Made by a program: the position numbers and the translations under genes | Notes under the pieces: generated by a model | Database searches by the model: none | Told to the model about the DNA's origin: nothing | What the model saw: only the letters and a program-made list of their open reading frames with translations | Shown: one piece after another, positions 1 through 58,386 of the stretch | How the letters are laid out: each line of letters begins with the position of its first letter | Position numbering within the stretch: position 1 is the first letter of the stretch | Assembly (NCBI GenBank): GCA_024639335.1 | Contig: JAHEIN010000002.1 | Span: 13,630-72,015 of the forward strand | DNA length: 58,386 bases | Direction of reading: 5' to 3' | Source of the DNA: a bacterium | Lineage (GTDB): Bacteria > Actinomycetota > Acidimicrobiia > Spongiisociales > ZC4RG35

Positions 1-2
1 CC

Positions 3-788
3 TCAGAACAGGCCCGACGTGCCTCCTCCATCGACCGAGATCGAGGTGCCGTTTATGTGGCGCGACTCGGGGAGGCACAGGAACACTGCGAGATTGGCGA
101 TGTCCCCGGGCTCCGCCAGGCGGCGAACCCCCTGCCTGTCGATGATCCGCTGCTCGAACTCCTCCGGCGTTACACCTGCCCCTTCGGCGCGGGCGCTCAT
201 CAGATTGTGATGGCGTTCTGTACGCGTCTGAGCCGGGTGGATGGTGTTCACGTTGACATCGTCTCTGAGCCCCTGACCGGCCAATGCCTTCGAGAAGTTG
301 GCGAACGCGGCATTGACGGCTCCCCCGATCATCACGTCGGGCGTGGGCATGCGAGCCAATCCGCCGATGATGTTGACCACCGTCCCGTGTGATTCCTCGA
401 GCTGGGGCCAGAACATCCGCGACAGTCGCACGGCGCCGTGGAACTTCAGGGCGAAACCGTCCAGCCAGGTCTCGTCGTCGAGATCCAGGAACGGCCCGGC
501 CTTCGTGGCACCGGCGCAGTTGACCAGGATGTCGACCCGGCCGAAGCCGTCCATCGTCGCCTCGTGCAACGCAGCGCAGCCCTCGACCGTTCTGAGGTCA
601 CCGGCGGCGGTCTCGGCGCGGACGCCGGTCGAGCCCGAGATCTCTGCGGCAGCTGCTGTGAGGTCTTCAGCCGTTCTCGCCGCCAGCATGCAGTGCACGC
701 CTTCTTCGGCCAGGCTCTGAGCGATCGCCCGGCCGATTCCCTTGCTTCCTCCGGTGACCACGGCCACCTTGTCTTCGAGCCTCTTCAT
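3..788 (-). CDS. SDR-family short-chain dehydrogenase/reductase (atypical; canonical YxxxK not evident by eye)
   Basis: 261-aa ORF with an N-terminal Rossmann motif VTGGSKGIGRAI and typical SDR length. Its start overlaps the stop of the upstream gene (ATGA). Confidence 0.85.
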   Translation of the reverse strand: MKRLEDKVAVVTGGSKGIGRAIAQSLAEEGVHCMLAARTAEDLTAAAAEISGSTGVRAETAAGDLRTVEGCAALHEATMDGFGRVDILVNCAGATKAGPFLDLDDETWLDGFALKFHGAVRLSRMFWPQLEESHGTVVNIIGGLARMPTPDVMIGGAVNAAFANFSKALAGQGLRDDVNVNTIHPAQTRTERHHNLMSARAEGAGVTPEEFEQRIIDRQGVRRLAEPGDIANLAVFLCLPESRHINGTSISVDGGGTSGLF

Positions 789-2914
789 GATGTTCCTTTC
801 TCTCCTTCTTGCTTCGTCGTCCTAGCCGGGACGGCCAGGGCATCCAGCGCGACCCATTCGGTACCCGACCATGCCAGCGGGTTGATTTCGATCTCGACCA
901 TATCGCTGCTCGCAAAACCCAAGCCGAGCGAAACGATGATCTCGCAGAGCCGGGGTGTCGCCTCCGGGTGGATCCGGTCGAGGGCTACGGCCAAGCCGGG
1001 AGCTCGTCGGACGAGTCTCGTTGCCTCTTCAGCGGTCTTCGGGACCAGTCCCATCACGGGGTCGAAACCTTCGGCAGCGATCCCGCCCAACCCAACCAGC
1101 ATCATCGGCCCGAAGACTGGATCGGTCACGGCACCGACGATGACCTCGAACCCGCTGATCTGTTGTTCGACCAGTGCGCCTGCGATTTCTGCATCTGGGC
1201 GGTGTCGAAGAGCACGTGAGGTGACCGCGGTGAACGCTTCGGCGGCGTCCCCGGCTGCCACGCCGGTCTCGATTCCCTCGACCTCGGTCTTGTGGAGGAT
1301 GTCCGGCGAGCAGACCTTGACCACCACCCGCCCACCCAGGCCGCTCGCAATCGCAGCGGCCTGTTCCGCCGACAGGGCGACCTTGCCCTGTGGGATGGCG
1401 ATCCCCCACTCCGAAACCCACTTCTTCGAGGCGGATTCCTCCATTGGAGCACCTGCCTCGACGCGTCCGGCCGCCACGGCGAACGACGTCGAGTCCGGCA
1501 CAGGCGAGGTCAGGCCCCCGAGGGCGCGGACGGCCGACCTCGGCTCCGTCGTCACCGGAAGTCCAGCCATGCGGAGCGCTTCGAGGCCGTGGGCGCCGAC
1601 ATCTCCGGCCATCCAGAGGTGAATCGCCGGTCGAGCCGATGCGATGAGCGCATCGACCCGTTCGGCGGTGTGAGCGGGCGGGTGTGCAGTCGACACAGCC
1701 AAGACGACGTCGTACTCGTCTGCGAAACGATCGACGACGGCACCGAACCGGGAGGCTCCACCGATGATTCCGCCCATGTCGAGCGGGTTGCTCGCTACGC
1801 CGTGTTCGAGGAGATCGTCGCCGAGCTCGGCCATGGTCGCCGGGCCCGGCTGGGGGAGCTCGACTCCGTGTCGTTCCGCCAGGTCGCTGAGCAGGATCGC
1901 CACACCTCCGGAGTGTGTGACGATGCCGACCCGTCTGCCGGCCGGTCGGGGAGCCCGGGCCATGACGTCGGCGATGTCCAGCAATTCGCCCGGCGTCTCT
2001 GCCATGGTGACGCCGAGCGAGGCGAGCACGCCTTCGAGGACGACGGCCGGGCGAGCCATGGCGCCGGTGTGTGTGGATGTCATCGCACTGCCGTGCTCGC
2101 TCGCCCCGAGCCTGCACACCACGACGGGTTTGCCCGAGGCTGAGGCCGCCGATATGGCTTCCAGGAATCGCTGCCCGTTGCGCACGGTCTCCATCACGAT
2201 GGCGATGGTGCGGATGTCGTCGAGCTCGGAGAGCGCGATGATCCCGTCGGCGATGTCGATGTCGCTCTCGTTGCCGACCGAGATCGACACCCCCAGACCG
2301 CCGCCCCGTTCGGCGGCGAGGTTGTGGATGTAGCTTCCCGTGCCTCCGCTCTGTGTGACGAGACCCACGGGACCGGACCGGATCTGGTCGGCAGGGCGAT
2401 CGAGGCAGGTCAGGAAGCTGACGGCGAGCTGTGCGCGCGGCCTGATCACTCCGCCCGAATTCGGGCCGAGGATGCGAACGCCGTGTCGAGCTGCGATCTT
2501 CGACAGCTCACGCTGCGTGGCACTCCCGCTCGACCCCGCCTCGGCGAAGCCGCCGGCGAACACGATGACCACTCCTGTCCCGACCGTGCCGGCGTCGTCG
2601 ACGATTCCCGGGACGGCTGTCGATGGGACCGCCGAGGCCACCAGGTCGGGAGCCTCCGGGAGGGACTGGAGCGAATCGAACATCTCCACGCCGGGCACCG
2701 TAGGGGTGCGCGGGTTGACACCCCAGACCTTTCCGGTGTACCCGACCTTGCGAAGTGATGACAGCACCCGGCCACCGTGCTTCGAGGCATCGTCGGACAG
2801 ACCGACGATGGCGATCGATTTCGGTGCCAGGAGCTGATCGAGATGCGTCACGGTGTTCGGCTCACTCCCGCAGATGGGGTGCGACTTCGGCCGCAAAGAG
2901 CTCGAGGCTGTCAT
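785..2914 (-). CDS. ADP-forming acyl-CoA synthetase family protein (CoA-binding + ATP-grasp)
   Basis: 709-aa ORF with an N-terminal CoA-binding motif KSIAIVGLSDDASKHGG and a C-terminal ATP-grasp-like region. An alternative GTG start at 2851 would remove the 53-nt overlap with the upstream LLM gene. Confidence 0.85.
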   Translation of the reverse strand: MTASSSLRPKSHPICGSEPNTVTHLDQLLAPKSIAIVGLSDDASKHGGRVLSSLRKVGYTGKVWGVNPRTPTVPGVEMFDSLQSLPEAPDLVASAVPSTAVPGIVDDAGTVGTGVVIVFAGGFAEAGSSGSATQRELSKIAARHGVRILGPNSGGVIRPRAQLAVSFLTCLDRPADQIRSGPVGLVTQSGGTGSYIHNLAAERGGGLGVSISVGNESDIDIADGIIALSELDDIRTIAIVMETVRNGQRFLEAISAASASGKPVVVCRLGASEHGSAMTSTHTGAMARPAVVLEGVLASLGVTMAETPGELLDIADVMARAPRPAGRRVGIVTHSGGVAILLSDLAERHGVELPQPGPATMAELGDDLLEHGVASNPLDMGGIIGGASRFGAVVDRFADEYDVVLAVSTAHPPAHTAERVDALIASARPAIHLWMAGDVGAHGLEALRMAGLPVTTEPRSAVRALGGLTSPVPDSTSFAVAAGRVEAGAPMEESASKKWVSEWGIAIPQGKVALSAEQAAAIASGLGGRVVVKVCSPDILHKTEVEGIETGVAAGDAAEAFTAVTSRALRHRPDAEIAGALVEQQISGFEVIVGAVTDPVFGPMMLVGLGGIAAEGFDPVMGLVPKTAEEATRLVRRAPGLAVALDRIHPEATPRLCEIIVSLGLGFASSDMVEIEINPLAWSGTEWVALDALAVPARTTKQEGEKGTS

Positions 2915-3821
2915 GTGCCCCCATGTCGTAGAAGTAGAGGATCATCTCGTCTGCGCCGGCATCCCGGTATCTGCCCAACTCCTCGATCGCCTCGGGAACG
3001 GTGCGGGCGAAATGCTCGGCAGCGAATGCCGCAGGCGTCGAGTTCCGTCGGACGGCGGCCGTCTCCAGCTTGGCGTCCAGATCGGCCTGGTCCCGGCCGA
3101 TCACCGACATCAGGTGCACCGACCGGCCGATCTCGTCGAAGTCGCGCCCCACGTCCTCGCAATGGCCGGCCAGGACGTTCGACTTGTGAACGAACGTCTC
3201 GACGCTGTCTCCGAAGTTGGCGTGATCGCCGTACTTGGCGACGATCTTCAGGGTCCGCTTCTCGCCGCCGCCTGCGATCCACAGAGGCGGGTAGGGCTGC
3301 TGGAGTGACTTCGGATGGGCGATCGCTCCGTCGAGGCGGTAGTGCTCGCCCGAGAACTGCCCGAGGTCGGAGGTCCACATCTCGATGAGCACCTGGGCGG
3401 CTTCCTCGAGCATGTCGAGGCGAATCCCTGCTCTCGGGAAGTCGTAGCCGTAGCCTTCGAACTCGCCGACCGACCAGCCCGCGCCGATGCCGACGTCGAG
3501 CCGGCCTCCGGAGATGGCATCGACCGACAGCGCGATCTTGCCGAGCAGCGAAGCCGGTCGATAGGGGACGCACGTGCACATCTGCCCGAGGCGGACCCTG
3601 TCGGTCGCCACGGCGAGTGCAGCCATCAGGCTCCATGCCTCGAACACGGTCTCCTGGCTGGGCACCGGGTGGGTGTGAAAGTGGTCGTAGACCCACATGG
3701 AATCGTATCCGGCTGCCTCGATTGTCGCCGCCGTCCTTGCGATGTGTGGCCACTGGTCGGCGACCGGCCGACCCACCTGATCCATCTTCCATCCCTGGGG
3801 TACGAATGTTCCGAACCTCAT
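2862..3821 (-). CDS. LLM-class (luciferase-like) F420/flavin-dependent oxidoreductase
   Basis: Family-like sequence begins at MRFGTFVPQGW (ATG 3821), inside a longer 549-aa ORF whose first ~230 aa are Arg/Pro-rich junk. There is an ATGA overlap with the MFS gene stop. Confidence 0.85.
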   Translation of the reverse strand: MRFGTFVPQGWKMDQVGRPVADQWPHIARTAATIEAAGYDSMWVYDHFHTHPVPSQETVFEAWSLMAALAVATDRVRLGQMCTCVPYRPASLLGKIALSVDAISGGRLDVGIGAGWSVGEFEGYGYDFPRAGIRLDMLEEAAQVLIEMWTSDLGQFSGEHYRLDGAIAHPKSLQQPYPPLWIAGGGEKRTLKIVAKYGDHANFGDSVETFVHKSNVLAGHCEDVGRDFDEIGRSVHLMSVIGRDQADLDAKLETAAVRRNSTPAAFAAEHFARTVPEAIEELGRYRDAGADEMILYFYDMGAHDSLELFAAEVAPHLRE

Positions 3822-5008
3822 GTGTGAACCTCCATGATTCCTTCCGTCCTGTATTCCAACTGTTTGCCGCCGATTCGCACGAGCACCGCAGACACGCCGA
3901 GTGCAACTGCCGCAGCCGTCCAGGCGGCTTGATAGCCCTTGGCCTCCACGATCAGCCCGAAGGTGAGCGGTCCCAGGATGCCACCGCCGAACTGGCCGGT
4001 GCCGAGGATCCCCGTTGCCGTTGCCGGTCCGCGCGGGCTCCGCGCCACGACGGCAAAACTCAACAGACTCGGCCACGCCCATCCCGCACCGAACACCAGC
4101 ATCGTGGCGACGACCAGGGCGAGCTCGGACTGGATCGCGCCGATCAGTCCGAACGCAAGTGCGCCCGTCCCGAGGAGCGAGGGGACGATGGTGAAGTGCA
4201 GGTCGGTGCGGAGGTCTCCGACCCATCCCCACCCGGTCCGGCCGAGGATGCCCACGATGCTTCCCACCGCCAGCAACGTGCCGGCCAGCGAGGGGGACGT
4301 GCCGCCGGCAACGGCTGATTCGACATAGAACGCACCCAACGATGCAGTGGCGTAGACGGCGAAGAATGCTCCCACGGACAGTATCCACAGGGGGAAGTGT
4401 TCGACGTCCTTGCCGTGCCCGTCTTCGTGTGCGGCAGCAGGCTGGGTGAGACCGAACCCGGCGATGATCGGCAGCGCCGCGACCCCTGCGAATGCAAAAG
4501 CCCATCGCCATCCGATCGTGGCGCCGATGAGTGGGACGGCGGCTCCGGCGAGCATCGTTGCGTACAGCGCCGACGACTGCTTGACGCCGAAGGCGACTCC
4601 CTGCCGCTCGAAAGGCACGCCGCGTGCCAGCGCGAGGTTCGAGGCGGGGTATGCCAGGGCATTGGCGACCCCGGCGACTGCCAGGAAGAAGGCCAGCTCG
4701 ATCCAGCTTCGCGCCAGCAGGCCGATCCCAGCCGATGACATGAGGCTCAGGCCTGCCGCCACAGCCATGGCTCGCGGGCCCCCGAGGCGTTGCGCAACGG
4801 TGCCTCCCACCCAGGTGAGGCCTGCGGATGCCAGGTAGTAGATGGTCGCCAGGGCCCCCAGGCGGGCTTCGCTGAATCCGAGCTCCGGCCGGATGAACAC
4901 GGCGAGCGCCCCGACGAGGAAGATCGGCAACGCTCCGAGCGTGATCGAGAGCGTCGTCGCCGTCAGCGTTGCGAGCGGATGCTGGGTGAGCGGTCGATCG
5001 CTGATCAC
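3818..5008 (-). CDS. MFS transporter
   Basis: 396 aa with about 12 hydrophobic segments. GTG start in a GTGA overlap with the upstream CoA-transferase stop. Paralogous in style to the MFS gene at 28588-29781. Confidence 0.85.
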   Translation of the reverse strand: MISDRPLTQHPLATLTATTLSITLGALPIFLVGALAVFIRPELGFSEARLGALATIYYLASAGLTWVGGTVAQRLGGPRAMAVAAGLSLMSSAGIGLLARSWIELAFFLAVAGVANALAYPASNLALARGVPFERQGVAFGVKQSSALYATMLAGAAVPLIGATIGWRWAFAFAGVAALPIIAGFGLTQPAAAHEDGHGKDVEHFPLWILSVGAFFAVYATASLGAFYVESAVAGGTSPSLAGTLLAVGSIVGILGRTGWGWVGDLRTDLHFTIVPSLLGTGALAFGLIGAIQSELALVVATMLVFGAGWAWPSLLSFAVVARSPRGPATATGILGTGQFGGGILGPLTFGLIVEAKGYQAAWTAAAVALGVSAVLVRIGGKQLEYRTEGIMEVHT

Positions 5009-6201
5009 TCGGATGGCGTCCAGGAGCCGATGATGCCGGTCTCGATCAGCCGGGCGACTTCATCGGGATCGATCCCGAGCCGTTGCTCGAGCACACGGCG
5101 GCTGTGTTGCCCGAGCATGGGAGCCGGTTTCCTCGGCATCGACCAGTCACTGAACTTGACCGGTGACGGCGGGTACCTGATCTCACCCAGCGTTGGGTGC
5201 TCGTACGTCTGCACCATGTCCCGGGCGACGACCTGAGGGTGGGTGAACACCTCTCCGACGTCGTTGACCGGTGCCGCCGGGATGTCGTGCTCGTCCAGAA
5301 TCCGCGCCCATTCGGCCTTCGGCTTCGTCTTGAACGTCTCGGTGAGGATGGGAACGATCTCGTCACGGTTCGCCACCCGCATGGCGTTGTTGGCGAATCG
5401 GGGGTCTTCTGCGAGCTCGGGTCGTCCAATCGCACCGCAGAGGTTTCGCCAGAACTTCTCGTCTCTGGCGGCGACCACCACGTATCCGTCGCCAGCCTCG
5501 AATGCCTGCCACGGAACCATGTGGGCATGTGCCGTCCCCTGACGTGTGACGTCCTTGCCCGAGTTCAGGTGATCGAGTGCGTCGTAACTGAGCATCGAGA
5601 CGAGCGAGTCGAGCATCGCGACGTCGGCGTGCCGTCCGTGGCCTCCCATTCCTCGCTCGGCCAGAGCGGCGAGGACCGAGATGCAAGAGAAGATGCCGCC
5701 GGCGATGTCTGCGAGCGGTATCCCCACCCTGGCAGGTGACCCGTCGGGGTCACCGGTGATGTCCATGTGCCCACTGAATGCTTGAACCACCAGGTCGAAG
5801 GCGGCCTTGTCCTTGAGGGGACCGGTTTCGCCGAACCCCGTCACCGACACCGTGATGATGTCCGGGTTTCGCTGCTTCAAGGTCTCGTGGTCGATCCCCA
5901 GCCGCTTCATGACACCCGGTCGGAAGTTGTCGACGACGACGTCGGCCTCCTCGACGAGCCGATAGAAGACATCGAGCCCCGCCGGCGTCTTGAGGTCGAT
6001 GACGACGCTCTCCTTGCCGCGGTTCATGAACAGGTGGATTGCGCTCTCACCGCGGAGGGGAGCGATCTTCGGGTTGCGTGCAGTGTCGCCCCTGATCGGC
6101 TCCACCTTGATGACTTCGGCGCCGAGTTCGGCGAGGATCGCCCCGCCGTAGGTTCCGGCGATCACCTGGCCGAGCTCGATGACCGTGACGCCGGTCAGCA
6201 T
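5005..6201 (-). CDS. Family III CoA-transferase (CaiB/BaiF type)
   Basis: 398 aa. The N-terminus VIELGQVIAGTYGGAILAELGAEVIKVEP is typical of CaiB/BaiF-type CoA transferases. Confidence 0.9.
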   Translation of the reverse strand: MLTGVTVIELGQVIAGTYGGAILAELGAEVIKVEPIRGDTARNPKIAPLRGESAIHLFMNRGKESVVIDLKTPAGLDVFYRLVEEADVVVDNFRPGVMKRLGIDHETLKQRNPDIITVSVTGFGETGPLKDKAAFDLVVQAFSGHMDITGDPDGSPARVGIPLADIAGGIFSCISVLAALAERGMGGHGRHADVAMLDSLVSMLSYDALDHLNSGKDVTRQGTAHAHMVPWQAFEAGDGYVVVAARDEKFWRNLCGAIGRPELAEDPRFANNAMRVANRDEIVPILTETFKTKPKAEWARILDEHDIPAAPVNDVGEVFTHPQVVARDMVQTYEHPTLGEIRYPPSPVKFSDWSMPRKPAPMLGQHSRRVLEQRLGIDPDEVARLIETGIIGSWTPSE

Positions 6202-6232
6202 GGCGTCGACGCAAGGTTGCGCTCTCGGTGCG

Positions 6233-7327
6233 TCACCACTCGAGCTTCACCACTTCGCCCGACGAGGCCGATTGGTCGACTGCTCGCGAGATCTTCAGCA
6301 CATCGATACCATCGGCGCCGGTGGCGAGGATCGGGTCCTGACGGTTCTGACCGACCGAGTTGATGAACGCGTGGGTCTCTTCCTGCATGGCTCCGAAATG
6401 CTCCCCGAGCGCCCAGTCGCCCGGCATGTAGGAACCGAGCATGGCGACGTTCATCGTCGCATCTGGCGTGTAGGGGGAGGGGATGGCCTTGCGGGAAGCC
6501 ATCAGTACGTCGCGATGGTCGTCCTTGACGCTCACGGTGCCCTCGCGCCCGAACAACTCGAAGTCCATCGTTGCCACATATGCGGGCCAGAACTCGGGCA
6601 GCTCCCAGCTGACTCCCAGGTTCGCGACCATGCCGTCATCGTAGGTCAGGACACACCACGTCGAGTCGGGGGTGTCGTAGTCGTCGTGGATGCGTCCCTT
6701 CGTCGAGCCGGCGGCGTAGACGGCGGTGGGCAGCCTGCCGTCGACATACCAGTTCAGGAGGTCGAACAGGTAGGTCATCGTGTTGATCGATGGCGTGGTC
6801 GTGCCCGCTCGGGAGATGACGGCTCTCGCAACCGACTCTGCGAGGTAGATGGTCGCCTTCGCGCTCGTCACGTCGCCGATGTAGCCCTTGTTGACGTGCT
6901 CCTTGATGGCCAGGTAGCGCCGGCGGAACCGTTGGGTGTACCCGGTGTACACCCGGACGCCGTACTCCTCGGCCGTCGCCAGCAGCTTGTAGCCCTCCTC
7001 GGGGAGGATGGTGAAGGGCTTCTCGATCAGCACCGTCTTTCCGGCTTGGATCGCGGCCATCGCCGGCTCGTAGTGGGCGTCTTCGGTGGACGCGATGATC
7101 ACCGCGTCGACATCGTCCCTCGACACGATGTCGAGTGCGTTGGTCGAGGAGATGTCTGCTTCGCACGAGTCGGCCAATCGATCGACCTTGGCAGGATCGA
7201 TGTCACACACCGCGAGGAAATCCACCGACGGGTGCCGGTGGGCTATCTCCGCCCGCAGGCTTCCGATGGATCCTGCGCCGACGACAGCCACGCCGACGCC
7301 GCCGTCGATGTACCTGCTTCTGGTCAT
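6233..7327 (-). CDS. Gfo/Idh/MocA family NAD(P)-dependent oxidoreductase
   Basis: 364 aa with an N-terminal dinucleotide fold VAVVGAGSIGSLRA and an EKP motif (VLIEKPF). Confidence 0.85.
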   Translation of the reverse strand: MTRSRYIDGGVGVAVVGAGSIGSLRAEIAHRHPSVDFLAVCDIDPAKVDRLADSCEADISSTNALDIVSRDDVDAVIIASTEDAHYEPAMAAIQAGKTVLIEKPFTILPEEGYKLLATAEEYGVRVYTGYTQRFRRRYLAIKEHVNKGYIGDVTSAKATIYLAESVARAVISRAGTTTPSINTMTYLFDLLNWYVDGRLPTAVYAAGSTKGRIHDDYDTPDSTWCVLTYDDGMVANLGVSWELPEFWPAYVATMDFELFGREGTVSVKDDHRDVLMASRKAIPSPYTPDATMNVAMLGSYMPGDWALGEHFGAMQEETHAFINSVGQNRQDPILATGADGIDVLKISRAVDQSASSGEVVKLEW

Positions 7328-8223
7328 GGCGTCTCCTGGTTCTGTCTGGCGGAGGCGCGTTCGGCTGCCTCGGCTCTGGCGATCACGGTCCTAGCAACTC
7401 GTGCAACTGCGTAGTCGACCATCTTTCCATCCACTGCGATGGATGCCGATCCCTCGGCTTCAGCCTGCTCGAATGCTTCGAGCACCTTGCGCTGATAGGC
7501 GACGACTTCGGGTGCAGGGGTGAAGACCTCGTTGATGACCGCGACCTGGGCGGGGTGGATCGCCACCTTCCCGACGTAGCCGAGACGTCTGGCTAGTTCG
7601 GTCTCGACCCGGAGGGCTTCGAGGTTGCGGAAGTCCATGAACACGGCTTCGAAGGGGTGTTGGATGCCTGCCGCCCGAGCCGACGCCAGCACTTGTGATC
7701 GCGTATACATCAGCCCGGTGCCCTCGGGCGTCCACTCGCACCCGAGGTCGGCGACCAGATCTCCCTGTTCGCCTCCGCCGAACATGATGCATTCGACCCG
7801 ATCGCTCGCGATCGCCATGTCATAGGTGTTCCGGCTGCCCAATCCGCTCTCGATGAGCGGGATGATCTCGACGCTTCCGTGCTCGTGACCGGCGACTCGT
7901 TCGAGTGCGGTGAGAGCGCCGTCGAGCTCCTTGATGAGGTCGGCGTGTTCTGCCTTGGGGATCATGATGCCGGCGACGCCGGCCCGGCCGGCCGCGACGA
8001 CGTCGTCCCACATCATGTCCGTCGTCGGCCCGTTCGTCCTCACGTACAGCGGCACGTGGGATTCGGGGAGATCGGAGAGCAGTTCCCTCGCCGTCGTCTT
8101 CGCCTCCAGGGCGACGGCGTCTTCGAGGTCGACGATGACTGCGTCGGTCCCCGACGCGATCGCCTTGACGATCAGGTCGCGGCGGTGGCCGGGTGTGAAC
8201 AACATCGAACGCAGTGGCTGCAT
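7324..8223 (-). CDS. HpcH/HpaI aldolase / citrate-lyase beta subunit-like (CitE; acyl-CoA lyase type)
   Basis: Starts at MQPLRSMLFTPG (ATG 8223, preceded by GAAGGAG) and carries a VIVDLEDAV motif. The longer 408-aa ORF prefix is low-complexity. Confidence 0.85.
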   Translation of the reverse strand: MQPLRSMLFTPGHRRDLIVKAIASGTDAVIVDLEDAVALEAKTTARELLSDLPESHVPLYVRTNGPTTDMMWDDVVAAGRAGVAGIMIPKAEHADLIKELDGALTALERVAGHEHGSVEIIPLIESGLGSRNTYDMAIASDRVECIMFGGGEQGDLVADLGCEWTPEGTGLMYTRSQVLASARAAGIQHPFEAVFMDFRNLEALRVETELARRLGYVGKVAIHPAQVAVINEVFTPAPEVVAYQRKVLEAFEQAEAEGSASIAVDGKMVDYAVARVARTVIARAEAAERASARQNQETP

Positions 8224-8236
8224 CAGCAGTTCTCCT

Positions 8237-9202
8237 TCACTTGATCGCCATCGGATTGAGCGGGGACCCGACCGCACGTGTGAACGGGAGCGGTGGTCCG
8301 CAGAACATGAACTCGTAGACGCCGTCGGTCGCACAGTCGTCGGCGATCGGGTCGAGGTCGAAGATCTCGCCGAGCCAGAGTCCCATATGGACGATGAGGA
8401 CGATGTGGAGCGGTTGGAACGTGTCCGGCGTCTCGTTCGGGCGCACCTCGAGGCCCCAGGTATCGGTGGCGATGGCTGCGATGTCGCGCTCGGCGATCCA
8501 GTCGACGCTGCCCAATCCGAGACCGGGGGCGTCACCCCCGGCATAGTCACCCCAGTCGCCGTTGGAGCGTGCCATCGTCATGGCGCCGGTCCGCACGAAG
8601 ACGAAGTCGCCTTCACCCACCTCCACGCCTGCGACGTCGGCGGCCTGTTGGAGTTGCTCGCCGTCGATCGCATGACCGGGCTCCAGCCAGTCGACTCCCT
8701 GCGCTCTCGGAATGTCCAGCAGCACACCTCGGCCGACCATGGAGTCGGCGGCGTTCTTGACGGAGTTCTTCATGGCGCCTTTGCTGCTCACCCACTCGGC
8801 GCCGTACCCGTTGTAGATCTGGTTCTCGAATGCGACATGGCCGAGTGCGTCCCATTGGGTGCCGCTCTGGAGCGGCATGATGATGAGATCGTCGGTGCCC
8901 CGGAAGTGACGCTCGTTGCCGCCGTAGAAGTCCCGGAGTGACGAGCCGGCGATCACATCGGCGCCGTCACGGATCATCAGGTGGATCGGGTTGAACCGGC
9001 CAAAGGCACCGGTCTGCGGTCCGGCGTCGTCGTAGGGGAGGGCCATCGAGATCGTCCGGCCTCGATTGACCAGCCCGGCTGCCGCCACGACGTGCTCGGG
9101 CCTGACCAGGTTCATGGTCCCGCGTTCGTCGTCGTCGCCCCATCGTCCCCAGTTGCTGTGTCTGGCCGACAGTTCCCGAACTGTCTCGATGGTTGGCTCC
9201 AT
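8237..9202 (-). CDS. Cyclase-family protein (kynurenine-formamidase-like fold)
   Basis: Starts at MEPTIETV (ATG 9202). SGTQWDALGHV resembles the HxGTHxDxPxH region of putative cyclases. Confidence 0.75.
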   Translation of the reverse strand: MEPTIETVRELSARHSNWGRWGDDDERGTMNLVRPEHVVAAAGLVNRGRTISMALPYDDAGPQTGAFGRFNPIHLMIRDGADVIAGSSLRDFYGGNERHFRGTDDLIIMPLQSGTQWDALGHVAFENQIYNGYGAEWVSSKGAMKNSVKNAADSMVGRGVLLDIPRAQGVDWLEPGHAIDGEQLQQAADVAGVEVGEGDFVFVRTGAMTMARSNGDWGDYAGGDAPGLGLGSVDWIAERDIAAIATDTWGLEVRPNETPDTFQPLHIVLIVHMGLWLGEIFDLDPIADDCATDGVYEFMFCGPPLPFTRAVGSPLNPMAIK

Positions 9203-9431
9203 GGTTCGACTCCCGTCTCGTCCGACTGGTTGGCGCAAAAAATGAGACGCCACGATCGTGCTCTCATCGAACGATATGCATTCGCGACACGGCCCGCAAC
9301 CAAAACCCCACTCGGTCATCGATTGATTCTGCTGTGTAGAGTGGCATGGGACCACGCAGGCCAAGGTGTCTTGTAATTCGGGACGCATTGGAAACCGCGA
9401 GCCGAGACGGGAGCAAACCGTGGAACAGTCG

Positions 9432-10568
9432 ATGGAGACCACGCCGGAACAGGAAATGTTCCGCGACGCGGTCCGGAGTTTCTGTGAACGTGAGATCACT
9501 CGCGAGTACGTGCGGGAGTGCGATTCAGAGCGTCGGGCTCCGGTCGAGCTCTACGAGAAGCTCGGCGAGACCGGTTGGCTTGGGATCAACATCGACGAGG
9601 AGTACGGCGGTGCGGGAGGCGGGGCGGTCGAAGTCGCCATCCTGCTCGAGGAACTCGGCCGGGTGTTCCTCGACCTGTCGTTCTGGGTGTTTCGTGCGGT
9701 GACCTGGGGCGGGCTCATGATCGGCACATTCGGGACCGAGGAACAGAAGCGGACCCTCCTGCCGAAAGTGGCGTCGGGGGAACTCTCGGTGTGTTTCTCG
9801 CTCACCGAGCCGGAGGCCGGATCGGACGCCGCCTCGATCTCACTGACGGCGACCGAGGATGGGGACGACTTCATCCTCAACGGTCAGAAGGTCTTCACGT
9901 CCGGCTTCAAGGTCAGTGACCTCGACGTGGTGGCGACCCGGACGGATTCGGGGGGCAAGAAGCACCACGGGATCACCAACTTCCTCGTCGACACCAAGGC
10001 CGAAGGGTTGGAGTGGCAACCGATCGAGACGCTCGGGCACTGGCCGCTGGGCACCGCCATGCTGTTCTTCGACGACGTCCGGGTGCCGAAAGCCAACATG
10101 CTCGGCCGCCTCCATGACGGATGGCGTGACCTCGGTGTCTCGCTGCGGTATGAGCGTCTGTGCCTCTCCGCCGCCAGAACCGGAGCCGCCAAGTCAGCCC
10201 TCGCCGACGCATTGCAGTACGCCCAGGAGCGTGAGCAATTCGACCAGCCGATCGCCGGGTTCCAGGCGGTGTCTCACCGGCTCGCAGAGATGCAGATGAT
10301 GACCGAGATCTCCGAAATGCTCGTGTACCGCTACGCCTCCAGGCTGGACGGCGGCGCAGCGACGACCCGAGACGCTGCGATCCTCAAGCTGTATGCCTGC
10401 GAGGCCTACAAGAGCGTCGCCGACATGGGTCTGCAGGTGCTCGGCGGCTATGGCTACACGATGGAGTACGACCTGCAGCGCCACTACCGCGAGTCGCGGT
10501 TGGGTGTCATTGGTGCAGGCACCTCCGACATCCAGCGGAACATCATCGCCAAGACAATGGGAATCTGA
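9432..10568 (+). CDS. Acyl-CoA dehydrogenase
   Basis: Contains METTPEQEMFRDAV, CFSLTEPEAGSDAAS, and the C-terminal YRESRLGVIGAGTSDIQRNIIAK. Confidence 0.92.
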   Translation: METTPEQEMFRDAVRSFCEREITREYVRECDSERRAPVELYEKLGETGWLGINIDEEYGGAGGGAVEVAILLEELGRVFLDLSFWVFRAVTWGGLMIGTFGTEEQKRTLLPKVASGELSVCFSLTEPEAGSDAASISLTATEDGDDFILNGQKVFTSGFKVSDLDVVATRTDSGGKKHHGITNFLVDTKAEGLEWQPIETLGHWPLGTAMLFFDDVRVPKANMLGRLHDGWRDLGVSLRYERLCLSAARTGAAKSALADALQYAQEREQFDQPIAGFQAVSHRLAEMQMMTEISEMLVYRYASRLDGGAATTRDAAILKLYACEAYKSVADMGLQVLGGYGYTMEYDLQRHYRESRLGVIGAGTSDIQRNIIAKTMGI

Positions 10569-11059
10569 TGAGCGAACTCATCACGGACGAGGCGCGCAGT
10601 TGGGCCGAGAGCACGTTCGAGCCGTTCCACTACGTCGTCGACCGCACGTCGATCGCCCGGTACGCCCACGCCATCTCCGAGGACGACCCAATCCACTTCG
10701 ATCCCGAGGTGGCGCGGGCCGCAGGCTTCGACGACGTCGTCGCACCACCGTTGTTCCCCTATGTGATCAGGATGCATGCGGCTCATCTCGTCCCTCGGGC
10801 GGAGCTCGAGCCGGACGGCTCATTCGCCGGAGACGTCCCTCCGGTGGAGACCACCCGGGCAATGGCCGGAGAGACCTCGATCGAGCTGGGGGCGCCGGTG
10901 GTGGCAGGCGACGAGATCGTCCTCCACAAGCGCATCGCAGACATGTACGAGAAGGTCGGTCGCAGCGGACCGATGGTGTTCGTCACCATGGAGTTCACCT
11001 TCAAGAACCAACGGGATGAGCTGGTGGCCCGAGAGCAGTTCACGAGGATCTACCGGTGA
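10568..11059 (+). CDS. MaoC-family hot-dog protein (N-terminal-type dehydratase subunit)
   Basis: 163 aa. IARYAHAISEDDPIHFDPEVARAAGFDDVVAPPLF is typical of MaoC/FAS1-like dehydratase N-domains. Its ATG overlaps the ACAD stop. Confidence 0.8.
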   Translation: MSELITDEARSWAESTFEPFHYVVDRTSIARYAHAISEDDPIHFDPEVARAAGFDDVVAPPLFPYVIRMHAAHLVPRAELEPDGSFAGDVPPVETTRAMAGETSIELGAPVVAGDEIVLHKRIADMYEKVGRSGPMVFVTMEFTFKNQRDELVAREQFTRIYR

Positions 11060-11063
11060 GAGA

Positions 11064-11090
11064 GTTCACGGTTCACAGTTCACCGTTCAC
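11064..11090. repeat. Four tandem heptamers, (GTTCACN)x4
   Basis: Read directly: GTTCACG GTTCACA GTTCACC GTTCAC. It sits in the 112-nt gap between the two hot-dog genes. Confidence 0.95.
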
Positions 11091-11171
11091 AGTCCTCAGC
11101 CTCGGCTCCGGTCGGGGCGAAACCTGCCTCACCCGCGGCGCATCTCGTCGAACACCCGGCAAGGGCCAGAC

Positions 11172-11561
11172 ATGAAGGGGGGCGACCAGGTTCCAGTGAT
11201 GGTTCGTACGCCCGACGCGATCGATCTCTTCATGTTCAGTGCGGCCTCTTGGCTGATTCACCGGATCCACTACGACCTCCCCTTCACGACCGAACACGAC
11301 GGGCACCCCGGGCTCCTCGTTCACGGCCCGTTGCAGGGGACGTACATGATCCAGAGCGTGACCCGATGGCTGGGCCGCACTGCGAGGCTCGTTGAGACCA
11401 GCTACCGGCATCTCGCGCCGGCCTATCTGGGCGACGAGCTCGAGTGTGGGGGAGAGGTCACGGAGATCGACGATGGCCGGGCGAGTTTCGAGCTCTGGGT
11501 CAGGAAGGCGGACGGCACGGTGACAACCAAGGGAATTGCGACATTCGAGGTGAGTGAATGA
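11172..11561 (+). CDS. MaoC-like hot-dog dehydratase subunit
   Basis: 129 aa from MKGGDQVPV, with HYDLPFTTEHDGHPGLLVHGPLQG (hydratase-motif region). ATGA overlap with the next gene. Confidence 0.8.
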   Translation: MKGGDQVPVMVRTPDAIDLFMFSAASWLIHRIHYDLPFTTEHDGHPGLLVHGPLQGTYMIQSVTRWLGRTARLVETSYRHLAPAYLGDELECGGEVTEIDDGRASFELWVRKADGTVTTKGIATFEVSE

Positions 11562-13225
11562 AGACCGGTGCAGTCGTTCTGGCCGAGATGCTCGAAGCCT
11601 ATGAAGTCAGTCACGTGTTCCACGTGCCGGCAGTCCTGCGGAGGACCATGGTCGAGATCGAAGCGCTCACGGGCATCAAGCGGATCCGGCCGCACGGCGA
11701 GAAGCCTGCGGCCTACATGGCAGACGGCTACGCCCGGGCCAGCGGCAAGCCCGGCGTGTGCATGGCGCAGGTGATCGGAGCCCTCAACCTCGCCGCCGGG
11801 CTCCGCGATGCCCATCTGGCTCATTCGCCCGTGATCGCGATGACCGGTGGCCGTGACCCGTCGACGAAGTTCCGCAAGGTCTACCAGGAAGTCGACGATG
11901 TGCCTGCATTCGAGCCCGTCACGAAGTTCAACGCCACGATCGATTCGGTCGAGCGCTTCCCCGACATGCTGCGACAGGCATTCCGCGTCGCCACCACGGG
12001 TTCGCCCGGGCCGGTGCACCTCCAGTTCCGAGGGAACGAAGGTCAGATCGACCTCGAGTCCGCCGAGATGGACCAGTCGACGGAACCCGCCTTTGTGGCG
12101 GTCCCACCGTTCCGGACGCGGCCCGACGACGCCACGTTGCTCGGGGCCCTCGGTCACATCGCCGGCGCCGAACGACCGGTCCTCGTTGCCGGGGGTGGGG
12201 TCCGCGCCTCGTGTGCGGGGCCGGCCCTGGTGGCGTTCGCAGAGCGGTGGCAGATCCCGGTAGCGACCTCGCTCAACGGCAAGGATTCGATACCAGGGGT
12301 GCATCCCCTGAGCCTCGGCGTGGTCGGCACCTATTCGCGGGCGTCTGCCAATCGGATCGTTTCCGAAGCCGACCTCGTGATCTATGTCGGGAGCGAGACG
12401 GGCGGGATGACCACGCACTTCTGGCAGGTCCCGGCGTTCGGCTCGAACACGATCCAGATCGACATCGATCCCGAGTCGATCGGCCGCAACTACTCCCCGG
12501 TGGTGGGGATCAATGCCGACGCCCGCGAGACGTTGACCCGGATGCTCGAGCTCACCGAAGGCCCTCCGGACCACGCCGTCTGGGCCGACCGGGCGCGGTC
12601 GGCGGTTGCCGAGTGGTACGACGAGTACGCCGGTCTGATGGGATCGGACGCCGAACCGATCCGACCGGAGCGGATGTGTGCCGATCTGAGCGATGTCGTC
12701 CCCGACGACGGCATCGTGGTGGTCGACACCGGCCACGCCGGTATGTGGATGGGCGGGTTCTACGACCTACGAACTCCACAACAGAGCTACATGCGAAGTG
12801 CCGGGCATCTCGGATGGGCGTTCCCCGCCTCGCTCGGCGCCAAGTGCGGCGCTCCCGACCGGCCAGTCGTGTGTTTCACCGGCGACTCGGGCTTCTGGTA
12901 CCACGTCGGTGACATCGAGACCGCGGTCCGCTTCGGGATCAACACGGTGACGGTCGTCAACAACAACCGGTCGGGCAACCAGTCCATGCGTGGCTTCGAT
13001 CGGGCGTACGGCGGCAAACAGACCGAGCAGGCTCGCGAGTTGTGGGTGTTCACCGATGTGGATTTCACGAAGGTCGCCGAAGACATGGGCGCCATGGGCA
13101 TCCGGGTGGAGAAACCCTCGGACTTCAAACCGGCCATGGAGCGAGCGCTGGAGGCGGATCGCCCCGTGATCGTCGACGTGGTCACCGACATCGAAGCCGT
13201 GGCCCCCGGTGCCTGGACGCCCTGA
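11558..13225 (+). CDS. Thiamine-pyrophosphate-dependent enzyme (acetolactate-synthase-like family)
   Basis: 555 aa with an N-terminal TPP pyrimidine-binding domain and a C-terminal GDSGFWYH...VTVVNNN (GDG...NN TPP motif). Confidence 0.9.
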   Translation: MKTGAVVLAEMLEAYEVSHVFHVPAVLRRTMVEIEALTGIKRIRPHGEKPAAYMADGYARASGKPGVCMAQVIGALNLAAGLRDAHLAHSPVIAMTGGRDPSTKFRKVYQEVDDVPAFEPVTKFNATIDSVERFPDMLRQAFRVATTGSPGPVHLQFRGNEGQIDLESAEMDQSTEPAFVAVPPFRTRPDDATLLGALGHIAGAERPVLVAGGGVRASCAGPALVAFAERWQIPVATSLNGKDSIPGVHPLSLGVVGTYSRASANRIVSEADLVIYVGSETGGMTTHFWQVPAFGSNTIQIDIDPESIGRNYSPVVGINADARETLTRMLELTEGPPDHAVWADRARSAVAEWYDEYAGLMGSDAEPIRPERMCADLSDVVPDDGIVVVDTGHAGMWMGGFYDLRTPQQSYMRSAGHLGWAFPASLGAKCGAPDRPVVCFTGDSGFWYHVGDIETAVRFGINTVTVVNNNRSGNQSMRGFDRAYGGKQTEQARELWVFTDVDFTKVAEDMGAMGIRVEKPSDFKPAMERALEADRPVIVDVVTDIEAVAPGAWTP

Positions 13226-13228
13226 CCG

Positions 13229-13996
13229 ATGTCGCGGATGCCCCGGTTCCCGTTCGATTCGATCGATGTCGACGATGCGGCCAGAGAGGCGCTGGTTCCG
13301 ACCGGTCGACTTCGGGCCGGCATCAATCTCAACAACCCGTTGTTGGTGACCGGACGCGACGACGCCGGTGACCCGACAGGGGTGTCGCCCTCGATGGCGG
13401 CTGCATTGGCGGACGTTCTCGGCGTCGACCTCGAACTCGTCGGCTTCGATCGACCCGGCCCGTTGGCCGATGCGGCGACGCGGGACGCCTGGGACATCGG
13501 GAACATCGGTGACGACCCGGCCCGCGGTGAGCACATCCGTTTCAGCCGGCCCTACTGCGAGATCGAAGCCACCTACCTGGTCCGGTCCGACTCGGGCATC
13601 GAGACGGTCGACGAGCTCGATCAGCCCGGCCGATCGATTGTGACGAACGCCCGAGCGGCGTACTGCCTGTGGCTCGAGCGCAACCTGAGTCACGCCGTGC
13701 TCACGCAGTCGAGCGGGCACGACGAGAGCGCTGCATGGTTCGTCGAGCAGAGCCACGATGCGATCGGCGGTCTCCGTCCCCGGTTGGTACGCGACGCCGA
13801 ACGCATCCCCGGCACGATGGTTCTCCCCGGATCGTTCACGACCATCACCCAGGCCATGGGGACGCCGCGGTCGCGGCCGGATGCCGGGTTGGCTCTTCTC
13901 GATCGGTTCGTCGCCGTGGCCATCGAGACCCGGTTCGTCGCCGACGTCATCGACCATCACGGCGCGGCCGGACTCTCGGTGCCGGCCTCGGAATGA
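13229..13996 (+). CDS. Family-3 solute-binding-protein-like protein with no signal peptide
   Basis: 255 aa with SBP_bac_3-like stretches (RAGINLNNPLL, SPSMAAALADVLGVDLELV). The N-terminus is hydrophilic. Confidence 0.65.
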   Translation: MSRMPRFPFDSIDVDDAAREALVPTGRLRAGINLNNPLLVTGRDDAGDPTGVSPSMAAALADVLGVDLELVGFDRPGPLADAATRDAWDIGNIGDDPARGEHIRFSRPYCEIEATYLVRSDSGIETVDELDQPGRSIVTNARAAYCLWLERNLSHAVLTQSSGHDESAAWFVEQSHDAIGGLRPRLVRDAERIPGTMVLPGSFTTITQAMGTPRSRPDAGLALLDRFVAVAIETRFVADVIDHHGAAGLSVPASE

Positions 13997-14013
13997 CTCG
14001 TGTGCCCGATCGT

Positions 14014-14271
14014 TCAGTCGGACTGCTCTCGTCTGAGTTTCCGGACCTGTTTGACGATGCGCGGATCGGTGGGCCGGGTGATCCGGACCTCGCCGTCCCA
14101 CTCCTCGTGATCGGTCCGTCCGAAGACCGTGCGGTTCTCCGCATCGACCTGGAGGATCGTCTCGGTCGAGCCGTCCGGTCTCCGACCGGCGGCGAGTCTG
14201 AGGAGCGTTGCGATGATCAGCGTGCCCAGGACGAGGATCGCGCCCGTCACTATCCAGAGGGTGATACTCAT
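14014..14271 (-). CDS. Small hypothetical membrane protein (single TM)
   Basis: 85 aa from MSITLWIVTGAILVLGTLIIATLL. The ATG lies 7 nt downstream of a minus-strand TAGGAT hexamer, so the mRNA may be leaderless. Confidence 0.45.
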   Translation of the reverse strand: MSITLWIVTGAILVLGTLIIATLLRLAAGRRPDGSTETILQVDAENRTVFGRTDHEEWDGEVRITRPTDPRIVKQVRKLRREQSD

Positions 14272-14276
14272 GCTGT

Positions 14277-14290
14277 CGATCCTAGGATCG
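14277..14290. promoter_or_regulatory. Perfect 14-bp palindrome CGATCCTAGGATCG carrying a TAGGAT (-10-like, TANNNT) hexamer on each strand
   Basis: Read directly. Located in the divergent intergenic region between 14271 (-) and 14445 (+). Confidence 0.3.
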
Positions 14291-14444
14291 CACCAAGTCG
14301 CTCGCCAGGTGGACGTGACCTGGCCTTCTCCGCAGAAGGGCTGCGCCCGGCGTGGGCCGATCGGCAGCGTGACGAGATCGGTACGCATCGGGAGTCGACC
14401 GCCTACCCCCCGCCTGAACCGCACCCAGCCTCCGTCTTCCGAAG

Positions 14445-15422
14445 ATGATCGATCGTGCGTCAGAGCCAGTAGTCGTGGTTCCGGAGTTTCTCGCCGACCC
14501 CCACGTTGCGGCGCTCCGGCGTCGGGTGGATGTCGTCTACGATCCCGATCTCCACTCCGATCTCGGTGGGCTCTTCGATGCGATCGCCGAGGCATCGGCG
14601 GTGGTGATCAGGAACCGCACGCAGGTGAACGCGGGCTTCCTCGCGGCTGCGCCGAAGTTGGTAGCGGTCGGCCGCCTGGGGGTGGGGCTCGACAACGTCG
14701 ATCTGAACGCGATTGCGAAGGCGAACGTCGAGGTATTCGTTGCTCGAAACGCCAACACGGTGCCCGTCGCCGAATATGTGATCGGAGCCGTCTTCGCGCT
14801 CACGCGGAGGGTCTTCTCGATGAAGGATGCGTTGCTTGCCGGGTCGTGGCCACGCCAGGGGAGCGCCTTCGGCCAGGAGATGGACGGGAAGACGCTCGGG
14901 CTGATCGGGTTCGGCGCGATCGGTCGGGCGGTCGCGGGGCGCGCACAGGGACTGGGGATGCACATCGTCGCAAACGACCCGATCCTGGACGCGGGCGATC
15001 CCGCGTGGGAGTCCGTCGATCGTGCCGATTTCGCCTCGGTCCTCGAACGGAGCGACGTCGTCAGCCTGCACGTACCCCTCGGTCCGTCGACGCGTCACCT
15101 GATGGACGCCGATGCGTTCGACAGGATGAGGCAGGGTGCATTCCTCATAAACACCGCTCGCGGCGCGGTGGTCGATGATCATGCGCTGGTGGCGGCACTC
15201 CGAAGTGGGAAGCTGGCGGGCGCCGCGCTCGACGTCTTCGCAGAGGAGCCTCTCGATCCGGGTCTCCGTGAGCTGTTCAGCGGGATCGACAACCTGATCA
15301 TCACGCCCCACATCGCAGGGAACACCGTCGAGTCGGCTGAGCGTGTCGCGATGACCACGATCGATGCGGTCCTCGACCGCTTGTCACGGCCTGACGGAGA
15401 GCCTCCATCACCAGATCTCTGA
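14445..15422 (+). CDS. D-isomer-specific 2-hydroxyacid dehydrogenase (PGDH-like)
   Basis: 325 aa with NAD motif LGLIGFGAIGRAVA and the catalytic-region strings NTARGAVVDDHAL and TPHIAG. Confidence 0.9.
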   Translation: MIDRASEPVVVVPEFLADPHVAALRRRVDVVYDPDLHSDLGGLFDAIAEASAVVIRNRTQVNAGFLAAAPKLVAVGRLGVGLDNVDLNAIAKANVEVFVARNANTVPVAEYVIGAVFALTRRVFSMKDALLAGSWPRQGSAFGQEMDGKTLGLIGFGAIGRAVAGRAQGLGMHIVANDPILDAGDPAWESVDRADFASVLERSDVVSLHVPLGPSTRHLMDADAFDRMRQGAFLINTARGAVVDDHALVAALRSGKLAGAALDVFAEEPLDPGLRELFSGIDNLIITPHIAGNTVESAERVAMTTIDAVLDRLSRPDGEPPSPDL

Positions 15423-15534
15423 GGGCCGCTCCCGCATTGCGATGAGGCCGGACCGACGTGACGCTCTATAGGATGCAGCTGATGGGGTCGAGCCGGTGGA
15501 CACCGCTGTCGACCTTCAGGGATCGGAGACCGCC

Positions 15535-16527
15535 ATGCCCATCATCGACATGCACGCCCATGTGACGCCGGAGCGATACAAGCTTGCGATCGCACAACAG
15601 GGCGAGTGGTTTGGCCTCGATGCCCATGCCGGCGAGCTGGACCGTGGTGGATTCGCCGAGCCGGTCGATGTGCGGCTCGAGAGGATGGACGGCTTCGGCG
15701 TCGATGTGCAGCTCATCACGCCGACGGTCGGGTTCTATCAGTACGACAACGATCTCGAAGTGACCAAGCGCATCCACCGCGAATGCAACGCCGAGATCCA
15801 CGAGATGATGACCGCTCACCCCGACCGGTTCCTCGGGATGGGCATGCTCCCGATGCAGGATCCGCCGACGGCGATTGCAGAACTCGAGCGACTGATGGGA
15901 CTCGGATTCAAGGGCGCCGTGATCAACGATCACGTCGCCGGTCTCACATACGACGATCGCCGCTTCCGGACGTTCTTTCGCGCCGCCGAAGAGATGGAGG
16001 CGCTGCTGTTCTTCCATCAAGGCGGCCCGACCGTGACCACCGGGCGCATCCGCAAATATGGCCTCGCCAACGCTGTCGGCAACCTCACCGAGCGGACCCT
16101 GGTGTTCGGCGCCCTCGTCTTCGGAGGGGTGCTCGACGAGTTCCCCGATCTTCGGATGCTGCTCGGCCACGGAGGTGGATACGTTCCCTACGGTGTGGCG
16201 AGGATGGACAAGGTGGCGGGGGCGCTTGCAGGCGATTTCGATGGTGAGATGCGGCCACCCTTCGGATCGCGCGATCAGTTCTCCAACGACAAACCGCCGA
16301 GCGAGTATCTCCAGCGGTTCGCCTACGACTGCTGCACATACAGCGGGCCGGTCCTCAGGTTCCTCGTCGACACCGTCGGTATCGAGAACGTGGTGCTGGG
16401 CACCGACTATCCGGCGCCGATGTTCCTCCATGATCCGGTGCGGTGGGTGAGGGGTCTTCGTGAGCTGGCACCGGATGAGCACGAATCGATCCTCGTCGAC
16501 AATCCCTCCCGCATCCTCGGGCTCTGA
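15535..16527 (+). CDS. Amidohydrolase-2 family protein (ACMSD-like metal-dependent hydrolase/decarboxylase)
   Basis: MPIIDMHAHV start preceded by GGAGAC. Later GHGGGYVPY and GTDYP motifs. The longer ORF begins at 15496. Confidence 0.85.
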   Translation: MPIIDMHAHVTPERYKLAIAQQGEWFGLDAHAGELDRGGFAEPVDVRLERMDGFGVDVQLITPTVGFYQYDNDLEVTKRIHRECNAEIHEMMTAHPDRFLGMGMLPMQDPPTAIAELERLMGLGFKGAVINDHVAGLTYDDRRFRTFFRAAEEMEALLFFHQGGPTVTTGRIRKYGLANAVGNLTERTLVFGALVFGGVLDEFPDLRMLLGHGGGYVPYGVARMDKVAGALAGDFDGEMRPPFGSRDQFSNDKPPSEYLQRFAYDCCTYSGPVLRFLVDTVGIENVVLGTDYPAPMFLHDPVRWVRGLRELAPDEHESILVDNPSRILGL

Positions 16528-17543
16528 TGCGGTCTGGAGGCGTGCTCGGCTGGGGTGTTGTCGGGATCGGCGGATTCCTCCAGGACACGATCGCACCGGC
16601 AATACATGCAGATCCGCGCTCCGAACTCGTGGCGGCGGTGAGCCGCGACGCCGGACGAGTAGCCAGGTTCGGTGATCGTTTCGACGTACCGCATCGCTTC
16701 ACCAGCTACGACGCGATGTTGGCGGATACGCGGGTCGATGCCGTCTACATCGCCACCCCCAACTCTCTGCATGCGGATCAGGTGGTGGCGGCAGCGGGCG
16801 CAGGCAAGCACGTGTTCTGCGAGAAGCCACTCGCCACCAACGTGGCGGACGCCAGACGAGCGGTCGATGCGTGTGCGGCGGCCGGGGTGTTCCTCGGCAT
16901 CGACTTTCACAACCGTTTCCTGCCATGGGTGCACGATGTGACGGCGATGGTCGGTGCCGGCCAGATCGGTGAAATCACCACGGTCGAGGTGGACGTCGGC
17001 TCAGGGACCCGTCACTACGACAACTGGCGAGCGGACCCGGAGTTGTCCGGGCTCGGTTCGGTGCACAACGTCGGAACGCACGTGCTCGACGCGTTACGGG
17101 TGATCCTCGATTCCGAGCCGATCGAGGTGACGGCGATGTTCGACATGGCGCCAGGTGGTGGCCAGGTCGAGTTGCTGGCGATGATTCTGATGAGGTTCGC
17201 CAACGGTGCGCTCGTGTTCTGCAACTGCAACGAGACCGTGCCGAACCCCACGAATCGGATCGCGATCCACGGGACGTCGGGTCGGATCGTCGGGACGGGC
17301 TTGGTGCGGTCGAGGATCGACGGCGACCTGACGGTGGTCACGCCAGACGGGGAGAGCAAGAGGCACTATCCGGCGCCGCAAGCACACCGGCTGTGTCTAT
17401 CGGCATTCACCGAGTCGATCCTCGCTGGCCGGCAGCCGACACCGTCGGGACATGACGGGCTTCGTTCTGCGCAGGTCTGTGCGGCGATCGAACGAGCCGC
17501 CCGGGAGCGGCGGATCGTGACTGTCGAAGGCGCGGTTGCGTGA
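16527..17543 (+). CDS. Gfo/Idh/MocA family oxidoreductase
   Basis: 338 aa with WGVVGIGGF and HVFCEKPLA (EKP motif). Confidence 0.85.
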   Translation: MRSGGVLGWGVVGIGGFLQDTIAPAIHADPRSELVAAVSRDAGRVARFGDRFDVPHRFTSYDAMLADTRVDAVYIATPNSLHADQVVAAAGAGKHVFCEKPLATNVADARRAVDACAAAGVFLGIDFHNRFLPWVHDVTAMVGAGQIGEITTVEVDVGSGTRHYDNWRADPELSGLGSVHNVGTHVLDALRVILDSEPIEVTAMFDMAPGGGQVELLAMILMRFANGALVFCNCNETVPNPTNRIAIHGTSGRIVGTGLVRSRIDGDLTVVTPDGESKRHYPAPQAHRLCLSAFTESILAGRQPTPSGHDGLRSAQVCAAIERAARERRIVTVEGAVA

Positions 17544-18622
17544 TCGACGGGGAACCCCCTGAGTTTGCGACGATCGGACAGATCATCGAGCGTGCCCGAG
17601 AGATCCTCGAACCCGGACCGCACGCCTGGGCTGCGGCCGGCGCGGGAGAAGAGGTCACCCTGGCTCGGAACCGGCTTGCGCTCAACCGGTTGGCGCTCGT
17701 CCCGCGGGTCGGTCGGGACGTCTCAGAGGTCGATGTATCCACATCTGTAGTGGGTGTGCCGATGGCGATGCCGGTGTTCCTGGCGCCGGTCGGCGCGCTC
17801 GGCCTCTTCGACGAGGGCGATTCACTCACCGCCGCCAGAGCCGCCACGGATCGCTCCACTTCTGCGATGACGTCGATCCTCACGACGGCGCGCTGGGGCG
17901 ACGTGGCCGCCACCGCTCCCGAGCGGCATTTCTTCCAGATCTATGTGCTCGGCGACCGGGCGTGGCTGTCCGACCTGGTGCTCGAGGTCGACTCCTACGG
18001 ATTCGGAGGTCTGTGCGTCACCATGGACTGTTCGATGATCGGTCGTCGGGATCGAAGCCTCGTCGACGGCTACATCTGGCGGACCGGTGAGACGGTGGGT
18101 CTCGCCGGGCGAGGATGGGACAACTCGTGGCGGGCGCGCTTCACCTGGGACGATCTCAGTTGGCTGTGCGACCAGACTGCGACGCCGGTGATTGCCAAAG
18201 GGATCATGACGGCCGAGGATGCGGCGTTGGCTGTCGATTGCGGGGTCGAGGCCATCTACGTATCGAACCACGGCGGCCGGATGGTCGACCACTCCGTGAG
18301 CACGATCGAGGTCCTCGAGGAGATCGTCGCCGCCGTCGATCCCCGGATCGACGTGGTCATCGACAGCGGGTTCACCCGTGGAGCCGAGGTGTGCGCCGCA
18401 CTGGCGCTCGGGGCGAAGGCCGTAGGGATCGGGCGGCTTCAGTGTTGGGCTCTCGCTGCCGGAGGTCGGCGAGGTCTGGCTCGGACGCTCGCGATGATCG
18501 AGGATGAGATCACCCGGACGATGGCGAACATCGGCTGCGCATCACTTGCCGACCTCACCCCCGACCACGTTCGATGGTCGGCATCGACGCTGGGTTGGGA
18601 GACGGAGCGGGATCGGCCCTGA
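17540..18622 (+). CDS. FMN-dependent alpha-hydroxy-acid dehydrogenase/oxidase
   Basis: 360 aa with YVSNHGGRMVDH (SNHGGRQLD signature). GTGA overlap with the upstream stop. Confidence 0.9.
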   Translation: MIDGEPPEFATIGQIIERAREILEPGPHAWAAAGAGEEVTLARNRLALNRLALVPRVGRDVSEVDVSTSVVGVPMAMPVFLAPVGALGLFDEGDSLTAARAATDRSTSAMTSILTTARWGDVAATAPERHFFQIYVLGDRAWLSDLVLEVDSYGFGGLCVTMDCSMIGRRDRSLVDGYIWRTGETVGLAGRGWDNSWRARFTWDDLSWLCDQTATPVIAKGIMTAEDAALAVDCGVEAIYVSNHGGRMVDHSVSTIEVLEEIVAAVDPRIDVVIDSGFTRGAEVCAALALGAKAVGIGRLQCWALAAGGRRGLARTLAMIEDEITRTMANIGCASLADLTPDHVRWSASTLGWETERDRP

Positions 18623-18646
18623 TTCGATCAGCCGGGTCCTCCCGTT

Positions 18647-19423
18647 TCAGAAGCTCCCCCGATACGAGCCGCCGTCGAGTTGGAGGTTCTGGCCCGAGAT
18701 GTACCCGCTCATGTCGGCGCAGAGGAAGGCGCATGCGCGTCCGAACTCCTCGGGTGTGCCCATCCGACCCGCCGCGATGCTGTCGACGATTTCCTTCCGG
18801 GCGTCTTCGTAGCTCATCCCGGACGACTCGGCGCGCTGCCTCGCCATGTACCGGGACCGCTCGGTGTCTATGCGCTCCGGGAGCAGGTTGTTGATCGTCA
18901 CGTTGTCCTTGGCGACGTCCCGCGAGAGCGCCTTGCACGCCGCCGTCAGCCCGGCGCGCGCACCGGCGGACAGACCCATCACCGAGAACGGCGACTTGAC
19001 CATCTGCGATGTGATGTTGACGATCCGCCCGAACCCGCGGGCCTGCATGCCGGGGACCACCGCCTTGATCATCATGATCGGCGAGAGCATGTTGGCCTCG
19101 ACCGCCCGCAGCCAATCTTCGTACTCGAACGAGAGCCAGTTGCCCGGAGGAGGCCCCCAGTTGTTGTTGATCAGGATGTCCGGGTCCGGGCATGCTTCGA
19201 TCAGTCGGGCACGGCCCTCGACCGAGTTGACGTCTGCGGCGACGGTCGTGACTTCGACGCCGAACTCGCTGAGTTGGCCCGCCGCCGTGTCGAGATGCTC
19301 CGGGTTGAGCCCGTTGATCGTGACATCGGAGCCCTCGGATGCCAGCGCCGTGGCACACGCAAGGCCGAGCCCGCGACTCGATGCGGTCAACAGGGCGCGC
19401 CGTCCCGACAGTCCAAGGTCCAT
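18647..19423 (-). CDS. SDR-family oxidoreductase (atypical; S...R where YxxxK is expected, by eye)
   Basis: Starts at MDLGLSGRRALLTASSRGLG (ATG 19423), preceded by GAGGAGGAA. Confidence 0.8.
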   Translation of the reverse strand: MDLGLSGRRALLTASSRGLGLACATALASEGSDVTINGLNPEHLDTAAGQLSEFGVEVTTVAADVNSVEGRARLIEACPDPDILINNNWGPPPGNWLSFEYEDWLRAVEANMLSPIMMIKAVVPGMQARGFGRIVNITSQMVKSPFSVMGLSAGARAGLTAACKALSRDVAKDNVTINNLLPERIDTERSRYMARQRAESSGMSYEDARKEIVDSIAAGRMGTPEEFGRACAFLCADMSGYISGQNLQLDGGSYRGSF

Positions 19424-19509
19424 CCGATGTTCCTCCTCGTGGTCAGAGGCTTGATCGTAGGACCTGACCACGTCGGCGAGGGCGATGGAATCGGGGCTAC
19501 GCTCGCAGC

Positions 19510-20736
19510 GTGACCGACTTCACCGAACTTCCGATCCCCACGGTGGACTTCGACCTCGTCGGGCCCGCTGTCGGGGAGCGGTTTCCCGACGTCGTACTCC
19601 CTGATCAATCCGGGCAGCCCGTCGACCTCCACGAACATCGGGCAGGGCGGAAGGCCCTGGTCGTGTTCCACCGGAGTGCCGATTGGTGACCGTGGTGCCG
19701 AGCGCAGTTGGTCGAGCTGCAGCGGACATTCGCATCGCGTGACGAAGGCGTGGCCGTCTTCGCGATCAGCTACGACCCCGTCGAGACCCTGGCTCGGTTC
19801 AGCCAGGTTCACGGAATCACCTACCCCCTGCTCTCCGACGTCGGCAGCGTCGTCATCACCGAGGTCGGCGTGTTGAACACCACGATCGAACAGGAGCGAG
19901 CCGCGTACGGACGCCCGATGGAGGACCGCCACCGGGGCATTCCCTATCCCGGCACCTTCTTCCTGGACGAGTACGGAGTCGTCATCGACAGGCGCTTCGA
20001 GCAGTCCCACCGGATCCGCCCGACGGCAACCACCCTCCTCAAGCAGCTTCTCGGCGACGATGACGTCTCGCCCGCAGTCTCGGCCGAGGCAGCTTCTCCC
20101 GGGGTGCGGGTTGCCGCCTGGCTCGACACCGACGTCGTCTTCGCCAATCAACTCCAGGAGGTGGTGGTCCGGTTCGACATGGATCCCGACGTCCATTTGT
20201 ATGTCGACCCCGTGCCCGAGGGCTTCACAGCCGTGGCGGCCACGCTTGCGGGCGACGAACGGCTCCGACCCGAACCCGTCGTCATCGGCGACGGCCATCC
20301 CTTCGAGGTCGATGGCCTGGACGAGTCGTTCTCGGTCGTCGAGGGCGCAGTGGAGACCTCCATCCCGTTCGTGCTGCTCTCCAACCGCGACACCGCAGGC
20401 GATCCTGACAGACCAGTAGAGCTGCGTGTGAACGTCTTCTATCAGGCGTGTACCTCTGCTGCGTGTTTCATGCCCGAAGAGCTCACTCTGCGGTTGCCGC
20501 TCATCGAGCGAGCGAATCCGGGATACGAGACTGCGGAAGCGGCTGCGATCTCTCCGTTGGCGTTCCGCAGGATCGTCGAGGAGCCCAGAAGTGATGATGA
20601 GCTGCTCCGGCTCGTCAATGCTGCGCTGGAAGGGACCAGCGTCTCCGCCGACCAGCTGGCAGAGGTCCTCGGAAAGCTGGCAGACGACGACTTCATCGCT
20701 CGAAGGTCGGACGGTACGTGGGGCACCGCCGGCTGA
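19510..20736 (+). CDS. Peroxiredoxin/redoxin-like protein with in-frame TGA (19687-19689) at the first Cys of the CPxC motif (candidate selenoprotein, W-U-P-W-C), fused to an nDsbD-like Cys-pair domain and a C-terminal extension
   Basis: From GTG 19510, 59 codons of redoxin N-terminus (GERFPDVVLPDQSGQPVDL...KALVVFHRSADW) run into the TGA. The same frame then continues PWCRAQLVELQ..., which is the 342-aa ORF listed from TTG 19708. A SECIS-like hairpin lies downstream. Confidence 0.65.
19698..19725 (+). promoter_or_regulatory. SECIS-like hairpin 3' of UGA 19687
   Basis: Stem 19702-19709 pairs with 19715-19723 (8 bp, one G.U pair, bulged A at 19721). The apical loop GGUCG (19710-19714) starts 20 nt after the UGA. 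Two extra pairs: 19698-19699 with 19724-19725. Confidence 0.45.
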
Positions 20737-20755
20737 TCGCAGGTACGGTCTTGGG

Positions 20756-21706
20756 ATGACGACCATCAAGATCGCGGTTCTCGACGACTATCAGGGTGTT
20801 GCCGAGCATTCGGCGGACTGGGGCCGTCTCGATGCCGAGATCGAGTTCTTCGGTGAGCACCTCGGCTCACGAGATGTCGTCGAAGCCCGCCTCGCCGACT
20901 TCGACATCGTCGTGGCGATGCGCGAGCGGACGCCATTCCCTCGTGAGCTCCTCGAGTCGTTGCCTCGGTTGCAGTTGCTGGTGACCACCGGCATGCGCAA
21001 TGCAGCCATCGACCTCGAAGCAGCGGCGAATGCCGGGATCACGGTCTGCGGAACCCCGTCTCCCGGTCACGCAACGGCGGAGTTGACGTTTGGGCTCGTC
21101 CTGTCGCTCTCGCGGGGCCTGCTCGACGAGATCGCCTCGGTGCGTTCGGGCGGATGGCAGTCGGGGCTCGGGCGGGACCTTCGTGGTGCCACGCTCGGCG
21201 TGATCGGTCTCGGGCGACTCGGTGCACAAGTGGCCGGGTTCGGGCAGGCGTTCGGGATGAACGTGGTCGCCTGGAGCGAGAACCTCACCGCCGAGAGGAC
21301 CGACGAAGTCGGTGTCGGGTTGGTCGACCGGAAGACGCTGTTCGCAGATTCCGACTTCGTGACAGTCCACCTCAAGCTGTCGGAGCGGTCCACAGGGCTG
21401 ATCGGAGCCGAAGAGATCGCTCTGATGAAACCCACGGCGTTTCTGGTCAACACCTCGCGGGCGCCGATCGTCGAGACGGAAGCGCTGTTGGAGGCCGTCC
21501 GATCCAATCGGATCGCCGGCGCCGCAGTTGACGTGTTCGATGTCGAGCCACTGCCCGGTGATCATCCGATCAGGACCGAACCCAGGATCCTCGCCACGCC
21601 TCACATCGGGTATGTCACCGCCGAGACGTATCGGATCTTCTACGAGGCAGCGGTCGAGGACATCGAGGCATGGCAGGAGGGCGCACCGACCCGCGAGCTC
21701 ACGTGA
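20756..21706 (+). CDS. D-isomer-specific 2-hydroxyacid dehydrogenase family protein
   Basis: Starts at MTTIKIAVLDDY (ATG 20756) and carries LGVIGLGRLGAQVA, NTSRAPIVETEAL and TPHIGY. Confidence 0.88.
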   Translation: MTTIKIAVLDDYQGVAEHSADWGRLDAEIEFFGEHLGSRDVVEARLADFDIVVAMRERTPFPRELLESLPRLQLLVTTGMRNAAIDLEAAANAGITVCGTPSPGHATAELTFGLVLSLSRGLLDEIASVRSGGWQSGLGRDLRGATLGVIGLGRLGAQVAGFGQAFGMNVVAWSENLTAERTDEVGVGLVDRKTLFADSDFVTVHLKLSERSTGLIGAEEIALMKPTAFLVNTSRAPIVETEALLEAVRSNRIAGAAVDVFDVEPLPGDHPIRTEPRILATPHIGYVTAETYRIFYEAAVEDIEAWQEGAPTRELT

Positions 21707-21995
21707 TGTAGTCGGGTGCGCCGTGAGGTGAGATCGCCTCTCGGTACTGCTCGATGATCTGCGGCATCGCAACCCCGTCTCGGACCGCCAGCGATCGAAC
21801 CACCTGGAACAGCAGGAACGGGTGGGCGCCCATGGCGTACAGGCTGCCATAGTCCCACGTCTCCAAAGCCCGCCGTTCGTCCTCGGTGAGCCGGTACGCA
21901 TCCAGGAAGCCGCCAGGGTCGGTTGCGAATCGATCGATGCTCGCGATCGTCTGGTCGATGTCGTAGAGGACGATGTCGATCATGCCCCGGCTCAT
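21699..21995 (-). CDS. LigA-like small (alpha) subunit of a class III extradiol dioxygenase
   Basis: 98 aa from MSRGMIDIV, with RFATDPGGFLDAYRLTEDERRALETWDYGSLYAMGAHPF (LigA-domain style). ATGA overlap with the LigB-like stop. Confidence 0.8.
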   Translation of the reverse strand: MSRGMIDIVLYDIDQTIASIDRFATDPGGFLDAYRLTEDERRALETWDYGSLYAMGAHPFLLFQVVRSLAVRDGVAMPQIIEQYREAISPHGAPDYIT

Positions 21996-22831
21996 GATGG
22001 GCCCCAGAAGTAGAAGGGCTCGTGCCCGAATCGGCATGCGATGCCCTCGGCGTGGTCCGCCGGGCGCCCGGCGATCGCCGCCAGGGTGAGGAAGTTGAGG
22101 AACTGGAAGGTGAGGTTGCCCGCTTCGGTGAGCCGGGTGAACGTGCAGACCATCTCTGCCTCGTCGAGTTCGCCCCGTCTGATCCAACCGGTTGCCATCG
22201 CGTCGAACCCGGGGTCGGTCGACCGTCCCAGGAACAGGTTCGGCCCACCCAGGTCGTATGCGAGGTGTCCGGAGGCGATCACCGCCACCCGCAATCCTTC
22301 ATCGTGTTGATCGAGGGCCTTGCGGATATGCCGGCCGAGCTCGACGAACCGTTGGGCGGTCGGAATCGGCGGAGCGTTGGTGTTGGTGTGGATCGGAACC
22401 ACCGGGATGTCCATCTCGGGTCGGAGGAACAGCAGCGGGACGACGTAGGCATGGTCGAGTACCGGGTTGTTCGAGAACGAGAAGTCGAACCCGCCTGCCA
22501 GGTTCTCCCGCCCGATGATCGCCTCCGCCAGGCCGGGGTGTCCCGGCATCTCGACTGTCGGGAGGCCAAAGCTGCGTTCTTCGTTGCGGTGTGTTCCATC
22601 GATGTGATCGGCCTTGCCGATCGAGAAGGTAGCCATGTTCGCATGGTTGAACTCGTGGAAATGGTCGGAAGCCACCATCACGATCACGTCGGGCTCGGCC
22701 TCGGACAACAGCGCACGAGCCCGCTCGAACCCCACGGCCACTTCGCGCAGGTCGGGCGGGACGTCGCCCTCCAGCAGGCGCCACAACATCGGCGTGTGGG
22801 GGACCCCCAGGGCTGCGACGAGCTCAGTCAT
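21992..22831 (-). CDS. LigB-like catalytic (beta) subunit, class III extradiol ring-cleavage dioxygenase
   Basis: 279 aa with N-terminal GVPHTP and an SDHFHEF motif region typical of the LigB family. Confidence 0.88.
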   Translation of the reverse strand: MTELVAALGVPHTPMLWRLLEGDVPPDLREVAVGFERARALLSEAEPDVIVMVASDHFHEFNHANMATFSIGKADHIDGTHRNEERSFGLPTVEMPGHPGLAEAIIGRENLAGGFDFSFSNNPVLDHAYVVPLLFLRPEMDIPVVPIHTNTNAPPIPTAQRFVELGRHIRKALDQHDEGLRVAVIASGHLAYDLGGPNLFLGRSTDPGFDAMATGWIRRGELDEAEMVCTFTRLTEAGNLTFQFLNFLTLAAIAGRPADHAEGIACRFGHEPFYFWGPS

Positions 22832-23726
22832 CGAGCATCCCCAAGCCGACGAGCGATGTGCGTATCGACGCCGTCTCGGTCTCTACGAACTCGGCCGCCG
22901 CATCGCCGACCAGGAACCACGGCACCCAGGCATGCCTCTGCACCGCCCGTTGCCACGCTTCGGTCGATACGGCTGCGGCGAGGACGTGCTTCCAGTGATG
23001 GACGATGTCCGCCGTGAGGGCCGGTGGTCCGACCACACCGCGCCAGGTGGCGTGTGTGCAGTCGACCCCGATCTCGGTCCAGATGGGGACGGCGCCAAGG
23101 GGTGACCCGGCACGCGCTTTCGAGGACACGGCAAGAGCCCTCAACTCACTGCGGGCGACGGCATCGAGGGCACTGGCCGCTGACACGACTGCGAGACTCG
23201 TGGCACCGGACACGGCGTTGTCGATGGCCGCCGAGGCCGATGGGAGGGCCGTGACCGGTGGAAGTTCAGATCCGGCGTGGGCGGCGACGGCGGCGAGCGC
23301 CATGTGGTTGACGTTCCCCAGCGCAGTGGCAATGGACGCCGGAACCTCAGAAGCGTCGTCGGCGAGCGCAGCGAGGAGATCCCCGGCGTTCGACAGCGGG
23401 GACTTCTCGGGAACGGCGAACACCAGCGGCTCGACACACAGGATCGCCAGATGGGTCACATCGTTCAGCCCGGGCTCGCTCGGGTCGTGGAGGTTGTTCG
23501 TCAGCATCGTCGGTGAGCTGATCGAGATGAGCTCACCGGAGCCGGCGTGCGCCCCGAGTGACGCCCACGCGACCCCGCCGCCCCGGCCGACTTTGTTCGT
23601 GACCGTCACGGCGGGTCCGCCGGACTCGTCGATCGCTGCGGCCAGGGCCCTTGCTGCGCGGTCCTGGCCGCCGCCGGGCGGTGTCCCGGCCGTGATCTCG
23701 ATCCGGCGGAGCGCAGTTTTGGCCAT
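22824..23726 (-). CDS. TctC/Bug-family (tripartite tricarboxylate transporter substrate-binding) protein without signal peptide
   Basis: Starts at MAKTALRRIEITAGTPPGGGQDRAARALA (ATG 23726), which matches the start of the mature Bug fold. 8-nt overlap with the LigB-like start. Confidence 0.7.
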   Translation of the reverse strand: MAKTALRRIEITAGTPPGGGQDRAARALAAAIDESGGPAVTVTNKVGRGGGVAWASLGAHAGSGELISISSPTMLTNNLHDPSEPGLNDVTHLAILCVEPLVFAVPEKSPLSNAGDLLAALADDASEVPASIATALGNVNHMALAAVAAHAGSELPPVTALPSASAAIDNAVSGATSLAVVSAASALDAVARSELRALAVSSKARAGSPLGAVPIWTEIGVDCTHATWRGVVGPPALTADIVHHWKHVLAAAVSTEAWQRAVQRHAWVPWFLVGDAAAEFVETETASIRTSLVGLGMLDD

Positions 23727-23793
23727 GCGAGCGACGCTACCTCGGCATGGCGTTCGCCGATGGCGATACCATCGCCGAGATGCGAGCACGCGA

Positions 23794-24879
23794 ATGAGCG
23801 AATTGCGAATCAGGTCGATCGAGGCGCGGCCCATGCCGATCCCACTGCGCCGGCCCATATCGAGCTCGCTCGGCACCTACACCACTGTCGAGGGCGTCGT
23901 CGTCTCGCTCCGCACCGTCGACGGGCCCGACGGCGTCGGGTTCACCATGGGACTGGGAGGAGCTTGGTCACGGGCGGTCGCCTCCTACATCAACGATGAG
24001 CTCGCCCCGCTGGCGACCGGAGAGGACGCAATGTCACCGGAGGCGGTGTGGCACCGCATGTGGTCGCCGAACAAGGCGCGGATGCGAGCGGGCCTCGGCG
24101 TGTGGGCGCTCTCAGCAGTCGACATCGCAGTCTGGGACGCTTTCGGCAAGGCGGGAGGCATTTCCCTCCACCGACTCCTCGGCGGCTTCCGTCGCCATGT
24201 CCCGGTCTACGGGAGCGGAGGCTGGCACGATCTCACCGACGCCGAACTGGTATCGGAGTGTGAGGCGTTTGCGTCGAAGGGCATCACTGCATACAAGTAC
24301 AAGATCGGTTCGTCTCGCGATATCGAGCGCACGCGGCTGCTCCGAGAAGCGATGGGTGGCGACTTCACCCTGCTGGCCGATGCCAACCAGCGCTTTGATG
24401 TCCGAGGGGCATTGGAGGTGGCCGCAATGCTGGCCGACTACGGCGTCGCCTGGATCGAGGAGCCCGTTCTCGCCGATTCCGTCGACGACCTCGCCGATGT
24501 CGCCGCCCGCTCGCCGGTCCCGACGGCGGCGGGCGAGAACGCATACTTCGGCTGGGGATTTCGGGAGATCTGCGAGCGGCGGGCGGCGAGTTACCTCCAG
24601 CCCGACGTCGCTCGCTGTGGGGGAGTGACCGAGTTCCGCAAGATCGCAGCGCTCGCCGACACTCATCTTCTGGCCCTCTCGAGCCACCTCTGGCACGAAC
24701 TGTCCATCTCGTTGGTCGGAGCGGCGCCAAGTGGCTGGGCGGCCGAGTACACCGAGCTGCTACCCGAGGGCATCTTCACCCGGCCGTTCGATGTCGCCGA
24801 CGGAGCGATCGCCGTTCCAGATGCTCCGGGACACGGGGTCGAGTTCACCGACGAAGCGATCGAGCGGTGGGCAACGTGA
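23794..24879 (+). CDS. Enolase-superfamily enzyme (mandelate racemase / muconate lactonizing family)
   Basis: Starts at MSELRIRSIEARPM. Contains AVDIAVWDAFGK, ADANQRF, IEEP and AAGEN (metal-ligand-region pattern). Confidence 0.88.
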   Translation: MSELRIRSIEARPMPIPLRRPISSSLGTYTTVEGVVVSLRTVDGPDGVGFTMGLGGAWSRAVASYINDELAPLATGEDAMSPEAVWHRMWSPNKARMRAGLGVWALSAVDIAVWDAFGKAGGISLHRLLGGFRRHVPVYGSGGWHDLTDAELVSECEAFASKGITAYKYKIGSSRDIERTRLLREAMGGDFTLLADANQRFDVRGALEVAAMLADYGVAWIEEPVLADSVDDLADVAARSPVPTAAGENAYFGWGFREICERRAASYLQPDVARCGGVTEFRKIAALADTHLLALSSHLWHELSISLVGAAPSGWAAEYTELLPEGIFTRPFDVADGAIAVPDAPGHGVEFTDEAIERWAT

Positions 24880-24913
24880 CTCGGTTACATTCGGCATAAA
24901 GGAGAAGGTCGTG

Positions 24914-26002
24914 ATGCGAATTGCCTCGGTAGAAACGTTCCCGATCTCGGTTCCGCTGGCCACGCCGATCAAGATGGCGCACGTGACCATCGCCGAGTCG
25001 CACAACGTGGTGGTGAAGATCACCTCCGACGCCGGTGTGGTCGGATGGGGAGAAGGTGTTCCCGCCATGGACGTCACAGGTGAGAACCAGGGGCGGATCC
25101 GGGCCGGGATCGACGATCTCGGTGCTCGGATCGTCGGCCGGAACGCCCTCGACCGCACCGGGATCTGGCTCGATTTGAGCCGCACCGTGTACGGAAACAC
25201 GACGGCGATCGGGGCGATCGACATCGCGTTGCACGACCTGGCGGGCCGGACATTCGGGGTTCCGGTGTACGAACTCATCGGCGGGGCGCGGCGAGATCGG
25301 ATTCCGGCACTGTCATTGATCGGGAGCGGCACGACGCCGGCCGACCTCGAGACGTTCGCAGAGCGCTACGCCCACGGATACCGATGGTTCAAGTTGAAGC
25401 TGGGCATGGGCTCGATCGACGACGAGGCCAGAACGATGCTCGGGATGGCGGGGGAGCACGACGACACCGTCGTGGCCGGCGACACCAATGGCGGATGGAG
25501 CGAACCCGAAGCGCTCCGGTTCCTCGACCAGCTCGCGGGGTCTGATGTGCGTTTCGTCGAACAGCCGGTCATGGCGATGGCAGAACTGCAGCGCCTGGCC
25601 GATCGGTCTCCGGTGGCGATCTGCGCCGACGAGAGCGCCCGATCCCTCGACGTCCTGCTGGCACTCGGGAAGACTGCGATCGCCGGTGTGAGTCTGAAGT
25701 TGATCAAGCATGGAGGGATCACCGGGGTGATGCGAGGCGCGGCCCTGTGCGATCAGCTGGGCCTCTCGATCAATCTCGCCGGCAAGGTCGCCGAATCGTC
25801 GATCGCTGCCGCCGCCAACCTGCACTGCGCAGCCGCGATGAGCGATACGGCCTTCGGCTGCAGCCCGGGGAACCAGGGCATCGCGCGCGATCTCACCGCT
25901 GCCGCCCCCCGATTCGAGGCCGGCGCCTTCCTGGTCCCGGATGGTCCGGGTCTCGGAATCGACGTCGACGAATCGCTTCTCGGGAACCTGCGCACTGCGT
26001 GA
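24914..26002 (+). CDS. Enolase-superfamily enzyme (muconate cycloisomerase / dipeptide-epimerase-like)
   Basis: MRIASVETFPI preceded by AAAGGAGAAGG. Contains AIDIALHDLAG, KLKLG, GDTNGGW, VEQP and CADES. Confidence 0.88.
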   Translation: MRIASVETFPISVPLATPIKMAHVTIAESHNVVVKITSDAGVVGWGEGVPAMDVTGENQGRIRAGIDDLGARIVGRNALDRTGIWLDLSRTVYGNTTAIGAIDIALHDLAGRTFGVPVYELIGGARRDRIPALSLIGSGTTPADLETFAERYAHGYRWFKLKLGMGSIDDEARTMLGMAGEHDDTVVAGDTNGGWSEPEALRFLDQLAGSDVRFVEQPVMAMAELQRLADRSPVAICADESARSLDVLLALGKTAIAGVSLKLIKHGGITGVMRGAALCDQLGLSINLAGKVAESSIAAAANLHCAAAMSDTAFGCSPGNQGIARDLTAAAPRFEAGAFLVPDGPGLGIDVDESLLGNLRTA

Positions 26003-26027
26003 CCTGAAATGAGGCCGATGGGCCGAG

Positions 26028-28577
26028 CTACTGCAGGATCGCTCGCATGATGCGATCGGGCGTCAACGGCAGGTCGCGGACGGGAACCCCCAGCGCCGCT
26101 CTCACCGCATTGGCGATCGCCGCAGTCGCCGGTCCGGCCGCACCCTCACCCACGCCAACCGACGGCTCGTCGGGCCGGTCGATGAGATGGACGTCCAGCT
26201 CGGGAGTGTCTGCGAAGCCCAGGATCGGGTAATCGAGCCAGGTGTGAAGGTCGGGTCTGCCGTCGACGAACTTGATCTGCTCCTTGAGCGCCCAACTCGC
26301 CGACTGGACGATGCCGCCTTCGATCTGGTTCAAGATGCCGTCGGGTTCAACTGCACGGCCCGCATCGACAACGGCCCACGCCCGCACCAGCCTGACCTCG
26401 TGCTCGACCTCGACCTCGGCGATGACCGCCACGTAGCAGGCGACGTTCTTGTATCGGCCAAAGCCGAGCCCGTATCCGTGACCCTCAGGGCTCTGACCGC
26501 CGACGGGCACGCCTGCGCGTTCGACGACGGTCTCGATGACCTCCATCGCACGGGGATCGGAGAGGTGTCGCATCCGGAACTCGACGGGATCCACAGCTGC
26601 CCGCTCGGCGAGATCCTCCATGAACGACTCGATGGCGAACGTGTTCGGCTGTGTGGCGAGACCTCGGAGGGCCGACGTCCTCACCGGTCCGAACGGGATG
26701 AACATCCCCTCGATGTTGTACGGCCCGACGTCGTAGGCAGGCACTGCGTTGCGCAGCACACACCCACCACGTGCCTCGGGGACCGCCGTCAGCCGGACCG
26801 GCTCGACCGGGTTCTCCATCAGCTCTGCAGCCAGCAGGTTGACGCCGCCGGTGTTCTGGGGACGCGACGAGTGCGGGTGACTCCATCCCAGGTGGGTCCA
26901 ATCGGCGATCTTGCCGTCCTCGTCGAGGGTGGCGCTGAGCTCGACCACCATGGCTGAGCCGTATGGCTCGAATTCGAACTCGTCCTCGCGGGACCATTGC
27001 AGACGGATGACCTTGCCGGGGACTTCGCGTGCGATCAGCGCAGCGTCGAGTGCGGCGTCGTCTGCGCCGTTGTGCCCGTAGCATCCCGCCCCTTCTGCAT
27101 GGATCACCCGGATGTCTGTTTCCGGCAGTCCGAGTGCCGTGCTGAGGGAGGCCCGCAACAGGTAAACGCCCTGACTGTGGGTCCAAACGGTGAGGGCTCC
27201 GTCGTCCATTCGTGCGAGCGCGCAGGACGGACCGATCGAGCCATGAGCCAGATAGCCGCGTGTGTAGGTGGCGGTGATCCGGTTGGCGTCGCCCTCGATC
27301 GGCGCAGAGCCATCGATGGTGTACACGTCGTAGTCGTCGGATTCGGTGAGGTAGTGCGGATCTCCGGGATCGAAACCGGGCGCCGCCTCGCCGTTCCACG
27401 TCGACCGTCCTGACAGTCGACGTGCCGCGCGGATCGCCTGTTCCTCGCGTTCGGTGACCACGGCCAGGAAGCTGCCGGATCGAACGACTTCGAGGACGCC
27501 GTCGAGTTCGAACACCGTCGAGGGGTCCACGCTCTCGAGTCGGGCGGTTTGGGAAGGGGGCCTCACCAACCGGGCGTGCACCATGCCGTCGAACTCGAGA
27601 TCCTGGATGTAACTCGGGCGCCCGGCGAGCTTGGCGGGCAGATCGATCCGGCCACCGGCTCGAGCCCGTTGGAGATCGAGTGTGTTGGACCCACCTGCCA
27701 GATTCCAATAGGTGGTGGCTCCGCCGTCGGGAGCCCTGATCAGACCATCGTCGACGGTCATCGCGTCGACAGAGAAGCCGAGATCCTCCGTGGCCAGCGT
27801 GAGCAGTCGCAGTCGGAGCTCTTCCGCTGCCTCTCGGATCGCATCACCGCCTTTCTGTACCGAGAAGCTCCCGGCCGTCATGCCCTCGTTCGGGCTCACG
27901 GCAGTGTCGGTCCGGACGATCCGGATGCGCTCGACCGCCACGCCGAGCGTCTCGGAGGCGATGCGGGCGAGTGCGGTGGAGATTCCCTGACCGATGTCGA
28001 CCTTTCCCGAACGCATCAGCACCGTGCCGTCGCCGAGCACGGTCAGATGGTCGTTGGCGATGCCATCTTCGCGATGCTCAGCGGTGTGACTGCTCGTCGG
28101 CAGTGGAACCGCAATCGCCTCGCGCTCGGCTGAAGCCCGCTGGACCGCCCTCACCATTCGTGTTTGGGTCCCGCACCGGCACAAATTGGCGTCTAGCGCT
28201 TCGCAGATCTCCTCACGGGAGGGGTCGGCCGAACGTTCCAACAGCGCACATGCCGACATGAGGATCCCCGACGTGCAGTAGCCGCACTGTGCAGCCTGCT
28301 CGGTGAGGAAGGCCTGCTGGAGGGCAGCCAGGACCGAACCATCAGGGGCGTCTTCTACGGTCCGGACTTCGCGCGCCCCGACCTCGGAGATCGGGAGATC
28401 ACACGAGTTCACAGGCTCACCGTCGATGAGCACCATGCACGCCCCGCACGAGCCCTGCGCGCACCCGAATCGGGTGCCCTTCAATCCGAAATCGTTGCGA
28501 ATGGCGTACAGCAGTGGGGTTTCGGGAGCGATGTCGAGCGAGCGGGCCCGGCCGTTGATCGTGATCTCGATCTGCAT
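26028..28577 (-). CDS. Fused (2Fe-2S)-binding + molybdopterin-binding hydroxylase (IorA-IorB / xanthine-dehydrogenase-family fusion)
   Basis: Starts at MQIEITINGR (ATG 28577, AGAGAGGA upstream). Fe-S motifs CAQGSCGACMV and QCGYCTSG...CRCG are followed by ~700 aa of IorB-like sequence (DIGQGISTALARIASETLGV). Confidence 0.88.
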   Translation of the reverse strand: MQIEITINGRARSLDIAPETPLLYAIRNDFGLKGTRFGCAQGSCGACMVLIDGEPVNSCDLPISEVGAREVRTVEDAPDGSVLAALQQAFLTEQAAQCGYCTSGILMSACALLERSADPSREEICEALDANLCRCGTQTRMVRAVQRASAEREAIAVPLPTSSHTAEHREDGIANDHLTVLGDGTVLMRSGKVDIGQGISTALARIASETLGVAVERIRIVRTDTAVSPNEGMTAGSFSVQKGGDAIREAAEELRLRLLTLATEDLGFSVDAMTVDDGLIRAPDGGATTYWNLAGGSNTLDLQRARAGGRIDLPAKLAGRPSYIQDLEFDGMVHARLVRPPSQTARLESVDPSTVFELDGVLEVVRSGSFLAVVTEREEQAIRAARRLSGRSTWNGEAAPGFDPGDPHYLTESDDYDVYTIDGSAPIEGDANRITATYTRGYLAHGSIGPSCALARMDDGALTVWTHSQGVYLLRASLSTALGLPETDIRVIHAEGAGCYGHNGADDAALDAALIAREVPGKVIRLQWSREDEFEFEPYGSAMVVELSATLDEDGKIADWTHLGWSHPHSSRPQNTGGVNLLAAELMENPVEPVRLTAVPEARGGCVLRNAVPAYDVGPYNIEGMFIPFGPVRTSALRGLATQPNTFAIESFMEDLAERAAVDPVEFRMRHLSDPRAMEVIETVVERAGVPVGGQSPEGHGYGLGFGRYKNVACYVAVIAEVEVEHEVRLVRAWAVVDAGRAVEPDGILNQIEGGIVQSASWALKEQIKFVDGRPDLHTWLDYPILGFADTPELDVHLIDRPDEPSVGVGEGAAGPATAAIANAVRAALGVPVRDLPLTPDRIMRAILQ

Positions 28578-28587
28578 GTCGTCCTCT

Positions 28588-29781
28588 CTACGTTGTTGTC
28601 GTTGCTCGGTGGTTGGTGGTCTCGGCAAGCGCCAGACGCCGACTCGTCAACACTGCGGCGATCCCGACCAGCACCAGGATGGCTTGGAGCCCGAACACGA
28701 CTCCATACGAATATCGGTCTGCACCGAAACCGACCAGCGGCGGCATCACCATGGTCCCGAGGTAGGCGCCCGCAGCGACTGCGCCCGTCGATGTCGCAGC
28801 CGGCATGGGGATCAGTCTCACGACGGAGTAGAACATCACGCCCTGCCAGCCCCATGAGCCGGCGAAGGCCAGCAGCACGCCGACCACGAAGACCGTGGTC
28901 GATTCTCCAGCCATCCCCAGCAGCCCGAAACCGACCACGGCAATGCCGAGGAGGCCCATGAGCTCTTCGACTCCGGTCTGTTGACGTCGGTCGGCAACCT
29001 GCCCGATCGCAAGCCGCGCTCCGATCGCCACGATGCTCCCGGTGGTGAGGATCCGGGCACCGGCCGTCTGACTGAAACCGATCGTGACGGACGCATCGGT
29101 CACGAACGAGGCAAGTGAGTTGCCGATGCCTCCGCCGATCGCAGCCATGACCATGAATGCTGCGAGGGCGGGGGTCACCTTGAGGCTCCGGCGGTCGACC
29201 GCCGGACGATCACCGGTGTCGAAGCTCGGCGCGACGATCGTCATCACCAGCCCGGCTCCGGCGGCGATGACGAACGGCACCCTCCACGAGGTCGTGAGAC
29301 CGACCCACGGCACGGCGAGTCCTGCCAGCATCGCACCGACCGGCACTGCAGCCTGTTTCGCAGCGAAAGCTCGGCCCGTCCGGTCGAACGCCACCTCCGT
29401 AGCCACCACGAGGTTGGAGGCGATCTGGCCGAGCGCGTTCGACAGGCCACCGACGGCCATTGCGACGCCGAGCGAGACCCAGCCGCCTGCTGCGGCCGCC
29501 AGCCCCGCCGCCACCAGCGTGACCACGCCTGCATAGCGAAGCCCGAGGTCAGGCCCTCTCCGGTCGAGGATCGGTCCGACCATCTTCGATGCGATCGCGG
29601 AGACGAGATAGAAGGCGCCGATCACGAGCCCGAGTCGAGTCCGGTCGAAGCCGAGCTCCTCCTGGAGTCTGACCGACTGCGCGGCGGTCAGATAGAGAGG
29701 GAACACGCCGACGACCGTGTATACGATCGCCGTCGTGATCGGGCGGCTCCCGAGAAAGTCTCGCGGGCTGCGGCCCGTCAT
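28588..29781 (-). CDS. MFS transporter
   Basis: About 397 aa from MTGRSPRDF, with 12 hydrophobic segments. The longer ORF to 29826 would overlap the upstream gene. Confidence 0.85.
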   Translation of the reverse strand: MTGRSPRDFLGSRPITTAIVYTVVGVFPLYLTAAQSVRLQEELGFDRTRLGLVIGAFYLVSAIASKMVGPILDRRGPDLGLRYAGVVTLVAAGLAAAAGGWVSLGVAMAVGGLSNALGQIASNLVVATEVAFDRTGRAFAAKQAAVPVGAMLAGLAVPWVGLTTSWRVPFVIAAGAGLVMTIVAPSFDTGDRPAVDRRSLKVTPALAAFMVMAAIGGGIGNSLASFVTDASVTIGFSQTAGARILTTGSIVAIGARLAIGQVADRRQQTGVEELMGLLGIAVVGFGLLGMAGESTTVFVVGVLLAFAGSWGWQGVMFYSVVRLIPMPAATSTGAVAAGAYLGTMVMPPLVGFGADRYSYGVVFGLQAILVLVGIAAVLTSRRLALAETTNHRATTTT

Positions 29782-29785
29782 CCTG

Positions 29786-30835
29786 TCATCCGAGCGGTGC
29801 AACGCCGAGATCCGCGGCCAGTGCATCCAGTTTGGCCCGGAGGGCCTCGGGCACCGCGACTCCTACCTCATCGGCCGTGACCGCGTGCGCGTGTGAGCGT
29901 TCGCCCGGCAGTAAGACGGGCTCACCGCTCTGCGTCTCAGACGTTCGGAACTCGACGAGCTTGGCGTCCATTCGTTCCTGGTATTCGGACAGCGGAGCGA
30001 ACAGGTCGGGCCGAAATGCGATCATCGCCTGACCGGTGTTGGTCGGCGTCCTGTGATCGGTTCGGAACGGCACCACGTCTCTACCGAAGGCGGAGCCCGT
30101 CATGACGCCGGCGAGCAGCCCGATCATCATGTTGAGACCGGCCCCCTTGTATCCGCCGATCGGCATGAGGAAGCCTTCATCGGCTCGGTTGGGATCGGTG
30201 ATCGGATCGCCGTCGGCGTCGACAACCCATCCTTCGGGCATCAGCTCACCGGCCTGTGCGGTCACCTTGATGGTCCCGTGAGAGGCAACTGTCGTTGCGA
30301 TGTCCAGCTGGAACGGGATCTCGGCTCCGGCCGGGATCGCGAACGCCACCGGATTGGTTCCGAGCAGGCGCTCGATGCCACCCCACGGCGGCATGCCGTT
30401 CCCGTTTGCAACAGCGAAGTAGAAGGCGCCGAGCCCATGCTCGAGTGCCATCGCCGGGTAGATGCCGGCTGCGCCGGCGTGGTTCGAGTTGGTGGTGCCG
30501 ACCCAACCGATCCCGCTGGTGCGGGCTTTGTCGATCGCGACCTCGGCGGCGTGGGTCATCACGACCTGGCCGAGGCCGTTGTCGCCGTCGACCAGTGCAC
30601 TCACCCCAGTCTCGTGGAGGACCCGGACATCGGGGTCGAGGTTGTAGCCCCCTGCCCGGATTCGTTCGCCGTACTGCGGGAGTCTGATCAGCCCGTGTCC
30701 GGTCCGCCCGCGCCGGTCGGCGTCGACCATGCGAGTGGCGCACACCGAGGCGTGCTCGTGGCGGACACCCTGCGCCACGAGCACCGACGCCGCGAACTCC
30801 ACGAGGCGTTCTACCGGGACGCGGGTGTCGGTCAT
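29786..30835 (-). CDS. Ldh_2 family (malate/L-lactate dehydrogenase type 2) oxidoreductase
   Basis: 349 aa with GHGLIRLPQY and NSNHAGAAG motifs. Confidence 0.88.
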   Translation of the reverse strand: MTDTRVPVERLVEFAASVLVAQGVRHEHASVCATRMVDADRRGRTGHGLIRLPQYGERIRAGGYNLDPDVRVLHETGVSALVDGDNGLGQVVMTHAAEVAIDKARTSGIGWVGTTNSNHAGAAGIYPAMALEHGLGAFYFAVANGNGMPPWGGIERLLGTNPVAFAIPAGAEIPFQLDIATTVASHGTIKVTAQAGELMPEGWVVDADGDPITDPNRADEGFLMPIGGYKGAGLNMMIGLLAGVMTGSAFGRDVVPFRTDHRTPTNTGQAMIAFRPDLFAPLSEYQERMDAKLVEFRTSETQSGEPVLLPGERSHAHAVTADEVGVAVPEALRAKLDALAADLGVAPLG

Positions 30836-31224
30836 GTGCTCTTCTTGGCGAATTGCCGGACCGTCTCGCCGGTCTCGGCGAAGGTCCGGGTCACGTCGGT
30901 GGACCCGTAGACCCAGAGGATTCGCATCCGGGTGTCGCCGGTGTTGATGAATCGGTGGAATTCGCCGGGTGGGATCTGAGTGGTGTCGTAGGGGACGGCG
31001 GGTCGTTCTTCGCCGTTGAGGAGAGCGATGCCGGAGCCCTCGATGACCGTCACCTGTTCGATCGTGTTGTGGCTGTGGAGGGGGATGCTCGTCCCCGGCG
31101 GGAAGCTGGTGACTCCCATGACGAAATCCTGGCCTTCGAGCGGTTCGGGTGTCAGCCTGATGCTCTCGATTCCCTCGCCGCGCTCCACCGGCTCCTGGTC
31201 ACCGAACACGATCAGATTCGCCAT
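30832..31224 (-). CDS. Cupin-domain protein
   Basis: 130 aa from MANLIVFGD (AAAGGAGCGGAG upstream) with PLHSHNTIEQVTVIEGSG. Confidence 0.8.
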   Translation of the reverse strand: MANLIVFGDQEPVERGEGIESIRLTPEPLEGQDFVMGVTSFPPGTSIPLHSHNTIEQVTVIEGSGIALLNGEERPAVPYDTTQIPPGEFHRFINTGDTRMRILWVYGSTDVTRTFAETGETVRQFAKKST

Positions 31225-31309
31225 GGCTCCGCTCCTTTTGTCGTCTCGTTCGCACTGTAGGGAGGCGCACCGGCCCTCGGCAATCGATTGCACGGCCGAG
31301 CAGTGGCAG

Positions 31310-32059
31310 TCATGTCATGAATCGGCCGCCGTTGACAGCGACCGTCTCCCCGGTCATGAATCCCGACTCATCGGAGGCCAGGAACATGATCCAGGCGGCG
31401 AGCTCGTCAGGCGTCTGATATCGGCCGAGCGGAATCGATGCTGCCGTCGCCGCACGTTCCGCTTCGTCGCGTACCGCTCGGATCCGATCGGTCAGGACCG
31501 CCGAGGGAGCGATGGCGTTCACCGTGATGCCGTCTTCGGCGAGCTCGTGGGCGAGGACTCGTGTGTAGGCGTGCACCCCGGCCTTGGCAGCGGCGTACGC
31601 CGGCGACGTGCGGTATCCGCCGGTCTGTCCGGCGAGCGAGCCGACGTTGACGATGCGCCCGGCCGAGGATCGACGGAGCAGCGGGATCGCCGTCCGGCAG
31701 GTGAGGAAGACCGATGTGAGGTTGAGCTCGACGAGAGCTCGCCACTCCGAGGGATCGACCGTCTCGGTGGTGGCCTGGGTGCCGAACCCTCCTGCGTTGT
31801 TGACGAGCACGTCGAGCCGGCCGTGGCTCCGGGAGATCTCGGCGAACGTTCGATCCAGCGACTCCAGGGAGGTGACGTCGGTCTCGATGAACGTCCCGAC
31901 CTCCTGACCGAGCATTGCCCCGCGTTCGGTGTCGATGTCGAGGAGGAAGACATGGGCGCCCGAGTCGGAGAGGGCTCTTGCCGTGGCTTCGCCGATGCCG
32001 GTGGCGGCACCCGTGACCACTGCAACCCGTTCGGCGAATTCGTACGTGATGTCGGTCAT
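31310..32059 (-). CDS. SDR-family short-chain dehydrogenase (classical)
   Basis: 249 aa with VTGAATGIGEA, NNAG and a canonical YAAAK. Confidence 0.9.
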   Translation of the reverse strand: MTDITYEFAERVAVVTGAATGIGEATARALSDSGAHVFLLDIDTERGAMLGQEVGTFIETDVTSLESLDRTFAEISRSHGRLDVLVNNAGGFGTQATTETVDPSEWRALVELNLTSVFLTCRTAIPLLRRSSAGRIVNVGSLAGQTGGYRTSPAYAAAKAGVHAYTRVLAHELAEDGITVNAIAPSAVLTDRIRAVRDEAERAATAASIPLGRYQTPDELAAWIMFLASDESGFMTGETVAVNGGRFMT

Positions 32060-32111
32060 ATCCCCTCATCCGTCCGACACCGACAGGGAGTCCGACATAG
32101 GATGAGGGCAG

Positions 32112-32130
32112 ATTCTATACGATGTAGGAT
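32112..32130. promoter_or_regulatory. Back-to-back -10-like hexamers: TAGAAT on the minus strand (32112-32117); TACGAT (32118-32123) and TAGGAT (32125-32130) on the plus strand
   Basis: Read directly in the 98-nt divergent intergenic region. Plus-strand TAGGAT lies 27 nt upstream of GTG 32158, with GGAGCAGAGGAG as the RBS. Confidence 0.3.
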
Positions 32131-32157
32131 CGCCTCAGATGGAGCAGAGGAGTCGTT

Positions 32158-33387
32158 GTGTCTGACCAGCCATGGAAGACCAGAGATTGGTTTTCCAGCC
32201 CGTGGAACTACCTGCCGGAAGTCACCGAGGGATTCGCCTTCCCCGAGAGAGTCGAGATCCACGATGTGACGCTCAGAGACGGTGAGCAACAGGCCGGCAT
32301 CGAGTTCACCGCCGACGACAAGGTTCGCATCGCCGAAGCACTTTCGGCATCCGGTGTCCATCGGATCGAGGCCGGTCTCCCCGCCGTGTCACCGGCCGAC
32401 ACCGAAGCCGTCCGACGCATGGTGGCCCTGGACCTCGACGCGGAGATCTATGCGTTCTCCCGCTGCATGGTCAGCGACGTCCAGCTCGCGCTGGACTGTG
32501 GCGTCAAGGGGGTCGTGATGGAGGTCCCCGCCAGCCATCACCTCATCGAGAAGGCCTACCGGTGGCCGGTCGAGAAGGCGATCGAAGCCTCGATCGAGTC
32601 GACGAAGTTCGCTCATGAGAACGGGCTGGAGGTCACGTTCTTCCCGATCGACGCCACCCGGTCGACCATGACCCAACTGCTCGACGACCTCGAGGCCGTT
32701 GCTACCCAAGGCCACGTCGACAAGATCGCTCTCGTGGACACGTTCGGCGTGATCTCACCGCATGCGGTCAGCTACTACACCCAGCGGGTGCGCCAGCGGC
32801 TCGACGTTCCTCTCGAGACCCACTTCCACATGGACTTCGGAATGGGGGTCGCCAACTCGATCCTGGCGGTCGCAGAAGGAGCATCCGTCATCCACACCAC
32901 GGTGAGCGGGCTCGGGGAGCGCGCCGGGAACGCCCCCACCGAGGAGACCGTCCTCGCCCTGCTCACGATGTACGGGATCGACACCGGAATCGACACGACG
33001 AGCTTCACCGAGATCGCCAGGCTCGTCGCCGAATTGTCCGGCGTAACGCAGCCATCGAACCGCCCGATCACCGGTGACATGCTCTACAGCGTCGAGTCGG
33101 GAATCATCACGACCTGGGTGAAGAACGTCGAGGACGAGTTGACCGAGCCGTTCCCGTACCGGCCAGAGCTGGTCGGGCAACCCGACCCGACGATCGTGCT
33201 CGGGAAGGGCTCCGGGCTCGACTCGGTGGCGATCTGGCTCGGACGGCATGGGATCCACGATGCCGACACCAAGGACATCGAGGCGATCCTCGCCGAGGTC
33301 AAGGGCAAGTCGCTCGCGAAGAAGGGCTTACTCGACGACGACGAGTTCCTCGACATCGTGCGCGAGGCGCTTCCGGACAGGTTCTGA
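32158..33387 (+). CDS. HMGL-like / pyruvate carboxyltransferase-domain enzyme (isopropylmalate/homocitrate-synthase family)
   Basis: 409 aa with HDVTLRDGEQ and HFHMDFGMGVANS motifs. GTG start. Confidence 0.85.
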   Translation: MSDQPWKTRDWFSSPWNYLPEVTEGFAFPERVEIHDVTLRDGEQQAGIEFTADDKVRIAEALSASGVHRIEAGLPAVSPADTEAVRRMVALDLDAEIYAFSRCMVSDVQLALDCGVKGVVMEVPASHHLIEKAYRWPVEKAIEASIESTKFAHENGLEVTFFPIDATRSTMTQLLDDLEAVATQGHVDKIALVDTFGVISPHAVSYYTQRVRQRLDVPLETHFHMDFGMGVANSILAVAEGASVIHTTVSGLGERAGNAPTEETVLALLTMYGIDTGIDTTSFTEIARLVAELSGVTQPSNRPITGDMLYSVESGIITTWVKNVEDELTEPFPYRPELVGQPDPTIVLGKGSGLDSVAIWLGRHGIHDADTKDIEAILAEVKGKSLAKKGLLDDDEFLDIVREALPDRF

Positions 33388-33419
33388 AAGACACAACCGA
33401 AGAGGGAGAGAGCAACACA

Positions 33420-34658
33420 ATGCGCGAAGCGTTCTTCAATCTGAGCACCGATTGGAAAGAAGGCATCAACTGGGCGAATGTCCGCGACTGGCGGCTCAAG
33501 CGTGCCCATGCCGAGATGGAGAAGGCGGGGCTCGGCGCCCTCGTCCTCTTCTACGACGAGAACATGCGATACGTCTCGTCGACACTCACACCTGGATGGA
33601 ACCGACTCAAGCCGGGACTGAAGTACGTCGTGCTCCCGGCCGGGAAGCCCCCGATCGTCTACGAGCAGGGTGACATCGGCTTCCACCTCGAAGTCCACAA
33701 CCCGTGGATCCCCAAGGAGAACATCCGCTACTCGTACGTCTGGATCAAGGGAGCCGTCGGCCCGGCCGCCGATCAGCAGGTGAACAAGTTCGTCGACTCA
33801 CTGGCGAACGATCTCGAGGACGCCGGAGTGACCGGTCAGACGATCGGTCTCGACTTCATCGACATCAACTTGATGAAGGAGTTCAACAAGCGCGGCATCG
33901 AATGGACCGACGGTATGACGCCGATGATGAACGCCAGGGCCATCAAGAGCCCCGACGAGGTCATGGCATTCCAGATCGTCGGGTCGATCTGTGACTACGT
34001 CCACTACGAGCTCACCAACTTCATGAAACCAGGCATGACCGAGAACGAAGTTGCGGCGTTCGGTTTCGAGAAGCTGTACTCGATTGCGGGCATGGAGGAC
34101 GTCGAAGACGTCATCGTGTCGTCGGGCCCCAACGCCTGGCCGAACTGGCGCAACTTCTCCGACCGCATGATCCGCCCGGGTGAGCTGGTCATCATCGATC
34201 TCGCAGCGTTGACGTGGAATGGGTTCAAGTCGTGTTGCTACCGCACCTATTGCGTAGGCGGCACGCCGACCGACGAGCATCAGGCGACCTACGACGCTGC
34301 CCATGAGTGGTTGTGGGACTCGATCGAGATGGTCAAGCCGGGGGCCAGCACTGCCGAGGTCGCAGAAAAGTGGCCGTCCGCCATGGAGTACTGGGGCTAC
34401 GAGGAAGAGGATCAGGCCGCCGCCAACAACTGGGGTCACGGACTCGGGCTCGCCCAGTACGACCCGCCGGTCATCTCACGGATCTGGTCCTTGGACCACC
34501 CCGTCGAGATCCAGCAGGGAATGACCTTTGCGCTCGAGACCCAGAACGGCAAGCTCCACGATCACGGTGTCAGGCTCGAAGAGATGCTCTATGTCACCGA
34601 GACCGGCTACGAGATGGTGACCACCTACAAGCAGCACGAGATCATCTCGATCACCTGA
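33420..34658 (+). CDS. M24-family (creatinase/prolidase fold) hydrolase, non-canonical metal site
   Basis: 412 aa with a creatinase-like N-domain plus a pita-bread domain (GHGLGL, FALETQ). GAGGGAGAGAG RBS. Confidence 0.8.
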   Translation: MREAFFNLSTDWKEGINWANVRDWRLKRAHAEMEKAGLGALVLFYDENMRYVSSTLTPGWNRLKPGLKYVVLPAGKPPIVYEQGDIGFHLEVHNPWIPKENIRYSYVWIKGAVGPAADQQVNKFVDSLANDLEDAGVTGQTIGLDFIDINLMKEFNKRGIEWTDGMTPMMNARAIKSPDEVMAFQIVGSICDYVHYELTNFMKPGMTENEVAAFGFEKLYSIAGMEDVEDVIVSSGPNAWPNWRNFSDRMIRPGELVIIDLAALTWNGFKSCCYRTYCVGGTPTDEHQATYDAAHEWLWDSIEMVKPGASTAEVAEKWPSAMEYWGYEEEDQAAANNWGHGLGLAQYDPPVISRIWSLDHPVEIQQGMTFALETQNGKLHDHGVRLEEMLYVTETGYEMVTTYKQHEIISIT

Positions 34659-34662
34659 CCGG

Positions 34663-36330
34663 GTGCTGCTCGATCTCACCGACGTTCGAGCAGAAGACCC
34701 CGGGCTGACCGGCGCCAAGGCGTCGTGGTTGGCCCGGGGTCTTCGCGCCGGGTTGCCGGTCCTCCCCGGAGCGGTGGTCCCGGCGGCGGCGTCGCGACCT
34801 GTGATGCAGCATGGCGTCGAAGTCATGGAGTCACGGGGCTCGGGCGGCGCCAGGCTCGCCATCAGCCAGGAGCCGCTCGACGCCGATTTGGGGGACGCCG
34901 TCGTGGCAGCAGCGCGCGCTCTGGGCGAGACACTCGTCGTGAGGTCGTCGAGCATGCTCGAGGGTGGCGGTGAGTGGTCGGGTGCATTCACCTCGTACCT
35001 GGATCTGAGCCCGGAGGAGACTCCGGTCGGCGTTCGGGGCTGCTGGGCTTCGGCGTTCACGGTCCACACCCTGGAGCGCTACGAGGCATCTGGAGTCGAA
35101 CCCGGGTCGGCTCCGATGGCTGTGCTCATCCAACCGGCCTTGACGCCGGAATTCGGAGGCGTTGCCAAGCTGGCAGACGGCGAAGTCTCCGTGATCGGTG
35201 TCGAAGGCTCGCCTGTGCCGCTGGTCCAGGGTTGGGATCCGGGCGTACACGCCCAGGTCACCGAATCCGGTGTCGTGAAGGGAGACTCCGCCGTCTCGGT
35301 GCTCGGCGAATCGGTGATCCGTTCGGTCGCCGATGCACTCCGGAGCGCCGAGCGGGCGATCGGGGCAAACACCTGTGAGTGGGCAATCGCCGGCGGGGAG
35401 GTCGCGCTGCTCCAACTCGGGCGCGCCGAGTTCCGTGAGAAGCAGGCGTTGGCCGTGCCCGAGGAGTTCGCTTCTCCGGAGATCGCCGGCCTCGCCCGTC
35501 TCGTACGGCGCTTCCCGGGGCCGCTCGGCGAGGAGTTGGTGCTGCCGTGGGCGGTCGCGAGCCCAGCCTCCTTCTTGGAAGTCGTCGAACCGATCGCCGT
35601 CGACCCGTTCGAAGCCTTCGTCGAAGCTTCCCAGCAAGCCAGAGCGCTGACCGCGGAGGTGTGGGGAGCTCGGAAGGCCGACTCGTCGGACCGCGCCATC
35701 GAGGCGATTCGCCAGTTGCGGGGAGATCAGCCGATGGAGGCGGTCGGGGTGATGTCAATGCTCCGAGCACCCGATGCCGAGCGTTCCCGCACCATGCTCG
35801 GTCTCCTCGCAACGGTGCGCGCCGCTCTCGTCGAGGCCGGAGCCGTTGGCCGGCCGGACCAAGCCTGGCACCTGTCTTCCAAGGAGATCACCGACGTCCT
35901 TCGCTCCGGGCGGGCGTCTGAGATGAGGTCGCGGATCGGCTTCGACAGGTGGGAGCCGTTCGATGCGGCCGTGGTGGTCGCGCACGGAAGGTCGATGGAC
36001 GCGGTGTCTGCGGCATCGGGGATCGGAGTCGGCCGGCTGTGCTTCGTCGATGACCCGAAGACCGCATCGGACTTCAGGCCGAGGGATGTCGTGGTCGGGC
36101 TCAGGCCGACGCCGAAGCTGGCGCCGTTGTTGTGGGATGCCTCCGCGCTCATCACGACGGGCGGCGGTCCGGCTGCCCACCTGTTCGAGTCCGCCCGGGC
36201 GCTGGCGATTCCGGCGTTGGCTGCGGTCGATCTCGAGAGCCTGGTCGGCACCGACCTGGTGTCGGCGAGCGGCAGGTTCTCGATCGCCGTCGACGGCAAC
36301 GAGGGCCGGCTCTGGGTGATGGAATGGTGA
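34663..36330 (+). CDS. PEP/pyruvate-binding (PPDK_N ATP-grasp) protein with C-terminal PEP-utilising swivel (phosphohistidine) domain
   Basis: 555 aa. The N-terminus has TGAKASWLARGLRAGLPVLPG and VVRSSSMLEGGGEWSGAFTSYL. The C-terminus has ALITTGGGPAAHLFESARALAIPAL. Confidence 0.75.
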   Translation: MLLDLTDVRAEDPGLTGAKASWLARGLRAGLPVLPGAVVPAAASRPVMQHGVEVMESRGSGGARLAISQEPLDADLGDAVVAAARALGETLVVRSSSMLEGGGEWSGAFTSYLDLSPEETPVGVRGCWASAFTVHTLERYEASGVEPGSAPMAVLIQPALTPEFGGVAKLADGEVSVIGVEGSPVPLVQGWDPGVHAQVTESGVVKGDSAVSVLGESVIRSVADALRSAERAIGANTCEWAIAGGEVALLQLGRAEFREKQALAVPEEFASPEIAGLARLVRRFPGPLGEELVLPWAVASPASFLEVVEPIAVDPFEAFVEASQQARALTAEVWGARKADSSDRAIEAIRQLRGDQPMEAVGVMSMLRAPDAERSRTMLGLLATVRAALVEAGAVGRPDQAWHLSSKEITDVLRSGRASEMRSRIGFDRWEPFDAAVVVAHGRSMDAVSAASGIGVGRLCFVDDPKTASDFRPRDVVVGLRPTPKLAPLLWDASALITTGGGPAAHLFESARALAIPALAAVDLESLVGTDLVSASGRFSIAVDGNEGRLWVMEW

Positions 36331-36387
36331 CCCGGCGTCGTTGAGGGTGCAGCGTCTTCGCACCAGTGCGTGATTGGGATGCGCAGC

Positions 36388-36407
36388 GGGCGCGGCGAGC
36401 CGCGCCC
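36388..36407. terminator. GC-rich hairpin between convergent genes (possible bidirectional terminator)
   Basis: GGGCGCGG-CGAG-CCGCGCCC forms a perfect 8-bp stem. There is no clear U-tract. Confidence 0.4.
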
Positions 36408-36463
36408 CTACCGGTACCGCCGGTTCGTCGATCGATGTGAACTCACGTCGCCGGTTCCCACGT

Positions 36464-36838
36464 TCATATGTCGTCGGCAACGACCCAGATGGTCTCCGTG
36501 GGTGCCGGGACCCACAGTTCGTAGAACGAGAAGTCGGCGTCGCCGGTGTTCTCGAACCAGTGGACCTCACCATCGTCGGCCAGCGCCACATCGCCCTCGT
36601 TCAGCGTGTAGGTGCGGTCGTCGAGATGCAGGATTCCTGTGCCCGCATCGACGAAGAAGAAGTGCTTCGACCCGACGTGGTAATGGGCGGCCGCGCTGTC
36701 GCCAGGGTGATAGGTGATGTGGTCGGCCTTGATGTCGGCCGTCCCGAACAGCTCCTCTGTGATGAGATCGACTCGATCACGGCGGTCACGTGTGGATCTG
36801 ATTTTGGGGAGCTCTGCGAACGGAATGACCGACGGCAT
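36464..36838 (-). CDS. Cupin-domain protein
   Basis: 124 aa from MPSVIPFAEL with AAHYHVGSKHFFFVDAGTG. Confidence 0.75.
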   Translation of the reverse strand: MPSVIPFAELPKIRSTRDRRDRVDLITEELFGTADIKADHITYHPGDSAAAHYHVGSKHFFFVDAGTGILHLDDRTYTLNEGDVALADDGEVHWFENTGDADFSFYELWVPAPTETIWVVADDI

Positions 36839-36930
36839 GACCGAAAGGTACCTGCCGCGATCGGCATCCGCCGACGATTGGTGCACTTGTGTCGACTCGA
36901 AGCCCGTGCGGTACGGGTTAGCGTGATCGG

Positions 36931-38178
36931 GTGCCCGTTGCCGACTACCACCGCTCTCGGCGATCGGTCGTGGCGTTCGTCTCGTTCCTTGCGATCGTGA
37001 TGGCGTTCGGGGTGGAGGCGCTTCTTCCGGCCTTCGACCTGATCGGATCCGAGTTCCGATTCGATGCGATCGGAGCGGGTGTCTCGCTGCTGGTCACCGC
37101 CTTCCTGGTGGGGATGGGGATCGGCACCCTGGTCTGGGGGCCGGTCTCGGATCGATTCGGCCGCCGTTCGGTATTGATCGTCGGCTTCGCCCTGTACGGG
37201 GTCGGTGCTGTCGGTATGGCCCTGGCCTCGAGCATCGAGCTGTTGCTGGTGGCTCGGGTGGTGTGGGGGTTCGGCGCAGCTGCGCCCGGCGGGCTTCGGT
37301 ATGCGATCGTTCGAGACCTCTACTCGGGTGATGACATGGCGCGGATCATCGCCGTCGCCACGGCAGTCTTCATGATCGCTCCGCTCACGATGCCGATCGT
37401 GGGGGAGATACTCCTCTTCATCGGATCGTGGCAGATCATCGCTTTGACCGGGCTCGGTCTGGCCGCCGTCGCCGTCTCGTGGTCTCTCCGGTTCGGCGAG
37501 ACGCTGAGCTCCGAGCGGCGGCGTTCGCTCCGTATCGCCCCGATCATCGAGGGCGCTCGGATCGTGGGGCGGACGACCTCCTCTGCGGGGGCGATCGTGG
37601 CCTCGGTGTTCTTCTACGCCTCCTTCTTCGTGTGGCTCGGTTCGGCCCAGCCGATCATCGACCGGATCTACGGACGGGACGAGCAGTTCGTCTTGTTCTT
37701 CGGAGCGTCCGGTTTGGCGATGTCGCTCGCATTGGTCGTGTCGAATCGGGTGATTCCTCGGATCGGGACTCGATCTCTGGCGAGGCGTTCGGCCCTGTTG
37801 TTCCTGCTCTTGTGCCTCGTGGCCCTCGTGGCGACGATGCTCGACGGTGGCCTCGGCCTGTGGCCCTGGTTCCTGTGGGCGGCCGCGACGAATGCCATCG
37901 GTGCGGTACTGGGCACCTCGGCCGCAGCGCTGGCTCTCGATCCGGTCGGCGAGGTCGCTGGAACCGCAGCATCTCTGCTCAACTTCGCGGCGCTCGTACC
38001 AGGTTCCCTGCTCGCCGCTCTCGTCGACGCCAGGATCTCTGAAACCGTGACGCCGATGGTCGTCGGCTCGACGGTCTTCGGCATCCTCGGTGGGCTGGCG
38101 CTCTTGGTCAGTCAGCCGGAGTCGGCGCGCGCCCGCCCTGTCCCGGCGGACACGACCGGCCCACCGATCTCGATCTGA
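36931..38178 (+). CDS. MFS transporter (Bcr/CflA-like drug-resistance type)
   Basis: 415 aa with GPVSDRFGRR (MFS motif A). GTG start. Confidence 0.85.
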   Translation: MPVADYHRSRRSVVAFVSFLAIVMAFGVEALLPAFDLIGSEFRFDAIGAGVSLLVTAFLVGMGIGTLVWGPVSDRFGRRSVLIVGFALYGVGAVGMALASSIELLLVARVVWGFGAAAPGGLRYAIVRDLYSGDDMARIIAVATAVFMIAPLTMPIVGEILLFIGSWQIIALTGLGLAAVAVSWSLRFGETLSSERRRSLRIAPIIEGARIVGRTTSSAGAIVASVFFYASFFVWLGSAQPIIDRIYGRDEQFVLFFGASGLAMSLALVVSNRVIPRIGTRSLARRSALLFLLLCLVALVATMLDGGLGLWPWFLWAAATNAIGAVLGTSAAALALDPVGEVAGTAASLLNFAALVPGSLLAALVDARISETVTPMVVGSTVFGILGGLALLVSQPESARARPVPADTTGPPISI

Positions 38179-38277
38179 GCCAGGATGTCCGACGGTCCTT
38201 CCCGATCGCTGCTCGTTCGAGCTCCGCCAGACCCGGTTGGGGCCCTCTCCGCCCGCGGGTCCTGACAGAATCGGGGG

Positions 38278-39096
38278 ATGCACATCGAGACCGTGTCGAT
38301 CGATACACCCACGACGCCGCTGGATGGCCTGCTCTACCTGCCAGACGGGGATGTCAAAGGCGCAGTCCAGTTGATGCATGGGAACACAATGAACTTCTAC
38401 GTCGGGCCGCCCAGGTTCCTCCCGGCCCGACTGACGCAACTCGGCTTCGCCTGTCTGGCATACAACCGGCGCGGCCATGACGTGCTATCGAACCGCGACA
38501 GTCGCGATCTCGAGGGCGGTGCGTATCAGACCATCGCCGAAGCAATCGAGGACAACCACCTTGCCCGACGATGGATCGACGATCGAGGTCTCCCGGCACC
38601 GTTTGTCGTCGGGCACTCGAATGGCGGCATGTTGGGTGTCCGTCATGTGACCGAACACCCCGACACTCCCGGACTGGTGCTCCTCTCCGCCCATAGAGGA
38701 GGTCGGCTACTGATGCGGACGATGGCCGAGAACGGACTCATGGCGGCGGACCACTACGAGGAGATCACCGCAGTCGCCAGGGACATGATGCAGCGGGGCG
38801 ACGGCGCTGAGCTGATGATCGTGCCCGGATGGTGGTACGTGATCTCCGCTCAGACCTATGTCGAGTTCCTCGACAACTGCCCCGACATCGTCGAAATGGC
38901 GAGCCAGGTGCTTTGCGAAACGCTCTTTGTTCGGAGCGTCGAAGAGCCGCCCGACTTGTACCCGGCCGAGGAGTTCGCAGCGCGTAGTCGCCAACCCGTC
39001 GACATCAGAATCATCGAAGCCGGTGGCCACTACTACCTCGGGGGAGAGCGCCTGGTCATCGACACGGTTGCTGATTGGCTGGCGAACCGGGTTTGA
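38278..39096 (+). CDS. Alpha/beta-fold hydrolase
   Basis: 272 aa with the nucleophile elbow GHSNGG. Confidence 0.8.
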   Translation: MHIETVSIDTPTTPLDGLLYLPDGDVKGAVQLMHGNTMNFYVGPPRFLPARLTQLGFACLAYNRRGHDVLSNRDSRDLEGGAYQTIAEAIEDNHLARRWIDDRGLPAPFVVGHSNGGMLGVRHVTEHPDTPGLVLLSAHRGGRLLMRTMAENGLMAADHYEEITAVARDMMQRGDGAELMIVPGWWYVISAQTYVEFLDNCPDIVEMASQVLCETLFVRSVEEPPDLYPAEEFAARSRQPVDIRIIEAGGHYYLGGERLVIDTVADWLANRV

Positions 39097-39159
39097 TCCC
39101 CGATCGCAGACGATGCGAACGGACGCCACCCCTATGCTTGCCGAGCCGGAGGAGACGAA

Positions 39160-39828
39160 ATGCCGAACATCACGATGCTCGAAATCGACGACCTGATGGA
39201 GTCCGAGCTCGCCGGATTCGTCAAGAAGTGCCTGCGGCATCGCGCCCCCGACCCGGCGTTCCACGCCATCCAAGGGCACAACCCGACCCTGTCCAAGAAG
39301 CTCTACATCGCGTGGGGGACCGTCTTCAACACGGGCGTGATCGACCATGGGCTGAAGGAGATCATCCGCGTTCAGCTGTCGCGCGCTGCCGATTGCAACT
39401 ATTGAGGCAACGTTCGATCCGCTTCGGCGAAGCGGAACGGGCTCACCGAGGAGCGCATCGACGAGGGCATCGACCAATGGCGCACGAGCCCCAACTTCTC
39501 CGAGGCCGAGCAGATCGCACTGGAGTACAGCGAGCTCATGCAGTTCGCACCAGACAAGATCGACGCATCCTTCTACGAGCGGCTGGGCCGCCACTACACG
39601 CAGGCCGAGATCGTGGAGCTGGGCGTGTTCATCGGGTTCAACGTCGGCTATCACACCTTCTTTCGGACACTCGACTTCTACCCGATGTTCACCCCCGATG
39701 GGCGGCTCGTCAGCCAGGAGGAGTCCCGCCGGATCTACGGGGACACACCCATCTCACACAACGACGACAGAGTCGTCCGAGCTCTCGCAGAATCGCCAGA
39801 GGATGCTGATGATCCATCCCATCGGTGA
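39160..39828 (+). CDS. AhpD/carboxymuconolactone-decarboxylase (CMD) family protein with in-frame TGA (39403-39405) at the second Cys of the CxxC motif (candidate selenoprotein, C-N-Y-U)
   Basis: The 81-aa ORF 39160-39405 ends ...QLSRAADCNY-TGA. The same frame (ORF 39538-39828 is in phase) continues GNVRSASAKRNGLTEERIDEGIDQW...EIVELGVFIGF and aligns by eye with the adjacent paralog. GGAGGAGACGAA RBS. Hairpin downstream. Confidence 0.7.
39411..39439 (+). promoter_or_regulatory. SECIS-like hairpin 3' of UGA 39403
   Basis: Upper stem CCGCUU(C) 39419-39425 pairs with (G)AAGCGG 39429-39435. Apical loop GGC (or CGGCG). Lower stem CGUU 39411-39414 pairs with AACG 39436-39439, with a 4-nt CGAU bulge. 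The loop starts ~20 nt after the UGA. Confidence 0.5.
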
Positions 39829-40339
39829 AGACGTCGCCAGAGCGCCCGGCCTCATCACAACCGAGCAGTCGTTCACGCGACTGAGCGGCGGGGACACCAC
39901 CTTCCCCCGGATCCTCGCTCACGTCCCGGGCTACGCAGAAGCGATGTGGGACGCCATGTCCGAAGCGCTGTTCGAGGGTGGAGTCGACCACACGCTCAAG
40001 GAGATCATCCGAATACGCCTTGCGAGGACCGCAGCCGATCCCTACTTCGCAGGCCTGCGGTCGGTCCAGGCGGCTGAGTCGGGTCTGACCGAGGATCGGA
40101 TCGACGCCGGATGTGCCGACTTCGAAGACGATGCGCAGTTCAGCGACTCCGAGAAGTGGGCGTTGCGATATGCGTCGCGAATGTACGAGGACCCGGCCGG
40201 CGTCGACTCGGCCTTCTACGAGGAGGGAAAGCGGCACTTCACCGAGGCGCAGATCATGGAACTGGGCGGGCTCATCGCCGTCTTCCACGGGATGTCGGTG
40301 TTCATGTCGACTCTGACCGGCGGACTCGGTGGGACCTGA
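39809..40339 (+). CDS. CMD/AhpD-family paralog lacking the redox Cys pair (D-P-Y-F in place of C-x-x-C/U)
   Basis: MIHPIGEDV, with AGAGG 6 nt upstream. An alternative ATG is at 39803; the listed ORF begins at 39698. Contains LKEIIRIRLARTAADPYFAGLRS...EAQIMELGGLIAVF. Overlaps the 3' end of the preceding gene by 20 nt. Confidence 0.8.
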   Translation: MIHPIGEDVARAPGLITTEQSFTRLSGGDTTFPRILAHVPGYAEAMWDAMSEALFEGGVDHTLKEIIRIRLARTAADPYFAGLRSVQAAESGLTEDRIDAGCADFEDDAQFSDSEKWALRYASRMYEDPAGVDSAFYEEGKRHFTEAQIMELGGLIAVFHGMSVFMSTLTGGLGGT

Positions 40340-40354
40340 CACCGGGAGGGTCGG

Positions 40355-42637
40355 ATGAAGACCAGGACGACCGTGACGCACTGGGGGGCCTACGAGGTCG
40401 ACAGCGACGGCACGCATGTCACGGGCGTACGGCCGTTCTCCAAAGATCCCGACCCTTCTCCGATCGGGGCGTCGCTGGACGCCGTCACCAGGAGTCGGGT
40501 GCTCCGGCCGGCGATTCGCCAGAGCTGGCTGGATGGTGGTCCGGGAACCCGCGGTGACCTGCGCGGAGTCGAGCCCTTCGTCGAGGTCGCTTGGGACACC
40601 GCGCTGGATCTGGCGGCTTCCGAGCTCGATCGAGTGCGGTCGACGCACGGCAACCGCGCCATCTTCGGTGGTTCCTACGGCTGGTCGAGTGCGGGCCGAT
40701 TCCATCATGCCCAGAGCCAACTCCACCGCTTCCTGGCGGTGATCGGTGGGTACACCGACAAACGCGACACCTACAGCCACGCAGCGGGAGAGGTCATCAC
40801 CCCGCACGTCGTGGGACACGGCTACTGGGACCTCCAGCAGGCCCACACGTCGATGTCGGTGATCGCCCAGTACACCGATCTCGTGGTGTCCTTCGGCGGG
40901 ATTCCGCTGAAGAACGCTCAGGTGCAGAACGGGGGGATGGGGCGCCACACGCTGCGCGGCTGGCTCCAGGCCGCCCGCGATCGCGGGACCCGGTTCGTCA
41001 ACGTCTCGCCGACACGCGACGACGTCGCCGCCGAACTCGACCCTGAATGGCTCGCGCCACGCCCCGGCAGCGATGTGGCCGTCATGGCCGCCATGATCCA
41101 CACACTCGTGACCGAGGATCTCGCCGACGAGGGATTCCTCGAGACACACTGCGTCGGCTGGCCGGAGTTGCGGTCCTATGTCCTCGGGGGAGCCGATGGC
41201 ACGCCGAAGACCGCAGAGTGGGCGGGAGCCCTCTCGGATCTGGACCCCGATCGCATTCGCCGCCTCGCCCGGGAGCTCGTGGAGTCGCGGTCGATGCTGA
41301 ACATCTCATGGAGTCTCCAACGTTCGGACCACGGTGAGCAGACATGGTGGATGTTGATCGCGCTGGCGTGCGTCGTCGGACAGATCGGGCTTCCGGGCGG
41401 CGGTTTCGGCATCGGATACGGGGCCGTTGCGTCAGTGGGCAACGGCGCCCCCCGGCGTGCCTTTCCTGCTCTCGGGCGGCCGGTGAACCCAGTGGACGAC
41501 TTCATCCCCGTGTCGCGGATCGCCGACATGCTGTTGCACCCCGGAGCGCCGTTCACCTACGACGGCGAGACTCGCAGTTACCCGTTCATCGACTTGATCT
41601 ACTGGTCAGGTGGCAATCCCTTCCATCACCATCAGGATCTGAACCGGTTGACGACTGCCTGGCAGCGACCCTCGACGATCATCGTCAACGAGCCGTTCTG
41701 GACGAGCACGGCAAAGCGAGCCGACATCGTGTTCCCTGCGACGACTCCGCTGGAACGTCGTGACATCGGCGGATCGGCAAGAGAAGACTTCCTCTTCGCC
41801 CTCGAGCCGGTCATCGATCCGGTCGGAGAGTCCAGAGACGATTACCAGATCTTCTCCGATCTCGCGACGCGACTCGGAGTCGAAGCGGAGTTCACCGAGG
41901 GTCGCACTTCGGACGAATGGGTCCGCCACCTCTACGAATCCTTCGAGAGCCGGTACCCCGACTCGCCGACCTACGACGAGTTCGTCGAGGCGGGGTTCAT
42001 CCAGTATCCGGAGACCCCTGACGCCGTGAAGGTCCTGTTCGATGCCTTCAGGGCGGACCCCGAAGGCAGCCCGCTCCCAACCCCATCGGGCAGGATCGAA
42101 CTGGACTCGTCGACGCTTGCTCGTTTCGGGCATCCGGACTGTCCTTCGCATCCGATGTTCCTCGCGCCGCACGAGTGGCTCGGTGACGTCGGCGAGTACC
42201 CGCTTCATCTGTTGTCCAGCCAACCGTCGACCCGGCTCCACTCTCAACTCGATCACGGCGCGACCAGCGCAGCCAGGAAGATCGACGGTAGGGAGGTGAT
42301 GCGGATGCATCCGGCCGACGCCGCGGCGCGCGACATCTCCGACGGCGACACGGTTCGGGTGTTCAACGACCGTGGAGTCTGTTTCGCAGGCGTCGCGGTG
42401 ACCGACGGCATCCGGTCTGGTGTCGTCGATCTCCCGACCGGCGCCTGGTACGACCCGGTAGATCCGTCGATCCCCGGATCACCATGTCGCCACGGCAACC
42501 CGAATGTCCTCACCAGAGACGAGGGCACCTCTTCCCTTGCTCAGGGGCCTGTGGCGCAGAGCTGCCTCGTCCAGGTCGAGCGGGCACCCGATGCGCCGAC
42601 GCCCGACCCCCACGCTTCCCCCGACATCATCGGCTGA
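40355..42637 (+). CDS. Cytoplasmic molybdopterin (bis-MGD) S-/N-oxide reductase, BisC/TorZ-like (DMSO reductase family type III)
   Basis: 760 aa with no Tat signal and no N-terminal Fe-S Cys cluster. THWGAYEV, FGGSYGWSSAGRFHHAQSQLHRFL and DTYSHAAGEVITPHVVG closely resemble the biotin sulfoxide reductase N-terminus. Confidence 0.9.
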   Translation: MKTRTTVTHWGAYEVDSDGTHVTGVRPFSKDPDPSPIGASLDAVTRSRVLRPAIRQSWLDGGPGTRGDLRGVEPFVEVAWDTALDLAASELDRVRSTHGNRAIFGGSYGWSSAGRFHHAQSQLHRFLAVIGGYTDKRDTYSHAAGEVITPHVVGHGYWDLQQAHTSMSVIAQYTDLVVSFGGIPLKNAQVQNGGMGRHTLRGWLQAARDRGTRFVNVSPTRDDVAAELDPEWLAPRPGSDVAVMAAMIHTLVTEDLADEGFLETHCVGWPELRSYVLGGADGTPKTAEWAGALSDLDPDRIRRLARELVESRSMLNISWSLQRSDHGEQTWWMLIALACVVGQIGLPGGGFGIGYGAVASVGNGAPRRAFPALGRPVNPVDDFIPVSRIADMLLHPGAPFTYDGETRSYPFIDLIYWSGGNPFHHHQDLNRLTTAWQRPSTIIVNEPFWTSTAKRADIVFPATTPLERRDIGGSAREDFLFALEPVIDPVGESRDDYQIFSDLATRLGVEAEFTEGRTSDEWVRHLYESFESRYPDSPTYDEFVEAGFIQYPETPDAVKVLFDAFRADPEGSPLPTPSGRIELDSSTLARFGHPDCPSHPMFLAPHEWLGDVGEYPLHLLSSQPSTRLHSQLDHGATSAARKIDGREVMRMHPADAAARDISDGDTVRVFNDRGVCFAGVAVTDGIRSGVVDLPTGAWYDPVDPSIPGSPCRHGNPNVLTRDEGTSSLAQGPVAQSCLVQVERAPDAPTPDPHASPDIIG

Positions 42638-42678
42638 CCGGGACACCGCTCTCATCCGGAGGGAGCATGTCGGGAGGG

Positions 42679-43881
42679 TCAACCTTCGCAGACGATCAAT
42701 TCGGTCGGGTATTCCTGGGTGACCTCGACACCCGCGCCACTGAGTCGCATCGAGTTGCCGACCTGGACGCCTGCGTTCCCGTCGACCACATTCGGCTGAA
42801 CGACCAACAGGGTGCCATCTGGATAGGCGAAGTCATCGGGATGTGTCGCTCCTCGCGACGCCCGAGTTCGCACGATCGGAGGCAGGTACGCGCCGCCGAA
42901 TCCGTGCACCAGATCGTCCCAGATGTCACAGCCGGCGTCGGTGATGGATTCGGCGGCGTCCAGAACCTGCCCCACGGTGCATCCCGTCCGGAGCGTGGCG
43001 GTGATGGAATCGTATGCATCGAGGGCAATGGCATGGAGTCGCTCGTAACGCGGCGTGGGTCCGCTTCCGATCGTGAACGTGCGGAGGATCTGGCCTGCAT
43101 ATCCCCAGAACGTCGTGCTGATCTCGGTCACGAAGACGTCGCCGGCGGCCAGCCTGCGATCAGGGTGGTACTGGTGGGGCACGAAGAACTCAGGGTCGTC
43201 CATCGGAGTCGAGAGGCTGAAGTGGATGAGGTTCCAGCCGCGATGACCGAGGTACGTGTCCTCGACGATGCGTGCGATGTCGGTCTCGTTGATGCCGGGC
43301 CGGAGTTCGTCTGCGAGAGCGGCGACAGCAGCGTCGTTCATGCGGGAGGCGATGCGAACGAACGTCATCTCGTCGTCGCTCTTCACCAGGCGGAAGTCCT
43401 GATAGTGCCGATTCATGTCCTGGAAGCCGGCGTCCCCGAGCACGCCGCGGAGGACGCTCATGTCGCCATGGGGCACGACCCCGATGAGGCCGACGTTGGC
43501 GGCACCTCGACGATCGAGGAATTTGGCGACCGTCTCGGCCTGTTCTGGGGGCGTGTCACCGCCGTAGCGCACGTCCGCGATGATCGAGATCCGTTCCGCA
43601 TCCGGCAGGTGGTTCCACAACCGCACGAACAGCGTTGGCTCCGAGCTCGGTGACAGGACGACGTATGACTGAACCTGGCTGGGCCAGTTGGAGAAGTACT
43701 GGACCGAGGTCTCCAGAGGTGCAGTCGCGCCTCCGACCACGAGGGCGTCGAGGTCGTGGTCGGCCATCAGGGTCTCGGCGAAAGCGAACCGCCTGGCCAT
43801 CTCGCGAGCCGGGTACCGGGGAAACCCGTTGACCTGCTCGAACTCCTCCGAGCCCCAGTACGGCGGACCGTATTCAGACAT
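42679..43881 (-). CDS. M24-family (creatinase/prolidase fold) protein, metal ligands largely substituted
   Basis: 400 aa with a creatinase-like N-domain and ILRTFTIG / VHGFGG pita-bread landmarks. Confidence 0.75.
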   Translation of the reverse strand: MSEYGPPYWGSEEFEQVNGFPRYPAREMARRFAFAETLMADHDLDALVVGGATAPLETSVQYFSNWPSQVQSYVVLSPSSEPTLFVRLWNHLPDAERISIIADVRYGGDTPPEQAETVAKFLDRRGAANVGLIGVVPHGDMSVLRGVLGDAGFQDMNRHYQDFRLVKSDDEMTFVRIASRMNDAAVAALADELRPGINETDIARIVEDTYLGHRGWNLIHFSLSTPMDDPEFFVPHQYHPDRRLAAGDVFVTEISTTFWGYAGQILRTFTIGSGPTPRYERLHAIALDAYDSITATLRTGCTVGQVLDAAESITDAGCDIWDDLVHGFGGAYLPPIVRTRASRGATHPDDFAYPDGTLLVVQPNVVDGNAGVQVGNSMRLSGAGVEVTQEYPTELIVCEG

Positions 43882-43926
43882 CTGGCGCCGGTCGCACGAT
43901 CCTCGTACCAGCGTGGGAGCGGATGC

Positions 43927-44808
43927 TCATCGGCGCTCGATGCCGCCCAACCGCTCGAGGTGCCGACACAGGGCTGCCGCATCGAGGTCTCCCAACCCGG
44001 CCGACGATGCCTCCTGGTACACCGAGAGGGCAGTGTCCAGCAGCGGCGTCGGGGCTCCGACCGAGCGGGCGAATCCCTGGATGATGCCGGCGTCCTTCTT
44101 GATGATGTCGAGACGCGCCGACGGGGGTTCGTACTCGTCTGCCGCCATCATCGGCCCCCTGATCTCGAATATGCGAGACGAGCCGACGCCGTCGGAGATG
44201 ACCTTCTGAACAGTGGCCGGATCCATGCCGGCGGCGATTCCCATGGCATGGGCCTCCGCACTCGAGAGGTTGTGGATCGCCACGAGGAGGTTGGCGATGT
44301 ACTTCATGATCGATCCGTTGGGAAACGGTCCCAGGTAGTGGGTGGAGCGTCCGACCACGTCGAACACCCCGCGGGTGGCATCGAATGCTTCTTGGCTACC
44401 CGATGCCATCACGACCAGCGTGGCATCGGCGGCCTGAAGGCCGGTGCCGCTCACCTGAACGTCCATCAGCTCCACGCCGACCTCCGCAAATCGAGCCTTG
44501 GCCTTCTCCTTCTCTTCGATAGGCAACACGCCCATGTCGGCGGCGATGAGGCCTTCGTGTGCGCCGGCGACCACGTCTTCGGTCGCGGCGTGCAGCGCGG
44601 CCACGCTCGGGAGCGACAAGAGCACGACGTCGCTGGCTGCGGCCACGCCGGCACCCGACGAATGTGCGGTTCCGCCCCGGGCGGTGAGGTCGGCGTTGCG
44701 ATCGTCCACCACGTCGTAGCCGTGGACCTCGTACCCCGCCTCCATCAGGTGACCGGACATGGCGGTGCCCATGACTCCGAGGCCGATGATCCCGATTCGT
44801 TGGTTCAT
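43927..44808 (-). CDS. NAD(P)-dependent 3-hydroxyisobutyrate/6-phosphogluconate-dehydrogenase-like oxidoreductase
   Basis: 293 aa with IGIIGLGVMGTAMSGHL. AGGGAGCA RBS. Confidence 0.88.
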   Translation of the reverse strand: MNQRIGIIGLGVMGTAMSGHLMEAGYEVHGYDVVDDRNADLTARGGTAHSSGAGVAAASDVVLLSLPSVAALHAATEDVVAGAHEGLIAADMGVLPIEEKEKAKARFAEVGVELMDVQVSGTGLQAADATLVVMASGSQEAFDATRGVFDVVGRSTHYLGPFPNGSIMKYIANLLVAIHNLSSAEAHAMGIAAGMDPATVQKVISDGVGSSRIFEIRGPMMAADEYEPPSARLDIIKKDAGIIQGFARSVGAPTPLLDTALSVYQEASSAGLGDLDAAALCRHLERLGGIERR

Positions 44809-44829
44809 GGTGCTCCCTATCGCAGATCG

Positions 44830-44847
44830 TGCATCCTATTTGATGCA
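44830..44847. promoter_or_regulatory. Inverted repeat TGCATC-N6-GATGCA overlapping a minus-strand TAGGAT hexamer (44833-44838)
   Basis: Read directly. Lies 22-39 nt upstream of the minus-strand ATG at 44808. Candidate operator overlapping a -10 box. Confidence 0.3.
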
Positions 44848-44903
44848 TTGGGCCGGGCGTCCTGGGAACGCGGAATGTCTCACCGGGCGAGATCTTGACA
44901 CGA

Positions 44904-44932
44904 TCGACAGTCGATTCGACAACATATAGGAT
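44904..44932 (+). promoter_or_regulatory. Putative sigma-70-type promoter: TCGACA - 17 nt - TAGGAT
   Basis: Hexamers read at 44904-44909 and 44927-44932, 72 nt upstream of ATG 45005. Confidence 0.35.
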
Positions 44933-45004
44933 CGCTGGCGAACGGAGGGTGCGCATGAGCGATTGCACGGTGATTCCGGCCCGCATCGGACGGGCCTGAT
45001 CGGG

Positions 45005-46033
45005 ATGTACGGATACCGTATCGATCAATGGGGAGCCGAGCCGACCTGGCAACCGCTGCCGGACCCGGTCGTCGGGCCGGGTGAGGTGCTCATCGACGTC
45101 GAGGCATGCGGGGTCGGCCTGACCGTCCTCAACTGCATCAACGGTGATCTGTCGAATGATCCGGCGCGGTTGCCGAGAGTCCCGGGCCACGAGCTCGTGG
45201 GGCGCGTCATCGATGGCGGTCCCGGCACCGACACACTGGTGGGCAGGCGCGTTGTTGCCTACTTCTATCTCACGTGCGGCGCGTGTGCCATGTGCACCGC
45301 GGGTCGCGATTCGCTGTGTGAGCGTCTCGGAGGCTGGGTGGGGGTCCACACCGATGGTGGCTATGCGCCCCGAGTGGTCATTCCGGCTCACAACGCCATT
45401 CCGGTCCCGGACGATCTGGATCCGCTTTCAGCCACCGTGGTACCCGACGCCGTTGCCACGCCACTGCACGTCTCGGCGCGCGCAGGCATCGGACCGGACG
45501 ATCGCGTCGCCGTGTTGGGAGCCGGCGGCGGTGTTGGAATCCACATGGTGCAGGTTGGCCTATCCACCGGCGCTGCAGTCGCCGGGTTGGACATCGTCGA
45601 GGCGAAACTGACCCAGATCGAGCGCTTGGGTGCGACAGCAGTCGACTCCAACGACCTGACGAACCTCGATGCTTCAACGCTGTTCGCCGACGGTCGACCC
45701 TCGGTGGTCGTCGATCTGCTGGGGAGCGTTGAAGCGACCCGCTGGGGACTGGACTCCCTCGAACCCGGTGGGCGAATGGTTGCACTCACGACCTTCAGGG
45801 ATCGGCTCGTCCAGATCGAGTCGAGGGAATTCGTCTTCGGTGAGATCTCGATGATCGGATCGCGCTACGCCACGAGGGCCGAAGTCGCTGAAGCCGGTCG
45901 ACTCGTGGCGGCGGGTGACATCACCCCCGTGATCGGCGTGGTCCGTGGGCCGGGCGACGTCCTGGAGATCCACGAAGAACTGAGGTCCGGGACCGTTGTC
46001 GGTCGCGGTGCATTGGATTGGAGCAAGACATGA
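45005..46033 (+). CDS. Zinc-dependent alcohol dehydrogenase family protein
   Basis: Starts at MYGYRIDQWG. Contains GHELVG and the structural-Zn Cys cluster CGACAMCTAGRDSLC. Confidence 0.88.
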   Translation: MYGYRIDQWGAEPTWQPLPDPVVGPGEVLIDVEACGVGLTVLNCINGDLSNDPARLPRVPGHELVGRVIDGGPGTDTLVGRRVVAYFYLTCGACAMCTAGRDSLCERLGGWVGVHTDGGYAPRVVIPAHNAIPVPDDLDPLSATVVPDAVATPLHVSARAGIGPDDRVAVLGAGGGVGIHMVQVGLSTGAAVAGLDIVEAKLTQIERLGATAVDSNDLTNLDASTLFADGRPSVVVDLLGSVEATRWGLDSLEPGGRMVALTTFRDRLVQIESREFVFGEISMIGSRYATRAEVAEAGRLVAAGDITPVIGVVRGPGDVLEIHEELRSGTVVGRGALDWSKT

Positions 46034-47667
46034 CCGAGGTCAGAGAGATCGCAATACCGGATGACGTGGATGGGATCTTCGTCGGAGGGGGACACAACGC
46101 CCTGATCTGCGCCACCTATCTGGCACGCGCCGGCATGAAGGTGGTGGTGTGTGAAGCCTCCGATCGTATCGGTGGAGGAACGACCACCGATGAGATCACA
46201 CTCCCATTCTTCCGGCACAATCTGCACGCCTACTTCGTACGGTGGACTCCCGAGTACGCCGTGTGGAACGACCTCGGCCTCGGACGGTTCGGCGTCCGAT
46301 CCGTGTATCCGCCGGTGCAGAACGCTCTGCCGTTCGACGGTGGCGAGCGGGCGTTGGTGACGTACTCCGATCTCGACAGATCGATTGCCGAGATCGCGAA
46401 ACTGTCGCAGAGCGACGCCGAGTCCTACCGGCTGCTCCACGCCGAGTTCTCCGAGCTGACCAGGTGGGTCGACACGCCGTTGCGCTTCTCTGCGCCGATG
46501 CCTCCCGAACAACTCCACGATCTCCTCGGAAGGAGCCGACTCGGGAGGCGCTATCTCGAGTTGGACGGTCGGTCGCCGCTCGAAGTCGTGCGCGCCGCCT
46601 TCGAGAACGAGGCTCTGCGGAGCCTGATCCTGTTCAACGTCTCCGTTCGCGGGTACCTGCCCAATCTCGATGTCCCCGGTATCGGCTCGATCGCTGCGCT
46701 CGCCCTCGCCAACTCCCACCAGGGGCGAATGGTGGAGGGGGGGACATACGAGGTAGCAAAAGCGATTGCATCCGCACTCCTCGACGCCGGTGGAACGATT
46801 CTCACCGACGCTCGCGTGGAGCGGATCGAAGTCCTCAACGGGCGGGCAACCGGAGTCGAACTCGCCGACGGCCGCCGAATCGACACCACCGGCTTCGTGG
46901 CCAGTTCGGCCCCGGCGCCCATCACCATGCTGGAGTTGGTGGGCCCCGAGCATCTCGACCCTGGGCTGCGGGATGATCTCGCCGACTATCGGTGGCTCGA
47001 AGAAGCGCTCTTCGGTGTGCATTGGGCGCTCGCCGACAGGCCTCGTTTCACCGCAGAGGCCTACAACCCCGATACTCCAGATGCTCTCAATCTGGCCATG
47101 GGCTACGAGACATCTGATGATCTGGTTGCCCACTCCGAGGCGGTGAACGCGGCTCGAAACGTCGATGACGGCCCCATTCATTCCTCCATACCCACGATCC
47201 ACGATCCGACTCAAGCTCCGAACGGCAGGCACACGACCTTCGGCTGGCACTTCGTTCCCGGGCCACCCACGAGGGGAGCATGGGATTCGGCGGCCGTTCG
47301 GGATCGAGTCGACGCCATGGTCGGCACCTATCGGACCTATGCGCCCAACATCGAGGAAGCAACGCTGGCGGTCACCAGCCACTCGCCCGACGCCACCGAG
47401 AAGAGAGTGATCTCGATGCGGGGCGGCGACCGTCACCACGGCAGCTTCCATCCGGACAACTGGCAGTGGAGTCGGCCGACCTCGGCGATGCCGGGCTTCC
47501 GGACCGCGATCGAAGGGCTCTATCTGTGCGGGGCATCACAACACCCGGGAGGGAGCTTTCACGGCCAGCCTGGGTACAACGCGGCGGGTGTGATCGCCGC
47601 TGACCACGACGTGGACGCATGGTGGGGTCCGGTACACGCCGAAGTGGCTCTCGCCGACCTGGACTGA
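46030..47667 (+). CDS. Phytoene-desaturase-family (CrtI-like) NAD(P)/FAD-dependent oxidoreductase
   Basis: MTEVREIAI in an ATGA overlap with the ADH stop. Dinucleotide fold FVGGGHNALICATYLARAG. The listed ORF begins at 46018. Confidence 0.85.
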   Translation: MTEVREIAIPDDVDGIFVGGGHNALICATYLARAGMKVVVCEASDRIGGGTTTDEITLPFFRHNLHAYFVRWTPEYAVWNDLGLGRFGVRSVYPPVQNALPFDGGERALVTYSDLDRSIAEIAKLSQSDAESYRLLHAEFSELTRWVDTPLRFSAPMPPEQLHDLLGRSRLGRRYLELDGRSPLEVVRAAFENEALRSLILFNVSVRGYLPNLDVPGIGSIAALALANSHQGRMVEGGTYEVAKAIASALLDAGGTILTDARVERIEVLNGRATGVELADGRRIDTTGFVASSAPAPITMLELVGPEHLDPGLRDDLADYRWLEEALFGVHWALADRPRFTAEAYNPDTPDALNLAMGYETSDDLVAHSEAVNAARNVDDGPIHSSIPTIHDPTQAPNGRHTTFGWHFVPGPPTRGAWDSAAVRDRVDAMVGTYRTYAPNIEEATLAVTSHSPDATEKRVISMRGGDRHHGSFHPDNWQWSRPTSAMPGFRTAIEGLYLCGASQHPGGSFHGQPGYNAAGVIAADHDVDAWWGPVHAEVALADLD

Positions 47668-47776
47668 TGCTGAACCGATACACCTCGTCGCCTGCGATGC
47701 GGGGTCGGGCCGCATTCGGAGAGGAAACCCCCTCTGGTCGTCGGGCACGTGACACACCCTATATCGTGCAATATCG

Positions 47777-48784
47777 ATGACAGATGGCGTGAAATCCGTG
47801 GTGCCCCCGACGTCCGCGACGACAGACGACACCGCCAGATCCGGAGTGCTGGGGTCGCGATGGTTGTTGTGGGGCGGCTCGATCGTTGCCCTTGCGCTGT
47901 TGGTCTGGTGGATCCTCACTCAGATGACGGCTACTGCCTTCCTGGCGCAGATCCTCAACGGGCTCAGTTTCGGCGCAGTGCTCTTCTTCCTGGCCAGTGG
48001 GTTCACGCTCATCTTCGGCCTCATGCGGATCACCAACCTCGCCCATGGGGGTTTCTATCTGGTCGGTGGCTACATCGGGATCTCGGTGGTCCGTGCCACG
48101 GGCAACTTCTTCCTCGCAATGCTCGTCTCGGCGATCCTGATCATGCTCTTGGGTCTGGTGACCGAGCGCGTGCTGCTGCGTCCGATCCGAGGGCTCGAGA
48201 AGCCCGAGGTGCTCCTCACGATCGGCCTGACCTTCATCCTCGGCGACATGTCCCTGGCGATCTGGGGCGGTGACCCGACGCCCATCCCCAAGCCCGACTT
48301 CCTCAACGGCGCATTGAACATGGGAGGCTTCATCTACCCCCGATACCGCCTGTTCGTCATCGCCTGTGCTGTTGTGATCGGGGCGATTCTGTTCTGGGTC
48401 GAGAAGAAGACCCGTTGGGGAGCGATGGTCCGCGCCGGCGTGGACGACCGTGAGACGGTGGCGGCGCTCGGGATCAACATCAAGGCGGTGTTCACCGGCG
48501 CCTTCATGTTCGGCGCATTCCTCGCCGGGTTCGCCGGGGTCATCGGCGGAGCGTTTCTCACACTGCTCCCCGGTCAGGACTTCGAGGTGTTGTTGTTCGC
48601 TCTCGCAGTGGTGATCATCGGCGGACTGGGAAGCCTGAAGGGCGCCGCTCTCGGTGTGGTGATCGTGGGTCTGATCGACTCGTTTGGAAAGGCACTGATC
48701 CCAGAGCTCTCGTTCTTCACTCTGTTTGCGCCCATGGCGATCATCCTGGTCCTCCGCCCGCGCGGCCTGCTGGGACGCGAGTGA
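47777..48784 (+). CDS. livH: Branched-chain amino acid-type ABC transporter permease (LivH family)
   Basis: The core begins around FLAQILNGLSFGAVLFFLASG. ATG 47777 lies 9 nt after a TATCGT hexamer, so the mRNA may be near-leaderless. An alternative start at ATG 47924 would remove an extra N-terminal helix. Confidence 0.85.
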   Translation: MTDGVKSVVPPTSATTDDTARSGVLGSRWLLWGGSIVALALLVWWILTQMTATAFLAQILNGLSFGAVLFFLASGFTLIFGLMRITNLAHGGFYLVGGYIGISVVRATGNFFLAMLVSAILIMLLGLVTERVLLRPIRGLEKPEVLLTIGLTFILGDMSLAIWGGDPTPIPKPDFLNGALNMGGFIYPRYRLFVIACAVVIGAILFWVEKKTRWGAMVRAGVDDRETVAALGINIKAVFTGAFMFGAFLAGFAGVIGGAFLTLLPGQDFEVLLFALAVVIIGGLGSLKGAALGVVIVGLIDSFGKALIPELSFFTLFAPMAIILVLRPRGLLGRE

Positions 48785-49791
48785 TGTTGCGGTCCATCTC
48801 ACTCACGGGACGCGTGAAGCTCGGTTTTGCGGTGGTGGGAATCGCACTCGGGATTGCGGCCCCCTACATCTTCGACCGTTTCGTGATCGGATTGATCACA
48901 CTCGCCCTCGTCGGTGGGCTCTTCGCTCAGAGCATCGACCTCCTCGGAGGCTATGCGGGCCTCATCACCCTCGGCCATGCGGGTGTGTCCGGTACTGCCG
49001 CGTACGGTGTCGGCTACATGGCGGCGAAAGCCGGCGCCGGGTTTCCGGCGCAGATCGCCGTCGGATTCCTCGCAGGTATGGTCGCCGCGCTGATCTTCGG
49101 CGTCATGGCGATGCGGTCGGGCGGCGTCTATTTCATCATGGTGACATTGGCTCAGGGGATGATCGTCTGGGGTCTCTCCATCCGCCTGTTCCGAATCACC
49201 GGCGCCGAGAACGGTCTCACCGGGATCCCCCGGCCGCCCGGGGTGGAGCTCTACTGGCAGTATTACTACCTGACCTTCGCCGTCGTGGTGCTGTGCTGGG
49301 GCATGCTCGGGATCGTGGTGAATTCGCCGTTCGGCACCTCGCTGAAGGGTCTCCGAGAGAGCGAGACGCGAATGCGGATGCTCGGGTACAACACCACGGG
49401 CCAGAAGCTGTACGTGTTTCTCATCTCCGGTTTCTTCGCAACCGTGTCGGGCATCCTGCTGGTGTATCTGAACGGTTTCATCAGCCCATCCACGGTGATC
49501 TTGGCCGCGTCGGCGATCGGCGTCCTCCAAGCGATCCTCGGTGGGATCGGAACGCTCGTCGGACCCATGATCGGCGCTTTCATCATCGTGTTTGTGCAGA
49601 ACGTGGTGAGCATCTACGTCGCACGGTGGCCGACGCTCATGGGTGCGCTGTTCGTGGTGGTCGTTCTCTTTGCCCGCCGCGGTCTGGTCGGCGCCATCTC
49701 CGATGGATGGAATCGGTGGCTCAACCGAAACCAGGCTCCTGGCATCAATGAACCCGTTCTGACCTCGACCAACCAACCATCTGGGCCCTGA
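48781..49791 (+). CDS. livM: Branched-chain amino acid-type ABC transporter permease (LivM family)
   Basis: 336 aa, polytopic. Start overlaps the livH stop. Confidence 0.88.
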   Translation: MMLRSISLTGRVKLGFAVVGIALGIAAPYIFDRFVIGLITLALVGGLFAQSIDLLGGYAGLITLGHAGVSGTAAYGVGYMAAKAGAGFPAQIAVGFLAGMVAALIFGVMAMRSGGVYFIMVTLAQGMIVWGLSIRLFRITGAENGLTGIPRPPGVELYWQYYYLTFAVVVLCWGMLGIVVNSPFGTSLKGLRESETRMRMLGYNTTGQKLYVFLISGFFATVSGILLVYLNGFISPSTVILAASAIGVLQAILGGIGTLVGPMIGAFIIVFVQNVVSIYVARWPTLMGALFVVVVLFARRGLVGAISDGWNRWLNRNQAPGINEPVLTSTNQPSGP

Positions 49792-49812
49792 GCCCGCGGA
49801 GAAGGAGAGACA

Positions 49813-51177
49813 ATGAGACGAATGCGCTTCGTGATACTGATATCGATCATGGCTCTGGTTGCGGCAGCCTGCGCGGCTCCCGACGCCGGCGACGACACCA
49901 CCACAACCGCGGCGGCCCCAGCCACCACATCGGGAGGTGAAGAAGCCACGGCGACCACCGCCGGTGGTGCGGAGACCACCGAGGCCGCCGCCGAAGGCTG
50001 TGACGAGCCGATTCGGATCGGCGTTCTCCAGCCGCTGACCGGCGGGCTCGCGGCCTCGGGGACCGACGCCAAGGATGGATTCGAGCTGTATTGGGCCAAC
50101 AATTCGACCGAGATCGCAGGCTGCACGGTCGAGTTCCGTGTCGAAGACACCGGCGGCAACCCCGACACGGCGCTCCAGAAGGTCGATGAACTGGTCCAGA
50201 ACTACGGGGCAGAGATCATCGTGGGTGAGCTCCTCGCGAACGTGACGTTCGCCCTCGCAGACCGCCTCGAGGACAACGAGGACGTGATCTTCATGTCTCC
50301 GATCGGCTCCGCCGACGACATGACGCAACGCAATCCGTTCCCGAACTTCATTCGTGCCGGTGGATGGACCTCGAGTCAGACATCGCACGTTCTCGGACAA
50401 TGGGCATACGACCAGGGCTTCGCCAACGTCGCCTCGATGTGCACCGACTACGCATTCGGCTGGGAGATGTGCGGCGGGTTCACCCAGGTGTTCAGCGAAG
50501 CCGGCGGCACGATCGCTCCTGCATCGCAGCTGTGGAACCCGCTGGGGTCCACCGATCTGGGGACGTATGTCACACAGCTCTCGGGATTCGATCCAGACGC
50601 CGTGTTCGTGCTTCAAGTCGGGGCCAGCGTGAGCGACTTCTTCCAGAACTGGTCGGACTTCGGCCTGAAGGAGGAGATCCCGATCCTCGCAGGCGAGGTG
50701 ACAGCGGACGTGTCCAACATCCGTAACGTGCCGGTTGAGCAAGTGGAAGGCTTGATCTCGTCCGGCCACTGGGCGGAGGGGCGCGAAGCGCCGGAGACCC
50801 AGGACTTCGTGGAGTTGTTCGACGGCGCCACCGGGCGACTGCCGTCGTACTACGCAGCAGCAACCTGGACCGCAGCTCAGTACATCGACGAGACGATTCA
50901 GGCGATGAACGGCGACATCTCGGACAAGGCGGCGGCGCTGGAGACGATGAAGGGTCTCGAGCTCCTCACCCCGTTCGGGCCGTCCGTCCTGGACGACTAC
51001 GGCAACCCGATCTACGACATCTACATCCGCGAGGTCGTCGTTCGTGATGATGGGCGGATCTGGAATGTCGTGATCGACACGTACGAGGACGTCGATCAGT
51101 TCTGGCCGAAGACTGCGGAGGAGTATCTCCAGCAGCCGGTGTACTCACGTGAGTTCCAAGGCAACGCCGGAGGCTGA
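49813..51177 (+). CDS. ABC transporter substrate-binding lipoprotein (LivK/type I periplasmic binding fold)
   Basis: 454 aa with signal peptide plus lipobox MRRMRFVILISIMALVAAAC, followed by a Thr/Ala/Glu-rich linker. Confidence 0.88.
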   Translation: MRRMRFVILISIMALVAAACAAPDAGDDTTTTAAAPATTSGGEEATATTAGGAETTEAAAEGCDEPIRIGVLQPLTGGLAASGTDAKDGFELYWANNSTEIAGCTVEFRVEDTGGNPDTALQKVDELVQNYGAEIIVGELLANVTFALADRLEDNEDVIFMSPIGSADDMTQRNPFPNFIRAGGWTSSQTSHVLGQWAYDQGFANVASMCTDYAFGWEMCGGFTQVFSEAGGTIAPASQLWNPLGSTDLGTYVTQLSGFDPDAVFVLQVGASVSDFFQNWSDFGLKEEIPILAGEVTADVSNIRNVPVEQVEGLISSGHWAEGREAPETQDFVELFDGATGRLPSYYAAATWTAAQYIDETIQAMNGDISDKAAALETMKGLELLTPFGPSVLDDYGNPIYDIYIREVVVRDDGRIWNVVIDTYEDVDQFWPKTAEEYLQQPVYSREFQGNAGG

Positions 51178-51180
51178 TGG

Positions 51181-51935
51181 ATGACGACAGCGGTCGCTCC
51201 GATTCTCCACGTCGACGACGTCACGGTCCGCTTCGGCGGGGTGACGGCCGTCAGCGGCGTCACGCTCCAGGTGGAGCGTGGCGCCCGATGGGCCGTGATC
51301 GGCCCAAACGGAGCCGGGAAGACCACGCTGTTCAAGACGATCTCGGGAGAGGTGCACCCGACGACGGGTCGGGTGCTCCTCTTCGGGACGGACACGTCTC
51401 GATCCACGCCGTACAGGAACGCCCAGAGGGGCCTTGGGCGGACCTATCAGGTCACAGAGCTGTTCCAGGCGCTGACCGTCGAGGAGAACCTGTCCATCGC
51501 TGCCCAGGCCAGAGCACCTTCGAGGTTCGCGAGCTGGCGTCCACTCCGGATCAAGGGATGGATCGACGAGCGAATCACCGGTGTGCTCGAGCAGTTGCAC
51601 CTGTCATCGGAGCGGAACACGCTCGTTTCGGAACTCTCGCACGGCGAGCAACGTCAGCTCGAGATCGCCCTGGCGCTGGCGACCGAGCCCGAGATCCTGC
51701 TGCTCGATGAGCCGGCAGCCGGACTGTCGGCCGCCGAGCGGCGCATCATGCGTGACCTCGTCGAGGAGCTGTCTCGGGACCTCACGATCGTGCTGATCGA
51801 ACATGACATGGAGATCGCCCTGGAACTCGTCGAGCATGTGCTCGTTCTCGACAATGGACAGGTCATCGCAGAGGGTGACCCCGACTCGATCCGCGCCGAC
51901 GATCGAGTCCAAGCCGTCTACCTGAAGGCCGACTG

Positions 51936-51936
<1 letters not shown>
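51181..51936 (+). CDS. livG: ABC transporter ATP-binding protein (LivG family)
   Basis: Walker A GPNGAGKTT, signature LSHGEQRQLE, Walker B LLLDEP. Confidence 0.92.
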
Positions 51937-52646
<710 letters not shown>

Positions 52647-52714
52647 TCGATCGATGACGCCATCAGGATGTGCCGCCTCCGGGCGCGGAGCCTTCAGCAG
52701 GAGTGGCAGCCTCG

Positions 52715-53707
52715 ATGGCGGGTGACGTCGCCGTCCTCACGCTCGGCGGCACGATCTCGATGACCGGCGATGCCGGCGTCAAGCCGACATTGGGAGCCGA
52801 AGAGCTGCTCGAGGCGGTCCCGCAGCTGAGAGATGGGCCTTCGCTGGTCGCACGGTCGTTGATGCGGATGCCCGGCGCCAATCTGACGTTTGCGCATCTC
52901 GACGAAGTCGCATCGGCGGTCCGTGGAGAGTTCGCGAGTGGCGTCGGGGGAGTGGTCGTGGTGCAGGGGACCGACACCATCGAGGAGACGGCGTTCGCGC
53001 TGGAGGTTCTGCTCGCAGATCTGGAGACTCCGGTCGTCGTGACCGGGGCGATGCGCAACCCGACACTCGCCGGCGCAGACGGGCCGGCAAACCTCTTTGC
53101 CGCCGTGCGAAGCGCCGGATCCAGTCAGCTCCATGGTCTCGGCGTCACGGTGGTGATGAACGACAAGATCCATTCGGCTTCGAGGGTCCAGAAGCGGCAC
53201 GCATCCTGGACAGATGCATTCTCTTCATTCCCCCACGGGCCACTTGGTTGGTTCCAAGAGGGGCAGCCGCTGATACTGGACCGGACCCGGATCGCATTCG
53301 AGCCTCCGATGCCGGGCCGCGATTCGGCGAGAGTGCCGATACTCACCGCAGCCATGGAACCGGATGTCCAATCGTGGCGAGCTGTGATGGAGAGCGGAAT
53401 CGATGGTCTCGTCGTCGAAGCGATGGGTGTCGGGCACGTACCCGAGGTCGTGACTCCACTGCTCGAGACTGCGTGTGCCGAGATCCCGGTGGTGCTGGCG
53501 ACCAGGACGCGTGGGGGATCCGTCCACAAACGCACGTATGGCTTCGTCGGATCTGAGCAGCACCTGCTGGGGATGGGTCTCATCTCTTCCGGTTGGTTGG
53601 ACCCGATCAAGGCTCGCATCCTCACGGCGTTGACGCTCAGGGGCGCGGACCCGGATGTTCGACGGGCATTTGCGCCCGTGAATGGTGACTCGCCGGACAA
53701 CGATTGA
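52715..53707 (+). CDS. L-asparaginase
   Basis: MAGDVAVLTLGGTISM (TGGTI motif) and VVVQGTDTIEETA (HGTDT motif). An alternative GTG start is at 52670. Confidence 0.88.
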   Translation: MAGDVAVLTLGGTISMTGDAGVKPTLGAEELLEAVPQLRDGPSLVARSLMRMPGANLTFAHLDEVASAVRGEFASGVGGVVVVQGTDTIEETAFALEVLLADLETPVVVTGAMRNPTLAGADGPANLFAAVRSAGSSQLHGLGVTVVMNDKIHSASRVQKRHASWTDAFSSFPHGPLGWFQEGQPLILDRTRIAFEPPMPGRDSARVPILTAAMEPDVQSWRAVMESGIDGLVVEAMGVGHVPEVVTPLLETACAEIPVVLATRTRGGSVHKRTYGFVGSEQHLLGMGLISSGWLDPIKARILTALTLRGADPDVRRAFAPVNGDSPDND

Positions 53708-53723
53708 CCTACCGAGATCGGTG

Positions 53724-54734
53724 TCAGGTCATCGGGAACGGTGATTGCACCCACCAGGGTAGGTTGGAGGTGCGAACGCTCACGACCCACTTGACCCACC
53801 AGTAGCCGCGGCGGCCCGGAGCGACGATTCTCGCAGGGAAGCCGTGGCCCGCAGTGAGTGGTTCGCCGTCGATCTGGGTCACCAGCCACAGACGGTCGAG
53901 GTCGCGAGTCGGAAACCGTCGGGAGTATCCCGTCGCCGAGCGAACCTCGATGCTGCGTCGCTCTCGTGAGTCGATCAACCTGTCCAGGCGAACCCCTTCC
54001 CACCGCTGCCCGGAGAACCAGCCGCTGGTGCAATCGAGGACCGCAACGATGGCCTCGAGGCCGGCATCTTCGATCTCGGCCAGATCGATCTGCGCCTCGT
54101 CGAGATCGAGCCGCCATTCGTCACCGTCGATGCGCTGGACGCGATCGTCGAACCATTGGGTCACGGGCATGCCGCCTTGGTCGAACGAAGAGCGTTCGTG
54201 CGACCCGGTGAATCTCCGATCGGCGCCGTCCGCGTCCGCAACGGCCAAGGTCTTCTCCCATCCTCCCCAGAGGACGGTGGCGAGCCCGGTGAGCCCGACG
54301 GCGCGCAGGAAGTCACGGCGGCTGAAGTCGCCGGCTTCCGCTCTCACCGGATGGGAGCGGTAGTGGAGGCCCAGCAGGGCCAGCGAGGCCAACCCGCCGC
54401 CTACGTGGATCTGCATGACGGTGAGCGGGCCGATCCGGTCGGTGAGGTCCGCAGCGTGGACCAAGCCAGAAACGAGTGTCGTCGTGATGAGACCGAGCAG
54501 CGCGTACGAAGTCCACCGTGCCGGCCGTTTGTGGCGTATCCCGCTCCGGACGACCAGGGACTTCCAGGGTGCCGTCGCAGTGACTGCGAACGCGACAACG
54601 CCGTGAATCGCAGCCGGGTCGATCGGCCAGTCGTTGCCGATGGTGTTGGAGAAGAGCCCTGTGAGTACGGCAGACGGAACGAGTACCAACAGTGCGACAT
54701 TCGCGCGCCGGCGTTTCTGTCGGTCCGTGGTCAC
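53724..54734 (-). CDS. Membrane-anchored molybdopterin-dependent oxidoreductase (sulfite-oxidase/MsrP-like fold fused to an N-terminal polytopic domain)
   Basis: 336 aa. About 4-5 N-terminal TM helices with conserved-looking His residues, followed by GFPARIVAPGRRGYWWVKWV. Confidence 0.8.
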   Translation of the reverse strand: MTTDRQKRRRANVALLVLVPSAVLTGLFSNTIGNDWPIDPAAIHGVVAFAVTATAPWKSLVVRSGIRHKRPARWTSYALLGLITTTLVSGLVHAADLTDRIGPLTVMQIHVGGGLASLALLGLHYRSHPVRAEAGDFSRRDFLRAVGLTGLATVLWGGWEKTLAVADADGADRRFTGSHERSSFDQGGMPVTQWFDDRVQRIDGDEWRLDLDEAQIDLAEIEDAGLEAIVAVLDCTSGWFSGQRWEGVRLDRLIDSRERRSIEVRSATGYSRRFPTRDLDRLWLVTQIDGEPLTAGHGFPARIVAPGRRGYWWVKWVVSVRTSNLPWWVQSPFPMT

Positions 54735-54793
54735 GACACGAGCGTATCGTCCGGCGGTCCGGAGGTCCGTGCGCCGTGGGTACGCTCTTTCGG

Positions 54794-54994
54794 ATGGCGT
54801 ATCGATGTGTGCATTGTGGGAACCGGACCAGGTTCGACGTGGTCGATGCGGTCCGCCGCAAACAGTTCCACCACTTCACTCTCGGCGGCGAGCTGGACGT
54901 CGAGTCGGAGGAGATCCTCGAACAGGAGATCGAGTCGATCACGTGCCACTGGTGTGATCGCTCCGATGGGATCGAGGAGTACTCGATCGAGTAG
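54794..54994 (+). CDS. Small zinc-ribbon protein (hypothetical)
   Basis: 66 aa from MAYRCVHCGNRTRF...CHWCDR (two CxxC pairs). The listed ORF begins at 54692. Confidence 0.55.
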   Translation: MAYRCVHCGNRTRFDVVDAVRRKQFHHFTLGGELDVESEEILEQEIESITCHWCDRSDGIEEYSIE

Positions 54995-55026
54995 AGAGCG
55001 CAATCCGGTCTTGTCCGACCCGACCG

Positions 55027-55578
55027 TCAGTCCTTCGGTGGTGTGTCCCAGTCCTTGACGTCCTTGCCGGCTTCTCGGCTGAGGATGTCGAGAGCGGCTT
55101 TGGCGCCGTCACCGGCCGAGATGATCGCCTGGCTGCGAGCAGGTCTGGCGCTTCGTCCGATCACATAGACCCGGGGCTCAGAGCTACGTCTTTCGTTGTC
55201 GACCAAGATCGCACCCTCATCCTCATCGAGCCCGAGCGAGCGTCCGAGTTCGGGGTTCTTGCCTTCGGACAGGATCAGGTAGTCGGCCTCGATGGTCTGA
55301 CCCGACTCGAGCGTTGCGGTGACGCCTTCACGGTCTGCGCTCACGGCGGTCACTGTGACATCGTGGATACTGGCGCCGGCCGAGGTCGCTTGTGCCCGGG
55401 CCTTCGCTTGGAAGTCCGTTCCAGAGATCTCGTCGATGCCGAGATAGTTGTAGAGGTAGGCATGGTTCATCGCGGTCTCGTTCTGGCCGTACACGTGGGC
55501 CTCGGCTCCGTTCTTGGCCAGGAACAGTGCAGCACTCAGCCCTCCCGGGCCGTCTCCGATCACGATCGTGTTACTCAT
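55027..55578 (-). CDS. Short FAD/NAD(P)-binding oxidoreductase (thioredoxin-reductase-like fold, ~183 aa)
   Basis: MSNTIVIGDGPGGLSAALFLAKNG preceded by AAAGGAGAA. C-terminal GDG motif region (IISAGDGAKAALD). Confidence 0.75.
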   Translation of the reverse strand: MSNTIVIGDGPGGLSAALFLAKNGAEAHVYGQNETAMNHAYLYNYLGIDEISGTDFQAKARAQATSAGASIHDVTVTAVSADREGVTATLESGQTIEADYLILSEGKNPELGRSLGLDEDEGAILVDNERRSSEPRVYVIGRSARPARSQAIISAGDGAKAALDILSREAGKDVKDWDTPPKD

Positions 55579-55741
55579 GATTCTCCTTTGTGGGGGGGTG
55601 TGAGGCCACGCACCGTTGCGCGAGTTCACGTTCCGAACGGCGGACGCCAAGGGTGGTGTGCGACGTGTCGACGCCGATCCTATCCGCCGCGTTTGGGTAT
55701 CAGGATCGGAGCTGACAAGTACGTCACACGCTGGACCGGTC

Positions 55742-55761
55742 CTTGGCGCTCGAACGCCAAG
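55742..55761. promoter_or_regulatory. Inverted repeat CTTGGCG-N6-CGCCAAG (candidate operator) in a 274-nt divergent intergenic region
   Basis: Read directly. Additional half-site copies: CGCCAAG at 55645-55651 and CTTGGC at 55785-55790. Confidence 0.25.
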
Positions 55762-55852
55762 CTGGTCTAGACAGTTTGTCACGCCTTGGCCTACCCACAC
55801 AGGCACGGTTGGCTTTGTCTTGTTAGCGTGCGGTTTGACGAAGGAGTCAAAC

Positions 55853-56155
55853 ATGTCGCTTGCACAGGCCAAACGTGCCTTGGAGTCCGAACGGGCTTCG
55901 CTTCAGAGTCAGATCGACCAGATCGACGCTGCCCTTGCGGCGCTCGGCGGATCGTCGAGCGATTCCAAACCGCGCTCGACTCGACAGCGCAAGAGCGCAA
56001 GTCGGGGCAAGACCTCCAGGGCAGACTTGACTCAGGAAGAAGCTCTCGAACGCTACGGAGCCGAGGCGCTCACCTGTCCCGAATGCGGCAAGATCTCCCG
56101 AGCGCCGCAGGGGATGAAGGCCCATCTGCGGTCGCACGCGCCTGCGAGTTCCTGA
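55853..56155 (+). CDS. Hypothetical protein: coiled-coil N-terminus, basic linker, C-terminal C2H2-type zinc-finger-like motif
   Basis: 100 aa from MSLAQAKRALESE, with GAAGGAG 7 nt upstream. Contains CPECGKISRAPQGMKAHLRSH, i.e. C-x2-C-x12-H-x3-H. Confidence 0.6.
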   Translation: MSLAQAKRALESERASLQSQIDQIDAALAALGGSSSDSKPRSTRQRKSASRGKTSRADLTQEEALERYGAEALTCPECGKISRAPQGMKAHLRSHAPASS

Positions 56156-56284
56156 GAGGCTGAAGAGCTCGACCCATGTCGGGCACGCATCACCCGGCAC
56201 ACATCAGCCCGTTTGCTCGCCCACTATTGTGGTGCAAGCAAGGGCCGGGCTGGCTCACGGGGCAAACGACGCGAAAAGAGACCC

Positions 56285-57052
56285 ATGATGCGGACCTCCA
56301 ACATCGTGCGAATCCTATGTGCATCGGCATTGGTGCTCACCGCATGTGGGGGTGGTGAACCCACGAGTACACCGGCGCCCGTTGCCGGTGAAGAAGACTC
56401 AGCGTCCGTTGCTGCGACTGTGCCCGAAACCACAGTCGCGGAATCTGAAATGTCCGAGGAGACGCAGCCGATCGACGAGCCGACAGGCGACGTCGTCGAT
56501 GGCTCCGGAGTCGACTGGGCCACGGTCGACCTCACCACGATCGACTGGGCGAACATCGACATGGCAACGCTCGACTTCCAAGCGATTCAGAACAATCCGA
56601 CAGCCGCCGACCTCACTCAGGAGACCCAGGAGCTGATCGCCTCTCGCTTGGATCCTGGTAGCGCCACCTTGGCGATCGGCGACCAGACCTGGGAGTTCGA
56701 GTCGTTCTTGTGCGCCTTTGGCCATGACGCGACTCAGAGCGCCGTCTACTCCTTCAGTTCCGATACCCGGGGCGAGCACGAGGGTGCTGCGGTCCAGATG
56801 CAGGCCAACATCCGTGACGAGACCGGTGAGGGACGGTACGAAGGTGATGGTCTCACCCATGAGGTCTACATAAAGGACATCAGTGACTTCGAGAATCCGT
56901 CGATCTCACTCGACCTGAACGCTCCGGTGGGAATCGTCATCGACGGCAACACGGTAACCGCCGAAGGTCTTTTCGACGACGGGCTGACGCCAGAGACCGA
57001 AGAGATTCCTGGAACGCTGGAAGCAACCTGTGCGACCACCAGCCGTCGGTGA
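56285..57052 (+). CDS. Acidic hypothetical lipoprotein
   Basis: MMRTSNIVRILCASALVLTACGG (signal peptide plus lipobox LTAC). No recognisable family. Contains an internal DW-A-x-(V/I)D repeat. Confidence 0.65.
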   Translation: MMRTSNIVRILCASALVLTACGGGEPTSTPAPVAGEEDSASVAATVPETTVAESEMSEETQPIDEPTGDVVDGSGVDWATVDLTTIDWANIDMATLDFQAIQNNPTAADLTQETQELIASRLDPGSATLAIGDQTWEFESFLCAFGHDATQSAVYSFSSDTRGEHEGAAVQMQANIRDETGEGRYEGDGLTHEVYIKDISDFENPSISLDLNAPVGIVIDGNTVTAEGLFDDGLTPETEEIPGTLEATCATTSRR

Positions 57053-57387
57053 GGTCAGCGAGCGCCGGCGGGAGTCGCTGGAGCCGGCTGCACCGGCTAC
57101 GTCAGTGGGTTCAGCCCCAGTGCCACTGCGCCGCTGAATCGGGTCTGCTTCGCTCGGGGCAGCGGATGGAACAGACAGCCGTTGACGTTGCGGTGGCAGC
57201 CGCGATGGAGCTGAGCGCGATCGCTCCGGCCGTTGCCGCCGTGCGCTGAAACGCCGGCGGCTCGGTTCGTTCTGGCCGCCCTGCCTGCGTTCAAGCCCGA
57301 GGGTCTCGAGGTCGCTGGCGCTGGAGCCGGCTCCTGTCGCCGCAGCAAGCAGTCACGCGTCCCGAGCACATTCACCGGAGGGGGAGG

Positions 57388-57936
57388 TCAGTGGTGGTGG
57401 CCGAGGATGATCTCGTACGTCTCTGCTTCGTTGGTGGCGTCGCCGGATGGCTTGAAACCGTTGTTCAGGAGGACGCGAGCGGAAGCGTCGTTGTCTCTAG
57501 CGACTCCACCCGAGATCGATCTGATGGAAGGCTCTGCGGACGCCCAGTCGACCAGTCCCTGGACGAGCTCGCTGGCGAGGCCCTTTCCCCATGCCGATTC
57601 GGCGAGCACATATCCGAGCCGTACATCGATGCGGTCGGGGTCCTGCTGGGAGGCACTCTCGAAGAGGATGAGGAGACCGACGGCCTTGGAGTCGTCTCTC
57701 GTGACCACGAGCATCGTGGGTGACTCGGCATCCCTCGCCTCCACCCACCGTTTGGCGCGCTGGTCGTCGAAATCACCTTGCCACTCGGGAGGCAACGCTG
57801 CCGTTGTGATGCGTGTGAGGACGCTGCAAATCGCATCGATCAGGTCGAGCCCGTACCGATGAGACATCCGGTGCCAATCGCCGACCACCAATCGGGCAGT
57901 CGCATACGCGCACTGCTGCGTCGTCTCGTGCGTCAT
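57388..57936 (-). CDS. GNAT-family N-acetyltransferase
   Basis: 182 aa from MTHETTQQ. AESAWGKGLASELV matches the acetyl-CoA-binding R/Q-x-x-G-x-G/A region. Confidence 0.8.
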   Translation of the reverse strand: MTHETTQQCAYATARLVVGDWHRMSHRYGLDLIDAICSVLTRITTAALPPEWQGDFDDQRAKRWVEARDAESPTMLVVTRDDSKAVGLLILFESASQQDPDRIDVRLGYVLAESAWGKGLASELVQGLVDWASAEPSIRSISGGVARDNDASARVLLNNGFKPSGDATNEAETYEIILGHHH

Positions 57937-58060
57937 ACTTCGAGACTGGCATCCTGCGCCAACCCTGTCCACTGCCAAAGCCGGTCGGGCATCATTGGTC
58001 ACGAATGTCGAAATCATCCGGCGTGTTCGTCGGAGAGTGAGTCGAAATGGAGGGACCATC

Positions 58061-58386
58061 ATGAAGCCAACCATCGGGACGCCTGAAGATTGGCGAGCCG
58101 CTCGACTGAACCTGCTGGAGCGTGAGAAGCAGCTCACCCGGTTGCGGGACGAGGTCGCCGCCGAACGTCGGCGCCTGCCGTGGGTTCCGGTCGAGACCGA
58201 GTACGTCTTCGACACCCTCGACGGCCCGCGTTCGCTGGCCGAGCTGTTCGACGGTCGGTCGCAGCTTGTCATCTATCACTTCATGATGGGTCCGGATTGG
58301 GAGGAAGGCTGCCCGTCGTGCTCGTTCTGGTCCGACACCTACAACGGGCTCGATGTTCACCTCGCAGCCAGGGATGTCACGTTCCT
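58061..58386 (+). CDS. DUF899-family thioredoxin-like protein (3' end runs off the window)
   Basis: ATG 58061 after GGAGGGA. Contains MKPTIGTPEDWRAARLNLLEREKQLTRLRDEV...EGCPSCSFWSD. No stop before the window end, so it is absent from the ORF track. Confidence 0.8.
   Translation, partial: MKPTIGTPEDWRAARLNLLEREKQLTRLRDEVAAERRRLPWVPVETEYVFDTLDGPRSLAELFDGRSQLVIYHFMMGPDWEEGCPSCSFWSDTYNGLDVHLAARDVTF

Follow-up and report, generated by a model that had tools for sequence, protein, structure and literature searches.

The window analyzed here, a 58,386-nucleotide stretch of DNA, carries on its plus strand, at 19510..20736, what is very likely a genuine selenoprotein gene, with an in-frame TGA that specifies selenocysteine (Sec) in the active site. 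The gene is complete: it has a GTG start, 408 codons that include one Sec codon, and a TGA stop at 20734-20736. An in-frame stop lies at 19465-19467, GTG 19510 is the first start beyond it, and 59 codons lead from there to the TGA at 19687-19689, after which the frame resumes as PWCRAQLVELQRTF and runs on to the terminal stop; the read-through product, with Sec counted, has 408 amino acids and contains one in-frame TGA. Re-reading of the window bore out the start and the 59 codons as the original prediction had given them. Third-position GC was likewise expected to stay high on either side of the TGA, and the values for codon positions 1, 2, and 3 are 0.80/0.41/0.78 upstream and 0.70/0.45/0.80 downstream; this similarity across the TGA points to the same coding frame on both sides. 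An ATG occupies the equivalent start in the relatives L001, L002, L004, L005, and L145 (MTDFI.LPIPE...). A mechanical list of open reading frames places the start of the gene at the TTG at 19708..19710 (+), a false start of gene callers that yields the truncated 342-residue protein P0001, and the suspicion that this call is a truncation is borne out by an N-terminus that is in frame and conserved in relatives. P0001 is on record solely on a 2.6-kb contig. A scan of 19300-20900 for promoters and terminators found nothing.

The TGA at 19687..19689 (+) is read as Sec60 (U60), the first residue of the motif W-U-P-W-C, and its partner in the UxxC pair is Cys63, encoded by TGC at 19696..19698 (+). 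TGA stands at the same codon in all of the genome-assembly relatives that cover the site (16/16), and Cys63 is likewise Cys in 16/16 genome loci. The genome loci come from Acidimicrobiia, Gammaproteobacteria, and Rhodospirillaceae MAGs and from two MAGs titled Verrucomicrobiales and Chthoniobacterales, the last of which does not cover the site. The motif U-P-[WFY]-C is found in the 16 genome loci, other residues being rare and confined to metagenome matches. A pattern scan of metagenomes, in which the codon was left as TGN and the Cys63 codon was preset as TGY, returned 121 matches, of which 117 read TGA, 3 read TGT, and 1 reads TGG; the upstream N-terminus is kept in frame in every one of them. 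The tBLASTN matches cover query residues 1-407 in L001-L005, and every locus retains the upstream peptide. Full-length Cys homologues read WCPYC (P0057), WCPSC (P0058), and WCPLC (P0094). The proposal that the TGA takes the place of the first Cys of W-C-P-x-C is therefore supported by genome loci, metagenome matches, and Cys homologues alike, and the alternation that was looked for at this codon takes the form of a dominant TGA with Cys, as TGT, in 3/121. Nor does the TGA look like an artifact of assembly, since an independent assembly agrees: the same TGA is present in L138 (Logan assembly, run SRR12825416, 2578 bp), which differs from the window by 1 mismatch.

A conserved stem-loop of 17 nt, the candidate core of a bacterial SECIS, begins 14 nt past the UGA at 19704..19720 (+). 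Its 6-bp stem joins 19704-19709 with 19715-19720, and its loop, GGUCG, occupies 19710-19714; numbered from the U of the UGA, the core spans nt 18-34, with pairs 18-23/29-34 and the loop at nt 24-28. The conserved core belongs to the MFE fold of the window, which also contains a window-specific extension (19702..19723, +) made of the pairs G16-C37 and C17-G36 and a bulged A35, whereas consistent pairing of columns 16/17 with 35-37 is absent in the relatives. The 8-bp stem with one bulged A and a GGUCG loop that was originally described is thus present in the window, but its lower two pairs and the A are not conserved.

The folding energy of the 64-nt region is no better than that of shuffles (z = +1.0), which is ordinary for a GC-rich sequence, and support for the hairpin is drawn instead from comparing the relatives. 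Across 130 distinct sequences, 98.6% of the cells are paired, with compensatory changes at three pairs. Double-change cells number 67, compared with 15.7 +/- 3 in shuffles; the observed score is reached by 0 of 500 shuffles, and slid controls are at most 39% paired. Synonymous-codon resampling predicts 15.5 fully paired hairpins, and 121 are observed among the 132 distinct TGA sequences; at Leu codon 11, 131/132 have G as the third base, against a background of about 51%. Among the three TGT forms, 5, 5, and 2 of the 6 pairs remain. Stem and loop overlap the conserved peptide Q-L-V-E/Q-L, and the protein therefore explains part of the conservation, including the loop G-U, which corresponds to positions 1 and 2 of the Val codon; the hairpin is nevertheless conserved beyond the needs of the coding sequence, and it covaries.

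The upper stem-loop of the Escherichia coli fdhF SECIS has 17 nt, with G23/U24 in its loop, and the lower stem is dispensable (PMC8659212). The window element resembles it in lying within the coding sequence just 3' of the UGA, in its 17-nt core, and in the G-U at loop positions 2-3, here G25 and U26, both of which are invariant. It differs in its spacer, which is 14 nt in the window and 11 nt in E. coli; in its perfect 6-bp stem, where fdhF has a bulged U17; and in its 5-nt loop of the form N-G-U-N-N. A search of the window against Rfam at the gathering threshold, together with a permissive scan of 19600-19800, found no SECIS or credible RNA family, as is to be expected, since Rfam models bacterial SECIS elements poorly. 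Being short, gap-free, and richly covarying, the candidate SECIS is a good test case for a non-enterobacterial SelB.

The window contains a second TGA-bearing gene, an AhpD-like gene (39160-39828) 19.7 kb away whose TGA, at 39403-39405, lies in the motif C-N-Y-U. That the gene at 19510..20736 is a further candidate selenoprotein on this contig, beside the AhpD-like one, is supported by the conservation of its TGA and by its covarying hairpin; the two hairpins had also been said to share the same spacing, which does not hold, as the AhpD-like hairpin, judged by eye, begins one nucleotide nearer its UGA. Such AhpD-like CxxU genes with an in-frame TGA lie less than 4 kb from the family gene in L002, L004, L005, and L006, and L145 has a third TGA-bearing gene. 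AhpD-like proteins act as the reductant of AhpC in mycobacteria. The flanks of the window are not syntenic with L001-L005, where its neighboring genes have no counterparts; the local genes encode catabolic enzymes and transporters, and the operon context consequently gives no functional clue here.

No selA, selB, selC, or selD was found within the 58-kb window, in which tBLASTN with E. coli queries was the only search of the genes at 52-58 kb and of a few genes near the 5' end. Around the relatives' genes, tBLASTN with E. coli SelA, SelB, and SelD queries gave selD only, and in gammaproteobacterial loci only, and the same type of search found no sel genes within +/-10 kb in L143-L145. ARAGORN, run on the window and on L001-L017, found no tRNA except one tRNA-Phe. 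Links to Sec machinery are seen elsewhere in the family: in nine gammaproteobacterial loci the family gene is followed by selD at a distance of 1.3-4 kb, in L016 it is abutted by an Ndh-SelD fusion gene, and in L067 it is preceded, 77 nt away and on the same strand, by a gene for tRNA-Sec. Within the class Acidimicrobiia, Sec machinery has been reported in Actinomarina (bioRxiv 10.64898/2026.04.03.716425).

It is extremely improbable that the TGA is a genuine stop, in a pseudogene or a split gene, or an assembly error, with the locus yielding either no product or the one from TTG 19708 alone, even though gene callers annotate it so here and in 114/119 of the nearest database homologues, which are called as starting after the TGA with the active site lost, and even though Sec machinery is not seen in the window, because the truncated product would be without Trx-fold strands, helix alpha1, and the entire redox motif, whereas a single codon is TGA in over 130 sequences from different phyla, the 59 upstream codons are conserved in frame, an independent assembly concurs, and a covarying hairpin follows the codon.

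Translation of the TGA as a standard amino acid, whether Trp, Cys, or Arg by near-cognate reading or through a lineage reassignment, and without Sec, is also very improbable. The codon has not been reassigned, for 40 of the 42 window genes end in TGA as an ordinary stop; the site is also TGA in unrelated phyla with the standard code. A metagenome relative, L021, does have a real TGG at the Sec codon with its hairpin intact, as a Trp reading would allow, but the alternates are Cys codons, as Sec/Cys pairs predict, and the position is that of the CxxC nucleophile, where Trp or Arg would be inactive. The physical linkage of selC and selD to family members likewise argues for Sec. Two database homologues show Trp at the Sec site, and at least one of these arose because a TGA was translated under the wrong code: P0060 (L139) was considered as a genuine Trp variant and rejected, as its DNA reads TGA.

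The N-terminal part of the Sec-containing product is a thioredoxin-fold domain of the AhpC/TSA-Redoxin family (residues 21-174; 19570..20031, +), recognized by PF00578 and PF08534. Redoxin models had been expected to match the read-through product, and AhpC-TSA (PF00578) does so at 85.3 bits (cut-off, 26; 4e-24) over residues 21-159, the model spanning the TGA; PF08534 matches the same domain at 2e-16. AF2 models were made of P0001 and of the Cys homologue P0058, in place of the read-through protein (pLDDT, 92 and 94.5; pTM, 0.84 and 0.90, respectively), and by Foldseek the P0058 model resembles AhpE and BCP with target-normalized TM scores of at most 0.83. The peroxiredoxin-like character first assigned to the protein thus holds for the fold but not for the active site, which is of the thioredoxin CxxC type. 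U60 shares a column with the first Cys of WCxxC in Trx-like proteins from the PDB and with the Thr of peroxiredoxin TxxC, and the Cys63 column is that of the second Cys of WCxxC and of the peroxidatic Cys of peroxiredoxins. The peroxiredoxin pattern PxxxTxxC is not found, the Thr column being Sec60 and the Pro column unconserved, and neither is the catalytic-Arg pattern R-x-[TL]-F-x-[IV]-D, the Arg column being Pro147 ("aYRGlFliD" in 6khx versus "pYPGtFflD"), which is invariant in 120/120 sequences. The combination of W-C/U-x-x-C with a Pro is the signature of reductases of the TlpA, ResA, and DsbE type.

These features bear on whether the selenoprotein might work as a peroxidase, that is, as a Sec-peroxiredoxin in which peroxide is attacked by Sec60 or Cys63, with resolution or recycling by either an AhpD-like protein or the Cys pair of the DsbD-alpha-like domain. 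We consider this unlikely. The best Pfam and structure matches are indeed peroxiredoxins, Cys63 does occupy the column of the peroxidatic Cys, and AhpD-like genes recur beside family members, but the Thr of TxxC has given way to Sec, and the signatures of the site are those of the reductases just named. In a thiol-antioxidant island, the gene of the Cys form P0058 overlaps one for BCP, a setting that would suit a peroxidase. Because the catalytic Arg of peroxiredoxins is replaced by an invariant Pro, the protein is, as far as aligned residues allow the activity to be judged, probably not a peroxidase but a thiol:disulfide oxidoreductase.

Beyond the redoxin domain lies a DsbD-alpha-like domain with an immunoglobulin fold (residues 207-326; 20128..20487, +), which scores 31.9 bits with PF11412 (DsbD_N; cut-off, 25) over residues 207-326. 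Its top Foldseek match is the N-terminal domain of ScsB (6c29; E = 2.5e-6). Single-sequence phmmer of this middle domain against the PDB gave no match, whereas a profile search succeeded: the domain profile finds E. coli nDsbD and pairs YQaC...C.lPe with YQGCADAGFCYPPE. The Cys pair in this segment, C314 (20449-20451, +) and C319 (20464-20466, +), is invariant, both residues being present in 120/120 sequences, and in the profile alignment it falls on DsbD C103 and C109, with a spacing of YQaC(x4)C.lPe in the window family versus YQGC(x5)CYPPE in E. coli nDsbD. This match to DsbD suggests an intramolecular dithiol-disulfide relay. The protein shares with DsbD and ScsB the pairing of a Trx-fold domain of CxxC type with a DsbD_N domain in which two Cys match C103/C109; unlike DsbD, it is without a membrane beta domain, it has the Trx-like domain first and the alpha domain second, and its Trx-like domain belongs to the AhpC/TSA-Redoxin family, with Sec, and not to the DsbD gamma family.

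A C-terminal tail of about 70 residues (20527..20733, +) is winged-helix-like and is limited to the Acidimicrobiia-type three-domain subfamily; it is missing from gammaproteobacterial loci and from the two-domain homologues, whose gene calls have approximately 265 residues. In the AF2 model the tail has a pLDDT of 90-98 and the order H-(b)-H-H-b-b, and Pfam gives for it only sub-threshold wHTH hints (PadR, MCM_C, HTH_20, and GMT-wHTH). The 408 residues contain no further Pfam domain or hydrophobic segment, and no signal peptide is seen in the window protein by inspection; the N-termini of soil and gammaproteobacterial relatives are signal-peptide-like.

By its domain and Sec motif, the window protein can be placed in a known kind of selenoprotein, the "Prx-like thiol:disulfide oxidoreductase." We take this to be the Prx-like family of Zhang and Gladyshev and the "Prx-like 1" group of the GOS survey, with WP_010940744.1 as its representative. 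The GOS survey counted 225 Sec and 2,740 Cys forms of Prx-like 1, whereas the window subfamily is nearly all Sec, with 117 TGA and 3 TGT among matches to the flanking-motif pattern. The family is defined by a domain plus a Sec motif (PMC9312934), and the window protein has both the pfam00578 domain (85.3 bits) and the UxxC motif, as W-U-P-W-C. Prx-like selenoproteins are known from marine and soil metagenomes, with AhpD-like selenoproteins as neighbors (PMC2398784, PMC13188914). The window protein is like them in its AhpC/TSA fold, its Sec as the first residue of UxxC, its rare Cys homologues, and its SECIS hairpin downstream of the UGA; it is unlike them in the fusion of the redoxin domain to a DsbD-alpha-like domain, to which the Acidimicrobiia subfamily adds the winged-helix-like tail. 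A search of the accessible literature gave no description of a redoxin/DsbD-alpha fusion. AhpE, BCP/PrxQ, and the Sec-containing peroxiredoxins (TxxU) share with it the fold and the Cys63 column, that of the peroxidatic Cys, but in the window protein Sec substitutes for the Thr of TxxC instead of the peroxidatic Cys, and Pro stands in place of Arg. The window protein falls below the cut-off of every NCBIfam model; NF040769 (SelL-related redox protein), which like it is a Prx-like redox family related to a selenoprotein, scores 29 bits against a cut-off of 120 over residues 24-110, and the protein is not a member.

The reading that we favor, and hold to be highly likely as a whole, is that the locus encodes a 408-residue selenoprotein, that Sec60/Cys63 makes it a thiol-exchange reductase, and that decoding proceeds via the stem-loop and SelB. 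In this model, the UGA at 19687-19689 would be decoded as selenocysteine during translation, the 17-nt stem-loop binding SelB that carries Sec-tRNA(Sec) and delivering it to the ribosome, by analogy to E. coli fdhF. Sec60 and Cys63 would form a W-U-P-W-C center at the CxxC position of oxidoreductases of the TlpA, ResA, and DsbE type, and Pro147, predicted to be of the cis-Pro type, would sit where peroxiredoxins carry their catalytic Arg. Given this CxxC-type center and the Pro at the place of the Arg, the most likely function is that of a selenenylsulfide/selenol-thiol exchange reductase and not of a peroxidase. Reducing equivalents may pass to or from Cys314/Cys319 of the fused DsbD-alpha-like domain, a relay that would resemble the gamma-to-alpha step of DsbD carried out within one soluble polypeptide. 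In the Acidimicrobiia subfamily, such a protein would apparently act without a signal peptide and with a winged-helix-like tail, and the AhpD-like (seleno)proteins that recur as neighbors are plausible redox partners. That SelB binds the element, which way the electrons flow, which proteins are the partners, and what role the protein has in the cell are inferences; for the intramolecular relay and the AhpD-like partner, our proposal draws on homology and on gene neighborhood, the AhpD-like gene being 19.7 kb off in this window.

A bolder extension of this model, which we regard as rather improbable, is that the fusion represents a distinct, nearly always Sec-containing family with a role in selenium or thiol trafficking and not in antioxidant defense at large, a soluble "mini-DsbD," of which the three-domain form is a redox sensor or regulator. 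Family genes lie beside selC or an Ndh-SelD fusion in some lineages and beside AhpD-like (seleno)proteins in others, and the cytoplasmic-looking three-domain form could, on this reading, couple the Sec center to nucleic-acid or partner binding via its winged-helix tail.

The family is known yet widely misannotated, and the find is solid, not surprising; the window gene does not overturn current understanding. The homologues named by NCBI (P0082, P0084, P0087, and P0108) are truncated forms, and a family model that combines U-P-[WFY]-C with the 17-nt hairpin at +18 would correct gene calls by the hundreds in metagenomes of marine and soil origin. Sec is retained at about 97% of sites among the pattern matches. 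The presence of a second selenoprotein on an Acidimicrobiia-like contig supports selenium use in a group where Sec has only recently been reported, and the fusion to a DsbD-alpha-like domain, together with AhpD-like, selD, and selC neighbors, leads to testable hypotheses for this class of proteins.

The redoxin gene at positions 19510-20736 of the forward strand very probably encodes a selenoprotein in which the in-frame TGA at 19687-19689 is decoded as selenocysteine (Sec). As the original prediction described, an in-frame stop at 19465-19467 precedes a GTG at 19510 that opens 59 sense codons, VTDFTELPIPTVDFDLVGPAVGERFPDVVLPDQSGQPVDLHEHRAGRKALVVFHRSADW, ending at the TGA; beyond it the frame continues as PWCRAQLVELQ... 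to a stop at 20734-20736. In the mechanical ORF list, the gene begins only at TTG 19708. GC at codon positions 1, 2 and 3 was 0.80, 0.41 and 0.78 upstream of the TGA versus 0.70, 0.45 and 0.80 downstream, the third-position values being high on either side, as had been noted. Run SRR12825416, assembled independently in Logan, gave the identical TGA, with one mismatch in 2,578 bp.

The standard mark of a selenoprotein in sequence comparisons is an in-frame TGA that is kept among relatives, with conserved sequence on both sides and a rare Cys in its place. A protein search returned 403 relatives; 114 of the 119 nearest homologues are annotated with a start downstream of the motif, many opening with MQLVELQ or MVELQ, while three are full length with Cys at the site (WCPYC, WCPSC and WCPLC) and two show Trp. 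Scanning one genome per species recovered 17 loci of the family, and TGA was present in all 16 that cover the site, in the context ...HRSADW-TGA-P[WFY]C. Proteins from Acidimicrobiia MAGs were 59 to 64% identical to that of the window, with the three domains alike, and those from MAGs of Gammaproteobacteria (“Ca. Rariloculaceae”) and Rhodospirillaceae were about 31% identical. Metagenome contigs were scanned with the pattern R-S-A-x-W-TGN-P-x-C-x-x-[QE]-L-V, in which the last base of the site's codon could be any nucleotide. The 121 matches comprised 117 TGA, 3 TGT and 1 TGG, so that the proposed alternation of TGA with Cys codons in metagenomic orthologues was found, and the N-terminus upstream of the site was conserved in the same frame in every match.

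TGA is not reassigned in the window, where it terminates 40 of the 42 genes. The Trp shown by the database protein P0060 was rejected as a wrong-code translation, since its DNA (L139) reads TGA; the source's gene caller evidently read TGA as Trp on what is a short contig. Both Trp-showing proteins, P0060 and P0064, carry the motif WWP[FY]C. A genuine TGG occurs at the Sec codon of one metagenome contig (L021; Ga0163150_10068084), where the downstream hairpin is still paired at six of six positions; possible causes are a recent mutation of TGA to TGG, a read error and inactivation of this copy. Tandem paralogues, one of two domains and one of three, lie at 2796-5084 of L145 (GCA_964196515.1), and in both the W-U-P-W-C motif contains the TGA. 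Gene calling turned the three-domain copy into a 59-aa ORF and a truncated product, and similarly broke the two-domain copy into short upstream fragments. Another locus, L092, holds two family members on opposite strands.

The 8-bp stem with a bulged A and the loop GGUCG that had been proposed downstream of the TGA does appear in the minimum free energy fold of the window region, with a folding energy no better than that of shuffles (z = +1.0), but only the upper six pairs (nucleotides 18-23 with 29-34, counted from the U of UGA; window 19704-19720) and the 5-nt loop are conserved over 132 distinct TGA sequences. All six pairs form in 121 of these and five in the other 11. Pair counts and covariation statistics were taken over 130 distinct 50-nt alignment rows, in which 98.6% of stem cells were paired: pair 18-34 was G-C in 90, C-G in 29 and U-G in 2; pair 21-31 was G-C in 101, A-U in 23 and G-U in 5; and pair 22-30 was C-G in 116, U-A in 13 and U-G in 1. 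Double-change cells numbered 67 against 15.7 +/- 3 in shuffles, none of 500 of which reached the observed value, and sliding the partners by 1 to 3 columns left at most 39% paired. Because the hairpin sits within the conserved peptide Q-L-V-E/Q-L, we applied synonymous-codon resampling with each gene's own codon usage, which predicted 15.5 full hairpins among the 132 sequences where 121 were observed. Leu codon 11 ends in G in 131 of 132 sequences, compared with about half in the background. The search pattern had left the 3' arm unconstrained, and the three TGT forms retain 5, 5 and 2 of the six pairs. The loop reads N-G-U-N-N; G25 and U26 are invariant, yet they are also positions 1 and 2 of a Val codon. 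Rfam scans of the window and of 19600-19800 gave no match to the hairpin. In Escherichia coli fdhF, the upper stem-loop is 17 nt long (nt 15-31), with an 11-nt spacer, a bulged U17 and G23/U24 in the loop (PMC8659212). The redoxin-family stem-loop is also 17 nt (nt 18-34), and its G25/U26, at loop positions 2 and 3, resemble the apical G-U of fdhF, whereas its spacer is 14 nt and the bulged U is absent.

Within the window, a tRNA search found none, and so no tRNA-Sec; a Pfam scan of 30 genes between 13 and 51 kb identified dehydrogenases, hydrolases, transporters and molybdoenzymes and no Sec machinery; and tBLASTN with E. coli SelA, SelB and SelD as queries found nothing. Indirect evidence comes from linkage in relatives and from the other TGA-interrupted redox genes described below. 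On metagenome contig L067, a tRNA-Sec (anticodon TCA, complement 1871-1966) is encoded on the same strand as a family member, 77 nt upstream of it; that member has a signal peptide and an apparent frameshift within its N-terminal region. By tBLASTN, selD lies 1.3 to 4 kb downstream of the family gene in nine gammaproteobacterial loci (L009-L017; “Ca. Rariloculaceae”-like), which may represent a single lineage. In one of these, L016, a gene at about 6960-9236 begins directly after the redoxin selenoprotein gene and encodes an Ndh-SelD fusion of a pyridine-nucleotide-disulfide oxidoreductase with selenophosphate synthetase (TIGR03169, 479 bits; TIGR00476, 282 bits; both over cut-offs), with a C-G-G-C motif. 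A 2026 preprint reports selA, selB, selC and selD in 84 of 84 complete genomes of Actinomarina, class Acidimicrobiia (bioRxiv 10.64898/2026.04.03.716425).

A Pfam scan of the redoxin protein, run with Cys in place of the stop, aligned AhpC-TSA (4e-24) and Redoxin across the TGA, over residues 21-174. The modeled N-terminal domain of the Cys homologue P0058 (pLDDT 94.5, pTM 0.90) superposed best on the peroxiredoxins AhpE and BCP/PrxQ (TM up to 0.83, normalised to target). In thioredoxin-like alignments (2ls5 and 3or5), “sadWCpwCr” pairs with “WCgvCr” and “WCppCr”; Sec60 therefore takes the N-terminal, nucleophilic position of a CxxC center, the first Cys of W-C-P-x-C at which the TGA had been placed. 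When peroxiredoxins are aligned instead, Sec60 stands in the Thr column of TxxC and Cys63 in that of the peroxidatic Cys; where peroxiredoxins have their catalytic Arg (“aYRGlFliD”), this protein has Pro147 (“pYPGtFflD”), a residue present in 120 of 120 sequences. Thiol:disulfide oxidoreductases have a cis-Pro at this place. The label “peroxiredoxin-like” thus holds for the fold but probably not for the chemistry. The middle domain is DsbD-alpha-like: Pfam DsbD_N (PF11412) exceeded its cut-off over residues 207-326, the top Foldseek match was the ScsB N-terminal domain (6c29), and a profile built from the domain matched E. coli nDsbD with C314/C319 aligned to C103/C109. The C-terminal ~70 residues, modeled as helix-(strand)-helix-helix-strand-strand (pLDDT 90-98), appear winged-helix-like, with sub-threshold Pfam hints only. 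This tail is restricted to the Acidimicrobiia-type subfamily, whose N-terminus by inspection lacks a signal peptide; members from soil and from Gammaproteobacteria lack the tail and begin with a signal-peptide-like sequence.

The window contains a second TGA-interrupted redox gene, the AhpD-like gene at 39160-39828, with a CMD domain and an in-frame TGA (39403-39405) in the motif C-N-Y-U, and this candidate looks as genuine as the redoxin gene. The two hairpins had been described as equally spaced; by eye the AhpD-like gene does have a 6-bp hairpin after its TGA, but this begins one nucleotide nearer to the UGA than that of the redoxin gene. L145 carries an 80%-identical orthologue sharing the TGA, and L002, L004, L005 and L006 carry more distant AhpD-like CxxU relatives, likewise with an in-frame TGA, at 2 to 4 kb from the redoxin gene. 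Directly downstream in the window (39893-40306) is an AhpD-like paralogue (38% identity) with a degenerate motif, “AADPYFA,” without Cys or Sec; the pair also occurs in L145. Just past it, 40355-42637 encodes a 760-aa molybdopterin oxidoreductase (Molybdopterin_N, Molybdopterin and Molydop_binding) with no in-frame TGA. Near the AhpD-like gene, both the window (44963-47667) and L145 (6246-8896) have an ADH_N/ADH_zinc_N gene and, after it, one for an amine-oxidase-like flavoprotein. This shared order hints at partial synteny with the L145 MAG, although the sequences directly around the redoxin gene are not conserved.

We propose a model in which the stem-loop at 19704-19720 would recruit SelB carrying Sec-tRNA(Sec), inserting Sec at 19687. 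Sec60 and Cys63 would alternate between selenol/thiol and selenenylsulfide and exchange with the Cys314/Cys319 pair of the fused alpha-like domain, which may then act on partner proteins; by analogy with DsbD, the protein would be a soluble, single-chain counterpart of the gamma-to-alpha step. Comparison of sequences strongly supports the decoding step; the relay itself, the direction in which it runs and the proteins that take part in it are inferred. Their recurrence next to redoxin genes makes AhpD-like (seleno)proteins candidate partners. The locus of the Cys form P0058 (L140-L142) is a dense thiol-redox island with an overlapping upstream BCP gene, a second AhpC/TSA-Redoxin gene (Prx5-like by inspection), two glutaredoxin-like genes, a DsbA/Rv2466c-like gene, OsmC, a ferredoxin-thioredoxin reductase beta subunit and a ThiF-rhodanese, all of which appear to use Cys.

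In reviews of prokaryotic selenoproteomes, a “Prx-like thiol:disulfide oxidoreductase” selenoprotein family is defined by pfam00578 plus UxxC/UxxU (PMC9312934, PMC13188914), and a GOS survey counted 225 “Prx-like 1” selenoproteins. The redoxin gene combines pfam00578 with UxxC and is therefore of a kind already known. In the searchable literature we found no description of the fusion of a redoxin with a DsbD-alpha-like domain, of a winged-helix-like tail on such selenoproteins or of near-exclusive Sec use in this subfamily. No NCBIfam model attains its cut-off on the protein, and the NCBI-named homologues among the protein-search matches listed are truncated forms. The main value of the finding lies in the correction of annotation, in a clean case of SECIS covariation and in the functional leads it offers.

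Follow-up and report, generated by a model that had tools for sequence, protein, structure and literature searches.

A selenocysteine-containing AhpD-like protein pair encoded beside a BisC-type reductase, and its possible role in an oxidative-damage operon

Gene content of the locus

The window analysed here is a 58,386-nt stretch of bacterial DNA (GCA_024639335.1 JAHEIN010000002.1:13630-72015), and the locus under study spans its positions 36931-42637. A sequence-only reading had described five co-directional genes, and all five open reading frames were recovered on the + strand with the same boundaries. The MFS and hydrolase genes are separated by 99 nt, the hydrolase and Sec-CMD genes by 63 nt, and the CMD2 and reductase genes by 15 nt, while the Sec-CMD and CMD2 frames overlap by 20 nt. 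Pfam and NCBIfam profile searches bore out the family given for each product. The first gene (36931-38178) encodes a Bcr/CflA-like MFS transporter, matching Pfam MFS_1 at 2.4e-31 and scoring 188 bits against TIGR00710, just under the cutoff of 200.9. The second (38278-39096) encodes an alpha/beta hydrolase (Abhydrolase_6/Hydrolase_4), for which a PDB sequence search found no relative. These are followed by Sec-CMD (39160-39828), a 222-aa AhpD-like selenoprotein of the CMD fold, and its paralog CMD2 (39809-40339), both of which exceed the Pfam gathering threshold for the CMD domain (PF02627, cutoff 23; Sec-CMD 35.8 bits, CMD2 25.0 bits).

The fifth gene (40355-42637) encodes a cytoplasmic bis-MGD S-/N-oxide reductase of the BisC/DorA type, and its start codon is preceded by a GGGAGGG ribosome-binding site. 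The protein carries Molybdopterin_N, Molybdopterin and Molydop_binding domains, beginning at the first of these with no match to the Fe4S4 domain (PF04879). Its best NCBIfam model is TIGR00509 (bisC_fam), at 872.9 bits under the trusted cutoff of 1017.55, with TorA (586 bits) and DmsA (361 bits) behind. In the match to 1EU1 (2e-188) the equivalents of the Mo ligand Ser147 and of Tyr114 and Trp116 are conserved. The enzyme had been described as signal-less and is so: no Tat signal was found, and in the alignment with the mature DMSO reductase of R. sphaeroides its residue 8 falls opposite residue 12.

Further along the + strand lie genes for a Zn-dependent alcohol dehydrogenase (44963-46033) and a CrtI/CrtO-family FAD oxidoreductase (46018-47667). 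Genes of these two kinds accompany the Sec-CMD pair repeatedly, in some 10 loci of Acidimicrobiia type. The FAD protein is a member of the phytoene desaturase family rather than a disulfide reductase. The window holds no tRNA genes, and no sel genes were found among those of its ORFs scanned with Pfam. A simple scan for promoters or terminators between the five genes found none, although such a scan is uninformative for high-GC Actinobacteria.

The selenocysteine codon and the Sec-CMD/CMD2 pair

The Sec-CMD frame contains a TGA at 39403-39405 (+ strand), read as ...AADCNY-TGA-GNVRS..., which gives the motif E-x11-C-N-Y-U-G-N-V-R. On comparative sequence evidence this is a genuine selenocysteine codon: each of the 72 distinct related loci (74 counting two duplicates) has TGA at this position, and 3' of it lies a hairpin in which compensatory changes occur and synonymous sites are frozen. 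No cysteine form was found among the 72 loci. Homologs are 60-91% identical on the 5' side of the TGA and 63-87% on the 3' side, and in databases they are either split at the UGA or carry W there through code-4 gene calls. The SECIS hairpin (39411-39439, + strand) has a 7-bp upper stem, 39419-39425 paired with 39429-39435, which starts 13 nt past the UGA and is closed by a GGC apical loop containing the G; a weak lower stem pairs 39411-39414 with 39436-39439. Pairing of the upper stem is complete (100%) among 58 distinct sequences, with one pair that covaries as U-A (31), C-G (25) or U-G (2) and is unpaired in none, and four-fold degenerate sites are invariant within the stem and variable beyond it.

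Sec-CMD has the E-x11-C-x2-C signature with its second cysteine replaced (LKEIIRVQLSRAADCNYU), its C-x-x-U aligns with the C-x-x-C of PA0269/P. aeruginosa AhpD, and C79 and U82 are invariant across the family. The predicted fold is the all-helical one of AhpD, as judged from an AF2 model of the homolog P0001 (66% identical to Sec-CMD, pLDDT 80) rather than of the window protein itself; its best PDB matches are 7XW1/PA0269, 2PRR, Bmp8 and 6K40, with target-normalised TM values of 0.7-0.84. One AhpD feature is missing. The proton-relay histidine of AhpD, four residues past the second cysteine (His137 in MtAhpD), is an arginine in Sec-CMD (U-G-N-V-R), invariant in the family, whereas PA0269 has histidine at this position. 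The chemistry of Sec-CMD may therefore differ from that of AhpD. The family has no match over cutoff among NCBIfam selenoprotein models (NF053654, 70.6 against 310; TIGR01926, 24 against 82), and the very high conservation of Sec-CMD would also be in keeping with a specific enzyme or with a fixed partner protein.

CMD2 (+ strand) reads D-P-Y-F where Sec-CMD has C-x-x-U. Its earlier description as Cys-less was right about the absence of a CxxC/U motif, but the protein does have one cysteine, residue 104, which is kept in only 36 of 70 homologs. The CMD2 gene lies immediately 3' of Sec-CMD in all related loci with sufficient sequence, and the two are fused in SAR324 and Betaproteobacteria. CMD2 is presumed to be a non-catalytic partner subunit.

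Distribution of the pair and its linkage to BisC

Judged by gene order, the conserved unit is the Sec-CMD/CMD2 pair and not the five-gene set. The pair is widespread, with examples among Acidimicrobiia, Nitrospinota, Rhodospirillaceae, Burkholderiales and also SAR324. It is autonomous as well, 70 of the 74 related genomes having no BisC gene within 10 kb of it. Its neighbourhoods are clade-dependent and share no pathway theme: an Aminotran_3 gene lies 5' of it in about 33 Nitrospinota-like loci, an esterase gene in Rhodospirillaceae, and a Prx-like AhpC/TSA gene directly 5' in six loci. In the window no peroxiredoxin or OsmC gene adjoins the pair, the closest AhpC/TSA-domain gene being about 19 kb off.

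Only one of the 74 genomes has BisC in the same operon as the pair, and overall the single-operon arrangement was seen in the window, L003 and L169 only; in L018 and L019 an opposite-strand gene stands between the two. The window is colinear with L169 from the hydrolase to BisC (38277-42580, 70.7% nucleotide identity) while the flanks differ on both sides, and with L003 over 39160-49860 at 82%. L169 retains the hydrolase (74% identity to the ORF immediately 5' of Sec-CMD), whereas L003 keeps Sec-CMD, CMD2 and BisC only. The proposed operon of Sec-AhpD-like gene, paralog and BisC-type reductase stands as probable, and the block is kept in both relatives. The MFS gene, which had been counted a member, drops out of it: tblastn gave no match in any of the 74 loci, and even in L003, the closest relative, this region is swapped for 6.4 kb that include an unrelated MFS gene.

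Viewed from the reductase, conserved BisC/AhpD neighbourhoods, as the proposed pairing would lead one to expect, did not emerge: even when a profile HMM was used together with a Pfam census, AhpD-like neighbours were lacking for 79 of the 80 metagenomic BisC relatives, and the sole one found belongs to another AhpD subfamily. Three closer orthologs comprise one linked to the pair, one unlinked and one that follows OsmC. Linkage occurs in just one narrow clade, within which BisC identity is 73% or higher and one member, L168, is unlinked; the sibling MAG that holds L005 and L168 has the CMD pair and BisC on different contigs. Neighbourhoods of the BisC relatives are heterogeneous and chiefly catabolic; OsmC-like genes adjoin four of them (L170, L113, L149 and L095) and lie 2 kb away in L088. 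In L095 the order is Sec-AhpD-like, BisC, Sec-OsmC-like; the Sec-AhpD family of this type has no BisC in seven sampled contexts.

One way to read these data is that the adjacency carries no function, a mobile or rearranging BisC gene having settled, in a single ancestor, next to a selenoprotein pair with a housekeeping role, with the order not yet decayed. The narrow clade, its unlinked member and the highly variable neighbourhoods of both gene sets are what this would produce. However, the short gaps and overlap, the ribosome-binding site, the survival of the block through a change of both flanks and the independent recurrence of peroxidase-type neighbours beside BisC in unrelated lineages all speak against it, and we consider it unlikely. 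Given the colinearity with L169 despite differing flanks, and with L003, the arrangement in the window lineage is, on gene order, beyond chance adjacency.

Possible function and relation to known systems

Our best reading, which we hold at about an even chance, is that the locus is a lineage-specific operon for peroxide defence and sulfoxide repair. Positions 39160-40339 would encode a two-subunit redox protein of the AhpD type, a Cys-x-x-Sec catalytic subunit with a centre-less paralog, which by analogy with AhpD most likely acts on hydroperoxides itself, as their reductant, or returns Prx-like or OsmC-like peroxidase partners to the reduced state, and would draw its electrons from a lipoyl/NADH system. 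In the small Acidimicrobiia clade of the window this module has been joined to the alpha/beta hydrolase and the cytoplasmic BisC-type reductase, the latter of which would repair free sulfoxides (Met-S-oxide, biotin sulfoxide or some S-/N-oxide related to these). The four genes from the hydrolase to BisC probably form one transcription unit, in which case peroxide removal and sulfoxide repair would be co-expressed. Favouring this reading are the AhpD-like fold and motif, the constant adjacency and occasional fusion of CMD2, the clade-dependent neighbours of the pair, the few loci with BisC in the same operon, the heterogeneous neighbours of the BisC relatives and the OsmC-like genes that recur beside BisC. 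Points against it are that no peroxiredoxin or OsmC gene adjoins the pair in the window, that arginine replaces the relay histidine, that Sec-CMD is so highly conserved, and that the hydrolase-BisC block is retained with changed flanks, which argues for a functional tie closer than shared regulation alone. Direct electron transfer to BisC would not be required. A role in oxidative stress would be in keeping with the contribution of BisC to oxidative-stress tolerance (PMC7759655).

A second alternative is a small-molecule pathway, in which a specific S-/N-oxide is imported, unmasked by the hydrolase and reduced by BisC, and the CMD pair is a substrate enzyme, like the debrominase Bmp8 or a decarboxylase, instead of a general redox protein. 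The hydrolase is kept in L169, Bmp8 has the CMD fold and is among the closest structures, and both the CMD pair and the BisC relatives occur in catabolic islands (with ABC, TRAP or Tct transporters, Amidohydro_2, M24/creatinase, Zn-ADH, GCV_T and CoA-transferases). Against this, the hydrolase is missing from L003, those alpha/beta hydrolases that other clades encode close to the pair have no homology to that of the window, no pathway theme unites the neighbours, and E-x11-C-x2-U is a signature of redox AhpD proteins. We regard such a pathway as quite unlikely.

The pairing originally proposed, with Sec-CMD and CMD2 as the dedicated physiological reductant of BisC through a selenenyl-sulfide cycle (a 'protein-(SH)(SeH)' donor), starts from a real premise: the reviews describe the donor of BisC as unknown (PMC7759655) and the E. 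coli enzyme as dependent on a relay made up of protein-(SH)2 and a flavoprotein (PMC6211008). Same-strand genes with short gaps in a block retained by relatives are what a dedicated redox-partner operon (such as torCA, dmsABC or ahpCD) would show, CMD2 and BisC are closely coupled by the 15-nt gap with its ribosome-binding site, a different Sec-AhpD subfamily has independently come to lie directly 5' of BisC in L095, and OsmC-like dithiol proteins adjoin other BisC relatives. Co-occurrence of the partners across the range of either family was, however, found in neither direction. With the MFS gene unconserved, the pair autonomous, nearly all metagenomic BisC relatives lacking an AhpD-like neighbour, the intervening gene in L018 and L019, the L095-type family having no BisC in its seven sampled contexts, the two modules unlinked in one MAG, and direct use of NAD(P)H by R. 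sphaeroides BisC (PMC6211008), we regard a dedicated relay as improbable. A wider idea is just as improbable: small peroxidase-fold dithiol or selenol-thiol proteins, the Cys-x-x-Sec AhpD-like heteromer here and an OsmC-like protein elsewhere, would be the long-sought 'protein-(SH)2' from which cytoplasmic BisC-type sulfoxide reductases physiologically draw their electrons, and would link the lipoyl/NADH system, as the source of reducing power, to the molybdenum centre. Co-regulated peroxide defence and sulfoxide repair accounts for the data more simply.

The pairing of AhpD and BisC had been put forward as one not known to be described, and a literature search found no paper on it. Among the systems nearest in design are the AhpD-like CxxU selenoproteins of marine metagenomes described by Zhang and Gladyshev (PMC1088965, PMC2398784), which share with Sec-CMD the CMD/AhpD fold, Sec in place of the second Cys with a SECIS just 3', and an occurrence beside Prx-like genes, the Prx-like/AhpD-like gene pair having been noted previously in GOS data. 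Sec-CMD differs from them in its constant motif-less partner or fusion, in having Arg for the relay His, in matching no NCBIfam selenoprotein model over cutoff and in the lack of a Cys form among the 72 loci. The M. tuberculosis AhpC-AhpD system (with Lpd/SucB) has the E-x11-C-x2-C/U signature and AhpD-like fold in common with Sec-CMD, and its ahpC lies 5' of ahpD much as the peroxiredoxin-family gene lies 5' of the pair in the six loci. In the window, by contrast, there is no adjoining peroxiredoxin, Sec replaces Cys and Arg replaces His137. MtAhpD is a homotrimer, whereas the Sec-CMD module would consist of two different subunits, and in fold the homolog model matches MtAhpD weakly (TM about 0.4) and P. 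aeruginosa AhpD/PA0269 better.

AhpD takes its electrons from lipoamide, is itself active as a peroxidase and regenerates AhpC; the C. glutamicum protein, an actinobacterial AhpD with several peroxidase clients, is also the reductant of OsmC/Ohr (PMC8945050). L095 resembles this in having Sec-AhpD-like and Sec-OsmC-like genes on one contig, although there they flank a BisC gene. Finally, the BisC enzymes of E. coli, Salmonella and R. sphaeroides, which reduce biotin sulfoxide or free methionine-S-sulfoxide, are like the window reductase cytoplasmic single-subunit bis-MGD proteins that have no Fe-S domain and share the Ser ligand and the S-oxide-site Tyr/Trp. Unlike them, the window reductase falls under the bisC_fam trusted cutoff and is placed after two AhpD-like genes.

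The Sec-CMD/CMD2 module

Sec-CMD, the AhpD-like C-x-x-U selenoprotein gene at 39160-39828 of the window, carries its selenocysteine codon in the context AADCNY-TGA-GNVRS. Our scan of species-representative genomes gave 74 related loci, and TGA was found in 72/72 of the distinct loci covering the site, inside C-[N/S/V]-Y-U-GNVRSA. The codon is followed, 13 nt further on, by a 7-bp SECIS stem, TC(C/T)GCTTCGGCGAAGC(G/A)G, which is 100% paired across 58 distinct sequences, with one pair that covaries (U-A in 31, C-G in 25 and U-G in 2) and with four-fold degenerate sites that are invariant within the stem and variable beyond it. The RNA fold z-score of the single window SECIS is an unremarkable -1.3; the SECIS call rests on how the loci compare rather than on folding energy. 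Judged by this conservation, we take Sec-CMD to be a real selenoprotein, and the SECIS of the module is unusually clear.

Database matches to Sec-CMD are of two kinds alone, C-terminal fragments starting just past the TGA and 'full-length' proteins in which W takes its place, the W arising from code-4 gene calls. The public calls for homologs P0001-P0005 and P0127 either place W at the Sec position (the choice of genetic code 4 for short contigs being the cause) or break the gene into two pieces, and the family is therefore systematically mis-annotated. Its E-x11-C-x2-U motif lines up with the CxxC of P. aeruginosa AhpD/PA0269, and a homolog at 66% identity has an AF2 model that resembles AhpD-like structures.

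The paralog CMD2 (39809-40339), described in the sequence-only reading as Cys-less, does lack the motif, although one non-conserved Cys makes that wording slightly inaccurate. CMD2 directly follows Sec-CMD in every related locus with enough sequence, and the two form a single polypeptide in SAR324 and Betaproteobacteria (fused ORFs at L002:9749-11029, identical to L064, and at L065; proteins P0006-P0009 and P0012). Such fusions offer Rosetta-stone evidence that the two proteins act together. Given this constant adjacency and the fusions, the pair is a conserved unit, presumably a heteromer with one catalytic and one non-catalytic subunit. Sec-CMD/CMD2 forms a well-defined AhpD-like family, found in Sec forms alone, and this module is the broadly conserved entity.

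The neighbours of the pair vary by clade. CoA-transferase, DLH, FAA-hydrolase and Aminotran_3 genes lie upstream in about 33 Nitrospinota-like MAGs, a peroxiredoxin-like (AhpC/TSA, WCPFC) gene immediately upstream in six Acidimicrobiia-type loci, and an esterase upstream in Rhodospirillaceae, while a Zn-ADH and a CrtI-family FAD oxidoreductase stand beside the pair in about 10 loci, the window among them. Two candidate partners were rejected: a 549-aa conserved FAD protein, considered as a relay 'flavoprotein', is a CrtO/CrtI family member, and the alpha/beta hydrolases, considered as a cross-clade partner, are not mutually homologous. Separately, a gene of the UGSC family (PF24696), a known selenoprotein family, is called as two pieces about 5 kb upstream of the pair at L001:4651-5208 and in about 30 similar Nitrospinota-like loci, co-directional in the cluster with the CoA-transferase, DLH, FAA-hydrolase and Aminotran_3 genes. 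In two Acidimicrobiia loci (L047:10895-11806 and L076), the gene immediately after CMD2 encodes a rhodanese with two domains, similar to 3-mercaptopyruvate sulfurtransferase.

The gene block and its linkage to BisC

The five-gene layout proposed from sequence is borne out, with + strand ORFs for an MFS transporter (36931-38178), an alpha/beta hydrolase (38278-39096), the pair and a BisC-type reductase (40355-42637), gaps of 99, 63 and 15 nt, and a 20-nt overlap between Sec-CMD and CMD2. Pfam and NCBIfam assign the products as an MFS transporter (Bcr/CflA-like), an alpha/beta hydrolase, two CMD-domain proteins and a reductase with Molybdopterin_N, Molybdopterin and Molydop_binding domains (Pfam). 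The best NCBIfam model for the reductase is bisC_fam, at 872.9 bits against a trusted cutoff of 1017.6 that is not reached. R. sphaeroides DMSO reductase 1EU1 aligns with it end to end (2e-188), the Ser147 ligand and Tyr114/Trp116 being kept, and neither a Tat signal nor an Fe4S4 domain is seen in its sequence and this alignment.

The block lies in a catabolic region of high GC (about 65%) whose closest relatives are Acidimicrobiia MAGs. Scans of 36300-43000, uninformative at such GC content, returned no promoter, and terminator-like matches solely within the MFS ORF or on the opposite strand. Rfam gave zero matches at the gathering threshold over the whole window, including no Moco riboswitch, and one chance match alone in the gene-block region. 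Elsewhere in the window are two further molybdoenzyme genes (26028-28628 and 53724-54734, both - strand), one of the xanthine-dehydrogenase type, to which a 2Fe-2S domain is fused, the other for a sulfite-oxidase-family Oxidored_molyb protein. An AhpC/TSA-DsbD_N fusion gene (19570-20736, +) is about 19 kb distant from Sec-CMD/CMD2. Genes for M24 peptidases (creatinase / ectoine-hydrolase-like) lie on both sides of the region (33420-34658, +; 42679-43881, -) and occur near Sec-CMD again in L011, L066, L068 and L160.

Seen from the pair, just 4/74 loci have a BisC-family gene at a distance of 10 kb or less. L003 has the gene order of the window; L018 and L019, which represent a single lineage, have an opposite-strand ADH between BisC and the Prx-like, Sec-CMD and CMD2 genes; and L047 carries BisC 5 kb from the pair in the opposite orientation. 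The L018/L019 colinearity joins a Verrucomicrobiales-binned contig to an Acidimicrobiia contig over 13.4 kb at 76.6% identity, and likely reflects mis-binning or recent transfer. The window and L003 are colinear solely at 34076-36838 and 39160-49860, with a break exactly at the Sec-CMD start codon, and 6.4 kb with an unrelated MFS gene stands in L003 in place of the MFS and hydrolase genes. Membership of the MFS gene in the operon, as first proposed, thus fails: no related locus has a homolog, and the MFS gene of L003 is unrelated.

Seen from BisC, the pair is absent from all 80 metagenomic relatives sampled (46-71% identical; at least 1.3 kb of sequence upstream in 57 and downstream in 47). 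Nor did a profile HMM and Pfam census of same-strand flanking ORFs give a dominant BisC partner. BisC-family homologs number at least 8000, and orthologs of the window's gene at 69-86% identity include P0208, P0211, P0212 and P0214-P0219. The closer orthologs examined are mixed. In L169 (BisC 73% identical) the order is hydrolase (74% identical), Sec-CMD, CMD2 and then BisC, a stretch colinear with window 38277-42580 at 70.7% with differing flanks on both sides; L168 (74%) has BisC alone, the pair being on a separate contig (L005) of the same MAG; and L170 (68%) has an OsmC gene immediately upstream. We conclude that the operon is real, yet clade-limited, and that its core in the window's lineage consists of the hydrolase, Sec-CMD, CMD2 and BisC genes, the MFS gene being incidental. 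Coincidental adjacency is unlikely.

Peroxidase-type neighbours of BisC relatives

A first reverse census by tblastn alone found zero CMD genes near BisC and missed L095, which was caught by profile HMM and motif scan; an E-x11-C-x2-[C/*] scan of all BisC loci gave L095 as the sole credible match. This marine metagenome contig (BisC 52% identical) has, over 1784-5922, a gene for a 133-aa CMD protein, a CxxU Sec-AhpD-like gene (TGA at 2467), BisC and a UxxT OsmC-like selenoprotein gene (GVGF-U-LLT; TGA at 5617). Its Sec-AhpD-like protein is of another subfamily (E-x11-C-D-Y-U-L-A-H), which also exists in Cys forms and in whose seven other sampled contexts BisC is absent. Cys-type OsmC-like genes adjoin BisC relatives on the unrelated contigs L170 (4426-4935), L113 (~4261-4659) and L149 (7789-8307), and one lies 2 kb from a BisC relative in L088 (~4790-5156). 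Taken together, as a raw count, some 8 BisC loci out of about 86 have a peroxidase-fold thiol or selenol protein as a neighbour, a recurrence that is suggestive.

In a marine subset (L105, L108, L119, L120, L129, L136 and L146), BisC lies between ABC permease, GCV_T (aminomethyltransferase-like) and HpcH/HpaI aldolase genes, which suggests a catabolic role there, for example on methylated S-/N-oxides. A substrate-specific pathway in the window is unlikely, slightly less probable than chance adjacency.

Readings of the linkage and known systems

The simplest reading, to which we give an even chance, is that peroxide defence is co-expressed with sulfoxide repair. AhpD has peroxidase activity, reduces AhpC and takes lipoyl proteins as its reductant, and C. 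glutamicum AhpD regenerates OsmC/Ohr (PMC8945050). A dedicated selenol relay from Sec-CMD to BisC, as first proposed, is possible but unsupported, and the least probable of the readings. E. coli BisC works with a protein-(SH)2 plus flavoprotein relay, and the R. sphaeroides enzyme takes electrons straight from NAD(P)H (PMC6211008). The bisC gene normally lies outside operons with donors, its donor being unknown (PMC7759655), and our literature search found no paper on an AhpD-like and BisC pairing.

If the adjacency reflects co-regulation alone, the block is an ordinary stress operon of uncultured Acidimicrobiia. The physiological electron donor of BisC has stayed unidentified ever since its first description, and a clade with bisC in an operon with a selenol/thiol redox pair supplies concrete candidates for testing, as do the scattered OsmC-like and AhpD-like neighbours. 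Apart from BisC, the module is noteworthy for its Sec-only forms, non-catalytic partner, natural fusions, clear SECIS and recurrent gene-call errors. As a class, AhpD-like selenoproteins with a CxxU motif have been on record since 2005 (PMC1088965, PMC2398784). The Sec-CMD subfamily differs from them in scoring above the cutoff of no NCBIfam selenoprotein model, and from AhpD in that an invariant Arg occupies the position of the relay His.

Follow-up and report, generated by a model that had tools for sequence, protein, structure and literature searches.

An in-frame UGA in a CMD/AhpD-like gene, conserved with its downstream hairpin, predicts a selenoprotein of a known family that is encoded beside a Cys-less paralog

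The window, by which we mean the whole 58-kb stretch of DNA that was analysed, is 65 per cent GC and carries mostly small-molecule catabolic and oxidoreductase genes; molybdenum enzymes are encoded at three places in it (26028–28646, 40355–42637, and 53724–54875). The gene considered here is a complete CMD/AhpD-like open frame on the forward strand (39160–39828), which begins with an ATG at 39160, ends with its true stop at a TGA (39826–39828), and is preceded by a Shine–Dalgarno-like GGAGGAG that can be read from the sequence 5 nt upstream of the start (39148–39154, forward strand). It holds 221 sense codons if codon 82, an in-frame TGA at 39403–39405, is taken as one of them. Up to that triplet the frame is an ORF of 81 codons (39160–39405) with last residues ...RVQLSRAADCNY (...AADCNY), and past it the same phase stays open for 140 further codons, just as the original prediction had described. 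The GC content of third codon positions is 0.82 on the 5′ side of the in-frame TGA and 0.81 on the 3′ side, and therefore the coding signal is unchanged across it; together with strong conservation at the protein level this bears out the claim that the region past the TGA is conserved coding sequence. When Cys is set at the TGA position, the Pfam CMD domain (PF02627) matches residues 51–122, that is, across residue 82, with 35.8 bits against a cut-off of 23.

Directly downstream, and sharing 20 nt with the 3′ end of the selenoprotein gene, lies a second CMD gene (39809–40339, forward strand) that matches the same Pfam domain and has neither redox residue, with D-P-Y-F standing where the first gene has C-N-Y-U. 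The continuation past the TGA had been aligned with this adjacent paralog by eye, and the alignment holds over 146 residues with 38 per cent identity and no gaps (E = 3e-32). The other neighbours in the window (an alpha/beta hydrolase, an MFS transporter, a molybdopterin oxidoreductase, and an M24 peptidase) are not conserved beside orthologs, with only the nearest relative (L003) sharing the molybdopterin enzyme and the peptidase at the same place; a guess at function from the operon was set aside for this reason.

Orthologous DNA was compared from 80 species genomes and two other loci, which with the window gives 83 loci. The hosts include Acidimicrobiia, Nitrospinota, Rhodospirillales, SAR324, Tectomicrobia, Verrucomicrobiota, and Gammaproteobacteria, and in every one of the 83 loci, spread over about 80 species and several phyla, a TGA occupies the column of codon 82, in agreement with the expectation that orthologs would carry it too. 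The motif C-N-Y-U is invariant throughout, as are Cys79, Tyr81, and Glu67, and both halves of the gene are under strong purifying selection. A lone in-frame stop is the usual sign of a pseudogene, and it could also stem from an assembly or sequencing error; yet neither explanation sits well with an identical TGA at all of these loci or with purifying selection on the two sides of it, and a Logan contig from the sequencing run SRR12825417 begins exactly with the identical TGAGGCAACG... sequence. Decay or error is thus extremely unlikely to account for the triplet.

The residue that the TGA replaces can be read from more distant relatives. No Cys form at this column was found among the 82 closest loci. 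A search with a profile of the full-length protein matches that contain W, run against 1.8 billion representatives, recovered homologs at 27–31 per cent identity that have C-x-Y-C-G-N-x-R-S at the same column (the C-x-Y-C is present in P0147, P0148, P0160, P0165, P0172, and others), and therefore Sec/Cys pairs exist at the level of the family. These homologs and the solved CMD structures confirm a conserved Cys at the column. The assertion that the TGA falls on the second Cys of the AhpD/CMD C-x-x-C was likewise upheld by a search of PDB sequences, in which C79-N-Y-[TGA]82 aligns gaplessly on C48-A-Y-C51 of PA0269 (2IJC, 2O4D) and the TGA also falls on the second Cys of C-A-F-C in Atu0492.

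An ordinary amino acid, whether Trp, Cys, or Gly, might in principle be inserted at this UGA through near-cognate read-through or a reassigned code, and several database proteins do show W at the column (CNYWGNVRSAS in P0001–P0005, P0014, and P0029). These entries are public metagenome calls from short contigs, and the Trp is best explained by translation of such contigs with a table in which TGA means Trp. Within the window TGA is the stop of 40 of the 42 predicted genes, it also ends the selenoprotein gene itself and its two neighbours, and the code is therefore not reassigned; the phyla of the hosts use the standard genetic code, which also counts against an ordinary amino acid. One ortholog, moreover, adjoins genes for selA, selB, and tRNA-Sec (L071, described below). 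Decoding as a canonical residue is accordingly regarded as highly improbable.

The UGA is followed by an RNA hairpin whose conserved core (39419–39435, forward strand) pairs 39419–39425 (CCGCUUC) with 39429–39435 (GAAGCGG) around a GGC loop (39426–39428), all within codons for Ser-Ala-Ser-Ala-Lys-Arg. The hairpin begins 13 nt after the UGA and its apical loop 20 nt after it, and the fold of 39415–39439 has a free energy of −12.7 kcal/mol, a value that none of 200 shuffled sequences equalled. Published constraints on bacterial SECIS elements (bSECIS) are an apical loop of 3–9 nt, an upper stem of 4–16 bp, a G in the first two loop positions, a distance from UGA to loop of 16–37 nt, and a minimum free energy of −7.5 kcal/mol or lower (PMC13188914), and the hairpin agrees with all four as assessed here (GGC loop, stem of 7–8 bp, spacing of 20 nt, and −12.7 kcal/mol). 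In the window alone the helix can be extended (39412–39442, forward strand) by a lower stem of 5 bp joined to the upper one across an A.A mismatch, with a minimum free energy of −18.6 kcal/mol (z = −2.6; 1 of 200 shuffles as good). The original prediction had drawn a GC-rich upper stem with its loop about 20 nt after the UGA, a 4-nt bulge, and a 4-bp lower stem. Its upper stem and loop stand, whereas the bulge and the 4-bp stem give way to 5 bp and a 1×1 A.A mismatch, and conservation across orthologs is limited to the loop and the 7-bp upper stem; the lower stem drops out as a conserved feature.

Comparison among orthologs also speaks for a SECIS. When 67 distinct orthologous sequences were folded together with RNAalifold, the single helix chosen was 39419–39425 with 39429–39435 and the GGC loop. 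One pair in it covaries (UA in 51 of the 67, CG in 14, UG in 2, and CA never), and it connects a Ser codon, through its third position, with the second position of an Arg/Gln codon. Among the 104 columns in which the amino acid is conserved and synonymous alternatives exist, only four have no synonymous variation at all, and these are codons +6 to +9 (GCU UCG GCG AAG) within the hairpin, where normalised codon entropy falls to 0.06 against 0.79 elsewhere; flanking third positions are free to vary. Covariation and synonymous suppression thus add to the published bSECIS constraints in the kind of check for which a SECIS predictor had been proposed, and they favour the element. Rfam at gathering thresholds gave no match anywhere in the window, the hairpin included. 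A permissive Rfam scan of 39300–39560 returned a SAH-riboswitch at 39442–39492 (forward strand) with 20.5 bits against a gathering threshold of 37 (E = 0.077); this stretch is part of the coding sequence, and the match, most likely due to chance, was rejected.

The same features bear on whether the locus is simply a split gene, with termination at the UGA and re-initiation to produce the C-terminal part, giving two selenium-free polypeptides. Two ORFs are indeed what gene callers report at orthologous loci, and some orthologs have a GTG three codons past the TGA that might serve such a scheme. That GTG is present in only 32 of 82 orthologs, though; the window has GTT at codon +3, and its first start codon 3′ of the TGA is at 39538, 44 codons on, with the intervening codons conserved, so that the conserved downstream half needs read-through to be made. 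Splitting would also strip the second redox residue from the protein at all 83 loci, although Cys79, Tyr81, and Glu67 never vary, and a hairpin in which synonymous change is suppressed is what one expects of a SECIS. Two separate polypeptides are therefore a very unlikely product. Taken together, the comparative evidence argues that the gene is, with high probability, a genuine selenocysteine-encoding one in which the UGA at 39403–39405 specifies Sec (U82, in the motif C79-N-Y-U82), incorporation being a prediction from sequence.

The AlphaFold2 model of an ortholog (P0001, 66 per cent identical to the window protein) has a pLDDT of 94.6 and matches 2PRR, 3C1L, 6K40, and 2O4D with a Foldseek probability of 1.00 and TM scores of 0.7–0.8; alignment and model together show an all-helical AhpD-core fold for the modelled protein, with Sec82 placed at the second Cys of the catalytic C-x-x-C. 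The proton relay of PA0269 comprises Glu36, Cys48, Tyr50, Cys51, and His55, and its equivalents in Mycobacterium tuberculosis AhpD are Glu118, Cys130, His132, Cys133, and His137 (PMC3141380). At the same E-x11-C-x-x-C spacing the window protein has E67, C79, Y81, and U82, which correspond to Glu36, Cys48, Tyr50, and Cys51 of PA0269, so that four of the five relay positions of PA0269 and AhpD are kept. The fifth, the His four residues past the second Cys (His55 in PA0269, His137 in AhpD), is absent; Arg86 stands in its place, is invariant in orthologs, and is also found in the distant Cys homologs. PA0269 (2IJC, 2O4D) and M. tuberculosis AhpD are Cys-containing alkylhydroperoxidases with the same AhpD-core helical fold, from which the window protein (about 22 per cent identity) differs in having Sec for the second Cys, about 50 additional N-terminal residues, and a conserved C-terminal extension (FYPMFxPDGRLVSQEESRRIYG). 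A further comparison is offered by the marine debrominase Bmp8 (6OHI), a thiol-dependent reductive dehalogenase of the CMD family, which shares the fold and the position of the C-x-x-C at about 20 per cent identity; no link of the window gene to halogenated substrates was seen.

As a working mechanism, SelB carrying Sec-tRNA(Sec) would bind the hairpin as the ribosome meets the UGA at codon 82, selenocysteine would be inserted in place of termination, and a 221-residue protein would result. Sec82 would then be the attacking nucleophile and could form a selenenylsulfide with Cys79, in keeping with a possible role as a thiol/selenol oxidoreductase, for example a peroxide or disulfide reductase.

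Within the 58-kb window no selA, selB, selD, or tRNA-Sec was found: ARAGORN reported no tRNA of any kind there, none of the approximately 44 window ORFs matched a Pfam model of the Sel families, and tblastn with the proteins of L071 as query found no copy of SelA or SelB either here or at the other loci. This absence, the lack of an Rfam match to the hairpin, the missing relay His, and the low NCBIfam scores given below count against the selenoprotein reading. In L071 itself, from the Alphaproteobacteria MAG OFTM101, the CMD selenoprotein ortholog has a divergent group of Sec genes directly upstream (2326–5838, reverse strand), made up of selA (472 aa), selB (641 aa), and a tRNA-SeC with anticodon tca.

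The window contains a second probable selenoprotein gene (19510–20736, forward strand), which encodes an AhpC-TSA (Prx-like) domain and a DsbD_N domain and has an in-frame TGA at 19687–19689 in a U-x-x-C motif (...FHRSADW-U-PWC-RAQLVELQ...). Of 19 metagenomic loci with a homolog that bears the motif, 18 keep the TGA; a single distant homolog has TGT there. Its hairpin (19704–19720, GCAGUU-GGUCG-AGCUGC) lies 20 nt after the UGA, the same geometry as that of the CMD SECIS, and a compensatory change from G-C to A-U is found in L093 and L096. The gene resembles the published ‘Prx-like 1’ UxxC class (pfam00578), of which it is a candidate member. Together with the Sec genes in L071, it lends indirect support to Sec insertion in the organism of the window. 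In the closed 2.9-Mb genome of a relative, two adjoining called ORFs that both match PF24696 (L001, 4651–5208, forward strand) constitute one UGSC selenoprotein gene split at its TGA (...TAIGD-U-GSCTSCC...), 5 kb from the CMD selenoprotein ortholog.

The family to which the window gene belongs has been described before. In their supplement, Zhang, Fomenko, and Gladyshev (2005; Genome Biol 6:R37, PMC1088965) give a ‘CMD domain-containing protein’ from AACY01716242 with the sequence VDHKLKEVIRVQLSRAADCNYuGNVRSASAKQQGLTEE..., and the supplement of the later survey of Global Ocean Sampling (GOS) data (Zhang and Gladyshev 2008; PLoS Genet 4:e1000095, PMC2398784) places near-full-length GOS reads for this same protein under ‘AhpD-like 1’, which it ranks as the fourth most abundant selenoprotein family. 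A review of 2026 in AEM has the entry ‘CMD-like protein, PF02627, CxxU’. The segment RVQLSRAADCNYuGNVRSASAK of the published members is identical to residues 70–91 of the window protein, JCVI_READ_1558542 begins with MPNISMIDIADLEK... as the window protein does, and the CMD Pfam domain, the CxxU, and a SECIS directly after the UGA are common to both. By sequence, then, the window gene is a member of the ‘CMD domain-containing protein’ family of 2005, the ‘AhpD-like 1’ of 2008. The published members are short marine reads, and the genome behind the window copy is high in GC and probably of Acidimicrobiia; there is no essential difference otherwise. The family has been known since 2005 from ocean metagenomes, and the original prediction was a correct call, not a discovery.

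Curated protein models set this family apart from its nearest named relatives. The best NCBIfam match is NF053654, the ‘YciW-related (seleno)protein’, which belongs to the same superfamily and has a Sec position of the CxxU type, with 70.6 bits against a cut-off of 310; TIGR01926, the peroxidase-related enzyme that the 2026 review calls ‘AhpD-like protein’, scores 24.2 bits against 81.8, and a further CMD-superfamily selenoprotein model scores 20.4 against 110 (the models compared were NF041047, TIGR01926, and TIGR04169). All of these scores are far under the curated cut-offs, and the models therefore represent sister families, different from that of the window gene. The low scores are probably also why annotation pipelines keep splitting the gene. 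Public gene calls at orthologous loci consist of an 81-aa ORF and one of about 134 aa, on the Logan contig with the identical sequence only a 96-aa fragment was called, and protein searches return mostly fragments of 123–144 residues that start just past the TGA column; the forecast that automated annotation would yield a broken gene was thus well founded. A distant two-domain CMD protein of 376 aa (P0155) reads ...GNCEYWATHRSASARRDGLSE... at the Sec column, and it may be another TGA-as-Trp call and hence a further Sec-containing subfamily.

What may be modestly new is the constant company of the Cys-less paralog, at times as a fusion, and the lack of a Cys form among close orthologs. The paralog lies directly 3′ of the selenoprotein gene in 80 of 82 loci, and the remaining two are contig ends. 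In a SAR324 locus (L002, 9749–11029, forward strand) the two are fused in frame through a low-complexity linker into about 425 codons, and similar fusions are found in the proteins P0006, P0007, P0009, and P0012, from SAR324 and some Betaproteobacteria. The paralog is always adjacent and the other neighbours are not, and this linkage suggests an enzyme of two chains, one of them catalytic, in which the selenoprotein and the Cys-less paralog probably form a hetero-oligomer. More tentatively, and with somewhat less than even confidence, the linkage might be taken further: the selenoprotein may never act alone, and it could be the catalytic chain of an obligate two-subunit AhpD-like selenoenzyme, with the paralog as scaffold chain, in a lineage that is Sec-only. 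No Cys ortholog was found among about 80 species, and a Sec-only lineage would be unusual, because almost every bacterial selenoprotein family has homologs with Cys (PMC13188914). The linked paralog goes unmentioned in the papers on CMD/AhpD-like 1 selenoproteins that were examined, their main text and legends contain no analysis of SECIS structure or conservation for the CMD family, and searches of the literature turned up neither a functional study of the family nor an experimental demonstration of selenium incorporation.

These observations have consequences for annotation and for the organism. A common selenoprotein of marine and soil bacteria is still broken by gene callers, so re-annotation is needed for the window and its relatives as well as for many database entries, and TGA-as-Trp calls are a systematic artefact that conceals selenoproteins. 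Only the universal pairing with the paralog, the missing Cys orthologs, and a very strongly conserved SECIS that doubles as the coding stretch for Ser-Ala-Ser-Ala-Lys might merit further work. The locus also marks a probable Acidimicrobiia organism as a predicted user of selenocysteine, with at least two selenoproteins encoded within 20 kb of each other.
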